Program-made: the position numbers and the translations under genes
Part shown: in pieces, positions 1-64,000 of the stretch
How the letters are laid out: every line of letters begins with the position of its first letter
Numbering within the stretch: the stretch's first letter is position 1
Notes under the pieces: generated by a model
Database searches by the model: none
The model's input: only the letters and a program-made list of their open reading frames with translations
What the model was told of the DNA's origin: nothing
Assembly (NCBI GenBank): GCA_013115145.1
Contig: JAAPAO010000075.1
Coordinates: forward strand, 25,518 to 89,517
From: Perkinsus chesapeaki ATCC PRA-425
Taxonomy: Eukaryota > Protista > Perkinsozoa
Direction of reading: 5' to 3'
Length of the DNA stretch: 64,000 nucleotides

Positions 1-983
1 GAGGGGCAGTAGAGAGAGGTGGCGACCGAATGACAGTCGCCGGCTGCTTGCGACGAGTGAACTCGAAAGGCTTTCGATTTTTTCTCAGTGCGCGAGTGGC
101 CTCTCTGTGATTGGCCAGCAGCGCCCTATATGTGGCCATGGCTACCTTATCGACTTTGCCCAAGCCCCTCTGAGCTAGTACCTCGTGAAATGCATTCAGG
201 AGCTGTTGTAAGTCACTCCGATTTTCCGATCCAACCCGAACAAGGGTTTCTTCTAGGACGATTTTGGATAAGTTGTTACTGCTGCTATCTGATAGGGAAG
301 CCGTCATGACTCGGACATGCTAGAATAACAAATAACCTCTCAAAGAGCAGAATGACCGCCTAATAGAGCCACAGAGGCTCCCAGGGGATCCACGACTAGC
401 AAGTTCGTACGTGTTACATTTCCGCACTAAAGGATGTAAATTAACACCTAACGAATCTATTTTGCGCGCTAATTTAATAGGTCCCACCAGCCCTTGCGAG
501 CTGTTGATGTCTGCTCCGGGCCGTGATACATGATCAGCTTTGGAATACTGGGAATCGACTTGGAGAACGGTAAACCCATTAATCTTCTTAAGTCTCTACT
601 GACGTCTGTGAAAAGTGAGATCCACCTAATTGTTCTCTTTATCCCCGCTATGACTATGGGCAGCTTCCTTCTAAAGCATTTGAGCATAACTTCTGCTAGC
701 CAGTTAGAATTTGATGCTCAAGATGGGAGTTTACCCGGCGCGCACACACTGATCAAGTTGTGCGTGGAGGGCTCACCAGCACAATTAAGTGCTGTCGCTC
801 ACTTTCGACCACCAAAGCGTGCCGCCTTCAATTCAACAACACCGGGGCTTGCTCCCTCGAATTTCCTCCACGCCCCCTAAAAATTGCTCACGGGTCGTTC
901 AATAAACTGGTTTCGGAATTCGAAACTCAGAATCGGTTCTGGAACTGGTTCTGGAATCGCCGTGAAATTTGTAACAAACCAAA

Positions 984-998
984 GTCCCAAGGGGTTAA
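984..998 (-). mobile_element. Possible piggyBac-like terminus (TTAA-CCCCTTGGGAC on minus strand)
   Basis: GTCCCAAGGGG followed by TTAA at 995-998. piggyBac ends read TTAA-CCC. No partner end is seen in the window. Confidence 0.25.
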
Positions 999-1113
999 GA
1001 TGATTGGGGGGTGATTTCAGCCGTGGCTTTTTACTACGTCACTCATAGCTATATAGATAATTTATAGAAAACTTACGTTCCCCTTAGAAATATGTATTTC
1101 CCCATATAGCTTT

Positions 1114-3926
1114 TATCTGTCACAGATATGCCGCATATCATATGCGTGTTATAGACAGACAAAAGATAAGGGACCACTATGCGTAAGGTGACGCAGTAGG
1201 ATTATAATAACTACTAACAGGTGGTTCACGGCGCCTTGTCTTAGACAAGTTGTCTATGATGAAGACGATGATCTGCGAGGTCATCGTGAGTCCGAGTCGG
1301 ACTCAGCAGACTTGAGGAAGAGGTACTACTAGTAGACGTAACACTCGTGGTCATTCCAGAACTGCTGCTTGTAGATATTCTTGAAACGTGAAACGGCTGA
1401 CTCAGCTTCGCTCCCTTCTTCGACCTCTTGAAGAGGTCCTCTTCTGAGCAAGATCTCAAAGCGAAATGCACTAGACAGTGATGCTGTTAAAGCCCGCAGA
1501 GCAGAAGATGTTCTGTTCTTCTGACTACTGAGGCCTGCTTGTCAAGTTACTCAAACTTTGAGGCTCAAAGATAACCTCGAAGTAATCATCTTGACTTTCT
1601 AAAGTTCTCTGCTTGGGGAATTCCTCCTGTAACCTAGGTCCTCAAAGGGTTATTAAATTTCCTTTTAATCTTAGGGCCTCGACTCTCGGATCAGGTCGTG
1701 TTATCCCCATCAAAAGCATGTAATAATCTCCACAATCGGATCTCGAGCGGCGCTTATAGCGGCCTGTGCTTCAGCAAGACGTCGACAGTCCTCAACATCT
1801 TTTTCTGTATCCATCTCAGCAAAAGTTTCTTTGTTCGGACGGTATTCGAAAGGGTACCCTTCCTGAGCCAGTAAAAAGATTCCAATTCTTAGGAAAGATC
1901 GTGAAGAACCTCTTCTTAAGTGTTGAAGAAAGGCTGTCCGCTGAAGATCTACCGTACCTTCTTCTGGACGTAGTCCTGAAGCGTCCAAAAATAGATATGA
2001 CTCGATAGTTACTATCGGATAGTATCGAGTCGCTACTTTTCTTTTGACTAATGGCAGGAACCTCTATTATCAGGTCATCATAAGAACGGTTCTTAGAGCG
2101 CCTAAGACCTTATTTAGATGGCAGGTTAGACCTGAAGATCTTTCCACAGAGACATCTGGATACTTGCTTGCGGTAGATCCATCACGTAACCTTCACATAG
2201 ATTCTATGTCATAGAATGCCTTCGTTCCTTCAATTCTGTCTACGCGACCCTTCCTCTGCAGATCTATAAAAGCGGGACTGTGCCAGCGAACAGGCCATCA
2301 CGATCTTCCTCGGGTAACCAGAACTCAACCATAGAAAAGCCGAAGTCATGCACTACGGCTAGCTTACTAAGCTAAGCTCAGGGAACGTCAAACATGTCTC
2401 AGAAATACTTGTACTTATAAGCACATTTCTTTTATCTGATAAAATTTATCACTGTCCAAGTGACTCAACGCCCTCTGGCAGAAGGCCTCTGTCTTGCTTC
2501 CTCAGTCATATTTCCGTGAATCTGACCCAATTCCAAACTTTCATCGTCAGCGTCCTCTTTTTGTGGTGACTACAATGTAGTCTCTCTAGTAACTTTTTAC
2601 CTCCGGGTCCCGGAGTCCGGGCATTACAGGAGAGAATACAAGCTAGACTTAGTCTAGTAGACTGTTACCGACCGCCAAGAGGCGCGCTCTTGACGGAGGT
2701 ACCAAGCTTACTAGCATAGCCACGGAATATGCTGGCTACGATAGTTTGTAGGTGAAGTCCATAGCCCATACAATTTCCACAATCCAGTCCCGGTCGCCTT
2801 CATGTTATCGTATTCCGAGTCCACAAAGTCGTCAGACACGTCATTTTGCTGGCTATATTCAATGCCTGGAATACTTTCCGGAACCGAGGTATTACCTCGG
2901 AGGTAAGAATATACGAACCTGGTATATAGACTATATAATATAGTCTTCAATGTAGACTCTACAATGTAGAGTCTACATCGTATAGTGTTATATCGATATC
3001 GTGCCCATGATATCGACCGTGATATTATCGTTCATCATTCCAATGGGACTCTCTGAGAGTCCCGAGTCGGAGAGTCACTCTCCACCATCGCATTTGGCGA
3101 GATCGTAGACATATCCTGCGAAGACTTGAAAGCTCGAACCTTGAGCCTCAAAGTTGAGACTGCTAGACTATTAGTCTTGTGGCCTCACTTCTCTTAGATA
3201 AGTTCTTTCGCGGCTGGAGACATTACGGCGAGAGTCTGATATATATGCCCTAATATAATATTCAAGTTGAATAACGTTCCCCTCCTAAGACATCGACATA
3301 CCCTCGGAGGGTGTATAACGATTGGTACACATGAGTCATGTGACATGACTTACATACATACGTATACAGTGTACGGTACACTCGAGAATCGTACACAGAT
3401 TCTTGAGTCTCAAACAGTTTGAGTCAAACTAGTTACTAGTTTAAGGCACCTTAACTCGTGCTTACCGTGATGGTTTTGGAGAAGCGAGAGTACGAGCATT
3501 ACAGCCTGTAATTTTCAGGGACAGTAGTTGTTAGTTACACTGTGAAACTGTGTATTTGTCACAATAATTTGCACAAATAATTTGTGTAGTCTAACTCGCT
3601 CCGCTAGTTACAAGGCAGACGAAAGCTTCGTCACGAAGCCTACTGTGTCAATAATTCGCATCGGCATGCCCGATAACAAGCTGGAAGCAGCTCTGAGAGC
3701 TGACCCAGCTTAGCTGAGCTCTCATAAGACTTCCACTGGGGACACTTCGAGCTGCTCGAATCGAGCTTGGTATAATACCATGTTTCGACTTACAATAATT
3801 GTAAGTCGAAACGAATCGTTTCGCCTTACACTACTTTCATTGAATGACATCGCAGCGATGTCATACGATATGATTCATACCAACACTGCTACGTTCGGAG
3901 TCGTATGCGAGACTCGCATTGCGAGT
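1114..3926. repeat. Tract saturated with short perfect inverted repeats centred on one unpaired base
   Basis: More than 20 arm-N-arm palindromes with arms of 7 bp or longer, read directly: e.g. 2950-2978 (14-bp arms), 3844-3864 (10), 1287-1305 (9), 3045-3063 (9), 1422-1438, 2201-2217, 3334-3350, 3426-3442 (8). Confidence 0.9.
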
Positions 3927-4469
3927 TGCGTATCAGTGACACGTGGTACGGCATCACGATAAGCCTCGAATGATTGGACTTGCAGCTTGAACTGGGCTGC
4001 CCAGTCATATTCTCTTAATTGGACCAATATAGGATAATTGTGATATGCCCAGTGATACGTTACAGAACTCGACACGACACTTTCAAAAGAGTCGGAAGGC
4101 TTATCATAGGTGGAGCAGGGGAGCTACTACCTCGAAGGAGAAAAAATCTATGCCACTAGTATGTCCGTTGGAGAAGGGCAACAAAGAAGACTTCACTTGC
4201 AAGTAAGGGAGAACACAACTTCCAAAGGACATCACGCATATAGGAATATCTTATATCATATACATAGTATCATATGACAAGCCATCACTCGTATTCCAAA
4301 TATGTGTGAGGAAGTTCCTCGCGATAAAAAGTGCTATTCCCTTCTTGTCCAGCGGCTTTGACGGCCTGCTATTAACTGAATGAGCTACGACTGCTCAAAC
4401 CACGATCTCTATGACAGTAAGAGTTGAGGAGCTGAAACAACAGCAGGGCAACTCGATAGTCAGGCGGGA

Positions 4470-5519
4470 CTACTGAGCATTGCACTTCCGCGAAAGGGGG
4501 AAATACTGAGACCCACACTCAGAAAGATGGGCTTCAATCCATGTCTGATATCCATAGAAACATCTAACCCATTCGAAATAGTTGAGACCAATGTGGGTCT
4601 CGTGAGCAGGGAAAAAGTGGTCAAACCTGTAAGATGGGAGGATGCCGCCTCTGATCTCATCGAAGGCCTTCGTCATTGTGTTATAAGCATACAAGATTCC
4701 TCCATTCGGGTCATCAGGACAGGCGCTGAACTTAGCACACATCGACACGACGGAGCAGTCCTCGGGAAGCGTGCAGTCCCCTTCACCCAGAAAAGTGATT
4801 TTGGCCTTATAGTTGCAGTAGTAGTCGTTGTTACAGTTTGGGCAAGTTTCATTGAGGAAGATCTTGAACTTATCGTATAAACCAGCAGCGCTGTTGCTGA
4901 AAGTAGTCACGGTTACATGGTCAGATCTGGCCATGATCGTGTCAACCAGCCTTCTGTTGCTATTTACTGTGCGAAGGGATGCGCCAACTTTCACGTCATA
5001 ACCATGAAGAGTCTTCTTCATCTCATCGGTCTTGTCGAATATCTCCATCCATGCCTGGAGAGGGAGGTCGACATTGAAACTGATGGCGACTGGACCCAAG
5101 CTAGGATGAGTATAATGTAGATTGAACTCCTCGAATAATCTTACGAAGTCCAAAGCCCAAACAGTATCATTATACCCGGGAGCACCTCCAGCATAAAAGA
5201 GGTAGATGGTAGCTGTGTTGCCACTGACCTCGCGGAACTGACTTAGGAAATCGGCAAGTCTTTCGGGGGAAAGGAGATGTCCTTCATTAGATGCATCAGC
5301 TATGTTGAGATAGACATCACCACAGTTGTACTCCTTCGCCTGTGGAGTCTTGAAAAAGTCTATAAAGGAGGTATCATTGTCAGTCCAATAAGCTTGCCTC
5401 CAGGAGTAAGTCGCCATACACTTAGTCGATCTTTCGGACATCACACGGGGACCACGGAAGGGAGTAGCCTCGATGAGATTGGTAGAGAGTGCGATCAAGT
5501 AAGCTAGGACGAGGAGCAT
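4470..5519 (-). CDS. Secreted Cys-rich protein, paralogue 1 (intronless; remote GH18/TIM-barrel-like, catalytic motif degenerate)
   Basis: Uninterrupted ORF. Probable ATG at 5519 gives a hydrophobic signal peptide MLLVLAYLIALS. Family motifs ATYSW, CGDVYLNIAD, KAKITF, FEWVRC. Near-identical to 7981-9063. Confidence 0.85.
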   Translation of the reverse strand: MLLVLAYLIALSTNLIEATPFRGPRVMSERSTKCMATYSWRQAYWTDNDTSFIDFFKTPQAKEYNCGDVYLNIADASNEGHLLSPERLADFLSQFREVSGNTATIYLFYAGGAPGYNDTVWALDFVRLFEEFNLHYTHPSLGPVAISFNVDLPLQAWMEIFDKTDEMKKTLHGYDVKVGASLRTVNSNRRLVDTIMARSDHVTVTTFSNSAAGLYDKFKIFLNETCPNCNNDYYCNYKAKITFLGEGDCTLPEDCSVVSMCAKFSACPDDPNGGILYAYNTMTKAFDEIRGGILPSYRFDHFFPAHETHIGLNYFEWVRCFYGYQTWIEAHLSECGSQYFPLSRKCNAQ

Positions 5520-7980
5520 ACTTGCTGAACTTATCAATCCTGAAAAGGCATGCCTGTCTCTATGTGGAAGACCCCAAGGTGGCGAGAAAGTTCATTGTTC
5601 CTCGGCAAGAGTTTGATCCTGCGTGCTGGCAGATACAGCGAATTCTCCACGGAGATTCAACGGAGACGAACTCCCCTATGAAAGAAATACAGAGCACAAT
5701 AAGAATAATGTTGTTCCAGCAACAGATTCAGACATAGCTCTCGTGATTAGAAGGGGCATACGAGACATATTAGGCTGGGTCGAAGTTCGACCGTCGAACT
5801 GGCTCCTAATTTAACGATGGCGCGCAATAGACAGTTGGGTGGCGGTAAACTCCCGCGAGGGCCTCACCCAGCTATCGGCTTGCCAAGGAAAATAGAGATT
5901 ATCCATAATGGACACTGCACGAAGCTGGAAGATTCTAACATGTGACTCGATCAACGTTCCAATACCAGCAACTATAGACCATCATTATTGTATTACTGAG
6001 TGGCCTGCGTCTCATATGTGCCATGTGGAGCGCTGCTCCGCACAGTCGATGTGTAGTCCGCTGCTTGACCCATTCGCGACGGAGTAGAATATCTAGCGGA
6101 AAGCGACGGCCTCCGACTTGCACACTGGCTGATTATCACGCGTATGAATTTAGCCTACCTTCCGCGTAAAGCTCGATCAGCAATGTCAGTTGCACACGGG
6201 CGAGTGCTATGGTGACGCGTTTGTGCCACAAACGCGTCACCATAGCACTCGCCCACAAACTTTGTGGGCTCCGTGAAAACTGTTACCTTCAACAGAACAG
6301 TTATTACGATGTTAACGAAGATCATTCGTCGGACTCTACGTGAAGAAGTCGATTGGTATGATCTCAATGAAAATTGACTTGGATATTTTGCAGTGGATTA
6401 CAGGGAAAGGCGAGAGAAACGAGTGCATGCAATCGCGATTGGTGACCCGCCGAGCTTCAGCGGTGCGCTGATGAAGAAGTAGACAATATCATAAGCATCC
6501 CTTGCAGTTACAGTGTAATTATCACACACGATTAAAATGTTCGTGACACTCGAAAGTCAAGTGGGAGATGAGAAGAACAGTATTTCGATATTAAATACTA
6601 TTTAATGAGTAGCATTGAAATAATCCTAACAACGATGAATGGCGTAGTACCCATAAGTCAAGTATACGATTCGTATAATACGAATAATTAATGAGCAGCT
6701 TATAGACAATGTATGCAACCTGAAGCCGCCGTCACCGGAGCTCTCTTCTGATATAGTCGGCCTATCTCTTGTGAATCGCTACACGATACAGCAGAAGGTT
6801 TGTGTCAACAGAGCTTGGTTGAAAACTGTGAACTGCAATCTACGGACGGTCGAACCGCACTGTTTAATCCGGTAATCTACAGTCACCGATAGTCCATTTT
6901 CATATTACATGTTGCAATGCAACAGAAAAACCCTTCGATCCTTGACAAAAACCTGCCAGTGCGTGGACGCAAACAATGACCTTGCTTCTCGGAAAAGCAG
7001 ATGACCAGCTCATCATGACCTCTAACCAAGTGGGCATGCCCGCCATAATAATGTCAAAGAGTAAGTTAGTTGTCTCGTGGAGCTCTCATGCTGAGCTCTG
7101 GATACCCTTTTCTTGGCCTATAGGAACCCTATTGAAATGTTGAAGACCTTCTTGGGTTTAATAATGCCATAGTGACAATTTGTCACTGACAAACGGTTGT
7201 CCGTCAAGTCACGACAACCTTTGGATATTAATAAGCTCACATCTTTTTCTTGGAAATTCCCAGATAATCCTCAGTAGATTATCACACTGGTCCCGTATAT
7301 GTCGCCGCTCAAATCAACAGCGTTCAGCGAAATGAGTTACTGCCAGCATCAAGGTTCTCCGCCAGGGGAAAGCGGGATTCACAACTGCACTAAGTTAGTG
7401 CCACTAACGTACAAGACTTGTGCGCGGTACATTGTCACTGGCATCTGCCAGCGGCGTCCGCAGAAAGTAATCAAGAATCAGCATGCTTGATGAAGCTCGA
7501 CATCGCGGCCGTGTCGCATTGCTCTCCATAATCGCACCGTCTCATCCTGGGACTCCCAGGGCTTCTCGTGAAATCCCTATGCACGCTTGTGACGAGGTGA
7601 TCTGTCAAGAAGCTGTCACCTATGGATGGAGAGTGGGGACTCGTCTCTGGTGAGTATACGAATCGCTAGGATTGCAAATGCTAACTACCCGGAGAGTTCT
7701 TCAGCGAATTCATCGCACTTGCATGATACAGAACTCAATATAACGCAGTCAGAGAATTCGAGAAGGTCTTATCACCCATCGTTGTTTCAGCGGACTACCG
7801 CCCAGTTGGTAGAAAACTGTGTCTCGGTGACACTACCTATTCATCGCAGCGAGGCGGAGCGCATAGGAGAAGAAGTGCTACGGAACGTAGACTTTTGAAA
7901 TAAGATTAGTCTAGTAAGAATAACAGTACGGCTTTAGCAAACAGCGAATGTGAATCGAAATGATTCAATCATTGCACATA

Positions 7981-9063
7981 CTACTGAGCATTGCACTTCT
8001 GCGAAAGAGGGAAGTACTGTGACCCACACTCAGTAAGATTGGCTTCAATCCATGTCTGATATCCATAGAAACATCTAACCCATTCGAAATAGTTGAGACC
8101 AATGTGGGTCTCGTGAGCAGGGAAAAAGTGGTCAAACCTGTCAGATGGGAGGATGCCGCCTCTAATCGCATCGAAGGCCTTCTTCATTGTGCTATAAGCA
8201 TATAAGATTCCTCCATTCGGGTCATCAGGACAGGCGCTGAACTTAGCACACATCGACGCGACGGAGCAGTCCTCGGGAAGCGTGCAGTCACCTTCACCCA
8301 GAAAAGTGATTTTGGCCTTATAGTTGCAGTAGTAGTCGTTGTTACAGTTTGGGCAAGTTTCATTGAGGAAGATCTTGAACTTATCGTATAAACCAGCAGC
8401 GCTGTTGCTGAAAGTAGTCACGGTTACATGGTCAGATCTGGCCATGATCGTGTCAACCAGCCTTCTGTTGGTATTTACTGTGCTAAGGGACGCGTCAACT
8501 TTCACGTCATAACAGTGAAGAGTCTTCTTCATCTCATCGGTCTTGTCGAATATCTCCATCCATGCCTGGAGAGGGAGGTCAACATTGAAACTGATGCCGA
8601 CTGGACCCAAGCTAGGATGAGTATAATTAAGAGTGAACTCCTCGAATAATCTTACGAAGTCCAAAGCCCAAACAGTATCATTATACCCGGAAGCACCTCC
8701 AGCATAAAAGAGGTAGATGGTAGCTGTGTTGCCACTGACCTCGCGGAACTGACTCAGGAAATCGGCAAGTCTTTCGGGGGAAAGGAGATGTCCTTCATTA
8801 GATGCATCAGCTATGTTGAGATAGACATCACCACAGTTGTACTCCTTCGCCTGTGGAGTCTTGAAAAAGTCTATAAAGGAGGTATCATTATCAGTCCAAT
8901 AAGCTTGCCTCCAGGAGTAAGTCGCCATACACTTATTGGATGCTTCGGACATCACACGGGGACCACGGAAGGGACTTGCTTCGTTGAGATTAAAAGAGAT
9001 AGCGATCAGGCAGAATAGAACGAGGATCATGCTTGCTAAACTTTGGTAACCCTGAGAATACAT
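7981..9063 (-). CDS. Secreted Cys-rich protein, paralogue 2 (intronless)
   Basis: 360-aa ORF with signal peptide MILVLFCLIAISF. The mature region is almost identical to paralogue 1 at DNA level. Confidence 0.85.
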   Translation of the reverse strand: MYSQGYQSLASMILVLFCLIAISFNLNEASPFRGPRVMSEASNKCMATYSWRQAYWTDNDTSFIDFFKTPQAKEYNCGDVYLNIADASNEGHLLSPERLADFLSQFREVSGNTATIYLFYAGGASGYNDTVWALDFVRLFEEFTLNYTHPSLGPVGISFNVDLPLQAWMEIFDKTDEMKKTLHCYDVKVDASLSTVNTNRRLVDTIMARSDHVTVTTFSNSAAGLYDKFKIFLNETCPNCNNDYYCNYKAKITFLGEGDCTLPEDCSVASMCAKFSACPDDPNGGILYAYSTMKKAFDAIRGGILPSDRFDHFFPAHETHIGLNYFEWVRCFYGYQTWIEANLTECGSQYFPLSQKCNAQ

Positions 9064-10881
9064 GCGAGCTCACTATCGAGTCTATTGCTACACAGAGGGA
9101 GGCCGATTCTTCGTTCCTCGACAAGGAACTGCCGCTGCGTGCACGCAAACATAGCGATTTCTCCAAGAGGAGATCTCAGTGAGGACTTTGATAGCGCGCC
9201 TTCTCACTCAACTTCAGAGTCTGAAATCCTGAAAGATTTGAAAACCTATTTAGGGTTGAGATTTAGACGTTCTTCCATGACCAGAGTTTCATGAGCGGGT
9301 AATATTAACAAGATCGAGTGAATTGTATGGCATTAAACCTCACCGAACTATCCTGCACGTGTACGCTTCCACAGCAGAGGCGGGGCATAGTCACCAGAAA
9401 CGATTCGGAGAGAGACATTGACCGTATAGCGTAATCGTTTTTATAGGTACATGTATAGGTTCTGCCAGAGCCAAACGTGGGCTTGGGGTCATCTGTACTG
9501 CAGCGAGAATGGGTTGCTTGACTCGCACCCTGCGCTTCAACCTGAGCTTGAGACGCAGAACTGCTCTGTTTTTCCGCCCTGTACCTATGCTTGTGACGCG
9601 CATTTCCATTTTTTGGTGATAGCTATAGTTTTCTTGACTGCGGTATTTCGTTTGCACTTTCCTTTACACTGGCCGATGCTTCAAAGAAGCTTGGGTAAGC
9701 TGAGTTTTGGGTTTGCACTGCAAGTTTACACCAGAAAGCGAGGCGCTTGCTGCTGCTACTCCTTTAATACTGACCAGACGGAACCCAAATCCAAGCCTCT
9801 CGGTAGTGTGCACGCGTACAGTGAGTGTGAATCACAAACGGGATTCGCCGGAAGCTTGTGTCCACATCGCTGGTCAGAGGTTGGCGGCATCTACACTTCA
9901 CTACTCGTTTCCGGGTTCTCAAGTTACTGCGGCTCGAAGCTCTGGAATACAATCTCTATTGCGCGCCGCCGGCGAAGGCTTGGCGGCTAAGCGTTACTCT
10001 GCACTAAGCATGCAGGATAAGGCCGACCAAGCTGATTACATGACCGTTAAAGTACTGATGGCCGCCGTGCACCGAGCTTGAAGATATTCTAGTGATGATT
10101 TTTTCTCTAGGTGCAGTGCACCTGGTGCATCGACCCATGTGCGACTGGCTCCTGGTGACCAGGAGCTGGTCCAGAAGTCTTCGAGAATCAAAGTGACGTT
10201 ACCGACTCTTGAACTAGTTCTCTGTGTCATCATGAATTTATGTGATGTTGTCTTCTAATGAGAGCTGTGGTGATTGTGTTTTCCAATGGCGACGTCTATA
10301 AATATGTACATTGTTCGGCACGTCGGGCGCGTGTCAATTGTGCTCGCTCATATATTAGACAGGATCGCGGAATTTTGATCGAGACTGCAAACTGGGAAGG
10401 TAAGACATCCGAAGATTATGCTTGAACCCTGATTGGCTATAGAGTTATCATGTTATTGAAGATAATTTACAGGACTGTAGAGGCAATCAATGTACCAATC
10501 ACGGCTCCGCCCACGCGAAGGCGGGTTAGTCACCAAGAGGGGTCGCGTTTGTGTACGGTGGTGTGGTGCAACGCCGCCACTCATGAGAAATACTCAACAA
10601 TGATTGAGCGGAATAGAATGATCTCATCAAATCCACCGCGACCCTCTCCTTGAGAGCGGTGAAGCAACGACAGTCAGAAAAGCAAGAATCCATATCGCTT
10701 GATGACAAGAAAGTGAAATACCATTAACCAGCTGCTAACCCATACATTTGCTGTGACTACAACTGGCGAGCAATTGGGATAGCTGGCTAGCTCGCTTTCA
10801 CAGACAGCCGTAATAATGCAGAAAAACAGACACACGTAACAAATCACGGAACAATTGACAGAAGAAAGGATGATGAAATTT

Positions 10882-12093
10882 TCACTGAGAGCGGCAGCCT
10901 GCCGCCAAGGTGTGGTAATCAGCGCAGTTCTGGTAGCCTTGAGACGCCGAAAACTCGCCACCAAAATAGCAACGTTGCCATTCCCAATTGTGAATAGCAT
11001 AGAGATTTTCCTGGATATCGAACAGATGGCCAAATTGGTCTTGTGTGATCAGACCTTCATCTATCATTCTCGCTTTTAACTCGTTCATAGTGTTCCAGAC
11101 GTATTCGATACCGCCATCGCTGCTAGGATAAGTCGCCGAATCAAATGCACACATGGATAGCTTACGACAATTGGCACCCATTTCACACGACGCCTCAACC
11201 ATAATAGTAATCTTGGCCTTCAAGTTCTCCCAGCCAGGTTGAGTGCATACTGCACATTGTTCAGTTAGCATCCATCTCATTCTGTACATCAAATCGTCGA
11301 CCCATCTACCACCAATTTGATTCCGATAAAGTAGCATCAGTGCATGATCGGCATATCTCATCACATACTCGGTTTCAGTGGGATTCCTGTCCCCTTCAAT
11401 TGCACTATCTACCCAAATAGACCCTTCTGGGTAGCCCATTCTTTCTGTGACTGTATTTTTCATATCTCGAGCGGCTATAAGAGTTTGCAAATAGTAGTTT
11501 TCGTCGATATGTTCAACGTCGAAGCTGAGACCAATGGGCCCGATTTCCTTCATGACATCGGCGGGAATGTTAATGAGGACAAATTCCTCGAAGACACGGA
11601 CAAAGCCGAGCATTTTCTGACCGTTCCTTTCGACTACGTCGCCATAAGTAAGATAAATTCGACCATCAGAGCCGCTGGCTTGACGCCATTTTTTCATCCA
11701 AGCGATGAGCTGATCAGGATAATGAATCCTATCAAAGTTGGAATAATCAGCTACGTTGATGTAGAGGTCACCACAGTTCCACAGACGGCCCATGTCAGAT
11801 GCGGCAAAGTCTGTGAGAGAGTTCGAGTCGTTCACCCAGTACACTTGGGACCATGCATATGTGGCAAAGCGTCGCTCGCCACACTGGCCGGGTCCGGGGG
11901 GTGCCCTGGTGGTGCTGGTGCCGGGTACGCCAGTGGTGCTACCGGAGCTTGGTGTGGTTTGAGAACCGGGCGTCCCAGTTGTAGTAGTAGGGCCCCTGGT
12001 GGAACTGTTATTACCACAACCGTTAAAGAGGCAACAAACAAGCAGAAGGCCAAGAGCTACGAAGATATCTGAACGGCGGTTGAGGATGATCAT
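10882..12093 (-). CDS. Secreted protein, divergent paralogue 3, with Thr/Pro/Gly-rich linker and intact FDVEH motif
   Basis: Probable start MIILNRR at 12093, then signal-like VALGLLLVCCLFNGC and a low-complexity TPG linker. Shares ATYAW, CGDLYINVAD, KAKITI and WEWQRC with the other copies. Confidence 0.85.
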   Translation of the reverse strand: MIILNRRSDIFVALGLLLVCCLFNGCGNNSSTRGPTTTTGTPGSQTTPSSGSTTGVPGTSTTRAPPGPGQCGERRFATYAWSQVYWVNDSNSLTDFAASDMGRLWNCGDLYINVADYSNFDRIHYPDQLIAWMKKWRQASGSDGRIYLTYGDVVERNGQKMLGFVRVFEEFVLINIPADVMKEIGPIGLSFDVEHIDENYYLQTLIAARDMKNTVTERMGYPEGSIWVDSAIEGDRNPTETEYVMRYADHALMLLYRNQIGGRWVDDLMYRMRWMLTEQCAVCTQPGWENLKAKITIMVEASCEMGANCRKLSMCAFDSATYPSSDGGIEYVWNTMNELKARMIDEGLITQDQFGHLFDIQENLYAIHNWEWQRCYFGGEFSASQGYQNCADYHTLAAGCRSQ

Positions 12094-12210
12094 ATAAACT
12101 GGTAAACACAATCTGATAGTAACAGAGGAAGGCTCTATACAGAAACACTGAAGAGGGGCTCTTAAGAAGATGTCCAATGAAGGTGGCGTATATTTCTGTG
12201 ATCATAATAC

Positions 12211-12398
12211 TGTATCAATCCATCCCCTTCACTGGACGCAACAGGTGGTGACATTGACGGATTAAGCACCAATAAAGATACTGCCATAACACATTTCCTC
12301 ATAGACTGATACTTAATAGAAATAAGGGAACTTCTCGACTACTCCGCTGCGCTATGCATATGCGTGCAACTACTATTGGCGCTCGCCTTATGGCGACA
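12211..12398 (-). repeat. 3' LTR (188 bp)
   Basis: Base-for-base identical to 17057-17244, with TG...CA termini. Confidence 0.97.
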
Positions 12399-15300
12399 CT
12401 GCCACACGACAATGAAGACCAGCTAAGCGACAGCTAAATCGAGTACTCATGGCTGAGAAACGACCATACATAGAAGTGGTCACAGGAATCCACCTATCAC
12501 AGATGTCACATTGGACCCAACATTGGATCTCCTCGTCCTCACGCTCATAATACGGACATAGGTTGTAGACGCTCTGTAGAGGGGAAATATCTCTCAGACC
12601 ATGCCCTCCTTGACCTAATGACTTAATCTTCCTGAGAGAACCAGACACCCATTCTTCAATCTCATAAGGACCGGCAAACTTGAGAGAATGCTTGAAGTTA
12701 CTGGCCTCAGGACAATAAACAAGACACTTAGCACCAACCGGGAAAACGAATGGACCATGACGGACCCTTCTGCTCAACTTAACTTGTTGGACCTCCTTAA
12801 TGTCTTCCCAGAACCTTTGATACTGCTGGAGACGGAGTCCATACTCCTCCCGACGATGCTTATAGAGCTCCTCGAGAAAGACGTCTTCCTCGGGACATAA
12901 TAACTGACCGACTCCTCGCAACGCATCCTTCACCTCTTGACCCTCGGATGAGGTAGTTCGCCATGGTCTCAGCAGCTGGCGACCAAAGAAGAGATCACCA
13001 GGTCCGAACGAGAGACCAGGAAAGTAAGTGAGGTTATGAACCAGTTGCAGATCGTCGATCCACGTTGGCCATGACTTGATATCCTCACCAGATGCGTGCT
13101 TGGTTGCAAAATACTGCCTAAGATGTAGGTGACAGCGTTCCAGCCATCCCCCATAGCTCTTATGGTGGGGAGGTAACACTGCCACACGGATGTTCCTTAC
13201 CGAACACCACTCCTTAAAATGCTCGGACTTGAACCCACCATCGACCACGAAACATAGAGGCCACGAGATGTCAGCTAGAAGGGATTCTAGAATCTTCGTA
13301 GTCTCTGCCGTCTTTACGGTGCGACTCGCACGAAACCAAGTATAACCAGTAGCTGCACATACCACTGTCAGAACATGACGATAGTTTCCCTCGCCTGTCG
13401 GAAGGTTAGTGACATGATCCACTCCCAATATCTGTCCTGGAACAGTGGACTTCATCCGTAGGACTCCTACGGTTTTGCGCCACGCCACCGACGCATGAAC
13501 TCTTTGGCAAGGGTCGCAGCTTTTCAGACGGCTGCGGACGTAGCGATTCATACTTGGCCAATAATATTCCGCTTTTATCTCGCGGGATATGGCGTCTGCA
13601 CCAAGGTGTGTAGTGCGACTGTGATAATGGTCGATAACATCATAAATAAGGTTGTCCTTATCCACCTTTGGGTCGAGAACCACTTGATGCAGTACTTGGC
13701 CATCTGATGTAGTTCGGATAGCCCGACAGATCAGGTTATCTTCAACTACATGGTATTTGGTGGCATCTACTAGAAGTCGATGAGGAACCGAGCAATTAGG
13801 GGGACTTTTACCATTAACAATAAAATATTTTAAAGTAGACAAATAGGGTGACGTGTCTTGATGCACGCGTGCCCTTTGTCTCCACTCCGTAGGCGGACTC
13901 GTTGTGGTAGGGCCGATAGAAGTTTCGCTGCCGGCATTACTTACCACCGCCATGCATTGTAGGCCAAAGTCTTCCGCCGATAGACCAACGTCAGCACTGT
14001 GGGATGCCGCCTTCTGACCAGGGTCGTAGACCACCAAAGCAGAACCATTAGACCACTGTCTCGCGGTCTCCGCAGTCACCGACGTTGTAGGTTGAAAGCT
14101 TGATCTTGTAGGTGCATCTGCAAGATTAGAGGCAGACCTAACATGGGCCACTTTCCCTTGGAGGTTGGCTGTCCTCAATTTCTCGCAGACCACCCTTATT
14201 TCCCTAATCCATCTTTTCTCTAGACCTGACAGATCCTCGTCTAATTTGGGGCGTTTAAGACGCCACAAGCAGATGGCAGAATCAGTATAGAAGTAAACTG
14301 CTGATACGGGAATCTTGAAACTTCTACAGTTACCAAGTATCTCCATAGCTAGCCTGGTAGCCCTCCAGAGGGCATACAGCTCCTTTTTGGGTATAGACCA
14401 TCTGCATGTAGGAGCATAAATCCCAGCGATACTTCTCAAGGGATGTAGAGGACCATTTGTCGTTGATATTATAGGGCAGGTTGTTTGGGCACACCAAGCT
14501 CCCACTGAGCTATCAGAGAACGTATAAAGAATAGATAAGTTAAGTGCACGAGGAGTAGAAAAGGATGCTGACCTTACTGCATCATACCACTGCTCAACCT
14601 TTCCTTTCAGCTCCTCGGTGGCTGGTGTTTCCCAGTGTGGTAGCTCCTCATGTATTTGTGAGGCTAACTGGCGCGCACTCACGCCCACACCTATGAAGAA
14701 ACCAGCAATGTCATACCATACAGCTAATGCGCTGATTAACGACCTTTTGGTGACTGGTTTTGTGAGGGATAGCTGGGGCAGTTGCTGTATTATGAAATCC
14801 TTATCGACGTCCCAGATATACCCAAGATAAGATGTAGAACCAGAAGAGGAACCATCTGTGCTCACCCTTTTTAATGCTTGAAATATAAAGCCTTTTTCCT
14901 CGAAGCCCTCGACGACTACTTTTTCATTGCTATGAAGCTCGGACACTGTAGCACCTCTAACCCCAATATCATCTACAAATAGGGTAAAAGGCAGAGAGAC
15001 TTTGAGTTGCAAGGGCGGACTTCGTAGGGTTAATGACTCTTGTAATGATGCACTCGAAAAATTACAGCCAAAGGGTAAGCATAACCAAATATAGTGACCA
15101 CCAAAGGCATATATACCAAACCAGCATTGGCTAGACTCTGACAACTTGATGCAGTTGAATGCTCGCTGTAGATCCAGAGTCGTATAATGAACACTACTTC
15201 TCATAACTATTAAGACATCGGTTATGCGGAGCTTGCCTGCTGTGCTGCACTTGTGTGTATAATCATTTAAACGTCTTCCATCGACGGTGATCCTCACCTG

Positions 15301-17148
15301 GGTAGAGACCGATGAGGGCTTGTAGACGGGACGTAGAGGTAGATAGTAGGAGATATTATTTGGATGACACTCTCGAATGCGACCTAACTGTAACATAGTA
15401 TTTAACTCATTTTGAATGGCGTTCACATCGTCAGAAGTGGTGTGACGCAGGAGTGACTGGAAGCGACCATGTGCTTCCGCCTTGTTTAATTTAGGACGAG
15501 AAGATGTCTTCCAAGGAATGCTGACCTCAAAGTGATCGTCAAACTCTTGGACTGGAGCTGTAGGCTCGCCCGCAACCTCGTCGTCGCATTCATGATTTGA
15601 TAAGTCAGAAGAGGCAGCAGTATGGTAAGACTGAGAATCAGACTCAGTGTCATCAGAACCTTGCGTAAATCCAGCGATAACTCCGCAAGAAAAGACCGGT
15701 GCGCCCGAGGAAGATGGCTGTGAAGCTACGCCTCGGACGCCACTAGAGACTTTGGGTATAGAATCAGGACTTAATTCAATATTGATATGCAACTTACTGA
15801 GGGCATCCAAACCCAGAACGGCTTCGAACGCCAACTCACGGACCACCCAAAATAATAACAAGGAGCTAGTTTTAGATGTGCCAACATAACACAGAGTTTT
15901 CCCGATTAGGGGCATGGTACTTCCATTAGCCAAAGTGACATTACGGCTAGTTGGCAATTGTTCAATACTCAAACTAAGTTGTGTAGCTGCTGATAATGAG
16001 ATTAAATTGATTGTGCAGCCGGTGTCCAATAGACTCAGGACCAACTTACTGCTGGTGTCGTCAAGACCGCGATACTGGAGAGCTGCTGTTAGACTTCTGG
16101 TTGGCCTTTCGGGCACTGGCTTACTATCTCCATCTTGCACGACCATAACCAAGGGCCATAACTCATCTTCACCAGATTCATTGGCCTCATCAATGACCAC
16201 CATAGCAGAACCTTTAGCGTCACTGACACCAGTAGGGGCCTTCTTGGATGATTGTTCATGACGGAACTGACAACGGTCCCGATTACAGGTGCCGTACTGT
16301 GAGAATTGATGGCATATTCCCGCTGGCTTGTGCTCAGAGTTCGACGTAACTGAAGGCTTCGACTGACTGGGTGTTGGAACCGAGTGACTATAACGACACT
16401 TGTCGCCGTAACTACATACCCCTCTCAAGAAATGCCGGCATGTCTCCATCACTTTATGAGACTTATTTTTGTCGTTCTTGGGGGCGATTTTGTTTCGGGC
16501 TTTACTATTGCCCTTTGTCACTTTGAACTCATAGTACTCGGCCACCTCTTTCGCCTCCTCAAAGCACACGTACCGTGGACCTAGAAAGTTGTCAACTTTA
16601 TCATATATTGATGGTGCCAAACCATCGCGGAAGGCTCCGGCTTGGTCCACCTCACTTGGCTTGCTCCCGGTGGAGATGTGTATAATAGATGCCAATGACT
16701 TCACTCGATCAGCAAAGTCGTGAACAGTCTCACCAGGCTCTTGCTCGAGATGCTTCCACCTTTGGTTCATACCATAAGTGCGCCAGGACGCTTCATAACG
16801 GTTGTCTAAGCATTGCCAAACCTTCTCTTGGGAAATTCCCCCCAAATATGCAGATTGGACTTCGCTTAGTAGTGGTTGGTCCAAACACCTCATGAGGTAC
16901 TGAAAGCTCGCACCTCCTTTAAGCTCATATACTGCTTGTTGTTGTTGAACCAAGGTCTTAAACATCGGGTAAGGCATGTCTTGGCGTGGGCCAGACCAAA
17001 GGGGGTCTACACATACTGGGAGCTTGATAACATCGGCGATGGATATCCCGGTAGAATGTATCAATCCATCCCCTTCACTGGACGCAACAGGTGGTGACAT
17101 TGACGGATTAAGCACCAATAAAGATACTGCCATAACACATTTCCTCAT
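12388..17148 (-). CDS. Gag-Pol polyprotein: gag, 2x CCCH zinc finger, aspartic protease, RT, RNase H, integrase, C-terminal zf-CW-like finger
   Basis: 1586-aa ORF. CCCH fingers CRHFLRGVCSYGDKCRYSH and CHQFSQYGTCNRDRCQFRH; protease LLDTGC; RT YLPLRPVYKPSS, LDLQRAF, LPFG, FVDD; Pao-type LGYIWD and TKRSLIS; RNase H FSDSS, SIPKKEL, YTDS, NLADAPTR; integrase HHCC, VDH, VDGG, LER; C-terminal WVQCDICDRW...C...C. Confidence 0.95.
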   Translation of the reverse strand: MRKCVMAVSLLVLNPSMSPPVASSEGDGLIHSTGISIADVIKLPVCVDPLWSGPRQDMPYPMFKTLVQQQQAVYELKGGASFQYLMRCLDQPLLSEVQSAYLGGISQEKVWQCLDNRYEASWRTYGMNQRWKHLEQEPGETVHDFADRVKSLASIIHISTGSKPSEVDQAGAFRDGLAPSIYDKVDNFLGPRYVCFEEAKEVAEYYEFKVTKGNSKARNKIAPKNDKNKSHKVMETCRHFLRGVCSYGDKCRYSHSVPTPSQSKPSVTSNSEHKPAGICHQFSQYGTCNRDRCQFRHEQSSKKAPTGVSDAKGSAMVVIDEANESGEDELWPLVMVVQDGDSKPVPERPTRSLTAALQYRGLDDTSSKLVLSLLDTGCTINLISLSAATQLSLSIEQLPTSRNVTLANGSTMPLIGKTLCYVGTSKTSSLLLFWVVRELAFEAVLGLDALSKLHINIELSPDSIPKVSSGVRGVASQPSSSGAPVFSCGVIAGFTQGSDDTESDSQSYHTAASSDLSNHECDDEVAGEPTAPVQEFDDHFEVSIPWKTSSRPKLNKAEAHGRFQSLLRHTTSDDVNAIQNELNTMLQLGRIRECHPNNISYYLPLRPVYKPSSVSTQVRITVDGRRLNDYTHKCSTAGKLRITDVLIVMRSSVHYTTLDLQRAFNCIKLSESSQCWFGIYAFGGHYIWLCLPFGCNFSSASLQESLTLRSPPLQLKVSLPFTLFVDDIGVRGATVSELHSNEKVVVEGFEEKGFIFQALKRVSTDGSSSGSTSYLGYIWDVDKDFIIQQLPQLSLTKPVTKRSLISALAVWYDIAGFFIGVGVSARQLASQIHEELPHWETPATEELKGKVEQWYDAVRSASFSTPRALNLSILYTFSDSSVGAWCAQTTCPIISTTNGPLHPLRSIAGIYAPTCRWSIPKKELYALWRATRLAMEILGNCRSFKIPVSAVYFYTDSAICLWRLKRPKLDEDLSGLEKRWIREIRVVCEKLRTANLQGKVAHVRSASNLADAPTRSSFQPTTSVTAETARQWSNGSALVVYDPGQKAASHSADVGLSAEDFGLQCMAVVSNAGSETSIGPTTTSPPTEWRQRARVHQDTSPYLSTLKYFIVNGKSPPNCSVPHRLLVDATKYHVVEDNLICRAIRTTSDGQVLHQVVLDPKVDKDNLIYDVIDHYHSRTTHLGADAISREIKAEYYWPSMNRYVRSRLKSCDPCQRVHASVAWRKTVGVLRMKSTVPGQILGVDHVTNLPTGEGNYRHVLTVVCAATGYTWFRASRTVKTAETTKILESLLADISWPLCFVVDGGFKSEHFKEWCSVRNIRVAVLPPHHKSYGGWLERCHLHLRQYFATKHASGEDIKSWPTWIDDLQLVHNLTYFPGLSFGPGDLFFGRQLLRPWRTTSSEGQEVKDALRGVGQLLCPEEDVFLEELYKHRREEYGLRLQQYQRFWEDIKEVQQVKLSRRVRHGPFVFPVGAKCLVYCPEASNFKHSLKFAGPYEIEEWVSGSLRKIKSLGQGGHGLRDISPLQSVYNLCPYYEREDEEIQCWVQCDICDRWIPVTTSMYGRFSAMSTRFSCRLAGLHCRVAVSP

Positions 17149-17244
17149 AGACTGATACTTAATAGAAATAAGGGAACTTCTCGACTACTCCGCTGCGCTA
17201 TGCATATGCGTGCAACTACTATTGGCGCTCGCCTTATGGCGACA
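17057..17244 (-). repeat. 5' LTR (188 bp)
   Basis: Identical to 12211-12398. Confidence 0.97.
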
Positions 17245-18302
17245 ATACTGGCTCGGAGGGCAGGCTGATAATGTACCAGTAATCTCTTGCCTCTACCTGT
17301 AGCTATGCCTAAATGAAATCTTAACGATCACGGGATTGCTGGAGTGAGAGCTATAAAACTAGCCCGGAAGCATGCCATGAGCGGCTCAAGTTGAGCCTGC
17401 ATTGATAATTGCAATACTTGCAATCTTGCTACGTCTCGGAGTTCCCTAACGCTTGTCCACGGGTAGAAATTATGCGCTCCTCTCAGAACTATTTTTGCAT
17501 TGTGCTATCCGGCATCATATTTGGTAGATGCCTCAGGGAGTGTTAAAGCACAGACTTCGGGCGCGCGATCGTCACGCAAATAAGTGAACAACTATAGCGT
17601 TTGTTTGGTGAACAGCACGCATGCGCATAGCTGAAATATGATACTGTACGAAAAGATTCGTCGGCACACACCGTAACACATACAGTCCAAACTCGAATGT
17701 GATTGTTTAAACACTGTCATTTCTACGGGCAGAGTGTCTCTGGAAAGGTTTTATGAGTGGCGGTTTCCTAAGATGTGTTTTGTGCTGCTTCGAGGAGGAG
17801 GAGGTTCCCGAGGGTTCAATCAAGAGCGCTGCTACTTCTAGCCCGTCGTCTACTACCAGTTATGTAAGTTGTTCAACCAACACCTTTTTAGTCGGTTGTA
17901 CTGTTGATTAGACTGACAGTGAAGCATCTGTGACGCCTCGGATGTCTCTTATCGAACGAAGTACCGAAACCATTGCCGCTATTCTAATGATGTTGTCGTG
18001 GAGCAGGAATGTTCACCAACTACGGCACTTTAGCTATCACAGATTTGAACGAGAATGCAAACAATGTACGCACACAAGAAGGTCAGACAAATAGACCGCT
18101 AGGAGAACAATTTGCCTTTAAATTGCAGGCCATGAATCGACTCAGTCAGAAACTACTCTTGGAGTTACTACCCGCGAAAGGACGCCAACTTTCGCCGTTA
18201 TTCCTCAGAACATCTGAGTAAGTCTGTATCATACACGGTAGATAGGCGTATCTCATGTTCCTCTGGCCAGAGTATTAGTCGACGGACTACACTTACATTT
18301 AA

Positions 18303-18565
18303 GGCTGGGATTCAGGAAATGAGACTAGTTTTTCATCGAAAGTTTCGATTCGAAACCTACTGGAGATTAATGGATTGAATTCACATACATTTGGAGTGTA
18401 TGAATATCTCATGCTCCCCGTGAAGCTTTCAAATTGGGCTTTTCGTTGGTAATAATGACTTTTATTTCGTCTCTATTTCTGAATAGTAAATACCACTATA
18501 CGGTAAAACTCCGCTCAATTTCAGTAAACGAAATACAGACTTATTTCATTTCCTGAATCCCAGCC
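18303..18565. mobile_element. 263-bp MITE with 20-bp TIRs and TTAA target duplication (Kolobok-like termini)
   Basis: GGCTGGGATTCAGGAAATGA at 18303-18322 and its exact reverse complement at 18546-18565. TTAA at 18299-18302 and 18566-18569. Confidence 0.85.
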
Positions 18566-19222
18566 TTAAAAGTGTAGTACCAGGGCTGGGCTAGTCAGCC
18601 GGCCAGGCAGTGCATTACTGCTAGCTGGCCAACGAGGAGGTATCTTATGTTGGTGCGTGCTTCACCACTTACTCTAACACCAATCTATGACTCTTGCCGG
18701 TTTATATATTGCCGATACGATGTCTTGCCGTATTTACGCTGCAAGCTATTTGACATACTGTCTGTGACTACTGCGGATTACACTTGAAGTACAAACACGA
18801 CAACTGACTAGCGAGATGGGTTACATAGCGATTTGCATAAGTCTAGTATAGCCTTCCGATAGAATGTTATCCTGTCAAACACTATCATCTCCGAGCACTC
18901 CTAGATGAGTTGCTCATGTACCAACACAGCATTCCCTCTATGTCGATTTGGTGGGCATCTTCGCTTTCCTTAGGCCGACAATGCCAGGCAATTGGGCCCA
19001 TGGGTATCAAACCGTCACTGCAAAATTATACAAATCTTTTATGGATGTTCATGTCTGTCCTTTTGAATGAGAAATTGTCTTGTTGAAGTTTCAATCAACG
19101 TGAACATTTCCCGTAATGGCAATATTACGCATTTGCAGCTTATTGCCTCACGTCATGGGAATCATACAGTCTGGACACTTTGGAGCCTGGTGCGTTCTGA
19201 GGCGCCAAGATGAGGTTAAGAT

Positions 19223-21400
19223 ATGACACCTATGAACTTATCGCGGAACCCTTTGCAGGGTAACACATCGAATCTCGCCGTCTATCAGCAAACGGATAAA
19301 GAAAGAAGCGATCCTAGTCTGGACAAATGCAGTACAAATATTACTGACTTAGAGGAAGCATTCATTATGTTAGATGGAACACACACCGCCATTAAAACCG
19401 AAGAAACAACTGGCCAAGAAAGGTCGTCCGATCATCTGCAAGTAAGGCCCATCCTAGAATTGCTCTTTACAGTTGCGGCTTGGTCAGATCTACAAGGAGA
19501 TTACAGAAACTCCTAAGGCTGCTGATTTATTCCACGCACATGAGGGCACTCCTCGTAGCCAAGACTCCGCAACATCATCAGACGGACTAGGGGGTACTTC
19601 GACACGGTCCGTTACTGACACTGAGAGGGGTGAAGTCATCAGTGGGCTCACTTCACCGGAAGACTTCAGCTACGTTGCTGATTTTGAGATTAGCAGTCAT
19701 GAAGATGGTCCCAGCCTCCTTCCAAGCGAAGATCCCTCCGGCGACGACGTTTCCGAATTTCAGAGTCCACCGGCTGCAGTAGAGCCTGCGAAGGCAACTC
19801 ACGCTGTGGTCGTTGATGTCGATGTGGTGCCACCTGTTGACAAGGTAGGAGTGGACGAAGTGTCCCTCCTTGAGACCAGAGATCCGCGCGACGCTGAGGA
19901 GCAACAATGTGTTTGCCAAGTTTCGAGATCCAATATTAAGCCAATGTCTGGTAAGTCGCTGCGTTTGACCATTGGCACTCTCTGAAAACGTCGCGTTGAA
20001 CACTTTCTGAGTTCTCCGTATTTTTCGCAGAGTCGGTCTTTTGCCTTAGACGGAAGAAGTGTCTGTTCTGAAGCACAGGCTCATCCCAAGACGCCCTCTG
20101 TTCGTCGCAATCGCCGGCGAGTGTGTCGAAGATAGGAAGGATATAGTTCATGTTACTTTATGAAGCATATTGTTACTTAGCTGTCACTTCACAGCAATGA
20201 TCTTCATGCCAATAAAAGTGAAACGGTTCGTTCATTTTGTCGAGTTGTCGGCTCCTACGCCTTTCGTTTGTTCTCCGCACCCACACACTCCAGGGCGAAC
20301 CTTTGTGGTCTTGAAAGTTCACGTCGAAGAGCAACTCCGATCCATGCCGTCTGCACTCGAAGAAAACGAGGAAAACAACTCGAAGCTCGCATCGTACTCG
20401 TCCGTAGCTATCAGGAGGCTGCGGCAGAGCGTGAGGAGTCACCAGCCGTTCGCATCCTTGACTGTAAGATATCTTCTAGGTTGATGGATCGTCTTCCACC
20501 ATAGAACAGTTCCTAGAGACTCTGCTTGACTACAGCAAGGCTTTACATATTCTAACTCCAAAGCTAAAGTTAAAAGACGACACTAAGAAATATCTTAGGT
20601 TGGTCCATGCACCTCTTCCAGAAGTTAGTTATGTGAAGCGGGCCTCCACCAGGATTGATTATTATCCCCCTCAAGCTCGAGAAGCCTTGAGGCTCGTCAG
20701 GAGTCGCTTGAGCGACTCTGAAGTGGCAGAGCTCCTCAAGCGCTGGGCTTTGCGGGTGACCGATGGTATGTTTCAAGGAGACGCTGACAACACTTTTACG
20801 GCAAGCCGAAGGGTGAAGGATCTCTTTCGGAAGGGCTTTCGAGCAACCTTCTCTTGACTTTGGCAGGTGGAGCAGCAGCTTCTTGTAAGTGAACTGTTAG
20901 TAGAAGTAACCGGTGAGGATGCCAAGGCACAGGACATTATCATAGCTGCTATCATCGAGTGCTTATTGCTGCATACTAATACCGACACCAAACTGGGCGA
21001 GGATCTGTCCCAAGGTATGGGAACACTCACATTAATAACTCGGTGTTCGACACTGGAATTCAATTTGGTAGAAGCTGCGGACCCCAAGAAGCTGCATTAC
21101 TGCTGCAAGAAAAGTTTAACTACCGCATTAAAAGTTGCACGATTTCCTTCTTGTAGGGGAAACTGCTGCCACCTGTGAGAATCTCCTGGCCTTATCTCGA
21201 CTACTTTGTCGACTTGTACATATTGTTGGACCTGAAAGGTTGGGATCCTTAACGACTGAGCCCTCGTGGATCGAGCCCTTGGCGAAACTCAATACTAGAT
21301 TAGTCTCCTACAAGCAGGTAAATGTTTTATACCTCCCTTATGCGAGTTTCTGTTTCAGGACTTCCCACAGGCCATTGGTTTAATCCTACTGGCTCTTCCC
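19223..21400 (+). CDS. Multi-exon hypothetical protein (acidic N-terminal part, helical C-terminal part)
   Basis: Successive plus-strand ORFs can be joined by short GT-AG introns; e.g. 19442-19487 joins HLQ to IYKEITETPK in frame. No family recognised and the 3' end is uncertain. Confidence 0.45.
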
Positions 21401-22194
21401 TTGACCGAAGCCAATCAGTACATCGATAATTGTCGAGATGAGCAAGTTGCCTCCTTAATTGTACCGTCTCCTGTGAGGGTCGGAATTTCGCCTTATTTTC
21501 TCGTTGCTACTCGTTGGCTTTCTGTCTATAGTCATTATCACCGAGTATCTTTCGTGGTAGACTTTGCCATGACACGGTTTTCTGTGACGGTTTGAATTCA
21601 GGGGGCCCACCAGATCCAACGGTACAATTGGGCAGCTTCTTCTCGAGACACTATGCAAGACCTTGCCCTAGCTGAACATGCATCCCGAGTTGTCGACAGA
21701 TTGAACATCAATGCATGAGTAGTTGGCGTGTGTAGGGTTTCCTCTAACCTCGGCTTTCCGGGGTACGTTTGTCTTTAATTGCGTTAACCGAGTATGACGA
21801 TCTTATATGCGAGCTAGGGGATAGTCGATCGCCGGAGACACGCGATAACGCCCCACTGCCTCAGGCAGCCTGCCTGTGTAATACTTAGCAATCGTTGAAC
21901 GCGTCTCCCACACGATACGACATTATCGAACAGTACTCAAACGCAACACGGCGAATAGGGAAAAGGATGGGCCTTGAAGGCAGTACCGGGCTACAAAAGC
22001 GATTGGGCTAACCGTATAGAAGAAGTTACCATTGCCATAGCGACCGAAGTCTCATGAGATAGGTGAGGTAAAGTGTGTTTACAGCAGCCAGCCTTAGACA
22101 GGTGGCAGCAGCAGCAGCCTAAGATGGTTGTTTGCCATCAGAATACAAAGAATAATGGCAAACCATTTCCAACGGATGCTCGGTGGATTATCCG

Positions 22195-23241
22195 CTACTG
22201 AGTGGCGCATTGTTGTGAGGCACCGAAATATTGTGAACCACACTCAGTAAGATTGGCTTCAATCCACGTCTGATAACCATAGAAACATCTAACCCATTCG
22301 AAATGATTAAGACCGATATGAGTCTCGTCAGCAGGGAAAAAGTGATCAAACTTGTATGGTAGGAGGATCTTAGCACTTGTGTATTCAATGGCATGCATAA
22401 GCTTGTCATAGGCATATAAGATTCCTCCATCCGGATCACTGGGGCATGCGCTGAACTTTGCACACATGGAGCCTTCTTTGCAGTTTCGTTTGGTTCTGCA
22501 ATCACCTTCACCAATGAATGTTATCTTGGCCTTATACTCGTCGTACTTGGCGGTGCTACAGTAGGGGCAAGTTTTGGTTAAGAACTTCTCGAAAAGCTCC
22601 ACCAGTCCGTCGTAGTTATTGCTGGGGGTTATTACGTTGACGTGATCAGCCCTATACATAATCTTATCCACCAAAGCTGGTTTGGCTCTCTTGAAATCCT
22701 CAAAAGTAACGTCAACTTTCACGTCATAACCATGAAGAGTCTTCTTCATCTCATCGGTCTTGTCGAATATCTCCATCCATGCCTGGAGAGGGAGGTCAAC
22801 ATTGAAACTGATGCCGACTGGACCCAAGCTAGGATGAATATAATTTAGAGTGAACTCCTCGAATAATCTTACGAAGTCCAAAGCCCAAACAGTATCATTA
22901 TACCCGGGAGCACCTCCAGCATAAAAGAGGTAGATGGTAGCTGTGTTGCCACTGACCTCGCGGAACTGACTTAGGAAATCGGCAAGTCTTTCGGGGGAGA
23001 GGAGATGTCCTTCATTAGATGCATCAGCTATGTTGAGATAGACATCACCACAGTTGTACTCCTTCGCCTGTGGAGTCTTGAAAAAGTCTATGAAGGTGGT
23101 ATCATTGCCAGTCCAATAAGCTTGCCTCCAAGAGTAAGTCGCCATACAACCCTTGCTGGTGCCGTGAGCTTGCGAGTCAGAATCAAGGGTAATAGCAGCA
23201 GCCCCAAGAATAGCAATCGAGTTGAAGATGACGAACCGCAT
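22195..23241 (-). CDS. Secreted Cys-rich protein, paralogue 4 (mosaic of near-identical and divergent blocks)
   Basis: 348-aa intronless ORF with signal peptide. About 22711-23148 is nearly identical to paralogues 1/2, while about 22340-22710 is divergent. Confidence 0.85.
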   Translation of the reverse strand: MRFVIFNSIAILGAAAITLDSDSQAHGTSKGCMATYSWRQAYWTGNDTTFIDFFKTPQAKEYNCGDVYLNIADASNEGHLLSPERLADFLSQFREVSGNTATIYLFYAGGAPGYNDTVWALDFVRLFEEFTLNYIHPSLGPVGISFNVDLPLQAWMEIFDKTDEMKKTLHGYDVKVDVTFEDFKRAKPALVDKIMYRADHVNVITPSNNYDGLVELFEKFLTKTCPYCSTAKYDEYKAKITFIGEGDCRTKRNCKEGSMCAKFSACPSDPDGGILYAYDKLMHAIEYTSAKILLPYKFDHFFPADETHIGLNHFEWVRCFYGYQTWIEANLTECGSQYFGASQQCATQ

Positions 23242-24311
23242 AGTGGATGCAGGGTAACAGGAGTAGGCTAGGTTGGATGTGATTGGCGCGCTTCACAGCT
23301 TCGGTCACGGTGACCGTGACACAGTTACGGTCACCGGGGTGGTTATGGCGGTTGTAATGTTGCATGACCGGGAGAATCGGCCACGAGATGCTGGGCCACA
23401 CGCCCATCCGATAGGCTACGGCCACCTGCCATCGCTTGACTCCCGTTAAGTGGTGATAATGCAGGCGCAGATGGAAACCAAGCTTTGGGGCGCGCGAATC
23501 TGCGCCTCCTTTGGGTGTGGTCGGCTTTCCTTTCGTAACGTCTGTCACCGCCCGCAAAGCAAGGAGAGTGGCTGCTGAGGCGTTCAACTCCACTTCGGAC
23601 TGGGGTTGTTGTTTCGATGTATTTGTAAGAGTCGTGTAGTACGACATCGGTGACGAAGTCACGTGATGGTTCGCAATTCGGCACCTAGCCAGTGACACAA
23701 GGGTTGTTCCCGTTGATGAGCTGGCTCAATGAAAAGATACGGAATAGGTCAGATTACGCGCATTCAGTCAATCCATACAATTGCCAGGCATTTGGACCTT
23801 CTCCCGGAGCTCCTGGGACCTCTGGGTTGACCTCATGCCCGAACTGTCGGGCAGTACTGCTTGGGGACTGCCCAGGGAATGTGCCTTTGAAGAGCGCTAA
23901 GGACGAGAGAGAAGTGTTCTCGTTAGAAGCGTTATCTCATTCGATATACACCGTCCTTGGGAAAGTTGTTTTTAAATGTGGGGCGACGTCACGAAGGGAG
24001 TGTTAGTTTTTGGGCGAGCGACTTTGCCCAGGACTGGTCGAACTTAGCAGCTTTTCGCGCGCTTTTCCGTAATTCGGCGCTCGACTCCTGGCTGCCTCCT
24101 CGAGCACACACTAAGTCTGACCCAAATGTAATACATACCATTCGCAACTATATTAACTTAAAGATACGCAAAGATACGCAGAAGATTCTTTTGTGCATGC
24201 GTGCAAATCTTTTGTGCCGTGATGAACTTTCAAACCAGCTCAAGATCAACTCTCCTATAATCAGTTCGAGTTTATTATGCTTCCACCGAGCACGGTCATC
24301 CTCTGGCATTA

Positions 24312-26124
24312 ATGTTATCATCATCAACCCCTGATGACTACCCGCAAGAAGATCAAGATCCCCAGCCCTCCAGCACCACCGGATCAGTGGTATCAAGCCC
24401 TACTACCAGTGTAGTTGATCTTGGCACCGGTCGCCCTATCACCTTGCCAGCAGCCGAGGCCAGAGTTGTTCAAGAAGTACCAATAACGCGGGTTGAATTA
24501 TCGACCAGTGTTCCCATGTAGGTACTCAGCTTCGGAGAGCTCTCGGACTTCCCCGCTGGCTCGGCAGAGAGACGCCTAATAGTTGGTGTCATGGACCCCG
24601 CCGCGACCGCTGACGAGGCCCTCGAGTCTGTGAAGTAGAAGTGACCTCGGCAGATGCCTCAGTGAAGACTCGTTTTAGTTTGGCGACCAAGGAGGATGGC
24701 ATCGATTGTCGGGGAGCAATAAACAGCGTGAACGGCATGACTTTGTTGTTTTACGCTGCCCGAAGAGTTGACGATGAAAGCAGTCGCGACGTGTGCCGTG
24801 GACTGATAAAAGACTACCGACTCGACCCTCATGTCGTTGATCGGGCGATGCGACAGACTGCCCTCTTCTACGCCGCCTTGGTAGTAGTGGTGGGGGGCAC
24901 CAGCCGCGCCTGGTGGAAGTGCTGTGTTGTTATTTAGTTGGGCCACGCGTTGACGATAGACCTGTTCCTCTCGTTGGGGGTCAGAGCTGCCTTGCCGGAC
25001 GTTCACAATCAGACAGCGCTGTACTATTGTAGCAGAGAAGGGCACATTGAGGCGATGAGACGGCTGCTGGACGCATCCCCGCCGGGCGAGATCAACCATC
25101 GGGACTGTAACGGTCAGACGGCTCTCTATTACGCTGCCAAAACCGAGCAACTGGAGGCCTGTGTCTGCCTTGTTGAAGAGTACGGTTGTGACCCATGTGC
25201 TGTGGACAGCTTCGGTGCGACGGCAAGGTCATGCGCTCCGGCAAAGAGCGAGGTGGAGCAATACCTGAAACGAGCTGAGAGTGGCATACTAACGTCGGTG
25301 GGGATTGGTTCCCGGAAAAGGAAGACTGTTGGCGGCGGAGGAGATCCCCTGCTCAAGCTGGAGCCTCACAACCCTCCGACTACCAACGTCAGGCGGGTGT
25401 ATCGGCTGGTCCGTTCCAAGGGTAACAGCCATCCGTCTTCACCAGCGTTGCGGTACCTCCCCGAGCCTCTTGGAGAGGATAAACCGGTTGCTAGCAGCGA
25501 CCTTAGGGAGAAGGCCATTGACCATTTCTGCGTCCTTTACCCTGTCATATCGGCCATGGGTGGCGCGCCGTTTTGGCAGCCCTGGAGGGGACCGTTCCGG
25601 CAACTTACGGGTTTGATGAAGCGGTATGTGAACGGATGGATATTTCACAAGTTCCCGGACGAGACGACGGCACCTGGTTACTCGAGTGTGGTGGCGGATC
25701 CTATCGATTTGACGATGATTTGTCACAAGTTGGACCATCGGCAGTACGCTATGGCGCTGCAGGTGGACAGTGATGTGAAGAGGGTAGTAGGAGCTTTGAT
25801 TGGGGGGTGCTTCGCTCCGCTAAGATATGTTATTTTTAGATGTTCGCCAACAGTTATCTCTATAATGGGAGGGAGAGCGTTGTCGGTCTGTTGACGCGAT
25901 CGTGTGAAGTTTACTATGAGCAGCAACTGACTGGTATGGGGTTGCCGGAGGCGATGAAGGCCGAGGAGGATAGGATAGTTAAAGTGTATCGCAGTTCTAT
26001 AAGTCGATACCAATACTCCTCCAATGGAGTATTGCTGGGTGGGATGGATCAAGAAGAGCAACGGAAGGAGGTAGACTTTGAAGTCAAAGTGGAGAGTCCG
26101 CCGCCCCCACAGTGTGGTGTATGA
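24312..26124 (+). CDS. Ankyrin-repeat plus bromodomain protein (BDP1-like architecture), spliced
   Basis: Ankyrin repeats GMTLLFYAA, QTALFYAA, NQTALYYCSREGH, GQTALYYAAK. Bromodomain WIFHKFPD..APGYSSVVADPIDL and, after a short intron, MFANSYLYN with the conserved Asn. Confidence 0.9.
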
Positions 26125-26575
26125 TAGGGATCAGCGGAGCGAAGCTGTTGGTAGTTTTTTTTCCCGATATGTTACTCGGTGACTGCTTGTCATAGTGGTC
26201 GCTGTGAGACCGTGATGAATGTGTGGTCCCATACGTCCATAGTGACACGTGCTTCTGATCTCATCATCTTATTCGTCGTGTTCGCGGTAGTAGTATTTTC
26301 CGTAATATATTTTTACTGTATTATCATCATCATGATCGATAAGGGAGGGGAGAATCTGATAGTCATCATTTATACGTAATAGTTGCATTGTTGGCAAGTG
26401 GTGTGTCGCGTTGTGGAAGTAAAGCTTGAATTGGCAGGGTGATAAATGGAAGATTCTACGACGGAGAAGGTTGAAGGGTAAATTGGAGGAGAATACGGTA
26501 TGAAATATGATGGCAATGGCAGGTTGTTGAAGTGCGGCGATACTGTGGGAGAATTAGGTGAGGAGGAGAAGGCTA

Positions 26576-27064
26576 CTAGAGGAGATGGGAAGGTAGTAGG
26601 GCAGGGTGAGCGGGGGCGGAGATGGATGGATGCAGGAGGAGGAGGGGCCGACAGAGGAAGGAGCGGCTACACCGATACCGCCATGGTAATGATTGATTGG
26701 GTCGGGTAGGGTAGAGTTTGATGTTAGGAGTAAGTTCAAGAAAAGAAAAATTGAAGGTGATGATTTGAGGGAGGAGTGGTATGAAACAGGATACATGTTT
26801 GACAGAGTCATCGAGCCCGAGGCCGACGAAAGTTGTTCTTAAAGAGCGTGGCGAGGCGGTTCCGAGTTGGACGCCACCCGCAGCGGCGGCAGCGACAGCG
26901 CATCCTCTTGGACCAGCCCCGGCATCTGAACTGGAACGGACTGATGTGTAAGCTCTGGTGGCATGTTCCGCTATATCAGTAAAAGTATTAGTAAAATATT
27001 TTGAATGTCCCGTGAAGTATGGCAGATAATTCAGTACTTGATCGTTGGCGTAGGATTGGCTCAT
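26576..27064 (-). CDS. Hypothetical protein, probably spliced
   Basis: ATG-started 162-aa ORF, divergent from the methyltransferase gene. No family recognised. Confidence 0.3.
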   Translation of the reverse strand: MSQSYANDQVLNYLPYFTGHSKYFTNTFTDIAEHATRAYTSVRSSSDAGAGPRGCAVAAAAAGGVQLGTASPRSLRTTFVGLGLDDSVKHVSCFIPLLPQIITFNFSFLELTPNIKLYPTRPNQSLPWRYRCSRSFLCRPLLLLHPSISAPAHPALLPSHLL

Positions 27065-27127
27065 CTTTGTAAGTTTGGAAGGTTTTAAACCGGGCCCAAA
27101 ATCTTAGTGGATTTCGCGTGTGAAGGA

Positions 27128-29596
27128 ATGATAGTTCCTTCGTGTTTCAGGTTTGAAGTAGTTTCTGGACTGGAGAAGCTTCCGACTATCCCCGAGTGGT
27201 CCAAAGATAATCTTCCCAAGGTTTGAACTGGTCATGTTGCTCTGATAAATATCTAACTGTCAGTTGTTGCGAAGCAACGCACCTGAGAGGATGAGAGAAG
27301 GGCCGTTTTGTGAAGCTGCCGTGGTGGATGAGCTTTGGCAGGAGAAGGCTCGAATGGTACTGTACACGGGTGGCGGTGGCGGTCCGCCTACTCGGGCGCC
27401 TCCGGGTGTCGGTGAAGTGAATACTCATTAATGCTTACTGTGATCGTTTTCTCGTCATCCATACTTTTTGTCATCACCTCCGGCTCCATCATAGATTATT
27501 ATTTCACCAGCTCAAAGAGGGCGTCATGGCTAGTGGGACATCACCGTTCATTTTAAATCCTCCATACAAATGGCCCAGGCTTAAAGGTCTTGAGGGTATG
27601 AGAAAAAAATGAAAGCCATGACAAATAGAATTCGTGTTCCTTTTAACGTCGCATCCCAACGACGACACACTTATAGACGTTCTCTTCGTGTCCGCTGGAT
27701 CGCTTTGGGCTTCCGGAGAATGTGTTGGATGTATCATTCGGTATGTCATGTCAGGATAATCTCTTTGATCGTGGAAAAGGAAGAATTTATCGACAAGTCA
27801 GAGCCCGAGTCTTTCCATCAACAGTTAGCGGCAGTGCAAACATAGGCCTATCAAATAGGGCTGGAGATAAACTGTGGGAAGTACTAGAGAGTGGAGGCGG
27901 AGCGAAGCGTCTCACCTTTAACATTTTGTTAAATAGGTTCTGGAAGCTCTGGATATTTGGCCGTCAGTCATAAATCTTGCCAGAACTGAAGAAAGTCCTT
28001 CAGGCGAGGATGAGGTCGGAAGTGGATGGCGGAGCGAAGCGTTCCACATATTACATTTTAGGCCGAAATGACCGTGCGTTACGTAGACGTCTGCGGTGGG
28101 CCGGGGGCATTTAGTGAGCTTATCAAGAATCTTGGTAACATCGTTTACGTGAAGAGGTTGATAATATTTTCCAGGCGCGCGAGAAAATGTGAGGACGATC
28201 GGCAGGGGAATGAGTTTGAAGATCGATTCTACTCAAACGAAAGAGGCCAGTTGCATATGGTGGGTTGTCACGCGCCACAAAACTCCTTATCACCTTTTCA
28301 AGGTACAAGCATCTGATAGACTCTGAAGATTTCGAGGCGGTCTGGGGTCCCGACGGTGATGGTAAGAATTGAAGCTATGCTCTGATCCAACATTTGTTAT
28401 AGGAAATGTTTATTCTCCAGCAAATTTGGAAGCGTTGGAGAAATCGGTCGAAGAAGTTGATAAACGTGGAGCTCATCTTGTTATGGGTGATGGAGGATTT
28501 GAAGTAATTCACAGATTCTTCAGTTTGTTCCGTTTGGTGTCAGCTTGTCGTCTGAATCGACCGCGGCGACTTGTCGTCTGGTCGGAATCACTACCGCAAT
28601 AGTTGCTTGTTGGCAGACTCTTCATTAAAATTCTCCTTTGGACGTCTGATCGGCGAAATTATGATTTGCGGAAATCAGGGCTCTCGCAGATTCGCGCACC
28701 TCTTAGTAGGCTTGCAAGCTTCTCATCGACTGCAGCCAATATCATCCTCACTCGATCGATAACTTAAAGATTAGCAGCGCGTTACTATTTTCGGCTAGTA
28801 TGTAGATCCCAACCCTTGTGTAGGTGTCGGTCGATAAAGACGGCAATCATCTCGAGAACTACCAGGAGGTGTATTCAGCAAGAATAATCCTCTCAGAAGT
28901 CCTGACGATGGTTCGAGCATGCACTAAGGTAACCTGGTCCAGTTGTTCCAGCACATCTAAGATTGCTTCAGGGCGGCTTCTTGGTGTGCAAACTATTCGA
29001 TACCTTCAGTGCCATCACTGCCAGCATCATTTACGTCACCACACGTTTGTTTGATAAATGTTACATCGTCAAACCGCAACGTTCCAGAGTGGTGAGTCTC
29101 TCTCGGCATGTTTTATTCTTTTTACGTACTTCTCTTCCAACTCGGCCGCTCTAGTGTGGCATCTCTGAGGCTTCCAGTGTGTAGGTGAATTCAGAGCGTT
29201 ACCTTGTCGGCGTGGGTTTTAAAGGCCGCGAGAATCCAGATTATGAGGTGCTGATGAAGGCTATGGAGTTTTGTCATTCAACGTGCTTTACTGAGGATGA
29301 AGGTCCAGAAAGCGTCGTACCTGGTAGGCTACTGTTTTGCCAACCGTGATGAAATTGTGTGATGTCAGTCCGGCTGATGGAAGATGATAGAAAGTTTCAA
29401 ATATCATTGTCGCAGTCCATACGAGAACTCGCATTGAGGCAAACTCGCGCTTTGGATATCGTAAGTCACTATCGACTACCTCCGCTTGATCGTCCCTCAG
29501 GTGATGAACGCGGTCGATGAGGCTGTGGCCCGAGGCAAGGGAGGCCAGCGGAAGGGCGGCAAAGGCAAGGGCCGAAATCGGTACGGCTACCACTGA
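27128..29596 (+). CDS. CMTR1: Cap-specific mRNA (nucleoside-2'-O-)-methyltransferase, FtsJ/RrmJ fold, multi-exon
   Basis: Exons give NRAGDKL, DVCGGPGAFSE, WGPDGDG, LVMGDGGF, VCKLFDTF and KPQRSRV-VNSERYLV, i.e. the K-D-K-E tetrad. The start is approximate. Confidence 0.88.
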
Positions 29597-30090
29597 GTTG
29601 GCACTTACCAAACAACGTTGTGCTTTTATAATCTGCTTTGTTGTGTTCGGATATACTCAATTGTAACACAAATCATCACACTATCACAAAGCAACTTATC
29701 ATGGTAAACTAAGGCTCTTTTGGACCGTTTGCATCACTACCATCATCAGAACCGACACCTTCTTCTGGAATCTATAAAACACTTATAACCATAAAGATAC
29801 GAGCTAGCAACTTACACCCTCCAAAAGGCGAGGAGATGCATTAGGCAAACCAGTAGTAGCCTCACTAGTCGTGGTGTTTACATTGGATGTTCCTACTTCA
29901 CTGTTGGAGCCCTGTAGAGATAATGAGGATTAGTTTCAGTTAAGGAATGGCTCACAGTCGATATAAATGAAGGGAATCTCGAACGTATGTAGGGTACATC
30001 TTCGGTTGTGTGAATGTGGAAGATGTAAGTGGTAAGAGAGCATATTTGACTCAGCTGAAATAAAAGGCAAAAAACTCTTGCAAAATGTAA

Positions 30091-30163
30091 GCCTTCTTAG
30101 CTTAGTTGGTAGAGCACCCGCTTAGTAAGCGGGAGGTCGTCGGTTCGACTCCGGCAGAAGGCT
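30091..30163 (+). tRNA. tRNA-Thr (anticodon AGT)
   Basis: Full 73-nt cloverleaf: acceptor GCCTTCT/AGAAGGC, D-arm AGCTTAGTTGGTAGAGC, anticodon stem CCCGC-TTAGTAA-GCGGG, T-loop GTTCGACTC. Confidence 0.97.
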
Positions 30164-33100
30164 TTATCAGCCAGCTTCGCGTATGGAATTCGTTTGAACA
30201 GGAAATGCTACACGTCCACTTACCAAAAGTGTTTGTATCGCTATGAAAATTGTTCGTATCCACGTCAGTGTCCACGAGGAATATCCCAACCCTTCCTTGT
30301 GTATACCTGAGACGCCCTAAACTAACCAATACCGCAAATGGGCTACCTCCATCAAAAGCTGTTATGAAGCTGCATGTTGGCATCGCCAGAAATGACCAAG
30401 ATACCATTGCCATCCATGAACCTGATGATGAAGCATCACTCCACATGACGGCCTTCGTGATACGGAACTCTTTTCTAGTCGGGAGAGATTTTATAACGTA
30501 CTTTAATTGGTGCTGACATTCGAGAATCTTTCCTTACCTCGCGCAAATGTGTGCATGATTCCATCAAAGCTCATTCTAGAGAAGCATGTTCGACCTTTCT
30601 CTCGACTGAATAACAAAACAGATCGGCCGCTACCTTAGAATGGAGCGCCTACACTTCCAAGACGGGGGAGTGACGCAAAACCGCCGGCAAGTAGGATGAC
30701 ACCAACGGTGGCAGCGACACTCGATGGACGGTAATTGGCCACTTCGTTCTCTGCCAATGGAACTGAGCATCTCCAGCGGGTTGTGAACTCACCAAGTTCA
30801 TCTCGACAAAGGCGCTGATGCACGTCCAGGTTAAAATGCTAAACACGATGGTCGTGACGGTCAAATCCAGGCAGATGCAGTTTGGGAAGTTCCACACACC
30901 AACCTTGGCCGCATGGGCCTCACTCATATACCTTACATTGGGTAAAATGCCGTGCTTGGGAATCGAACGTGCGCCTTACAATATCCTCGAGATTCCCACA
31001 TTTACACCAAAGACGAGGGCACTGGCCGTGAACGATACTGCGATAACATAGAGAGGAAGGCTGATCTCCGGCAGAGGCCGAGATTCCGTCGGTGGTGAGT
31101 CTGCCATGAAGGGGCCTAGAAGTAGCGGCGCCACTCGCACTCATATATTAACAACGAAACTCCGACACTGTAAAAGTACTCCGTTATAAAAGGCATGGCA
31201 AAAGCCGTCATGTTGTTGTTATGATTCATGGCCATCATCACCATCCTCATCGGCTACTTCGGCGTCATCATCCTGAACAATGTCGAGAGTAACGCGGTGG
31301 CAGTTCAGCTTTCGGCGAAAATGGCGTACAGCTACGTACCAAGATGAGCGTGCTCTTTCTGCTCAGAATTCCCGAGAAAGATCTTCGAGTATGTCGGAGC
31401 TTCGCCTTCATAGACGATACCGAAACACCCAGTTCAGCATCACGAGGATCAGGTGCCTCCTGAATACTATTCCCGCGCGCCAGGAAACTCTTCCTCACTT
31501 TTTGACTGTTTTCGATAGCCGCATGGCGCTCCCGACGGTCTCGTGTCGGCTGAAATGAGCAACTACTCCATCGCCGCCGCCCTCCAACACCCACCACTAC
31601 AGTGTCATCTTCATCCTCCAGTTTAGGAAGATGCTCATCACTCTCCGTCTGACAGCAGCGCCCCCACTTGATGTCGCTAATCTACCATAACTCACTCTAA
31701 TTGAATCGATTCCTATCAACGCCGGCAAGATCGACTGTCCTCCCAGCCGCTTCGAATACGCCACACTGTGCGCATGCTCCTTCAACTAACAAACCAATCT
31801 GCAGCGCTCTTAACCAGCCAACGGCGCCCATCACATCCTCCACACAAACGGCGAATTGAAGATCGGCCTTGATGGTATGACCTTCATAAGTTCGTAGAGC
31901 TCCTCAACACTCGGTTGCCAAAATCGAGGATCCCATCGGCCCAAACCCAATCCCTCCGTGGACCGTTTCGAGTACCTCGAACACAATTACCGACGAGACA
32001 ATCTACAAGCCTCCGCACAACCACCAGAGCCGAGCTCTTTGCTTTATATCAACCAAGTGGTATAAGAATATTAATACAGACAGGTCAAACGATTGTTCAG
32101 CGCCGATCTGAATGCATTATCTATCGAAAATAAGGATGAGCTTGGTAGCATTCGATCAAAAATCTGTAGCCTTTGCGAGAGGTATACGACCCGCCTCCGA
32201 TCAGCTCCTGAGGATTCTGAATCTTATAAAACTACTGGCGGCCCAACATACGTTATCGAACCTAAGTCTCGTATGTCTCCTCAACCTACTCTAATCTCTA
32301 CTTAAGCTATCTTATCTTCACCCGTTCCTAAAACTGAGCCCGCGAAAGATCTCCCAGGATTTTCAACAGCGCCGCCCTTCCCCTCACTTCGGTCCCTTAG
32401 ACTTCTCAACATCGTGATACGAGATTTTAGCGGCCTGCAAAGAGCATAACCGTGCGCCATCCCCAGTGACGTTCCAACCCTCAAATTCTTCTGGATCGTT
32501 TTTTTCTGTTCTTCAATACAACGTCGAGTCTCCTCCAACCAGGAACTTGCCGCTCTATTGAGGACACCCAAAGGAATGCAACTGCCAATCAATGAGCATC
32601 ACCGCCGGCAGCAGCAGCAGCCGCCGCGTGAACACCTTACGAGAAACACACGTCGGAGAGGATAACCACAACCTCAGCGCCCTCCTCTGCAGCTACCGCC
32701 GAACCTGAAATGTAACGCACTTCCTCATCGGACCTCTGCCATCCGAAATATCTTCCTCTCCTCCCCAGCCCATGACAAGCTCGTTTCGAAACATTTCAGT
32801 GTGTAACCGGTAAGGAAGCGAGTATACTGTCTACTTCGAACCCTTTATTGGATGGTGCGGCCCTCCCATCTACATAGTCGATTGCTCGGTCTGAAATTCC
32901 TAATAATTTCCTCTCTATCTTCGCTAGATAATCTATCCCCGTTCTTTATGGGCATATCTCCCTCCTCCGAAATTAACACCTGACAACAACAACAACAACA
33001 ATAGTGCGGTCTAGCGGAGCGATGCAACCTTTACTTCATGACCGAATGTGTCTCCCTCCACCAAACGCACTAACTCCACATCGCTCTTAAACGTCCTCTT

Positions 33101-33379
33101 TCGTTCCTAAACATTATATTAGTTAGCATTCTGGGTATGACTTAGTGCGGCCGACAACCCCTAGGGATATCATATCACTCGAGACACCGTCCAGATGATG
33201 GTGTCCTAGTTTGCCGAGTATAAATTATTATCGACCATGAACACCGCCGTTGCTGATGACGTTTCATAGGCGTACGCCTCCTCCCCTACGTTATAATAGT
33301 ATGGCACAATATGAGCTCAAAGCTCAACTAGCGTACAAATCGAGATGCAATAAATTAAGATAGGTAGTTGACCCGTAAA

Positions 33380-33409
33380 AGACCTCAAGTTCGAACCCCG
33401 GTGAAGGCA
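33380..33409 (+). repeat. 30-bp direct repeat resembling a tRNA 3' end (copy 1)
   Basis: AGACCTCAAGTTCGAACCCCGGTGAAGGCA, identical at 34416-34445. B-box plus acceptor 3' strand, followed by TTTT. Confidence 0.7.
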
Positions 33410-34415
33410 TTTTAATGAATACTACTTCCCATCGACCATCATAGCAGCATTCATCGACCCTTCTAGTATCTTGCATAGGATACTCTGAAATAACAACAAA
33501 TAACAAGAAGCTGCATCCTCACAATACAGCATAACAGCGGTATTATTATGTCCGCCATTTGTCACTTGAGCATCATCATCACATACCGTCTGACGGAAGC
33601 CAACGTGGGTATACCTCGGAGCCTTTTACCAATCAAAAATCAACATCACAAGCTCTATTCAAGAATCCCAACGGCTTCCCGAAAATTATCAAGGGGCTCC
33701 TCACAGGCATCGCCCCATTCTCACTCGACCTCAGAGAGCGGAAGTCACGGAAATAGATCGGCCTCTACTTCTCCTTGCTGTCACTAGTCTTCCCAATGAG
33801 CAACAATGCCCTACCCGGGAATCGAACCCGCGCCGCCGCCCTCCACCACTACTCTCCATCATTTTCTTCCGTTCCTTTTCCCGATGCTTCCGTAGTATCC
33901 TACTCCTCTCATCATCATCCTCCGACTCATCCGTATTGCCACGCGGCCAACGAAGACCTGATAAAATACCAAATATAGAAAGAGTCGATGTCTTCGTTCG
34001 CTGCGAAAACAACGGTGAAAGATCTCGGAGTAGCGGTGTGTGCTTGCCGACATCTGTGGAATCCGTGAAAATGAATTGTCGCATATTCCCCCATAGTGTA
34101 CTTAATACCGTCCGATTCCGTAACTGAGTTCCACGCCCCAACTAGTAACAAAAACGAACCTATACTTCTTCATACAGTTAACAAGCTCAAGGTGCCTCAG
34201 AGGTATACCCCTCGAATCGACACTTAAGGAGTTCCAAAGCTTCTATACGCCTGTACAACATGACAAGATATCCAACCGCTGGTGCTCGATCATAGTATAT
34301 ACATCAATCACGTTCGACCACCCAACCAGGCCAGACCCCCCTGCAGTTGCCCAAACTACATGTTGTAAGTCCGATGGCTGCTCTCAATGAAACATGACCT
34401 TTACGGACCTGCAAT

Positions 34416-34445
34416 AGACCTCAAGTTCGAACCCCGGTGAAGGCA
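34416..34445 (+). repeat. 30-bp direct repeat resembling a tRNA 3' end (copy 2)
   Basis: Identical to 33380-33409. Confidence 0.7.
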
Positions 34446-36898
34446 CTTTACAATATATAAACATTCGCTTCTTTCTCCTTCGGTGTAGATAGCTTCACCC
34501 GGTTTAAACAGCTTGCAAACGACCGACCGGCTCAGCTTCATAATACGGCGGTTAGGCAGCGAACCTTAAAGCACAAAATCAGAGCTATCGGAGAAATACG
34601 TAGAGCTCAAAAACGGCATTCAGCCTCCTATGAGTATATTAGAAAGTGAACTCATTGTAGAGTCAACATGAAAACTAATCTTCTCTCTCTAGCATTCAAG
34701 ATAACCTCCTTTAACTCTCTATTTCTCAACGTCAACGTTAAATGATATAGCCGTATGAAATATACTACTAGTATGATACCATTATATCGGGACCTTCTCG
34801 GCTGGTAGGCTAGCTGGGCCGTTTATGGCTGATCAGCCCACAGCCATACTCCTGCCTGGTCGAAGGAGAAGTGCTGCATTTCAAAAATATATAGACATAT
34901 ATTTCTCATCACAACTCGGTTGTTCACGTTGTAGCGTATGCGTCCAGCATAGCCTAGAGCGTGTAAATGAAAGTACCTGTACCCCATCCCTTAGTACTGG
35001 CAATGTCAATTTTGCTGCCGATAATCCAATAATAAATCCTCTTGAGCATCCTCTCTCTTGTCTGATGCATAACTTCTCTATAAACCAACGCATCCATTTC
35101 AACCTACTAAGAAAGCGGCTAACAAGCCCTCCTATATAGGACAAGATATAACCGAAGTTGGGTAGAAAGCCAATGCCAGCCGCAGCAGCAGCCTAGTGAG
35201 GCCCCTCTTCACAGCACACTCCATAATTTAATATAAATTAAAAGTTTTCCGTTCGTCGTCCTGTACTACGAGCTACGCTACAGTGTGAGAGTAACTGTTG
35301 AATGAACCAGACAAGTGAGTCTAAAAAGCTCCTCCCCGCATGACAATAATAAATAAATTGTAATCTAATTTAAAGTCGAAGAGGTTCGCCTAGGATGGCC
35401 TACAACATTACCACTCTCGATGACTTAGTGACCACCGCTTCCGCCTTCCTAGTACGATCACCAGATTCCAGAGCCAGCTCTCCAAATAACATCCCTGGTG
35501 ACACCGAATCAACCTAATATGAATCTTTTCCATACGACCATCAACTTTCACTACTTTCAGCCCGCCGGCCAATATGGTGACTTGTCCAGACATCAAAAGG
35601 TATCTTGAAACCACGATCAAACGAAAGTACGGTATGAGCTATCTCTCACACTAGGGACGCCGTTTCCCCTCTCTGAAAGAGCTTATATCCTTTTGGATAA
35701 AGCCTAATATGAGAATGCTTCATTAACGTCCGCAGGCCTGCTTCATCTAAGCCATTCAACTCATCGTTGTTGCGCATTGCTCGAGATAATACAATCTAAG
35801 CAACAACTGAGGGTCCAGATAGATCCATACTAGACAGGATACTAAAATACACCCGGAAGATGCAAGACCCAAAAGGGGGGGCACTGCAAGACGCAATAAA
35901 GAAGAGCTAAACGTATTACAAAACCGCAACGATTCAGTTACACAAATGAAACGAATGGTTACCCTTGCCCTCGAACGGAGCGTAACTCGATGAACCAGGC
36001 CGAGGTGATGGATTAAAGCCCTCTGATAGGGCGGCCTCCCAAACGCACCCCAACGTATTTCCGCGTTTAATGGTTCACTGCTTATCTATTTCGATTACCT
36101 CCTTTGAAAAGTCCGTGCTGAGTTGGGTTAGGTCCAAAACGCTCTTACAGAACCTTGGAAAACACAGCCTAAAGGGGAGCATTGTTCAAAATAGAACTGC
36201 CACTTCCACTACTTGAAGTCGCGCCGTTCGGCAAGCCATTCGGGGATGATATCGTCATTTGCAGTGAAGAACTTCTTACCGCCGAAGAAGTCAATGGTTG
36301 TATCGGAGTAGTCCTGAGAAGAAATTTACAGCTAGAGGTGTCAGAAAATATCACCTCAGGTTTCATTCTATTAGAAGAGAAGAGCCGCTGATACATCCGG
36401 CCAGTACTGAAAGATACTCCTACTTTGGAACCTATAAAGATCCAGTATAATATAGAGGGATGAGCTGGCCTTGTGTTACCGCCGATTCTGGTCCTTCTAT
36501 TGGTATGAATAAAATGATTCGTCTTATTTTCGATTAAACATTCGGATGCTGAATTCTTCATTGCATTAGAGATATCTTGCGCTGAGTCCAAGTCGAACAG
36601 CGCATCTTCGTTTGTCGCTCGCCAGAAAATCTACACAACTCGTGCGGCGCGTCGCGTTTCCACGAAACCGGTTTCGGAAATCAAAACCAGTTTAATGAAC
36701 GAGCCGTGGGAAAGCAAACTACAAGTCGCTGTATTGAACACGGGGTTACGCTTTTTGTATCTATTTCATTGTCATTGGTACCTAATCTGTACCATTATTA
36801 TCATTTGTATATCCTGTATCATGACTATTCCTCTTCGGATCTGAAAGACATATAAGTGGTTGGTCGTAATGGCCCAACAATTCTAAAGTAGTCGACAT

Positions 36899-36979
36899 TT
36901 AAATTATAGCAAGGATTAATCCTTGCTATAATTTAATTGCATCGATACTATCTCATACTATGAGATAGTATCAATGCAA
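36899..36979. repeat. Two abutting long palindromes (38-bp perfect; 43-bp near-perfect)
   Basis: 36899-36936 has 19-bp arms and no loop. 36937-36979 has 14-bp perfect arms around one C, extended by TTGCAT/ATGCAA after one mismatch. Confidence 0.95.
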
Positions 36980-39617
36980 CCCAACAATGACTAATAGTTC
37001 TCATCACGATATAACCGTCATGGTGTAGTATCCCCTTTAACAGCCGTTTCATTTTTGGAGGACTTGGTATAGTTCAATAGAGCTAATTGAACGATTGGTC
37101 GGTGATCGAGAGTTAGTGAGATAGTATTGCTGTAGACAACTGTGCTCAAGGTTCTTTCGTTGGATTTCCTGCTTGATCGTTGATTCGGCTCTGATCTACC
37201 TTTCTGGGATGAGAAGTACTCCGATGACGACTCAGGCCACTTGAAGTTTTTTACGGTGCGCCATTTCGGAACATGACAAGATATACTGAAGCCTTCAGAA
37301 GGTGCTGCATAGTAGACTTTTTGCGGCGTAAGATGTCTGCAACATGGTCTTGAAGCTCAAGCTGGTTCGTTATGTACCAGGTTTGTGACCCCTCGGCAGA
37401 ATCACATTTGTTGCTTGAGTGTTACTCTGTACACGTTCCCGTCTGGACTCCTCAATTTCCTATCCCCATGTTAGGTATACTCGTATTCGTGACGCTGGTT
37501 AGTCACTTGTGTGAAGTATAATGCCGTTATCAGGCTGATAGGACTCCCTGTCATCGGAAAATGCAGTTGTGTCTAGCTGGAAATTGCTATCCAAGATATG
37601 AGATTTGGGAATCACATTTCGTCTCAGTCTATCTGATTTTATTGTACACGCAATCCTGATGTCGTGGAACGCACAATCTTGGTGCGCCCCCAGGAAACAT
37701 GGAAGATGATGAGCTGATCAAGATGGTCGAAGATGATTCTGTGTTGTAGCCAAAGCTAGGCTTAAGTCATTATATTATTATTCTTCGAGATATCAGTACT
37801 GGAGATTGCATCTTCTTCATCTCCAGTACTGTGTTGATATTACTTAGATAATAATTCCACAGTTCATTATTTCATTCCGGCGGTCGATGACATATATAAC
37901 CTCATCAGGTGATTCATTCAAGAGTTAAACTATCATACAGTAGTTCGGGTAGCCCACAACCCAGTCTATTGCTGTGCTGATCTTGTATTGGTTGTTTTCG
38001 GCTCAGTAATTTACTGTAGCTTAATAATAGTAAACTACAAAAGCAAGTGAGGGTCATTACCTAGCACTTTGCAAATTGCGGTATGACACGCCAGTAGCAA
38101 AGGCGTGCCGATTGTATGGGAATTTGACAGAGGTCCTGACTTTCATCAAAAGAAGTCCGTATGGATAATGATCATTTTGAGGTACCGACCTATGATCCCA
38201 TGATCACGGTCATCGTCTTTACCACATCCTTGAACAAACGACCTATTTGATGCATTACATTAGCGGACTTTTAGTAACGCGGCTCGCAGAAGGTATAATA
38301 GAGCATTGGTCCGGCCAACGACTACGAGAAGTACGCCCTTCAATCGCGGCCCTTACCCTGCTATATGCAATACGAAGCAAAGGCTGTGGGAGTTCCACAG
38401 CGGATTCCAGTATGTAACCCGATGATGCGGCTCATTCGGTGGGCTCGAAACTCGCAGACCGTGAGTCGGTGTGAGGACGATGATAAATTCTTCCATGACG
38501 ACTTGATGGTGCGGAGCGTCATATCAGAGGTCCGTACTACGTGCTCCGTAGGTGAGAAGTCCGTGAGCAAGGGTTGAGCAGGGTTGTGGTGACGGACGCA
38601 CAGGGCCAATTTTTAAAGGTTAAGTATTACCCGAGAACTTACATCTTACCTTTACTGGTAAATCATATATTCTATCCAAACTAAAAAAACGAGGGGCGGA
38701 CCGGCACAAATGGTAGTGTGACGGTGACACGCGGGAACCCATGTCGGAAACCCTCGGTTTCAAACCGAAATCCGACGGAAAATCGATCAGGGCGGCGGGC
38801 TCGACCAACGGTGACGTGCGCAGCAGCACGGCTCTAGGTCAAGATATTGGGGTCTGAGTAGGTGTTCTTTGGGACTCGCAAAAAGGAGGGAAGCGTCATG
38901 GTTGAACTCGCTACACGTATTGGGGTCATCTACCATGAAGAAATGGAAAAACTAACGGCTAGTTATGATTTACGCTGCAGAAAATGCATTTTCGAAACTG
39001 ATGCTCGCGGCGCGTCACACCCTATGGCTTCGTGGGACCCTCTCCACTCCGCCCATGATCACAATCGGGGAACACCCTTTGATAGCGGAAAACGCTACTC
39101 GATTTCTTCTTCGGTTACCAGCTATACCTCTTCAAGAGGTCCTCTTGCTACCTCTGGTTGTAGTCAAGAATACACTGCGCAACAAAACTTTAGAATCGCT
39201 CTTGAATCTCTCTTCGGCAAATTTCAAGCAAAGGCCCGCTAACCATAAGTTGGAATGGAGAGCTTTGTTACTGTTCGGCACAGTCCGGAGACATGTCACG
39301 TTTTTTCTATCACTTTTTAACACATTCTGCATGGCCGCCTCAAGTTGCGCATTACCATGCTCGCGCATCATGTGTTTTTCGATTGTACATCTCGGCTTTC
39401 AACTAGCCCTGACCGCAGCCCCGGACTGTGACGCCGTTAGTAACGGCCCGTTACCGCCAGTTGGTCAGTATCAGGTACCCTCGCTCGATATTGTGCTTGC
39501 GTACAACTTTGGCACCGCCAAATACGCCGATGTACGCATGTACAACATCCGGCAATTCCCTCGTAGCCTGAGGGTTCTGCTTAAATTGAGAAGCTTGTAG
39601 CAGTGCTAGAGTTTAGT

Positions 39618-40747
39618 ATGATGCCTATCCTCGGTCTACTTGTCGTTCTGCCACTGGTAGCAAGTTACACGTTCTACAAAGGACTCAATCGCCCATGGGT
39701 CGAATTGGAACATCCCAGATGTTTCAACCAGACAGAATGCCCCTACAAGGTTAACTATACTTGGGACTTCTATTTCACCAACCTCACTGGCCAGGGAGTG
39801 GTAAACTTCGCTCTCGGTGGATACACCATCATTAACAGCGAGATCGTGGTTGGTTTAGCCCCCGAGTATCCCCCGTGGGATCCGAAGGCCTTCCATAAGT
39901 TACGAACTATGGTATCTGCGAAGAATGGGTCTATTCTGGTCGACCTCGGAGCCTACATGGATATCCAGTTCAACGAGACTTTATTCTTGTCCAGTATTTC
40001 TAGCTTTTTAGGCACGTATAAAGTCGATGGCTTCATTGTTCGTTTATCACCCTACAATATGGATAACATTATGAACCTAACCAAAGTGGTGCACGCCTTT
40101 TCGAAGAGCAGCGTTGCCGCGTTGGGGTGGGCACCCAGTCCGAGTCAGAGTCTCTGACTTCCTTCCCGGCTATTTCACATCAACTTCCGTTCAGGTTCGG
40201 ATCTTCTTATTGGCAAGAGGTCAAGAAAGCGAAATTGACAGAACACGCGAGGATGAGTTTCGTTTCATTATTTCCAAACGATAAGGGTGATACTGCGACC
40301 TTCAATACAGTAGAGTATGCCGAAAGAGTCATTAAGAACGCCACTTCGGCTGGCGTGGCTAACAGTTCTTTAGTTGTGGAGGTAAGTTGAACCCGTTCAT
40401 GTATTAATCGAATTATTATACAGATACCTCTTTTGGCTCGATCAAATTACGGCTCTGATGACGTCGGATACTCAAGCATGATATACGACTTTAATGCCGA
40501 TCCCTACGGCAATGGTACCGTGGTGGTCAACGCCACTACCGGTGACATGTATTATTTTATTTCTCAAAGTCAAGCAGTTGTACGAGGCCAACTCAGTCCT
40601 GCCTTTCATTTACACGGTGTTATGCTACAAGCAAACCAAGAGTTTCAAGAGGACCTTTACCCGTGGGATGAGAGATCTATTTGTTACGGCTTAGCCCATA
40701 CTATGGGCCCACAGATGATAAATTGTTCAGAAAGAAGTGAAAAGTGA
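39618..40747 (+). CDS. Secreted GH18 chitinase-like protein lacking the DxDxE motif, spliced
   Basis: Signal peptide; GVVNFALGGY, ILVDLG, and YKVDGFIVRL in place of FDGxDxDxE; IPLLARS; YSSMIYDFNADPYGNG; LHGVML. Two short GT-AG introns. Confidence 0.65.
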
Positions 40748-40984
40748 CAATCGTATTTCATCTCACTATGAATGTTCGCCGGTATTCATCACATCGGTTT
40801 TTTCGCCCTCAAGATGTCAGGGCTTAGCTTTCATTTACGCTGGGTATAGTTGTGTTTCTGTTGTGTTGTCAATATATCCGATAAAGTTAGACCACTGAGC
40901 TGGCTCACCTATTTGTAGAGAACAGCAGATTGGCGGCGGCCTCTTATCCGTTCCATAGGTGGGACGTCACAAGGCTTGCTGCGC

Positions 40985-41521
40985 GGCCACCGCCTGGGAT
41001 CCGCTTACTTTGAAGGAACGCTTGAAGGTGATTCATGCTCTCGACTGCTGGACAGTGTTTAGGAGAGCAAGATTCCATTTGGAAGCTCGTCGAAGTTGGT
41101 ACTTGATGCTCTAAAAGCGTTCAAGATTGTGAAGGACAAGTGCTTCGGGTTGACAAGAGAGGAGGGATGGAAGGAGGCCATCACTGCTTCCCGTGAAGCA
41201 TGGGTGAAGACGGGCTTATCGTGGACCCTGAAAGCCCATATCGTATGCGATCATACTCAGGAGTTTCTGGAGAAGTTTGAGCCGGTCGCTGGCGCAGGTC
41301 TTTCACTTTCCAGTGAGCAGTCGGGTGAAGCTCTGCACGCTCGGTTGCAACGCGTGTGGAACCTTCGCATCCGGATTAACCCCGACAATGAGCAATACGG
41401 CCAACGTTTGGTTGACTGTATGGTCGCTTACAACTGGAACTTACAATGGGATGAAGCTGCTCGCTTCAAGGCGAGGGCCAACAGTACCGCCAGTCATCCA
41501 TACGATGATTCCAGCAGCTAG
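40985..41521 (+). pseudogene. C-terminal fragment of a Chapaev/Transib (CMC/RAG1-related) DDE transposase
   Basis: In one frame: FEGTLEGDSCSRLL, a TAG at 41060-41062, then TLKAHIVCDH...GLSLSSEQSGEALH, matching the K-x-H and SEQxxExxH catalytic-Glu region. Confidence 0.6.
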
Positions 41522-41860
41522 AGCTCACCAAGTGGCGGTGTCGAGTGATACAACTTGGTATACTATATATTATGATCAGCTGCAGCTATTAAGCTATTAT
41601 ATTGCGTTGTCACCAACCCAAAACTTGGGTCTAGTACGGTATGCGTGCGCAGGCACGTAGTAAAAAGCGCGCAGAGTTTTGGGCGAGCGAAATTTCATAT
41701 AAAAAAACGTTTGAAACGGCGTGACATATATATTCTGAATCCCCGTAATTTTGTCTATCAGGCAGTATAGTTAGTTTTTTGTAAGAATTTTTCTCACTTC
41801 AGCCCCACCAAAACATACCCGTGCGGGGTAACCCACCTGATCCAGTTACTGGGCTCCAGT

Positions 41861-42519
41861 ATAATTACGTCCAGTGGGCAGTTAATCCATTCTTATTTCA
41901 CCCATTGCTCTTTTATCTACTACCACTTCGTCCATCTCGCTTCGGCCAGCCGAGTGCGCCCACCGCGCGCCATTGTCTTTTAAGCCACTACCACTTCACC
42001 CATTCGCATAACGCCCACTTCTCACTCCGTCCACCGAATTTTTCAACATGTCACCGCGAAGCCGCTTAACGGTGACATGTTGAAACGTTCGCCGGCGGCT
42101 TCGCCGCCGACAACCACCATTCTCTTCCCAGGGCCTTCGTCCTAAACCCCTACTGGGATTCGAACCTGGGTCGTTCGGTGGTTATACCACCGGACCTACG
42201 ATGGCTCCAGCAGCTCTTCTGCAGCAGTATCTTTCTGATGTTTTGATACGAGTGCACTTGATAAAGTTACGTGTAGTGATAGTATGGCCGTGGTTGCCAA
42301 GAGTTGAATCATACTGTGAAGTTTTCTCCTAAATGCTCCACCACAGTTGAGTTGAAGTGGGACTAATACAATGGGATGAAATGGTACTGGACGAAAACCT
42401 TTGAAACGCTTTTCTCTTCTGAAACGACAGCAAAGCTGCCAGGCTGGATGAAATAACGATGGATTAACAGAGAAGAGAAAATGACACCACCGGATCAACT
42501 GGCCACTGGACGTAATTAT
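41861..42519. mobile_element. Putative MITE: 28-bp terminal inverted repeats with internal hairpin and tRNA relic
   Basis: ATAATTACGTCCAGTGGGCAGTTAATCC (41861-41888) vs reverse complement of 42492-42519, 26/28 identical. Internal 16-bp-arm hairpin at 42041-42085. Confidence 0.5.
42147..42205 (-). pseudogene. Internally deleted tRNA (Glu-like) relic
   Basis: Minus strand GCCATCGTAGGTCCGGTGGTATAAC-CACCGAACGACCCAGGTTCGAATCCCAGTAGGGG has A-box-like and B-box parts, but the 5' half of the anticodon arm is missing. Confidence 0.5.
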
Positions 42520-44094
42520 GCTGCATCAGATGACACACACCCGTGTGGAGCATCATAACGGTGGATATAAGGTTGTTAGATTGCAAGAGTAGCTGGAACT
42601 GTCCGTGCACATGAAATCGGTCCAGAGGGCCTTGTGATACTTGTGAACGATGCATTAGCTCAAGCAGCTGCGCTCAACGAATCTCAACTTCCCAGGCTTT
42701 AGCTCATAGCCTCCACGACTGGACTTTCGGTGTTACTATTCCAGAATGCATCGGCAAAGGAATAAGTATGTGTGCCTAGGCACCGTTGAGCCTAAACTGT
42801 CACGGGGCTTGGAGCGCCGGAGTCCCGCGCAAAGGCCAAGCGGCAGTGAACTAGAATGGGCCAGGATGATGGGCTAGAATGAGTTAGATGGGCCAGGATA
42901 ATATTTGTCGGTTAAAACGTACTTCCAGCCCCCTGACAACTGATAATTGAGGTGAACCTCCCGCTCAGAAGGATCTGCCGGATTCGGAGTCGAAGTTGGA
43001 ATGCCTCCACTGGCCAGACACTCAGTATTTGTACTACATCTGAGCCGCGCACAGTGTACCGCTTCGGATGTTGCATGGTGCACTAGGCCAGGTCCTGACT
43101 TCACATTTGTGCATGGGTGTTTTGTTGTGTCCTTACCTCTTCAAAAAGTACGGAAACTTTAGGAGTCGATCTGGTCGATTTTTCTGCGACTAAGGGAGCG
43201 CAGATGGAGCTTGTGACGACGTATAGCTCGCTCCGCCAGAGCCTTTCACGAGGCGCCAAGAGGCTCCTAACACAAAGGAATCTCCTTGTGTAAAACATCT
43301 CATCACTCCCTTGGTCACAATGCTCACTCCTTATACTCGGTGATAGTTAATCGCCAGCTCAGAAGTTGCAGCAATATTCTCGTAGCCTCTCAAGATCGGG
43401 CCGTATTATCACCGTCTCCTGAGGCATTGAGAAGGATGCGCATTTGTGAGGGCTCGTTTGCAGTGCGGATTCCACACAAGGGCTCTCAGAGCATGAACCA
43501 CCTTTTACATACAGAGCTTCGGGCGAGTTTTGAAAGGGGGAACAACTCGCTAGTCCTCACGGATGAGTATCTAGTTTCGCACGATGCGACATGTACTCAT
43601 CAGTGGGTTCGATTTATGATCGCCGGATCAGGCGTGGCAGCGCCACGGTGGCGCCGCACAGGCACAAGCGACACAAGGATTTGCTAGTAACTATCTTCAG
43701 CCTAGCAACTATACATCACACCAAAAGGCACGCGTACGTCAAGACCAGGACTCACAATGTGGATTTCCTGTACTTGCGTAGAGTGTGAAGCTTACTTCAC
43801 TGACACATCCGCTGCCGTTGTGACCGTGTATGCACGTACCGTGATTCAGCGCGAAACGTTCCTTAAGCACAATTTCCTCGGAGTCTCCGAGTTAGAGATG
43901 CAATATCAGTTTTTTTCCAGAATCACACAGACGGGGGGAGCGATGCTCGCCTCTCGTGTCAGATGGTTGGACAAATGACTGTAGTTGGGTACAGGGTCCG
44001 CGCGAGGGAAGACTGATTTAATAGCGATTAAACTATAATTTCTTGCTGTGATTCTTGACAGAGTATTAGGTATCTTCGTACTGAAGTCTCATAA

Positions 44095-45025
44095 ATGTGG
44101 TATCGCTGCCTCTATCCGACCTGCCTTCTCATTTCGGTTATTGCCTTCATGAACAACGAAGGAGCTGGAATCAGCAAGCCAGCCAGCCGGCCAGTCAATG
44201 ACCCCCTCTATAAGCAGCAAGCATCCTACTTGAAAGCTATCAATGTTCCCGCAGCATGGAGACGCCTGACTTCGACAAGGGTAAAGAGGAAAAAGGTTAC
44301 CGTAGCTCTAATCGATACCGGAGTTAAGCCTGACCATCCGGACCTAGTCGGTAACCTCGTCACTGGTTATAATGTCATAAGACACAACACTAACACTAGT
44401 GACCCGAATGGACATGGTACACACATGGCTGGTGTCTTTGGTGCTACTATTAATAACTCTGTCGGTATAGCTGGTGTCATGGACCTTGTTAACATCATGC
44501 CTATTTCTGTAGAAGAAACCTATTCTGGTGCCGCCCAGGTTGCCGCATTGGATTACGCTATTCGCAATAAAGGAGGAAGAAATATTAAGATAATACTTAT
44601 GGCTATTTCAGGCCCGACATTAAGACCGGAGGTAGCTGATAAGATCGATGAGGCCTGATTCATACCCATCTGAACAACAGATGGGTATGTTGTGTGTTAC
44701 GGGGACAGAACAGTCCAAGATGAAGTTGGGCCACTTCTCGGACTTTGCGGATTATGTGGACATCGCGGCGCCAGGGGTTGAGATTATGGCTCCCACAGTA
44801 AAGGTGCCTTATGCAGTCTCCAATGGAACTTCACCATCAGCCGCGATCGTCGCTGGTGTGGCTGCAATGCTCTACAGTCTTGCTCCTGATCTAACACCTG
44901 CTGATGTTAAGAAGATTCTCAAAGACACATCCACAAAAGGTCTCAAAGATTATTCTGGGAAGACTACTCTTGCATTCGGACGAGTTGATGCCGATAAGGC
45001 TGTAGCGAAGCTGATTCCAAGATAG
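44095..45025 (+). pseudogene. Subtilisin-like S8 serine protease, frameshifted, oxyanion-hole segment missing
   Basis: Signal peptide, IDTG (Asp), NGHGTH (His) and NGTSPS (Ser). The two ORFs change frame near 44655 with no plausible intron, and no AAGN segment is present. Confidence 0.8.
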
Positions 45026-45606
45026 TTAAGAATGTACCTTTGATGAATCTTGTTCCATAAAGATGTCGATGTTTCTAAGGTATAATCCTCATCTTTGGTA
45101 ATGAGGTTAGTTTAACAATGTTCTGAAACAAGTTTAGATGAGCCACTTTATGGTTTCAAACTTCAGTCTTCTATGCTGATTATATGTAAGTGTGTAGTGT
45201 TCCTCAGTACCAACGTTGTATAAGCACGTAATGCTTAAAATGACTCCCTCCTAAGATTTCTCTTCCCGTTGACATTATTAGGCAAGAGAGGTATATGTCA
45301 TGTCGCATAGCCTATCGAAGGCGCTTCGCACGTTACTTCCTGGATTAATCGCGTTCATTCGAATAGGATATCGTTTAAGCAATTATCCCCTCATTTGTCT
45401 CCGCAATGACAAGCTGTGCTGATTGCTAGCATCATGAGGCTCGAGGTTCCCAGCTTCTCTGAAGCTTCCATCCTCTCTAGTCCGTGAGTATCCGAGACCT
45501 ACAGCCTCGTACTTCTGGAATTTGATGTACAAGCATACTATCGGGGCATCTAAGATGCCGCATCTTGCCATTCTACATCCAAGTGACACCTGTACCAACT
45601 GCCAAC

Positions 45607-46611
45607 TCAACAGTCTATAGGGTAATTTTGCACAAACTTCAATCTTTTCGCTTTCGGTGTATCAGCGTCACATTCATCTGAGGAACTACGAGCCTTTCCA
45701 TAGTGTTCGCCCAACATGTCCACTTCCTCGACAGTGCTCGCTTTTCTTATTTCATCGATGCCCTCATCTACCCTTGGAGCCTCCCACCGCCTAGTCATAA
45801 TGCCATGTCCGATCAGCAAGGCATTCTTCTGTGACGCGGTAACTGACTTTCCCTCGTGCACCTCCCGCGACTTGAGGCGAGCTCGGCAGGTCTCCCTCTC
45901 CGTGTCGAGTACGCAAACCCACACCTTCGCACCATACTGTTTAGCAATGTCAATGAAGCCTTGCCGTTGGGATCTGTCCGCGTTAGTGCGATCAACAATG
46001 TCTCTTCCTTCTTGCAAAAGCCGCTCAACTTCTTTTAACGTTTTGTTCTTCGACTTAAGAACGTCTTGACAAACTCGGGTGTATCCCGCAGGTAGAAGGT
46101 AGCGTTTCGACATGGTTGACTTTCCACTCCCCGGAAGGCCACAGAGCATCAGCATCACCGGCGGCGATGACGAGGAGGGCGGCGCTTTCTTTTTCGGCAT
46201 ATGGTCGCCGATCGGGCCCAGCTTCCTCTCCCAAAGCTTAATGGCTTCTTCTGGAGATGGTTTACAATCGCCGATAACTATCAAGGCTTCGACTGTATTC
46301 AGAGGATAACCGAATACCCGAGCCAGGGAGCTAATTCGGCCCTTCGTCGTTGCTAGATTTTCGTTGGTAGATGCCGCAACTACACCTATACGAGATGTCA
46401 TCAAGCGGGCCTCCAACAAGATGCGACGTGCCTCCTCTTCAAGCACGACGTTAGTTGGATGAGCAGCCTCGTCAGAGTCTACAGGACACCCGTGGTGACA
46501 CACAACAGACGTCTCATCCAGCAGGGGAAGTTGGGACCATTTCAATGGCTCTTCAGTAAATGCCAACAAGTGGGGTGCTGGCGGGGGCTTGATGTTTCGG
46601 TGGGGAGGCAT
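45607..46611 (-). CDS. P-loop kinase (AAA_33 / PNKP kinase-like), intronless
   Basis: MLCGLPGSGKST Walker A, RVCQDVL, IVDRTN and CRARLKSR lid motif, plus an unassigned N-terminal region. Confidence 0.85.
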   Translation of the reverse strand: MPPHRNIKPPPAPHLLAFTEEPLKWSQLPLLDETSVVCHHGCPVDSDEAAHPTNVVLEEEARRILLEARLMTSRIGVVAASTNENLATTKGRISSLARVFGYPLNTVEALIVIGDCKPSPEEAIKLWERKLGPIGDHMPKKKAPPSSSSPPVMLMLCGLPGSGKSTMSKRYLLPAGYTRVCQDVLKSKNKTLKEVERLLQEGRDIVDRTNADRSQRQGFIDIAKQYGAKVWVCVLDTERETCRARLKSREVHEGKSVTASQKNALLIGHGIMTRRWEAPRVDEGIDEIRKASTVEEVDMLGEHYGKARSSSDECDADTPKAKRLKFVQNYPIDC

Positions 46612-46736
46612 TCAGCAAGGAAGGGTGAACTGCAGAGATCGATATCTGTGAAGTGGCCGTGATACACTAGATCTTATGAAGAGAAAATGGTACAGAACTG
46701 GACAGAGGAATGGTAAAGCGCCGATATGGGTTAGAG

Positions 46737-49105
46737 TTAGTCACCGAGGCGATCTCTCAGTTGGGCAATCTCACCGAGCAACTCCCTTTGCAGCTCATCT
46801 TTGGCCTGGACACATCGCATTTGCATCTGAGCAGCCGTGAAGCGACTGTGATGCATTGGACTCAAGAGGAGAATACCTCAATTGCGTCCTCACGCTCCTC
46901 CTTCAACACTGCTATCTCCCGCCGTAAGGACTCAATGATGGCCTGATGGGGACAGTGACACAATTGTAACCGTGCAGTTGCTGCTGCTGCTGCCTACGTC
47001 CTTCTCACTTAGCTGCATCTTCATGCGAGCTATCTCCTAAAAACTCATCAGTTGCAGCATATAAGATATTACTACCGTTGTAGGCGTGTCCTCCGAGTCC
47101 ACTGTTGAACTCTTCAAGGAGGCTTCACTTCGGCACCTGTTTTAAAATGCTTCAATCGCTATCACCTCAATCACACACCGTCCCCCAGCGTCATTGTTCG
47201 TCTGGCTGCTATTCATTAGCACCCCTTCACCAGGGGCACCACCATTCAGTGGATTTGCCGCGGACGACGAAGAAGCGGTTCGCCGCACTGCTTGCTCTGT
47301 CGGTGCTTCTACTAGGGCAGTACCGTCCCCCTGGGAGTCGCTGGTAGTATCTGAAAGTCCAAGTGCATGCACCCCGTATATATCATATATCCCAGTGAGG
47401 CTCTTCTACCTCGAGTTTTGGATTGCTGGCTCGGGAAGGGTCTTGCTGCTTCCCGACTGGCTCGCTCTAGGTCGGCACCCACTGTCTTTTGAACCCTGGG
47501 AAGCCACACCATAGTAGTGCAGGAGATGAGCTTGTCCGGCTTCATCGGCTGGAGCTGCAAATCTGATCTGGAGTCCTTCATTTCGCCTTCAATGAAGTGC
47601 TATTGCCTCGGTTCAAGAATTCTAGAACTTGATGCATGCTTTTCATCTGGACTAAGATATCCTGGTATTGATGGAAGATCGCCAACGTTACTGCTAGTAG
47701 TGCGCTCAAGCCGTGGCCTGCAACAAACCATTTCCCCCAAAGCAGCACTTCTACTATTCAGTACTACCAGCAACCAAGTCCAGTACAAGCAGTACGCAAT
47801 CCATAGGCAGCCACTTCGAAAATAATGAAAGCCAACTGAAGGAGCTGTTTCTAGGAGCGGCTATATATCCTTACCCCGTCGGAAGATATGCCAAGGGGTC
47901 CACATTGAGATAAACTAGCCGGGCATACAACCTGTAGCGGTGATGGGTGTAAGGAGGACAGGAGCCACTACCTGGGAAGATACTTCTTACAGCACTTAAG
48001 GTAACATCCAATCGCTGGCTCCAACAAGGGAAGCCCATCTGACCTGTATGGGATTATCGGGATGGAGATCGTGTGCCTTCGTACTACTACCATAGGCCAG
48101 AGAGGCGGGCCATGATGGAGACGAATTGTTGATAGGCTACCTCTTCAGCACAGTCCCCGCCTTCTCGGGTATGCCGCATAATTAAACAGGTCGCCACTGA
48201 CAACGAAAGAGATAGAAGGGTAATAAGGGACCAAGGGGATGTCACTCCGGCGGAGATATATTCCAGTGTAGCAGCCCCGTACTCGTTACCAACGGAGTCA
48301 TTTGGGAGTACTGCCTATATACTGATTAATAGACTACTACCGACAGGTTATCTAAGACATGAGCTTTAATACAGCTATAACGGTCCCTCAACAAGCAGCA
48401 GCAGTCCGATGCAGCATTACTACCGTAATTCATGCCTTGGGTGTAGCCGACTATCGGATGCTCCTCCACGAAACGGTTTAGGAGTATCTTAGCTTGTGAG
48501 CGTGCACCTGCCGCCGACGAAAGATTCGAGAAGGTCCGCTCCAAATCCAAGTCGATAGCGGCTAGATTTGTAGATGGGTGAGATTTCTCGAGATCGTCAC
48601 TTTCCTGGGATACACCATTATCTGTAGTGGCAGCAGCCATTGGTAAAACAATCCTATATAGCCCACAGGCAGCAGCAGAAGCAGTAACACCGTGCTACCA
48701 GCCCTCATCACCGAGATCCTTTTCTTCAGCCAAACGATGGGGCGTCTGCTACTACTGGACGGAATTTAGGATATCTACTATTGCATTGAGATAAGCTCAA
48801 CTGCTTAAGACAACTTTCTGCTCCTCGTGGAAGATAAAGCGCATCTTTTGCCTTGATACAACGTTAAACAGTATGCTGCTAAAATATATGATATCCCTCC
48901 TCCTCCTCCATGACTCCATAAAGCCTGCTATTTGCCTCTTAATGGGACTGTAACTGCCATATCGGGGGAACAGGTTACATTCACCCCCCACGGATTCAGT
49001 CATCACATACACTCTTCGTATATCAACCGAGTTAACTAACCTACCAGTATGTGCTGTGCTGTGTATCGTATGGTACCTGCTGCTGTATATTATTATTATC
49101 ACCAC
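46737..49105 (-). CDS. TBC-domain Rab GTPase-activating protein with C-terminal coiled coil, multi-exon
   Basis: IDLDLERTF (Arg finger) and GYTQGMNY (Gln finger) in 48326-48640. Last exons IIESLRREIAVLKEERE and ELQRELLGEIAQLRDRLGD-stop. The 5' limit is approximate. Confidence 0.75.
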
Positions 49106-49438
49106 AGACTGCCATGCTATATAACAATATCATCAAAAAGGCATCCAGCATCCGGCAGTCTACAGCTTGCAGATTCCAATCCCGCTTGCTCAATTTCTAT
49201 CCACCCTTCACGTACTGTTCATGTTTGATAAGTCATCACTCACTACTCAACAAGACTCTGTAATAAGTGATCAAGTAATTGCAGTCTGACTTCAACTACA
49301 GTTACGGTATAAGAGAGATGATGATGATATGGTGGTGGTAGTAGTAGTAGGGCTCTTCAATGGTTCACTTACCCTTCTCATGGGGTTGTATAGGGAACAG
49401 TCTTTCGTAATAGCAAACGTATTTAAACAGGAAGGATA

Positions 49439-51056
49439 TTAATATATCCCCCCTCCTCCTCTACCGAAACCATTGCCACCCAAATGCACACAGTTCAGGC
49501 TGGTGGCCTGCTGCAGATGATAGCTGAGAGAGAATCTTCAACGTGGCGAATCTAGACCATCCCTACCGAAGGACATCTGTAGTCTGCTTTTCCCTTCGTA
49601 AAGCAGCTTCAGCCTCCTCGAGCTTCTTCCTCAACTCCTCAACCACAGCAGGTTCCTCAGTGCCCGTCCCAAAGCTGCCAGCCTAATAGAGCCCTGCAAA
49701 GCAGCCTTCCCCCTCTTCAAAAAGCTTACTTGATCTTGGCAATGGTTCGTTCGTGAATTTAAGATATGAAGTGCCCGATATAAAACTGCCGAGAAGAGCA
49801 TACCACCACCCAACCAATTGCCGTATTACCTTTATTAGCAGTTTTATGACGATGCAGCTTCTTTTGCAATTCCTCTACTTCCTGCTTCGAGCCCGCCGAT
49901 TCGGCAGCAGCCCTCTCCCTCACACAACGCTCGTATGCCTCTAGTACCTTCCTATATAATATCAGACAACTGATAAGGGTAGGTAGTACCTCGCAAGCAC
50001 GTTGCTTGGCGATAGCCAGAGACGGGGATCCTTGCAAGTGGAGGACCTATGAAGATGGGCGCTAGATCCCTAAAGATTCTCCAGAGCTCACTAAGCGTTC
50101 CGCCCATTGTTCGCCAGTTAGATCAGCATGCTCTGATACCATTGCATCATGGCCTCTTTTGGTGCCACTCTTTACACTAGTCGACAGATCAGAACTACTA
50201 GCAAGTGGCTGTTCGACCGTGGTGCAACCTAAGATACACCCTGGATGCCCCTCCTTGCCTCTACTACCTTCATCATCCTCATCATCACTTTCCAACCGAC
50301 GTTTTCCAGCCCGGGAGGTCGGCACCGGTCCACTAGAGGCGTTGGCAAGCTGCCGTAGAGATATAGAGGCATCAGCCACGCTGTTGTTGCAGGTCTCGAG
50401 GATGGATGATGCTATCTAAAAACATAACACACCAAATGCTGACTTAAACCTTTTTGAGAGACTTGAACGAAACGGATTTGCTCTACGAAAGATACTCCAA
50501 GATGGAAACATTATCAAGATGTACTAACGAAGAGGTCAAAGCCAAAGATACTTTTGAACTTACTCCTCGGTTGATATCGGGAAATCGTTTCTGAAGCTCG
50601 GAAAGATTCTCCTCGAAAGTTTCCGGTCGGCTCGTATCCCAGACGGGCCCTGAAAGATACCCAATGGAGATGACATTGAAAAGGAATCTTACGGTCTGGT
50701 CGAGGGCTATCAAGTTGCATGGTACGGATGCGTTTGGGGTTGCCAGAAGAATGCATTAGGCCAGGAGTGCTGGCAAAGGGAGAACGGCGCTCGGGTGATG
50801 GGGCAATGAGCACTGATGAGATTATTTGACGAGAGAGCGGTATGAAAGCTTACCTTCATTGGAGAATATAGAAGAGCGATGAGGTATCATTAATAATACA
50901 AATAACACAGACTAGAAGATACTTATGAGGTTGATAGGACCATAAGCGCCGGCTGCAGCAGAAGAGGAGCACGTGCTGGAAGAAACGACGAAAAAGCACG
51001 ACTTCGGGTTCGAACCCCGGTGGAGGCATTTCTCCTCCCGGAAAATCGATGAGCAT
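49439..51056 (-). CDS. CUE-domain ubiquitin-binding protein with coiled coil (plant-type 'ubiquitin system component Cue' architecture), spliced
   Basis: LSELQKRFPDI (CUE-like), LTGEQWAERLV, VLEAYER, coiled coil, and terminal TDVLR-YHLQQA. These parallel the EWVELFV...LHLKQA blocks of the plant family. Confidence 0.6.
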
Positions 51057-51626
51057 TGAACAAATCGTTTTTACAACACAAAGGAGAAGGCTCTATCTAA
51101 CCTACTCCTTTATCTTTCCACACCGTATCCTGCTCTCCCTACCTAGCTTCAATAGTCAAAAGCTTGAGTTAAGTTAAGATACCTGTTAACATCATCATCA
51201 GCACCTTAATGCGTCGTGAGACCGTTGATGGCGTCTCTAGGTGTATCCTACAGCCCAATCGTCTAGGTAGCTCCTCCTCGTCATCCTCATCCAAGGCAAC
51301 ACCTAATAGAGTAGTCCGCCTTACCGCCGCAGTAGGGCTAGCCACAAAGGGTGGGAGGAAACGGTCCGGGTAGGCAGGCTACCGTTGGTGATAATCTTAC
51401 CTTGCTGCTACGCCGTCTTTTAGTACTGTTTGCTGTATATTGACTCGATAACATATATCAGTATTGAAAGGCATAGTGTGGTGCCCCTACCGATAGATAT
51501 ATCTTGGATCCTTCCCTAAGATATATCCTCCGAATCTAACACTTCGGGTGTCCTAGAGCCCCTAATAGATCACAACAGTTTCCTAGCCTCCTTCAATCTC
51601 TTGCCATAGGTCCTCTGAGGCCTCCG

Positions 51627-53690
51627 GTGAGCTCCGGTCTTCACCGCTCAGCAATAGTGGTCGGAAGAGGCCCCGGTCAAGTCCTCTTGGCGAGGCTGAG
51701 GACACTCCAGCCGGCTATGGCTATCGAGGGGAGCGGCGGCGCATTGCTGAGCTACTCGACAAGAAGGCTGGCGGTGGTGATGAAGCCTCTGATTCTGGTA
51801 ATGCTGAAGTCTGGGCTGGAAGGTCAAGTGGGGGAGGGCTCAGGTTTGGTATCGATCGACTGCTCTGATAGCTGGGGCAGTGATACCAATCGGAGTCCAA
51901 GGAGCGTATCACCTAATAGGGCTCAAGCCCATGGTGGTGGTGGCCCATCCAAGGTGGTGGTGGAGGAGGAGGTAAGGCTAGAGGCTCCCTATAGTGGTGT
52001 ATGGCCCGACGCAGGTGCAGGAGGCGGAGGCACCGGCGGGCACTGAGGGGTAGGGATTGATGCAGCTGAGGGGCATGGCAGTGATTTGTATTTTAGATCA
52101 TCTCTGCCGATTGACATCATAGAGTCGATAAAGGACTTTGTTTTCGAACAGTTCTCCGAGCCTGAGGAGGAGAGCTCAGACGAGAGACTGGCAACTATTG
52201 CCGAAGTTGGACAGGTAATTATGGAGTACCCCCTTGCAGATGGGATTAGAAGGAAAGTTGGTATCAGGTTTTGTTGGAGGACTCTGCCAAGTATGCTGAT
52301 AAGGTAGTGTCAACTGAGGTGGTGTTATATCCACCTTCCCCTTCTAGGATACTATGTTGGCCGAACTTAGAGACTTGACGCCTATAATTGGGGGACAGGA
52401 CGCGGTCGAGCAGTAGGGGTGGTGGAGGCTGCTCACCGCCGCGGCCGTCGACTGGTGTTGCAGGTTCGTAGACCGGCTTTTGGAGCTCAGGCAGGGTCTA
52501 TTGGACAGTACGGCTGAAAGGGTACCAAGGCGAGAGGGGTGGTGTCATCATCAGGTAGGGCTAAGGCGGAAGATAGTCCAAGATCGGGGAAGGTGGAGAA
52601 GGGGGAATCTACCAACGTGTAATGATAAGCCACTAGGCAGGTGTATAACCCCAATCAGGCCGCCTTCGCCAGCAGCGGTTCGCCGAGTCACCCTCAAGCC
52701 GCGTGGGTCTACTAGTGTGGAGGCGGTCCCTGTCCCAGCAGGGCACCCCTCCCCTTTCCGACCGATGGCCGCCGGCCCTCCTCCTCCTGTTAGACCCCAA
52801 GGGGCATCGGCTAGTAAGGCTGGACTAAGGCTGGATCCTTGGCACTCTGAAAGTCCAGATTGGTCTGGCCGGACATTCTCTCGGCAGCAGCAGCATCAGC
52901 AGCCAGCTGCTCAGTATCCTATACCGCCCCCACCCCCTCCTCCTCCGCCACCGCCCCCTCCTCCGCCTGGAGCAGCACCATCATATAGAGTAAGCAACTC
53001 CTAAACTTCGGTAGTAGTGGTAATGACGGATGTTTAGGTTCAAAGCCCGCATGGTGGTCATGTCCAAAGGTAAGGTAACTAATAAGATAGGATAGTACCA
53101 ACTGCCCAGGGTGGCGTCGGATCCAGCAACATCAGCAGCAGCAGGCTTTGGGAACCTTACCTACAATCCTTCGGGGGAGCCTACTCAGGTGGGATGGGCC
53201 CTAGGAGAGAAGAAGAGTCTCGTTGTAGGTGGAGAAATTACGGCGGGCCGAGGCGGAGCGGAAGAGGTTTTTGGAGCAATGCACTAATAATATAAAGTCA
53301 ATACTGGAACAGATGAACGCTCCGGGTGTTACTGCTCAACAGAAGAAGGTGATAGCTGGTTTTCACGCGCCACGAAATTGATGAGTTAGAAATACGTGAT
53401 GATGATCGATAGATTGAAGTCTACAATGGAGCGGATGCGAGCCGCCCAGGATCGTCCTGTCACCCCGAAGGCAGCGCCAGCAACACCCAAGACACCGTCG
53501 ACGGAGCAGCCCGCTGCTAAGGTGCACCGAGTCGGGTAGGCCCCTCCTCCTCCTTCGTATATGTGATAGGGTCATGGGTAGATACTATGGTAACGTATGG
53601 GTTAGTAGTACAGCTGGTACTCAACCGACGTCTGCTGCTGCTGCTGGGAAGGTAGTGGGGCACAAGGGGAGTGGTAGTGACCAGCCGTAG
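51627..53690 (+). CDS. Multi-exon Pro-rich hypothetical protein
   Basis: Coding-like exons (IIESIKDFVFEQFSE, poly-Pro at 52920-52968, DRLKSTMERMRAAQ) separated by short GT-AG introns. Function not recognised; ends approximate. Confidence 0.45.
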
Positions 53691-54747
53691 GGGAAATTAA
53701 TAAATGATTATCGGAGCGGTGATCGGAACTTCGAGAGTGGATATGTTGGAGAATATTATATGTTTGTAATAGTGGTCCAATGTTGTTACGGAACTGCCTT
53801 TATGAGCCTCCTACGTTATCATTTCAACTGGTACGTGAATATAGTATCTCTATAAGGAGTAATAGAATTAACTCTTTTATAAATGATATTTTGCAGCTCA
53901 TCTGCTCAACTTGAGCTCGTGATTTTATCGGTGGGCTTTCTGAGGCATCATCGGAATGTCGCAGAGTAACACGATCATATTCACCAATGTCAGGCAGCAC
54001 CGGGCCTGCAGAGCACAGGGTCACCCAAGGGCGGTGGAGGGGGGATACTACCCGCCTATATACTGCGAACACATAATGTCGTACCGGTGGATTCACCTGA
54101 GAGCCCCAATCATAAAGGAAATGAAGAGGTACTAGTCGGGAGGGGTGGGTGGGAAGCAGCAGCAGCAGAGCCGGGTAGCAAACATTCCCAGGCAACTTGC
54201 TAAATTGCTCTGTGTGGCAACTAAGGCTCCAGCGTGACTTGTCGGTATCTCTCTCTTTACCTTTAATAGCTCCATCACGGTCTCCCAGAGAGAGAGAGAG
54301 TAGTTTGGTAGCTGCTGAGTAGTGGGACGGATCCAGAGCCTACATACGCATTGTTCGCTTCCTAATTCACAGATGTACCTCGAATGCCCTTATCTATCTG
54401 CTAGCTTTCTGAGAGTATGTATAGTGATATGGTTTATCAAGATTATTCGGTAGGTAGTTTTTTATTTTCCATTTTCACTTATCGTAAGGAGGTCACTCTA
54501 GCCCATGATTGACGGTGGCAATACGAATATATGAGCACAGAGCAAGCGTGGAAGGACTCCTGCTCATTGTAGAAAGGATGAGGTTGATAGTGATGTTAGT
54601 AGTATTCGTAGGTATGTAGGTATTCACAAGGTGGATAGTAGGTCGTATATCGGTCAGCATTGAAGGGGCTTATTAATCACTTTAATCTTAATAATATTCC
54701 CGGTGTGGTTGCTCTTCCCATAACCCCCTCTCAAATGTGTTGCTCAG

Positions 54748-56990
54748 ATGAGTAATAATGAAGAGGATTTCACCAGTGATGATACAGAGTCTCCCGAATT
54801 GTTGATTCACCCTGAAGACGATGGTAAGTCGGTGATGGTCACTATAGTACTCATAGTACTCAATACTACTACTACTGCTCCTTGCCTTTCTGGCTTACCG
54901 TTGCGCTCGATGTGAAGTCCCGGATAGTGGTGAAGGGTGAGCTGTTATCGGTTGTTATGTTGTTGGATGCGGCTGCTGCCCGGGTTAAGGTGGCGAGGGT
55001 CTGATAGGCTGAAGTATAGTGTTTAATTATATTGATGACTTATTAGTTATCCCGGCGGCGGTTACCAATGCCTATTCTTCTCAGAAGCTGTGTACTCTAG
55101 TGGAGATGAGGAAGGGTGATGACAGTAGACGACGACAACGACGACGTTATTATCATTATCCCACCCACTGCTATATTTTCTATCACGCTCATCATCATCA
55201 TCATGATCAGAGTTGGTCTTATTGGCAGCAGTAGCAGGAGCAGGAGGCTCGAATAGCGACTTAATCGGGACAGTTACACGTGAATTGGCTCCTTCTTTTA
55301 ATTATAATGACATCACCGCCCTCACCCCCACCACCAGCAGCAGCAGGCCAACCGCCGCAGGAGTCTCCGGCAATAGTCTCGCGACAGACAACAACAGCAG
55401 CAGCTTCTCCGAGGGTCGACACAAGCTCGATCGACTTGGAGCAAATACGTCAAGTTCTGTCGTTGAGGGACCCAGAGTTGTTGAAGCATGTTGAGACATA
55501 CATAAGACTGAAGAACATGCTCGATAGGCAGGCTAGGATCATCGAGAACGCTCTTACTGGCCAACAGCAACAACCACACCACCAAAGCAGATTCTCCGTT
55601 CTGGACACGGCCTCGTCTACACCTACCGCGCTGTCAGTGCGGCCGAGTGGTGACCCGAATGGTGGGATGGTGTTGGTTGAAGGTCCGCCTCCACCGCCTC
55701 CACCGGCTCCTCTTCCTTCGATGGGGCCGCTAGGGGCAGATATGCTGCATCACTCGATGGGAGGGCCACCAGGGTTGATGGTAATGAACGGTGGTAATAT
55801 GTCGGGAGGTATGGAGCCGTTGGATCTGGAGGCTTTGTTAAACAATAAAGAAGAGGAGACTAGGACAACGTTAATGATGAAGAAGATACCCAAATAGTAA
55901 GTAGGCGGCTGCTTCAATAGAGCGGGGGGGTAGAGGGAGTTGTGCTATGTCATCAGCCAGTAGGAATGTTTCGTTTCGGTAGTCTAGAAACGTATTTTCT
56001 AGTGAAGCTATTTTGTCCGAGGGGATTAGGTAGCAAGTTGGAGTCGTAAGAATGTTGTTATTGCGGTGATAATCATACAATGCAGACTCTCATTGTACTT
56101 CTCCGCTTCACCATACACTCCGATGAGTCAAAGTTAGGTGTACTCCTACACGAAAGTTCGATGTGTTTGATCAGCAATAGGTGGAGCAATTCCCTTGGAC
56201 CGCATTTCTGGGAGTAGGCTAGTTGCCTCCTCCATTCCTGCTCATCATCCTCTGTATCAATCTCTCCCTTGTCAGTTTTACCGTATTCCACCTGCAGCAA
56301 GCTCTGGATGCCTGTTGCCCATACGTCAATGATGAGCCTTGTTACGACCTGCTCTACCTCCCAGCTGACGTCCATGGTGTTGCCAATCGTGGCTTTGCTT
56401 TTGTGAATCTACGCTCCCCGCAGCATCTTGTCGTTTTTGCTGCCCACGTCGCCAATCTAACCTTCCCAGCGGGTCGCGCTGGCGGTGGCGGTAAGGCAGG
56501 CGGTGCGAGCGGCTTCAAAAGATGTGAAGTGTATTTCGCCAGAATACAGGGACGCGAGGCCACCCTGGCGAACCTGGAGCAGAGCAGCAACAGCTCCGGT
56601 CACACTAACAGCAGTGCTGGCTTCCGCGCCATGATTGAGTCCCTCGGCACGAAACCATTGATAATCGGTTTTGGTGCAGCCCCGATGCGTCGCTCAAAGG
56701 AGCGTCGGCATCCATCTATGGTCATGGACCCTTCGGCGGCGGCGGGAATGGCCGCTGGTGGTCCTAGTGTTTGCTCTACGTGTTTTTATGAAAGAGACCC
56801 ATCCAGAGGTTTGGAGTGCGCCTGCAATATGCCACAAACAGAGCATGGGTTCCCACCCGATGAGGAGGAGCCATCATCGCATTTCCATTCTAGTATGGAT
56901 AATATTGATGAACATGGACCACCGGGAACCGATACCAGTAGCAGCACCACCGAGGCCAACGATCAGCTACCTGAGTGTGCTCAACAGTAG
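54748..56990 (+). CDS. Mei2-like RNA-binding protein (C-terminal RRM3 type), spliced
   Basis: ETRTTLMMKKIPKY, YDLLYLPAD, ANRGFAFVNL and YFARIQG match the Mei2 RRM3 signature. An intron joins IPK-Y to FTVFHLQ in frame. Confidence 0.88.
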
Positions 56991-57852
56991 CTTCATCGTC
57001 ATATCTCCTTGGAGGGCTTTCATCAGCGGCCTTCGTATCAACTGCTGGCGCCTTTGCGTCTGACGGATACGGAATCCTCGACCGCCGTCGTCGAGGGTTT
57101 TGTTAGTACGCCGATAATTATTCTGCTGAACTTTAACTCCGGCGACACCAGTGCATACTATCATTTTCTTTTAATTCGGTCTACTCACCATCATCCTCCT
57201 CCCCTCCTGCTTGTCGTCATCGTCGCTCCCTCCTTGGTATTAGCGTATCTTGATTATTTTCTCAACCTCTTTCTGATTACTATTTGTAGTTGATAATCCC
57301 AAATGGCATGGCTTCTTCTTATTGACTTCTAGTATATAGATACTAGTCTAAGGCATCAGCAACAGCAACAGCTCTGGCGGTGGCGGCGGCGTCATCCCTG
57401 TGCGAGTGTCGTTCCCTTCCTATTATATCGGCTCTACTGGTAGTAGCCATTCCTCAATAGCCTATCTATCACTCTTACATCGCAACTCTTTTAACCTAGG
57501 TCTGCTCTTGCTGCCGCCACATGCTCTGTTTTTGTATACATCCTCCTTCTCCTCCGCGTTAGCCTCCGGTCCGTGCTGCTGCTGCTACTGTAGCCGTGGC
57601 CATCGCCCTCTTCAGTGGCTGCCTGCCTGGCATAGTGTGCTGCTGCTGCATCATTGTTGTTATCGTTACGTAGTGGTGCGGCGCTCTTTCGGGTCTAGAA
57701 ACAGTCTGTTGTGTTAAGAGAGTATTGCTTAAAACGGGAGAGGCCATTACTAGCATAGGACTCAAAAGATATTTTCGAGGTCAAGTTGGCTGCACCGCGT
57801 TCGGTCTCAACGCTCCATTGATTATTCAGCTTTTCCTAATCACCCTTTTGTA

Positions 57853-59900
57853 ATGGCTCAGCCGTTCAGATACAAGAAGCCACGGCGGCCTGTGGTAGAT
57901 CTCGAAGGTGAAGATGAGAGCGAGATGGCCGCCATCGACTCTCTCATCGCCGGCCATGATGTCAGCTTGGTGTGCCCAGATGCCCCGGGTACCACTGATG
58001 AAAGTGGCAGGAAGATACTCCGACCGGTGATCAAGTAAGATACCCCCCTCCGCACTGTGAAGATTTTTGGGGCAAGTACGTGACATAAAGAAGCGGCGTC
58101 TTGATGAGTGTAGCGACTTTGACACTAGTTGGATGTTCCGCACAAGCTCTATAGGAAATCGAGTTAGTAGAAATTTGCAGGAAGCGAATTAGCTCGGATA
58201 TGAGTACACCTGCTGTAGAGGTTTTCTTGAAAATCCAAGATGTTGGGTACTGTATCTTCTACAGGTACGGCGAACGACCAGAGCCAAGGAGGCGTGTGGG
58301 TGAAGATGCCTCATCAAGTGGGCAGCAGCAGCAGACCAAGGCTGTGCCGCCGCCTCACTATCGATGTCATCGTTGCGGTGAGCCGGGACATTATATATAC
58401 GATTGTCCAACCAACGAGGACCCCACGTATACCTCCAAACAGAAGGTGTGGCACTTCTTCCTTTACTTGCCATATAGTACCTCTGATACTCAGGTGAAGT
58501 CGGCACGAGGAGTACCCCGGCAGTTCCTTCGAGTGGTATCCCGAGAGGAGGCCCAAGATATGACGGAGGACGTTTACATTCTCCCAAATGGTGAGGTTCA
58601 CTCGTTACTATTATATAACCATATCACTCCTCGGCATCATCCTTCTTTGTACCTGTGTATTGGCGTATATATTCTACTGCGTCTTTATAATCATTTTATA
58701 AGGATTCATCCCTTGAAATGATAACCGTTGAGGTTATAAGCCCTAAGGTATTTAATAACCCCGAGTCTATCACCGCAATATTACCTCGTAATTAAGCAGA
58801 GGGAGCATCGCTCACTTCTCAGGTGATTACGCTGTTATGAAGCAGGTCTCTGATGAGGAACGGAAGAAAATTGTTGGGGAGTCGGAGAAGGAGCGAATGA
58901 CGAGAGTACCCCCCATCCTCTGCCGAGCCGCCAAATGCTATACTTCAGGTTTTCTCGGACGCAGATTGGCGCGTTCAACAGTTGTTGTTGTCCTGTGGCA
59001 TTTGCCATCAGCTGCCCACTGAAGCTGAAGTCACTCCTTGCTGTGGCAACCTTTACTGTCGGAAATGCGTCGTCGAGCATTTGGCAAAGTAAGCATCGAT
59101 TCTTAATACGCAATGATATTTATATCCTCTCAGAACTCACTCCTGTGTCGACGGCACACTGTGGCCTAACAAATGCCCGGGCTGCAATCAAACCCTGAAA
59201 CTGTCATCTTTAATCCCGGATAGACGTATTCGTGAACAAGTGAGAGTCCCAACATTCCACATGACCACCTTATTCACTTCCAGTTACATTTCATCGCCTA
59301 CGGTAAGAAGCTCCCGCAGAAGAGACCTCAGTCGGCAGCAGCTCATAATAGCAGAAGGCAGCATAAGCGTCTATCTGGTGAGAAAGGCCACCATCTCATT
59401 GAGTCCACTAGTTACCATCTAGGTTCCAAGCTGCTGCGGAAGAGCTCCAAGAAGTCTCGGATAGAGTTGAGTGTGAAGATCGGTGGCCCATCATCTGCGG
59501 CGGCGGCGGCGGCAGGCGGCTGGTCTCGTACTGATAAGGAGAAAGTTGTTGTTACTAAGGGTATCAATCCAACCATTTCATCATTATGCCGTTTCCATCA
59601 TCGACAAACTGTTCTCATGGTTCCATTTACAACACCAGTATCAGCAGCAGCTCCATTGAGCCGCGTCACCACCATCATTAGTAGTTCTGAACATCATCTG
59701 TCACGCCACTTGACAAGTCTGAAATTCGGCAAGTGCATATGCTATGGGTTGCGGGGTCTTCGGGTTCGAGGGGTAGCGGGGCTTATCACAGCAGGATTTG
59801 GAGTTCTATCGAAGCGGTTGTGTTATCAATGGTGGGGTGGTGATGTGCTTCATTCATTTCAGTTCTTGGCGGCCCACTCAAACCGAATCTTCCGAAGACG
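57853..59900 (+). CDS. Mpe1/RBBP6-like zinc-knuckle plus RING protein, spliced
   Basis: PPPHYRCHRCGEPGHYIYDCPTNED followed by VKSARGVPRQFL, then RING-like TPCCGNLYCRKC. No DWNN domain seen. The 3' end is approximate. Confidence 0.75.
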
Positions 59901-61601
59901 ACGACGACGTCCACTTTAATATAACATTGCAATTGGAAGCTATTATGTTGTTGTGTTGTCAATCTGTATGGGGAGTCTCCCAAGTTTCGTTTCTGTGTCG
60001 GCTTAACTATGGCATAGCGTAAAGATATAGTAAATGGTGACACGTGACATCACGAATGGTGACCATGGACCAACTGCTTGTGACCGGGGCTTTTTGCTTG
60101 CCCCTTATATTGTATCATATTCCCTCTGGATGAGCTTGTATTCCTATAGTTACCGAATCAGTATTGCACACATGGGTCCCCTCGTCTACATCTTCTTTGC
60201 ATCAGTCCTTTCCATCTCTGGTCAAGCTGTTCACCTCAAGGCTGATCATGCTGTGAGGGGGAGGTCCCTCACCGATCCCAACCATTGCCCTGAATGTAAA
60301 TATGGATGTGAATGCATATTGGCTCACGTGTGTAGGTGTTTCCGTATATGATTTTTGTGTGCCTTGGATTCCAGAGCTTTCACACTAGCCAGGATACATC
60401 TACCCTTCATTATCCTTCTCAAACTAGTGAGTAGATTACATTATTCCCCAGTCTGGCATTCATGCTGATACTTGGTTGGCTCACTCCGGGCCACCTCGGT
60501 CTCAGGCCAGTGCATAGAAGATTACATTTCGAATCCTGCTATGATCACAACCCCTCTTTGTTGTAGCCTTATGGCCCAGTCGAAATCGTCTCAACGGTGT
60601 CTCTAGCAGTTGCGCTTGGAGTAAGAAATCCGCAACAGAGAAGCAAGGCTCTCAGTATATAAGGCGGCCACATGAGACTTGCTAGAACGAGGAAAGATCA
60701 AGCGATGAAGTCCAAAAAATAATGAATGTACCCTCGAACTCATAGACCATCGGTTAGCAAAAGTTACTTACAACAAAAGTAGCACTACCGGCCGTGGGTA
60801 TTCTCACCACGTCGCGCATCATCGAATGTGACAAGTACACACCAGCAATGATGAACCGATCGTCTCCCTCAACCCTAACTGATGGGCAATAGTTCAACTC
60901 CGGCTTGGGAAGTTAAATCAAAGTGTGCTTCTGGCCAAGGTTAACCACTCTTCGCAGGTTTGGTTATTAGCGACTCACGATAACTCGACCCATCGAGGAC
61001 ACAGCACGAAATGAACATATTGTCAAGACGGGCATTTCTTCAGTGCCATGCAAATAACATCACCCAGCTTATGTATAACGGATGTTGTGTCTTCTGTCGG
61101 GTCCAATCTAGGCAACTCGAAGTACCTTGAGTATTACCCCTAATCGTTAGCTGGGTACATCATGACTTACTCTCGGCACGCCCGGTTGCTCCTAGCCCAG
61201 TCTCCGGCCTGTTTGAATGTGATCTGTCGCTGCTTCCCTTGGAGGCCAGTGCGAGAGTCATACCCAAGTCCGACAACCTGCCCGACAATCGACGATACTC
61301 TGCAAGTGCATCTGCAACAGGGTTATGCTAACTGTAGGATTACACCGTATAGAACTCGATCCTACAGGACTATCTCAAAGGGGAGGAGCGCAAACAATGG
61401 GCAAAGAAGCAGAACTGTTCCGCCTGGGTTTATGCATAGAGAAAGCGTCCGGAATTTCCTATGAGGAGACTCAGTGCGAAAACGAAGCCGGAAGCCTTCC
61501 GCTAGCCATTCCGATTGAGACTCTCTGGATCTTAGAGAGAATAGTTCAGGTTTTGAGGCTGTGCTGTAACTAGCTCTGAGCTGGTGCGTGAAAAAAACCC
61601 T

Positions 61602-61953
61602 TGACCAGATTACGATGGTTTGACGAGATTGTGTCATGTTTGGGGCATTAGCTGTAATTTCCTTTAACCAACCTTCCAAACCGATATACGTACGTTTGTC
61701 GTAGACTGAGACATCCAATCACTATACTATACCAAAAATATACCTACTGTTGAAGCATAGTATAATCAAATCACTTTCTTTGTATAGCTCGCCTCTAATT
61801 TCGGCGAAGCTGAAGAGAGCGGGAGGCAAGTGGTGTGCCCGAGCAGGCTAGAAGTCGATACCGGGTTCTAACTGACCTCTGGTGCCCACCACAGTCCCAT
61901 AGTCCGACTTTTGTATCTTTTCCTTGATGATTTATCGTCATAGGCACGAAGTC
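61602..61953 (-). CDS. RJL-family (Rab-like, DNAJC27/RBJ-type) small GTPase exons
   Basis: Joining three exons across two GT-AG introns gives DFVPMTINHQGKDTKVGLWDCGGHQSFAEIRGELYKESDLIILCFNIYDKRTYIGLEGWLKEI. The DxxGH and FxExRxExYK motifs are RJL-like. P-loop exon not found. Confidence 0.7.
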
Positions 61954-63928
61954 CTGAACATTGGCACGTCTTTATTTACCGACGCGCGAACTGGGCAGTG
62001 TACCTCATGCTACTCATTACTGTGCATTACAAATTTAGTAATATGATTCCAATAGTAACTCGTTCCGTGTGTTTTCACTAGTCCGGTAAACAAAGCCGAA
62101 CTCGCTGTGCACCGCGGGACGCGATAGAAGCCTCTAGAGACTCGACTGCTGGGTATGACACGACAAACCCAATTCTCATCAACATGGGTATCAGCAAAGA
62201 CCTTTATCATGAAGCAAGGTTAGTAGTTACTTCAAGGTTATCAAAGAATCTCGGTCATACTTTTTATAACGTTGCTAGTCCACTCACCACTCCAATTGTT
62301 GGTTGGCTCTGTTTCAAGTAATATGCACCGATATGATCCCTATGGAGAATCTCCTCCGCGTAAGTGGTGCTTGGATTGCCCACTATACTTCTGAGAAGTG
62401 TGATGAGAGTTGTTTTACCAACACCTGAGAAAGTAACCGGGTTATGAAGGACGCCTTGGAGTTGACTAAATGACCAGTCATTAGTATTATTCTTTGCTAC
62501 CGTAGAATGTTAACAAGTCTTTCTTGCTAGACTGTGTAATCCGATAGGGATACCTACCAGAATCTCCCACGACGGTGACTCTCCCCTCAGACGCTTCTTT
62601 ACAAGTATCCATGTGCTTGCTGTTCATCGGCTTTCTCTTGAGAGGAACGAAGTAAGGCGTGTCGCTTGCTGAGGATTCGGAGCGTACCATTCGAGGGATA
62701 ACCCTGGGATTGGATTTAATCCACAAGTCCAATCAATGGGAATCCCAAGTGGAGCCTTCTATGGCTTGAAATTCGCAAGTTGGCTCTCTCTCTCTGTGTT
62801 CGGACCGCGTGTACAGATTTGGTCCTTATCAGCAGCTTTTCCTAGAAGTTCATCGCAGCCGGCATTGAGTGTATTATTGTATAAATGAATAATTTATAAT
62901 TGCATTCTACTCAATGTATAAATGAGTGTATTATAGTACTAAAGCGGCAGCTTCATGGAATTTCGATATTGATAGAAGAGAATGGAACTAGTAGAGTCCT
63001 ATTTCCATTTCCCAGAGACTGTTGGATCATCCGCATCGGACGATCCAATTAAAATGGTTATAGTGGCATGCAATAGCCCGAAACCGTCAACATCTAGCAA
63101 AACTACGATCCTCAAATTGAGGACCTGAATGCACTCTATAACGGAGAAATGCTGGAACCGGATTTCTTGGTTGCTCGAATAGAATTCAAAGAACTCAAAA
63201 GCCAAATAAGCTAAATACTATTCAATTGTATTGTAGCTATTTCTTCAGAGCCAAGTTCAGAACTGCTGCATAATTGTCACAAACGGTGATGATTATCCTC
63301 ACGTCATAAAAATATCCGGTAGCGCTGCTTATACTGTATAGCGCAGGATCGACGAGCTCTACTGCGAATCCTTCATGATCCGGATTCAATAGTCTCGTCC
63401 TTCCTTGTTTACCAAGTGCACAGTGAGTGTGGCACAATGTCGGTCTCGAGCAGAGGATTCGGTGTTCACCACTACTACTTCCTAGTTCTATTCACGCAAT
63501 GTCAAGGATCTACTAAACAATCGACTTCAGCCCACAACATCTTCTCCCCCTCCGTATAGATTCCTTTGTATGTGTCAGCTGACACGATGAAAGAAGTCAA
63601 CTTCATACTTGCTGACACCAACTGTTGGTGTTGGCTCATGTTGGTGACCAACATGTCGACCAAAAAGCCGTATGTAGCCTTATGGTGACTCAAAAACCCC
63701 CAAGTATTCAACTCAGTTCTGTTGCGATAACAGTAACGTACGGCTTGGCCTTTCATCATGAAAGTTACACGATTCAGTGGCGTAGCTGGGTACTTGACAG
63801 TGGGGGGGGGGGCAAGGTGGGGGCAGACCTACACCGCTAAGGGTCAATTACTGCCCCCAAAACCCATACCCCACAGCACCCATACCTGCCAGCAGGCGGG
63901 GCAGCGTGGGGGCGAGCACTGCTGCCGG

Positions 63929-63930
<2 letters not shown>

Positions 63931-64000
<70 letters not shown>
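63931..64000. other. 70-nt poly-G run at window end, probably a sequencing/assembly artefact
   Basis: Pure G from 63931 to the last base. Confidence 0.7.

What the first reader, a model, noticed from the sequence alone, without database searches (positions are those of the whole stretch)
1114..3926. DNA rewritten into odd-centred perfect palindromes: signature of an undescribed hairpin-templated mutational process
Seen: more than 20 perfect inverted repeats with arms of 7-14 bp in 2.8 kb, nearly all with exactly one unpaired central base. Examples are 1114, 1132, 1235, 1287, 1422, 2003, 2010, 2081, 2195, 2201, 2360, 2437, 2643, 2950, 3045, 3069, 3328, 3334, 3368, 3409, 3426, 3572, 3844, 3905 and 3912. 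Uniform random sequence predicts about 0.17 such sites (2800 x 4^-7). Several overlap in chains, one arm seeding the next (2003/2010, 2195/2201, 3328/3334, 3905/3912), and the arms share no consensus. Isolated examples occur elsewhere in non-coding DNA (5778, 18335, 18342, 23304, 36944, 43640). The underlying minus strand at 1240-2350 looks like a stop-riddled former ORF. Established: flank hairpins made by hAT/RAG-type transposases leave palindromic P-nucleotide footprints, and template switching perfects quasi-palindromes. Inference: iterative snap-back repair or repeated hairpin opening has overwritten an old element, possibly as a TE-inactivation route distinct from RIP.
Basis: partly seen in the sequence, partly recalled or inferred. 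Interest (0 to 1): 0.85.

Follow-up and report, generated by a model that had tools for sequence, protein, structure and literature searches.

The report
Transposon excision scars riddling a dead gene
The odd-centred palindromes are real, but they are 14-base scars that a hAT-type cut-and-paste jumping gene most likely left each time it hopped out, packed unusually densely and uniformly into a dead helicase gene of the shellfish parasite Perkinsus.

Summary
Observation confirmed. The tract 1114-3926 holds 45 perfect palindromes with one central base (about 0.15 expected) and the window holds 89 (about 3 expected). Arm length starts sharply at 7.

Most palindromes belong to one 22-bp structure, x-D-y'-rc(D)-x'-D-y. 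This is an 8-bp site xDy rewritten as forward, reverse-complement, forward. Only unit length 8 is enriched.

New here: the tract's minus strand (about 1713-2642) is a pseudogene of a DEAD/Helicase_C helicase that is an open 791-aa frame in P. olseni. Every break in colinearity of +12 bp or more falls on a scar: +14 four times, then +28, +25 and +12. The residues encoded by the target site are read twice. The scars are therefore 14-bp insertions with an 8-bp target duplication, not in-place rewriting.

Three features fit hAT excision through flank hairpins, repaired by annealing of the 8-nt duplication:
- twin long palindromes that rebuild one shared target site;
- a two-round 36-mer;
- a T2/A7 target bias.

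The same scars occur in sampled P. olseni and P. marinus DNA. No transposase and no filled site was found.

The scan has already reported this scar type on other pieces of this genome. The chemistry is known; this uniformity and density were not found described in the papers I searched.

The parts
1114..3926 (.). Dense field of excision scars. It lies in the 4.16-kb intergenic region between a 349-aa chitinase-like gene (4470-5519, minus) and a 1319-aa gene that starts at window 307 and runs upstream of the window.
   Evidence: 45 odd-centred perfect palindromes. 27 non-overlapping 22-mers with 3 or fewer mismatches, which is about 378 bp or 13% of the tract. Gene table of L005. No odd palindromes in the flanking genes or in the 5.5 kb upstream of the window.
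1713..2642 (-). Pseudogene of a DEAD/Helicase_C (SF2, DEAH-like) helicase. Nine homology blocks (a-i) match residues 423-692 of the open 791-aa P. olseni reading frame (55-324 of its annotated product P0017).
   Evidence: phmmer E=2.3e-25. tblastn E=4e-48. Three-frame ungapped block map. Pfam hits on the P. olseni ORF. After the scars are collapsed, one HSP spans q423-599 in a single frame.
2601..2622 (.). 22-bp scar (1 mismatch) at pseudogene junction a|b. It adds exactly 14 bp. The 'PG' codons CCCGGA are present in both the first and the third arm.
2561..2582 (.). 22-bp scar (1 mismatch) at junction b|c. It adds exactly 14 bp.
2430..2492 (.). Two scars, 2430-2451 (perfect, target TTTTATCA) and 2471-2492 (3 mismatches), at junction c|d. 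The net change is +25 bp, which equals 28 minus one codon.
2360..2381 (.). 22-bp scar (1 mismatch) at junction d|e. It adds exactly 14 bp, and residues 126-129 are read twice.
2195..2216 (.). Perfect 22-bp scar (target ACATAGAA) at junction f|g. The net change is +12 bp, read as 14 minus a separate 2-nt deletion. The 'FY' codons sit in the duplicated target.
2081..2102 (.). Scar at junction g|h. It adds exactly 14 bp, but one outer arm differs at 3 of 6 bases from the other two arms (unexplained).
2003..2036 (.). Two overlapping scars, 2003-2024 (perfect, target CGATAGTA) and 2015-2036 (4 mismatches), at junction h|i. Together they add exactly 28 bp.
1125..1146 (.). Perfect 22-bp scar, target GATATGCG. 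Further perfect scars in the tract: 1235-1256, 1423-1444, 2885-2906, 2923-2944, 3328-3349, 3409-3430, 3905-3926. One-mismatch scars: 1549, 2643, 3361, 3498, 3618, 3746 (start coordinates).
2943..2978 (.). 36-bp five-arm structure, read as two rounds of insertion and excision at the last 8 bp of the first scar. All six spacer bases (G, A, C, A, G, T) are as the model predicts.
   Evidence: Sequence. The model is derived in the report.
3045..3083 (.). Twin palindromes (arms 9 and 7, 5-nt filler) that rebuild one 8-bp target at 7 of 8 positions.
6198..6269 (.). Twin long palindromes (arms 28 and 9) joined through a 4-nt overlap (GCCC). Both rebuild the same target GTTTGTGG at 8 of 8 positions.
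63615..63655 (.). Twin palindromes (arms 8 and 9, 5-nt filler) that rebuild target CACCAACA at 8 of 8 positions.
5778..5799 (.). Perfect 22-bp scar outside the tract. Others: 6663-6684, 7172-7193, 7387-7408, 18335-18356, 39126-39147, 39433-39454, 45545-45566. Where gene tables exist (39126, 39433, 45545, 5778-7408) the scars are intergenic.
3782..3864 (.). Lone longer odd palindromes (3782-3812 arm 15, 3807-3823 arm 8, 3844-3864 arm 10) with no recognisable third arm. They are read as one-sided hairpin footprints.

Best explanation
The palindromes are donor-site scars of a cut-and-paste DNA transposon that makes 8-bp target duplications and excises through hairpins on the flanking DNA. This is the hAT type.

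Shown:
- Each standard scar is 22 bp, made of (target minus its last base) + reverse complement of the target + (target minus its first base). It adds 14 bp to what was continuous sequence.

Inferred mechanism:
- Insertion duplicates the 8-bp target xDy.
- At excision the transposase nicks one base into each flank and joins that 3'-OH to the opposite strand. Each flank then ends in a hairpin whose tip is the complement of the base next to the element.
- Perkinsus opens or unfolds these hairpins at least 8 nt from the tip, giving two 3' tails.
- The two tails both carry the reverse complement of the target, so they anneal over 8 nt. Flaps are trimmed and gaps filled, which gives the uniform 22-mer.
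- When the tails join elsewhere, by 4-nt microhomology or with filler, twin long palindromes result. When one side is lost, a lone palindrome remains.
- Repeated hops, probably short-range, piled at least 27 scars into this 2.8-kb tract. At least 10 of them lie in the remains of a helicase gene.
For: Geometry:
- 20 perfect, 17 one-mismatch and 10 two-mismatch 22-mers against about 0 simulated.
- Of 27 D-N-rc(D)-N-D cores, 20 have both spacers complementary to the outer bases, where chance gives 1/16.
- Only unit length 8 with an odd centre is enriched: 20, against 0 for lengths 7 and 9-12 and 0-1 for even-centred versions at any length.

Insertion with target duplication:
- Against the P. olseni homologue, all seven length discontinuities of +12 bp or more in the pseudogene fall on scars. 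They are +14, +14, +14, +14, +28, +25 and +12.
- The only junction without a scar is a 1-nt frameshift.
- Target-encoded residues are read twice.
- Collapsing the scars fuses 8 blocks in 3 frames into one HSP covering q423-599.

Independent products of the same model:
- Twin palindromes rebuild one shared 8-bp target at 6198-6269 and 63615-63655 (8/8 each) and at 3045-3083 (7/8), where about 0.15 pairs are expected by my rough estimate.
- Two more such pairs occur in P. olseni, 8/8 each.
- The 36-bp two-round scar at 2943-2978 fits the same model.

Target bias:
- T at position 2 or A at position 7 in 46 of 112 cases, against a background of 0.26, p=4.5e-4.
- This is the direction of the Hermes/hAT nTnnnnAn preference (PMC10368747).

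Literature:
- Ac/Ds footprints are palindromes centred on the complement of the base next to the element. Arms reach 20 nt in yeast, and joining uses microhomology (PMC5873905, PMC1978519).

Reality of the sequence.
Against: - No transposase domain was found in any stop-free frame of 95 aa or more in the window.
- No TIR element flanked by an 8-bp duplication was found in 113 kb of sampled Perkinsus DNA. The agent is therefore inferred, not seen.
- No allele with an empty or filled site was found; the runs show no indel variants.
- The T2/A7 bias is weak (41%).
- Short P-nucleotide footprints, which dominate hAT excision in plants and Candida, are absent. An unusual host repair step therefore has to be assumed.
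- Two junctions deviate from multiples of 14 (+12, +25), and the scar at 2081 has one arm with 3 changes.
- The extreme local density is about 1 scar per 100 bp, against 1 per 270-1000 bp in other intergenic DNA of the window. It is explained only by assuming local hopping.
Confidence: 0.8

Rival explanations
1. The scars have the same origin, but the element belongs to another hairpin-forming or 8-bp-duplicating superfamily (Mutator-like, or an undescribed one), not hAT.
For: MULEs also form flank hairpins and make 8-10-bp duplications (PMC5499845). No element was caught in place. Earlier scan notes report MULE and Chapaev/Transib-like transposases in this genome (untested by me).
Against: The unit is 8 bp without exception, and 9 and 10 give 0. 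MULE excision in yeast is over 90% precise (PMC5499845). The one-base offset and the T2/A7 bias are hAT hallmarks (PMC10368747, PMC5873905). Transib and Chapaev make duplications of 5 and 4 bp; this last point is my own knowledge.
Confidence: 0.1
2. A transposon-independent process. Iterative snap-back or template-switch synthesis, or a host hairpin-forming nuclease, writes palindromes into dispensable DNA.
For: No transposon is seen at or near any scar. The scars cluster and chain. Lone palindromes with arms of 7-28 nt exist.
Against: Template switching has no reason to use exactly 8 nt with a one-base offset at both turns. It would not produce twin palindromes that share one 8-bp target, nor a symmetric T2/A7 site bias. 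The scars add 14 bp and duplicate the target instead of replacing sequence. A target duplication implies a staggered integration step.
Confidence: 0.06
3. Sequencing, amplification or assembly artefact.
For: The contig ends in a 70-nt poly-G run, which is a technical artefact. Inverted chimeras are known from amplified DNA.
Against: The tract is identical in single contigs of four runs from two studies at about 36-138x. The same scar type is present in two P. olseni assemblies and in the P. marinus ATCC 50983 assembly. The scars avoid genes and show graded decay of 0-4 mismatches.
Confidence: 0.01

Closest known systems
Ac/Ds, Tam3, hobo and Hermes (hAT superfamily) excision footprints formed through flank hairpins and microhomology-mediated joining
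   Same: 8-bp target duplication. Palindromic additions centred on the complement of the base next to the element. Use of microhomology. Long arms, up to 20 nt, reported in yeast (PMC5873905, PMC1978519). The nTnnnnAn target tendency (PMC10368747).
   Different: Here one product dominates: the full 8-nt inverted target, giving a 22-bp scar. Short 1-4-nt P-nucleotide footprints are not enriched. Scar density reaches about 1 per 100 bp and about 13% of a tract. The scars are seen as fixed genomic fossils in three species, not in an excision assay. The element itself was not found here.
V(D)J coding-joint P nucleotides (RAG, Transib)
   Same: A covalently closed hairpin on the flanking DNA, opened off-centre, gives palindromic additions.
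   Different: By my own knowledge RAG and Transib nick exactly at the border, which should give even-centred palindromes, and Transib duplicates 5 bp. Here the palindromes are odd-centred with an 8-bp unit, and even-centred triple structures are at chance level (0-1 at any unit length).
Quasipalindrome correction by template switching
   Same: Produces perfect inverted repeats.
   Different: That process perfects a pre-existing imperfect palindrome without a fixed length and without a target duplication. Here 14 bp are added to non-palindromic coding sequence.

Membership tests
hAT-superfamily excision footprint | 8-bp target-site duplication | tested here: met
   Only unit length 8 is enriched (20, against 0 for 7 and 9-12). 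The pseudogene alignment shows +14 bp per scar, with target-encoded residues read twice.
hAT-superfamily excision footprint | [quoted passage not shown] | tested here: met
   In 20 of 27 cores both spacer bases are complementary to the outer target bases, where chance gives 1/16. There are 89 odd-centred palindromes against 4 even-centred. The rule is stated for Ac/Ds in PMC5873905.
hAT-superfamily excision footprint | Target preference nTnnnnAn | tested here: met
   The bias is weak but significant: T2/A7 in 46 of 112 cases against a background of 0.26, p=4.5e-4. It is also seen in the P. marinus sites alone, 12 of 26. The consensus is from PMC10368747.
hAT-superfamily excision footprint | An hAT element (transposase, short TIRs) present in the genome and at filled sites | tested here: not met
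   No transposase Pfam domain in 112 stop-free frames of the window. No TIR plus 8-bp duplication in the window, L002, L006 or L008. Earlier scan notes claim hAT-like elements elsewhere in this genome, which I did not test.
hAT-superfamily excision footprint | Empty site equals the simple 8-bp target in a related, uninterrupted sequence | tested here: met
   This holds at protein level only. The P. olseni open frame is continuous across all ten scar positions. No allelic empty site was available.
Mutator-like (MULE) excision footprint | 9-bp (8-10-bp) target duplication of variable length | tested here: not met
   Triple structures with unit 9 or 10 number 0.
Transib/RAG-type footprint | 5-bp duplication and an even-centred hairpin | tested here: not met
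   Even-centred triple structures number 0-1, at chance level, at every unit length. For the odd geometry at unit 5, 1 is observed and 1.0 simulated.
Template-switch quasipalindrome correction | In-place perfection of an existing imperfect repeat, with no fixed length and no net insertion | tested here: not met
   The length is fixed and each event adds 14 bp to non-palindromic coding sequence.

The most novel reading that the evidence does not exclude
Perkinsus mends essentially every hAT donor break by one pathway: hairpins opened far from the tip, then annealing of the 8-nt duplicated target. Each hop of a few very mobile, low-copy elements would then leave a self-identifying 22-bp scar. 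The genome would hold a countable, datable fossil trail of cut-and-paste activity. That trail destroys genes, adds 14 bp per hop, and builds more than 10% of some intergenic DNA. The missing short-footprint class would point to a lineage-specific lack of tip-proximal hairpin opening or of classical end joining.
Probability: 0.35. Interest if true: 0.75.

Novelty: new variant of a known kind. Interest (0 to 1): 0.6.

Why it matters
Excision of cut-and-paste transposons is usually invisible in genomes, because footprints are short and varied. Here the footprint is long, uniform and recognisable from sequence alone, and it carries its own target site.

Past transposition could therefore be counted, mapped and roughly dated by arm decay across whole Perkinsus genomes. 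Its contribution to gene death and intergenic growth could be measured.

The uniform outcome also reports on how an early-branching myzozoan opens DNA hairpins and joins breaks.

For annotation, these scars explain frameshifted pseudogenes and many 'palindrome' oddities in Perkinsus assemblies.

Tried and rejected
- **Allelic or strain polymorphism.** I laid 4 runs on 1100-7000. The tract is identical everywhere and shows no indels, so no empty or filled allele was found.
- **Blind collapse of the scars in the tract.** The longest stop-free frame did not lengthen beyond random 14-bp-deletion controls. The block map later explained this: extra -1, -2 and -3 lesions and decayed scars that I had not collapsed.
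- **Paralogue or LTR comparison inside the window.** The two 188-bp LTRs (12211-12398 and 17057-17244) are identical and free of scars. The three chitinase-like paralogues share only their ORFs.
- **Other copies of the BEL/Pao element.** A protein search with the RT region found nothing at E<=1e-20. Exact look-ups of two ORF products failed.
- **Orthologous intergenic comparison.** The AAA_33 orthologues are only 55-67% identical in protein, so the flanks cannot be aligned.
- **Unexcised elements.** None with an exact 8-bp duplication plus TIRs in 113 kb.
- **Transposase domains in the window.** None.
- **N-terminal (DEAD) half of the helicase in 2643-3926.** No detectable homology, before or after collapse.
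- **Shorter P-nucleotide footprints (gap 2-7) and other unit lengths.** Not enriched.
- **Literature.** No paper in the held library links Perkinsus with these palindromes. Yu et al. 2004 was not available.

Full report
**1. The observation**

The tract 1114-3926 has 45 such palindromes with arms of 7 or more and none with another loop size. The window has 89, against 4 with no central base.

Observed counts against order-2 Markov simulations are 63 vs 2.6 (arm 7), 15 vs 0.5 (arm 8) and 6 vs 0.2 (arm 9). The onset at 7 is sharp. The 63:15:6 fall-off is what chance extension gives, so the process makes arms of exactly 7.

The sequence is real. The stretch 1100-4559 lies in single contigs with no differences in four runs from two studies.

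**2. Anatomy**

Palindromes 7 nt apart form one 22-bp structure, x-D-y'-rc(D)-x'-D-y, with D of 6 nt.
- There are 20 perfect, 17 one-mismatch and 10 two-mismatch copies, against about 0 simulated.
- 63 of the 89 palindromes belong to such triples.
- Of 27 D-N-rc(D)-N-D cores, 20 have both spacer bases complementary to the outer bases, where chance gives 1/16.
- The analogous structure for unit lengths 5, 7 and 9-12 is not enriched (0-1 copies, as simulated; two at 6, one of them inside an 8-unit scar). The even-centred version occurs 0-1 times at any length, as simulated.
- Shorter versions, in which the two D copies lie 2-7 nt apart, are at chance level.

In words, an 8-bp site xDy is replaced by (site minus last base) + reverse complement of the site + (site minus first base), a gain of 14 bp.

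Three further structures fit the same rule.
- 2943-2978 is a five-arm 36-mer. All six of its spacers are those predicted if the last 8 bp of a first scar were hit a second time.
- The pairs of longer palindromes at 6198-6269 (arms 28 and 9) and 63615-63655 (arms 8 and 9) each rebuild one and the same 8-bp target from their two halves, 8 of 8 positions.
- The pair at 3045-3083 does so at 7 of 8 positions. I estimate about 0.15 such pairs by chance.

**3. What lies underneath: the new evidence**

An exhaustive protein search with the stop-free frame 1713-2063 (minus) found a P. olseni protein, P0017, at E=2.3e-25.

In P. olseni this protein lies in an open 791-aa frame with DEAD and Helicase_C domains. 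It is distantly like Prp43/DHX15 helicases.

An ungapped three-frame map gives nine colinear blocks between window 2642 and 1713, matching residues 55-324 of P0017. At each block junction I computed how much extra DNA the tract holds.

| Junction | Scar(s) at the junction | Extra DNA |
|---|---|---|
| a\|b | 2601 | +14 |
| b\|c | 2561 | +14 |
| c\|d | 2430 and 2471 | +25 (28 minus one codon) |
| d\|e | 2360 | +14 |
| e\|f | none | -1 (plain frameshift) |
| f\|g | 2195 | +12 (14 minus 2) |
| g\|h | 2081 | +14 |
| h\|i | 2003 and 2015 | +28 |

The residues encoded by the 8-bp target are read twice, once in each outer arm. An example is the 'PG' codons CCCGGA at 2621-2616 and again at 2607-2602.

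Collapsing the scars merges eight blocks in three frames into one alignment over residues 423-599 of the 791-aa frame.

So the scars are 14-bp insertions with an 8-bp target duplication into formerly continuous coding DNA. The P. olseni sequence serves as the empty site. This rules out in-place rewriting.

**4. Context**

The window is the last 64 kb of GenBank contig JAAPAO010000075.1 in assembly GCA_013115145.1. Its nearest protein relatives are from P. olseni and P. marinus. Earlier scan notes name the organism as P. chesapeaki.

The tract fills the intergenic region between a chitinase-like gene and a 1319-aa gene. The flanking genes and the 5.5 kb upstream of the window have no odd palindromes. 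Elsewhere in the window the scars are sparser, and where gene tables exist they are almost all intergenic.

The same scars occur in other species.
- A 7.3-kb P. olseni contig has two perfect 22-mers and two twin palindromes that rebuild their targets 8/8. A second assembly shares the scars lying in the region the two contigs have in common.
- One 21-kb P. marinus locus has 8 perfect and 5 one-mismatch 22-mers.
- Another P. marinus locus (20.6 kb) and two gene-dense P. olseni contigs have none.

**5. Mechanism**

Known chemistry explains the geometry. hAT transposases make 8-bp duplications with an nTnnnnAn preference (PMC10368747). They excise through hairpins on the flanking DNA (PMC5499845).

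Ac/Ds footprints are palindromes centred on the complement of the base next to the element. Their arms reach 20 nt in yeast, and they are joined through microhomology (PMC5873905, PMC1978519).

Suppose both hairpins are opened 8 nt or more from the tip. Each 3' tail then carries the reverse complement of the target, and the two tails are complementary over 8 nt. Annealing, flap removal and fill-in give exactly the 22-mer, wherever the nick fell. This repair step is inferred.

Joining elsewhere gives the twin palindromes, through the 4-nt overlap GCCC at 6251-6254 or with 5-nt fillers. Loss of one side gives lone palindromes.

The inferred targets show T at position 2 or A at position 7 in 46 of 112 cases, against a background of 0.26 (p=4.5e-4). 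The bias is also present in the P. marinus sites alone.

**6. What is missing**

No transposase domain was found in the window. No element with TIRs and an 8-bp duplication was found in 113 kb. No polymorphic allele was found.

Earlier notes of this scan report hAT-like, MULE (9-bp duplications) and Chapaev-like elements elsewhere in this genome. I did not test them.

The very high local density needs an extra assumption, either short-range hopping of a resident element or a local insertion hotspot. The scar at 2081 has one outer arm changed at 3 of 6 bases, although it adds exactly 14 bp. I cannot explain this.

**7. Verdict**

It is wrong in proposing a new mutational process that rewrites DNA.

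The best reading, at confidence 0.8, is scars of hAT-type transposon excision repaired in one stereotyped way.

The same scar type was already reported by this scan on other pieces of this genome.
- the homology-based proof of +14 bp with target duplication inside a dead helicase gene;
- the exclusivity of the 8-bp unit;
- the T2/A7 bias;
- the presence of the scars in sampled P. olseni and P. marinus DNA.

I found no description of this in the searchable literature.

Noticed in passing
window 12211-17244: A complete LTR retrotransposon with identical 188-bp LTRs and one 1586-aa ORF. The ORF carries a CCCH zinc finger, an aspartyl protease, RT, the Pao-type peptidase A17 and integrase H2C2 domains. 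A BEL/Pao-like element in an alveolate parasite of molluscs is unusual, because (from my own knowledge) BEL/Pao is regarded as largely metazoan, so transfer from a host is conceivable. It carries no 22-bp scars.
   Followed up: partly
window 63931-64000: The contig ends in a run of about 70 G. This is almost certainly a sequencing-chemistry artefact at the contig end, not biology.
   Followed up: no
window 36899-36979: An even-centred perfect palindrome with 19-nt arms (36899-36936) lies directly beside an odd-centred one (36944-36972, arms 14, or 21 with one mismatch). The even one does not fit the scar rule. It may be a small foldback element or a different kind of event.
   Followed up: no
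window 4470-5519, 7981-8952, 22195-23241: Three paralogous genes of about 350 aa (75-95% identical) have no Pfam domain. The P. marinus relative is labelled 'Chitinase' by UniRef. The word depth of the reads is 2-7 times higher there, so more copies exist in the genome.
   Followed up: partly
window 1423-1444 and 39126-39147: Two unrelated scars share the same first seven target bases (ACCTCTT). This is unlikely by chance (about 1-2%) and may hint at a stronger target preference than the logo shows.
   Followed up: no
window 2081-2102: This scar adds exactly 14 bp to the pseudogene, but one outer arm differs from the other two arms at 3 of 6 bases, all of them A changed to G or C on the plus strand. 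The other two arms are perfect.
   Followed up: partly
L006 6611-6672 (P. olseni): A twin-palindrome scar (arms 21 and 7) sits inside the 3' part of the 791-aa helicase frame. It adds 54 bp, a multiple of 3, so the frame stays open. A scar may thus have been absorbed into a coding sequence.
   Followed up: no
window 26000-36000: There is strong, sign-changing GC skew (up to +0.36, then down to -0.27), and no stop-free frame reaches 180 aa. A cNMP-binding gene of 831 aa starts at 36396 (minus strand) and runs into this region. The cause of the skew was not examined.
   Followed up: no
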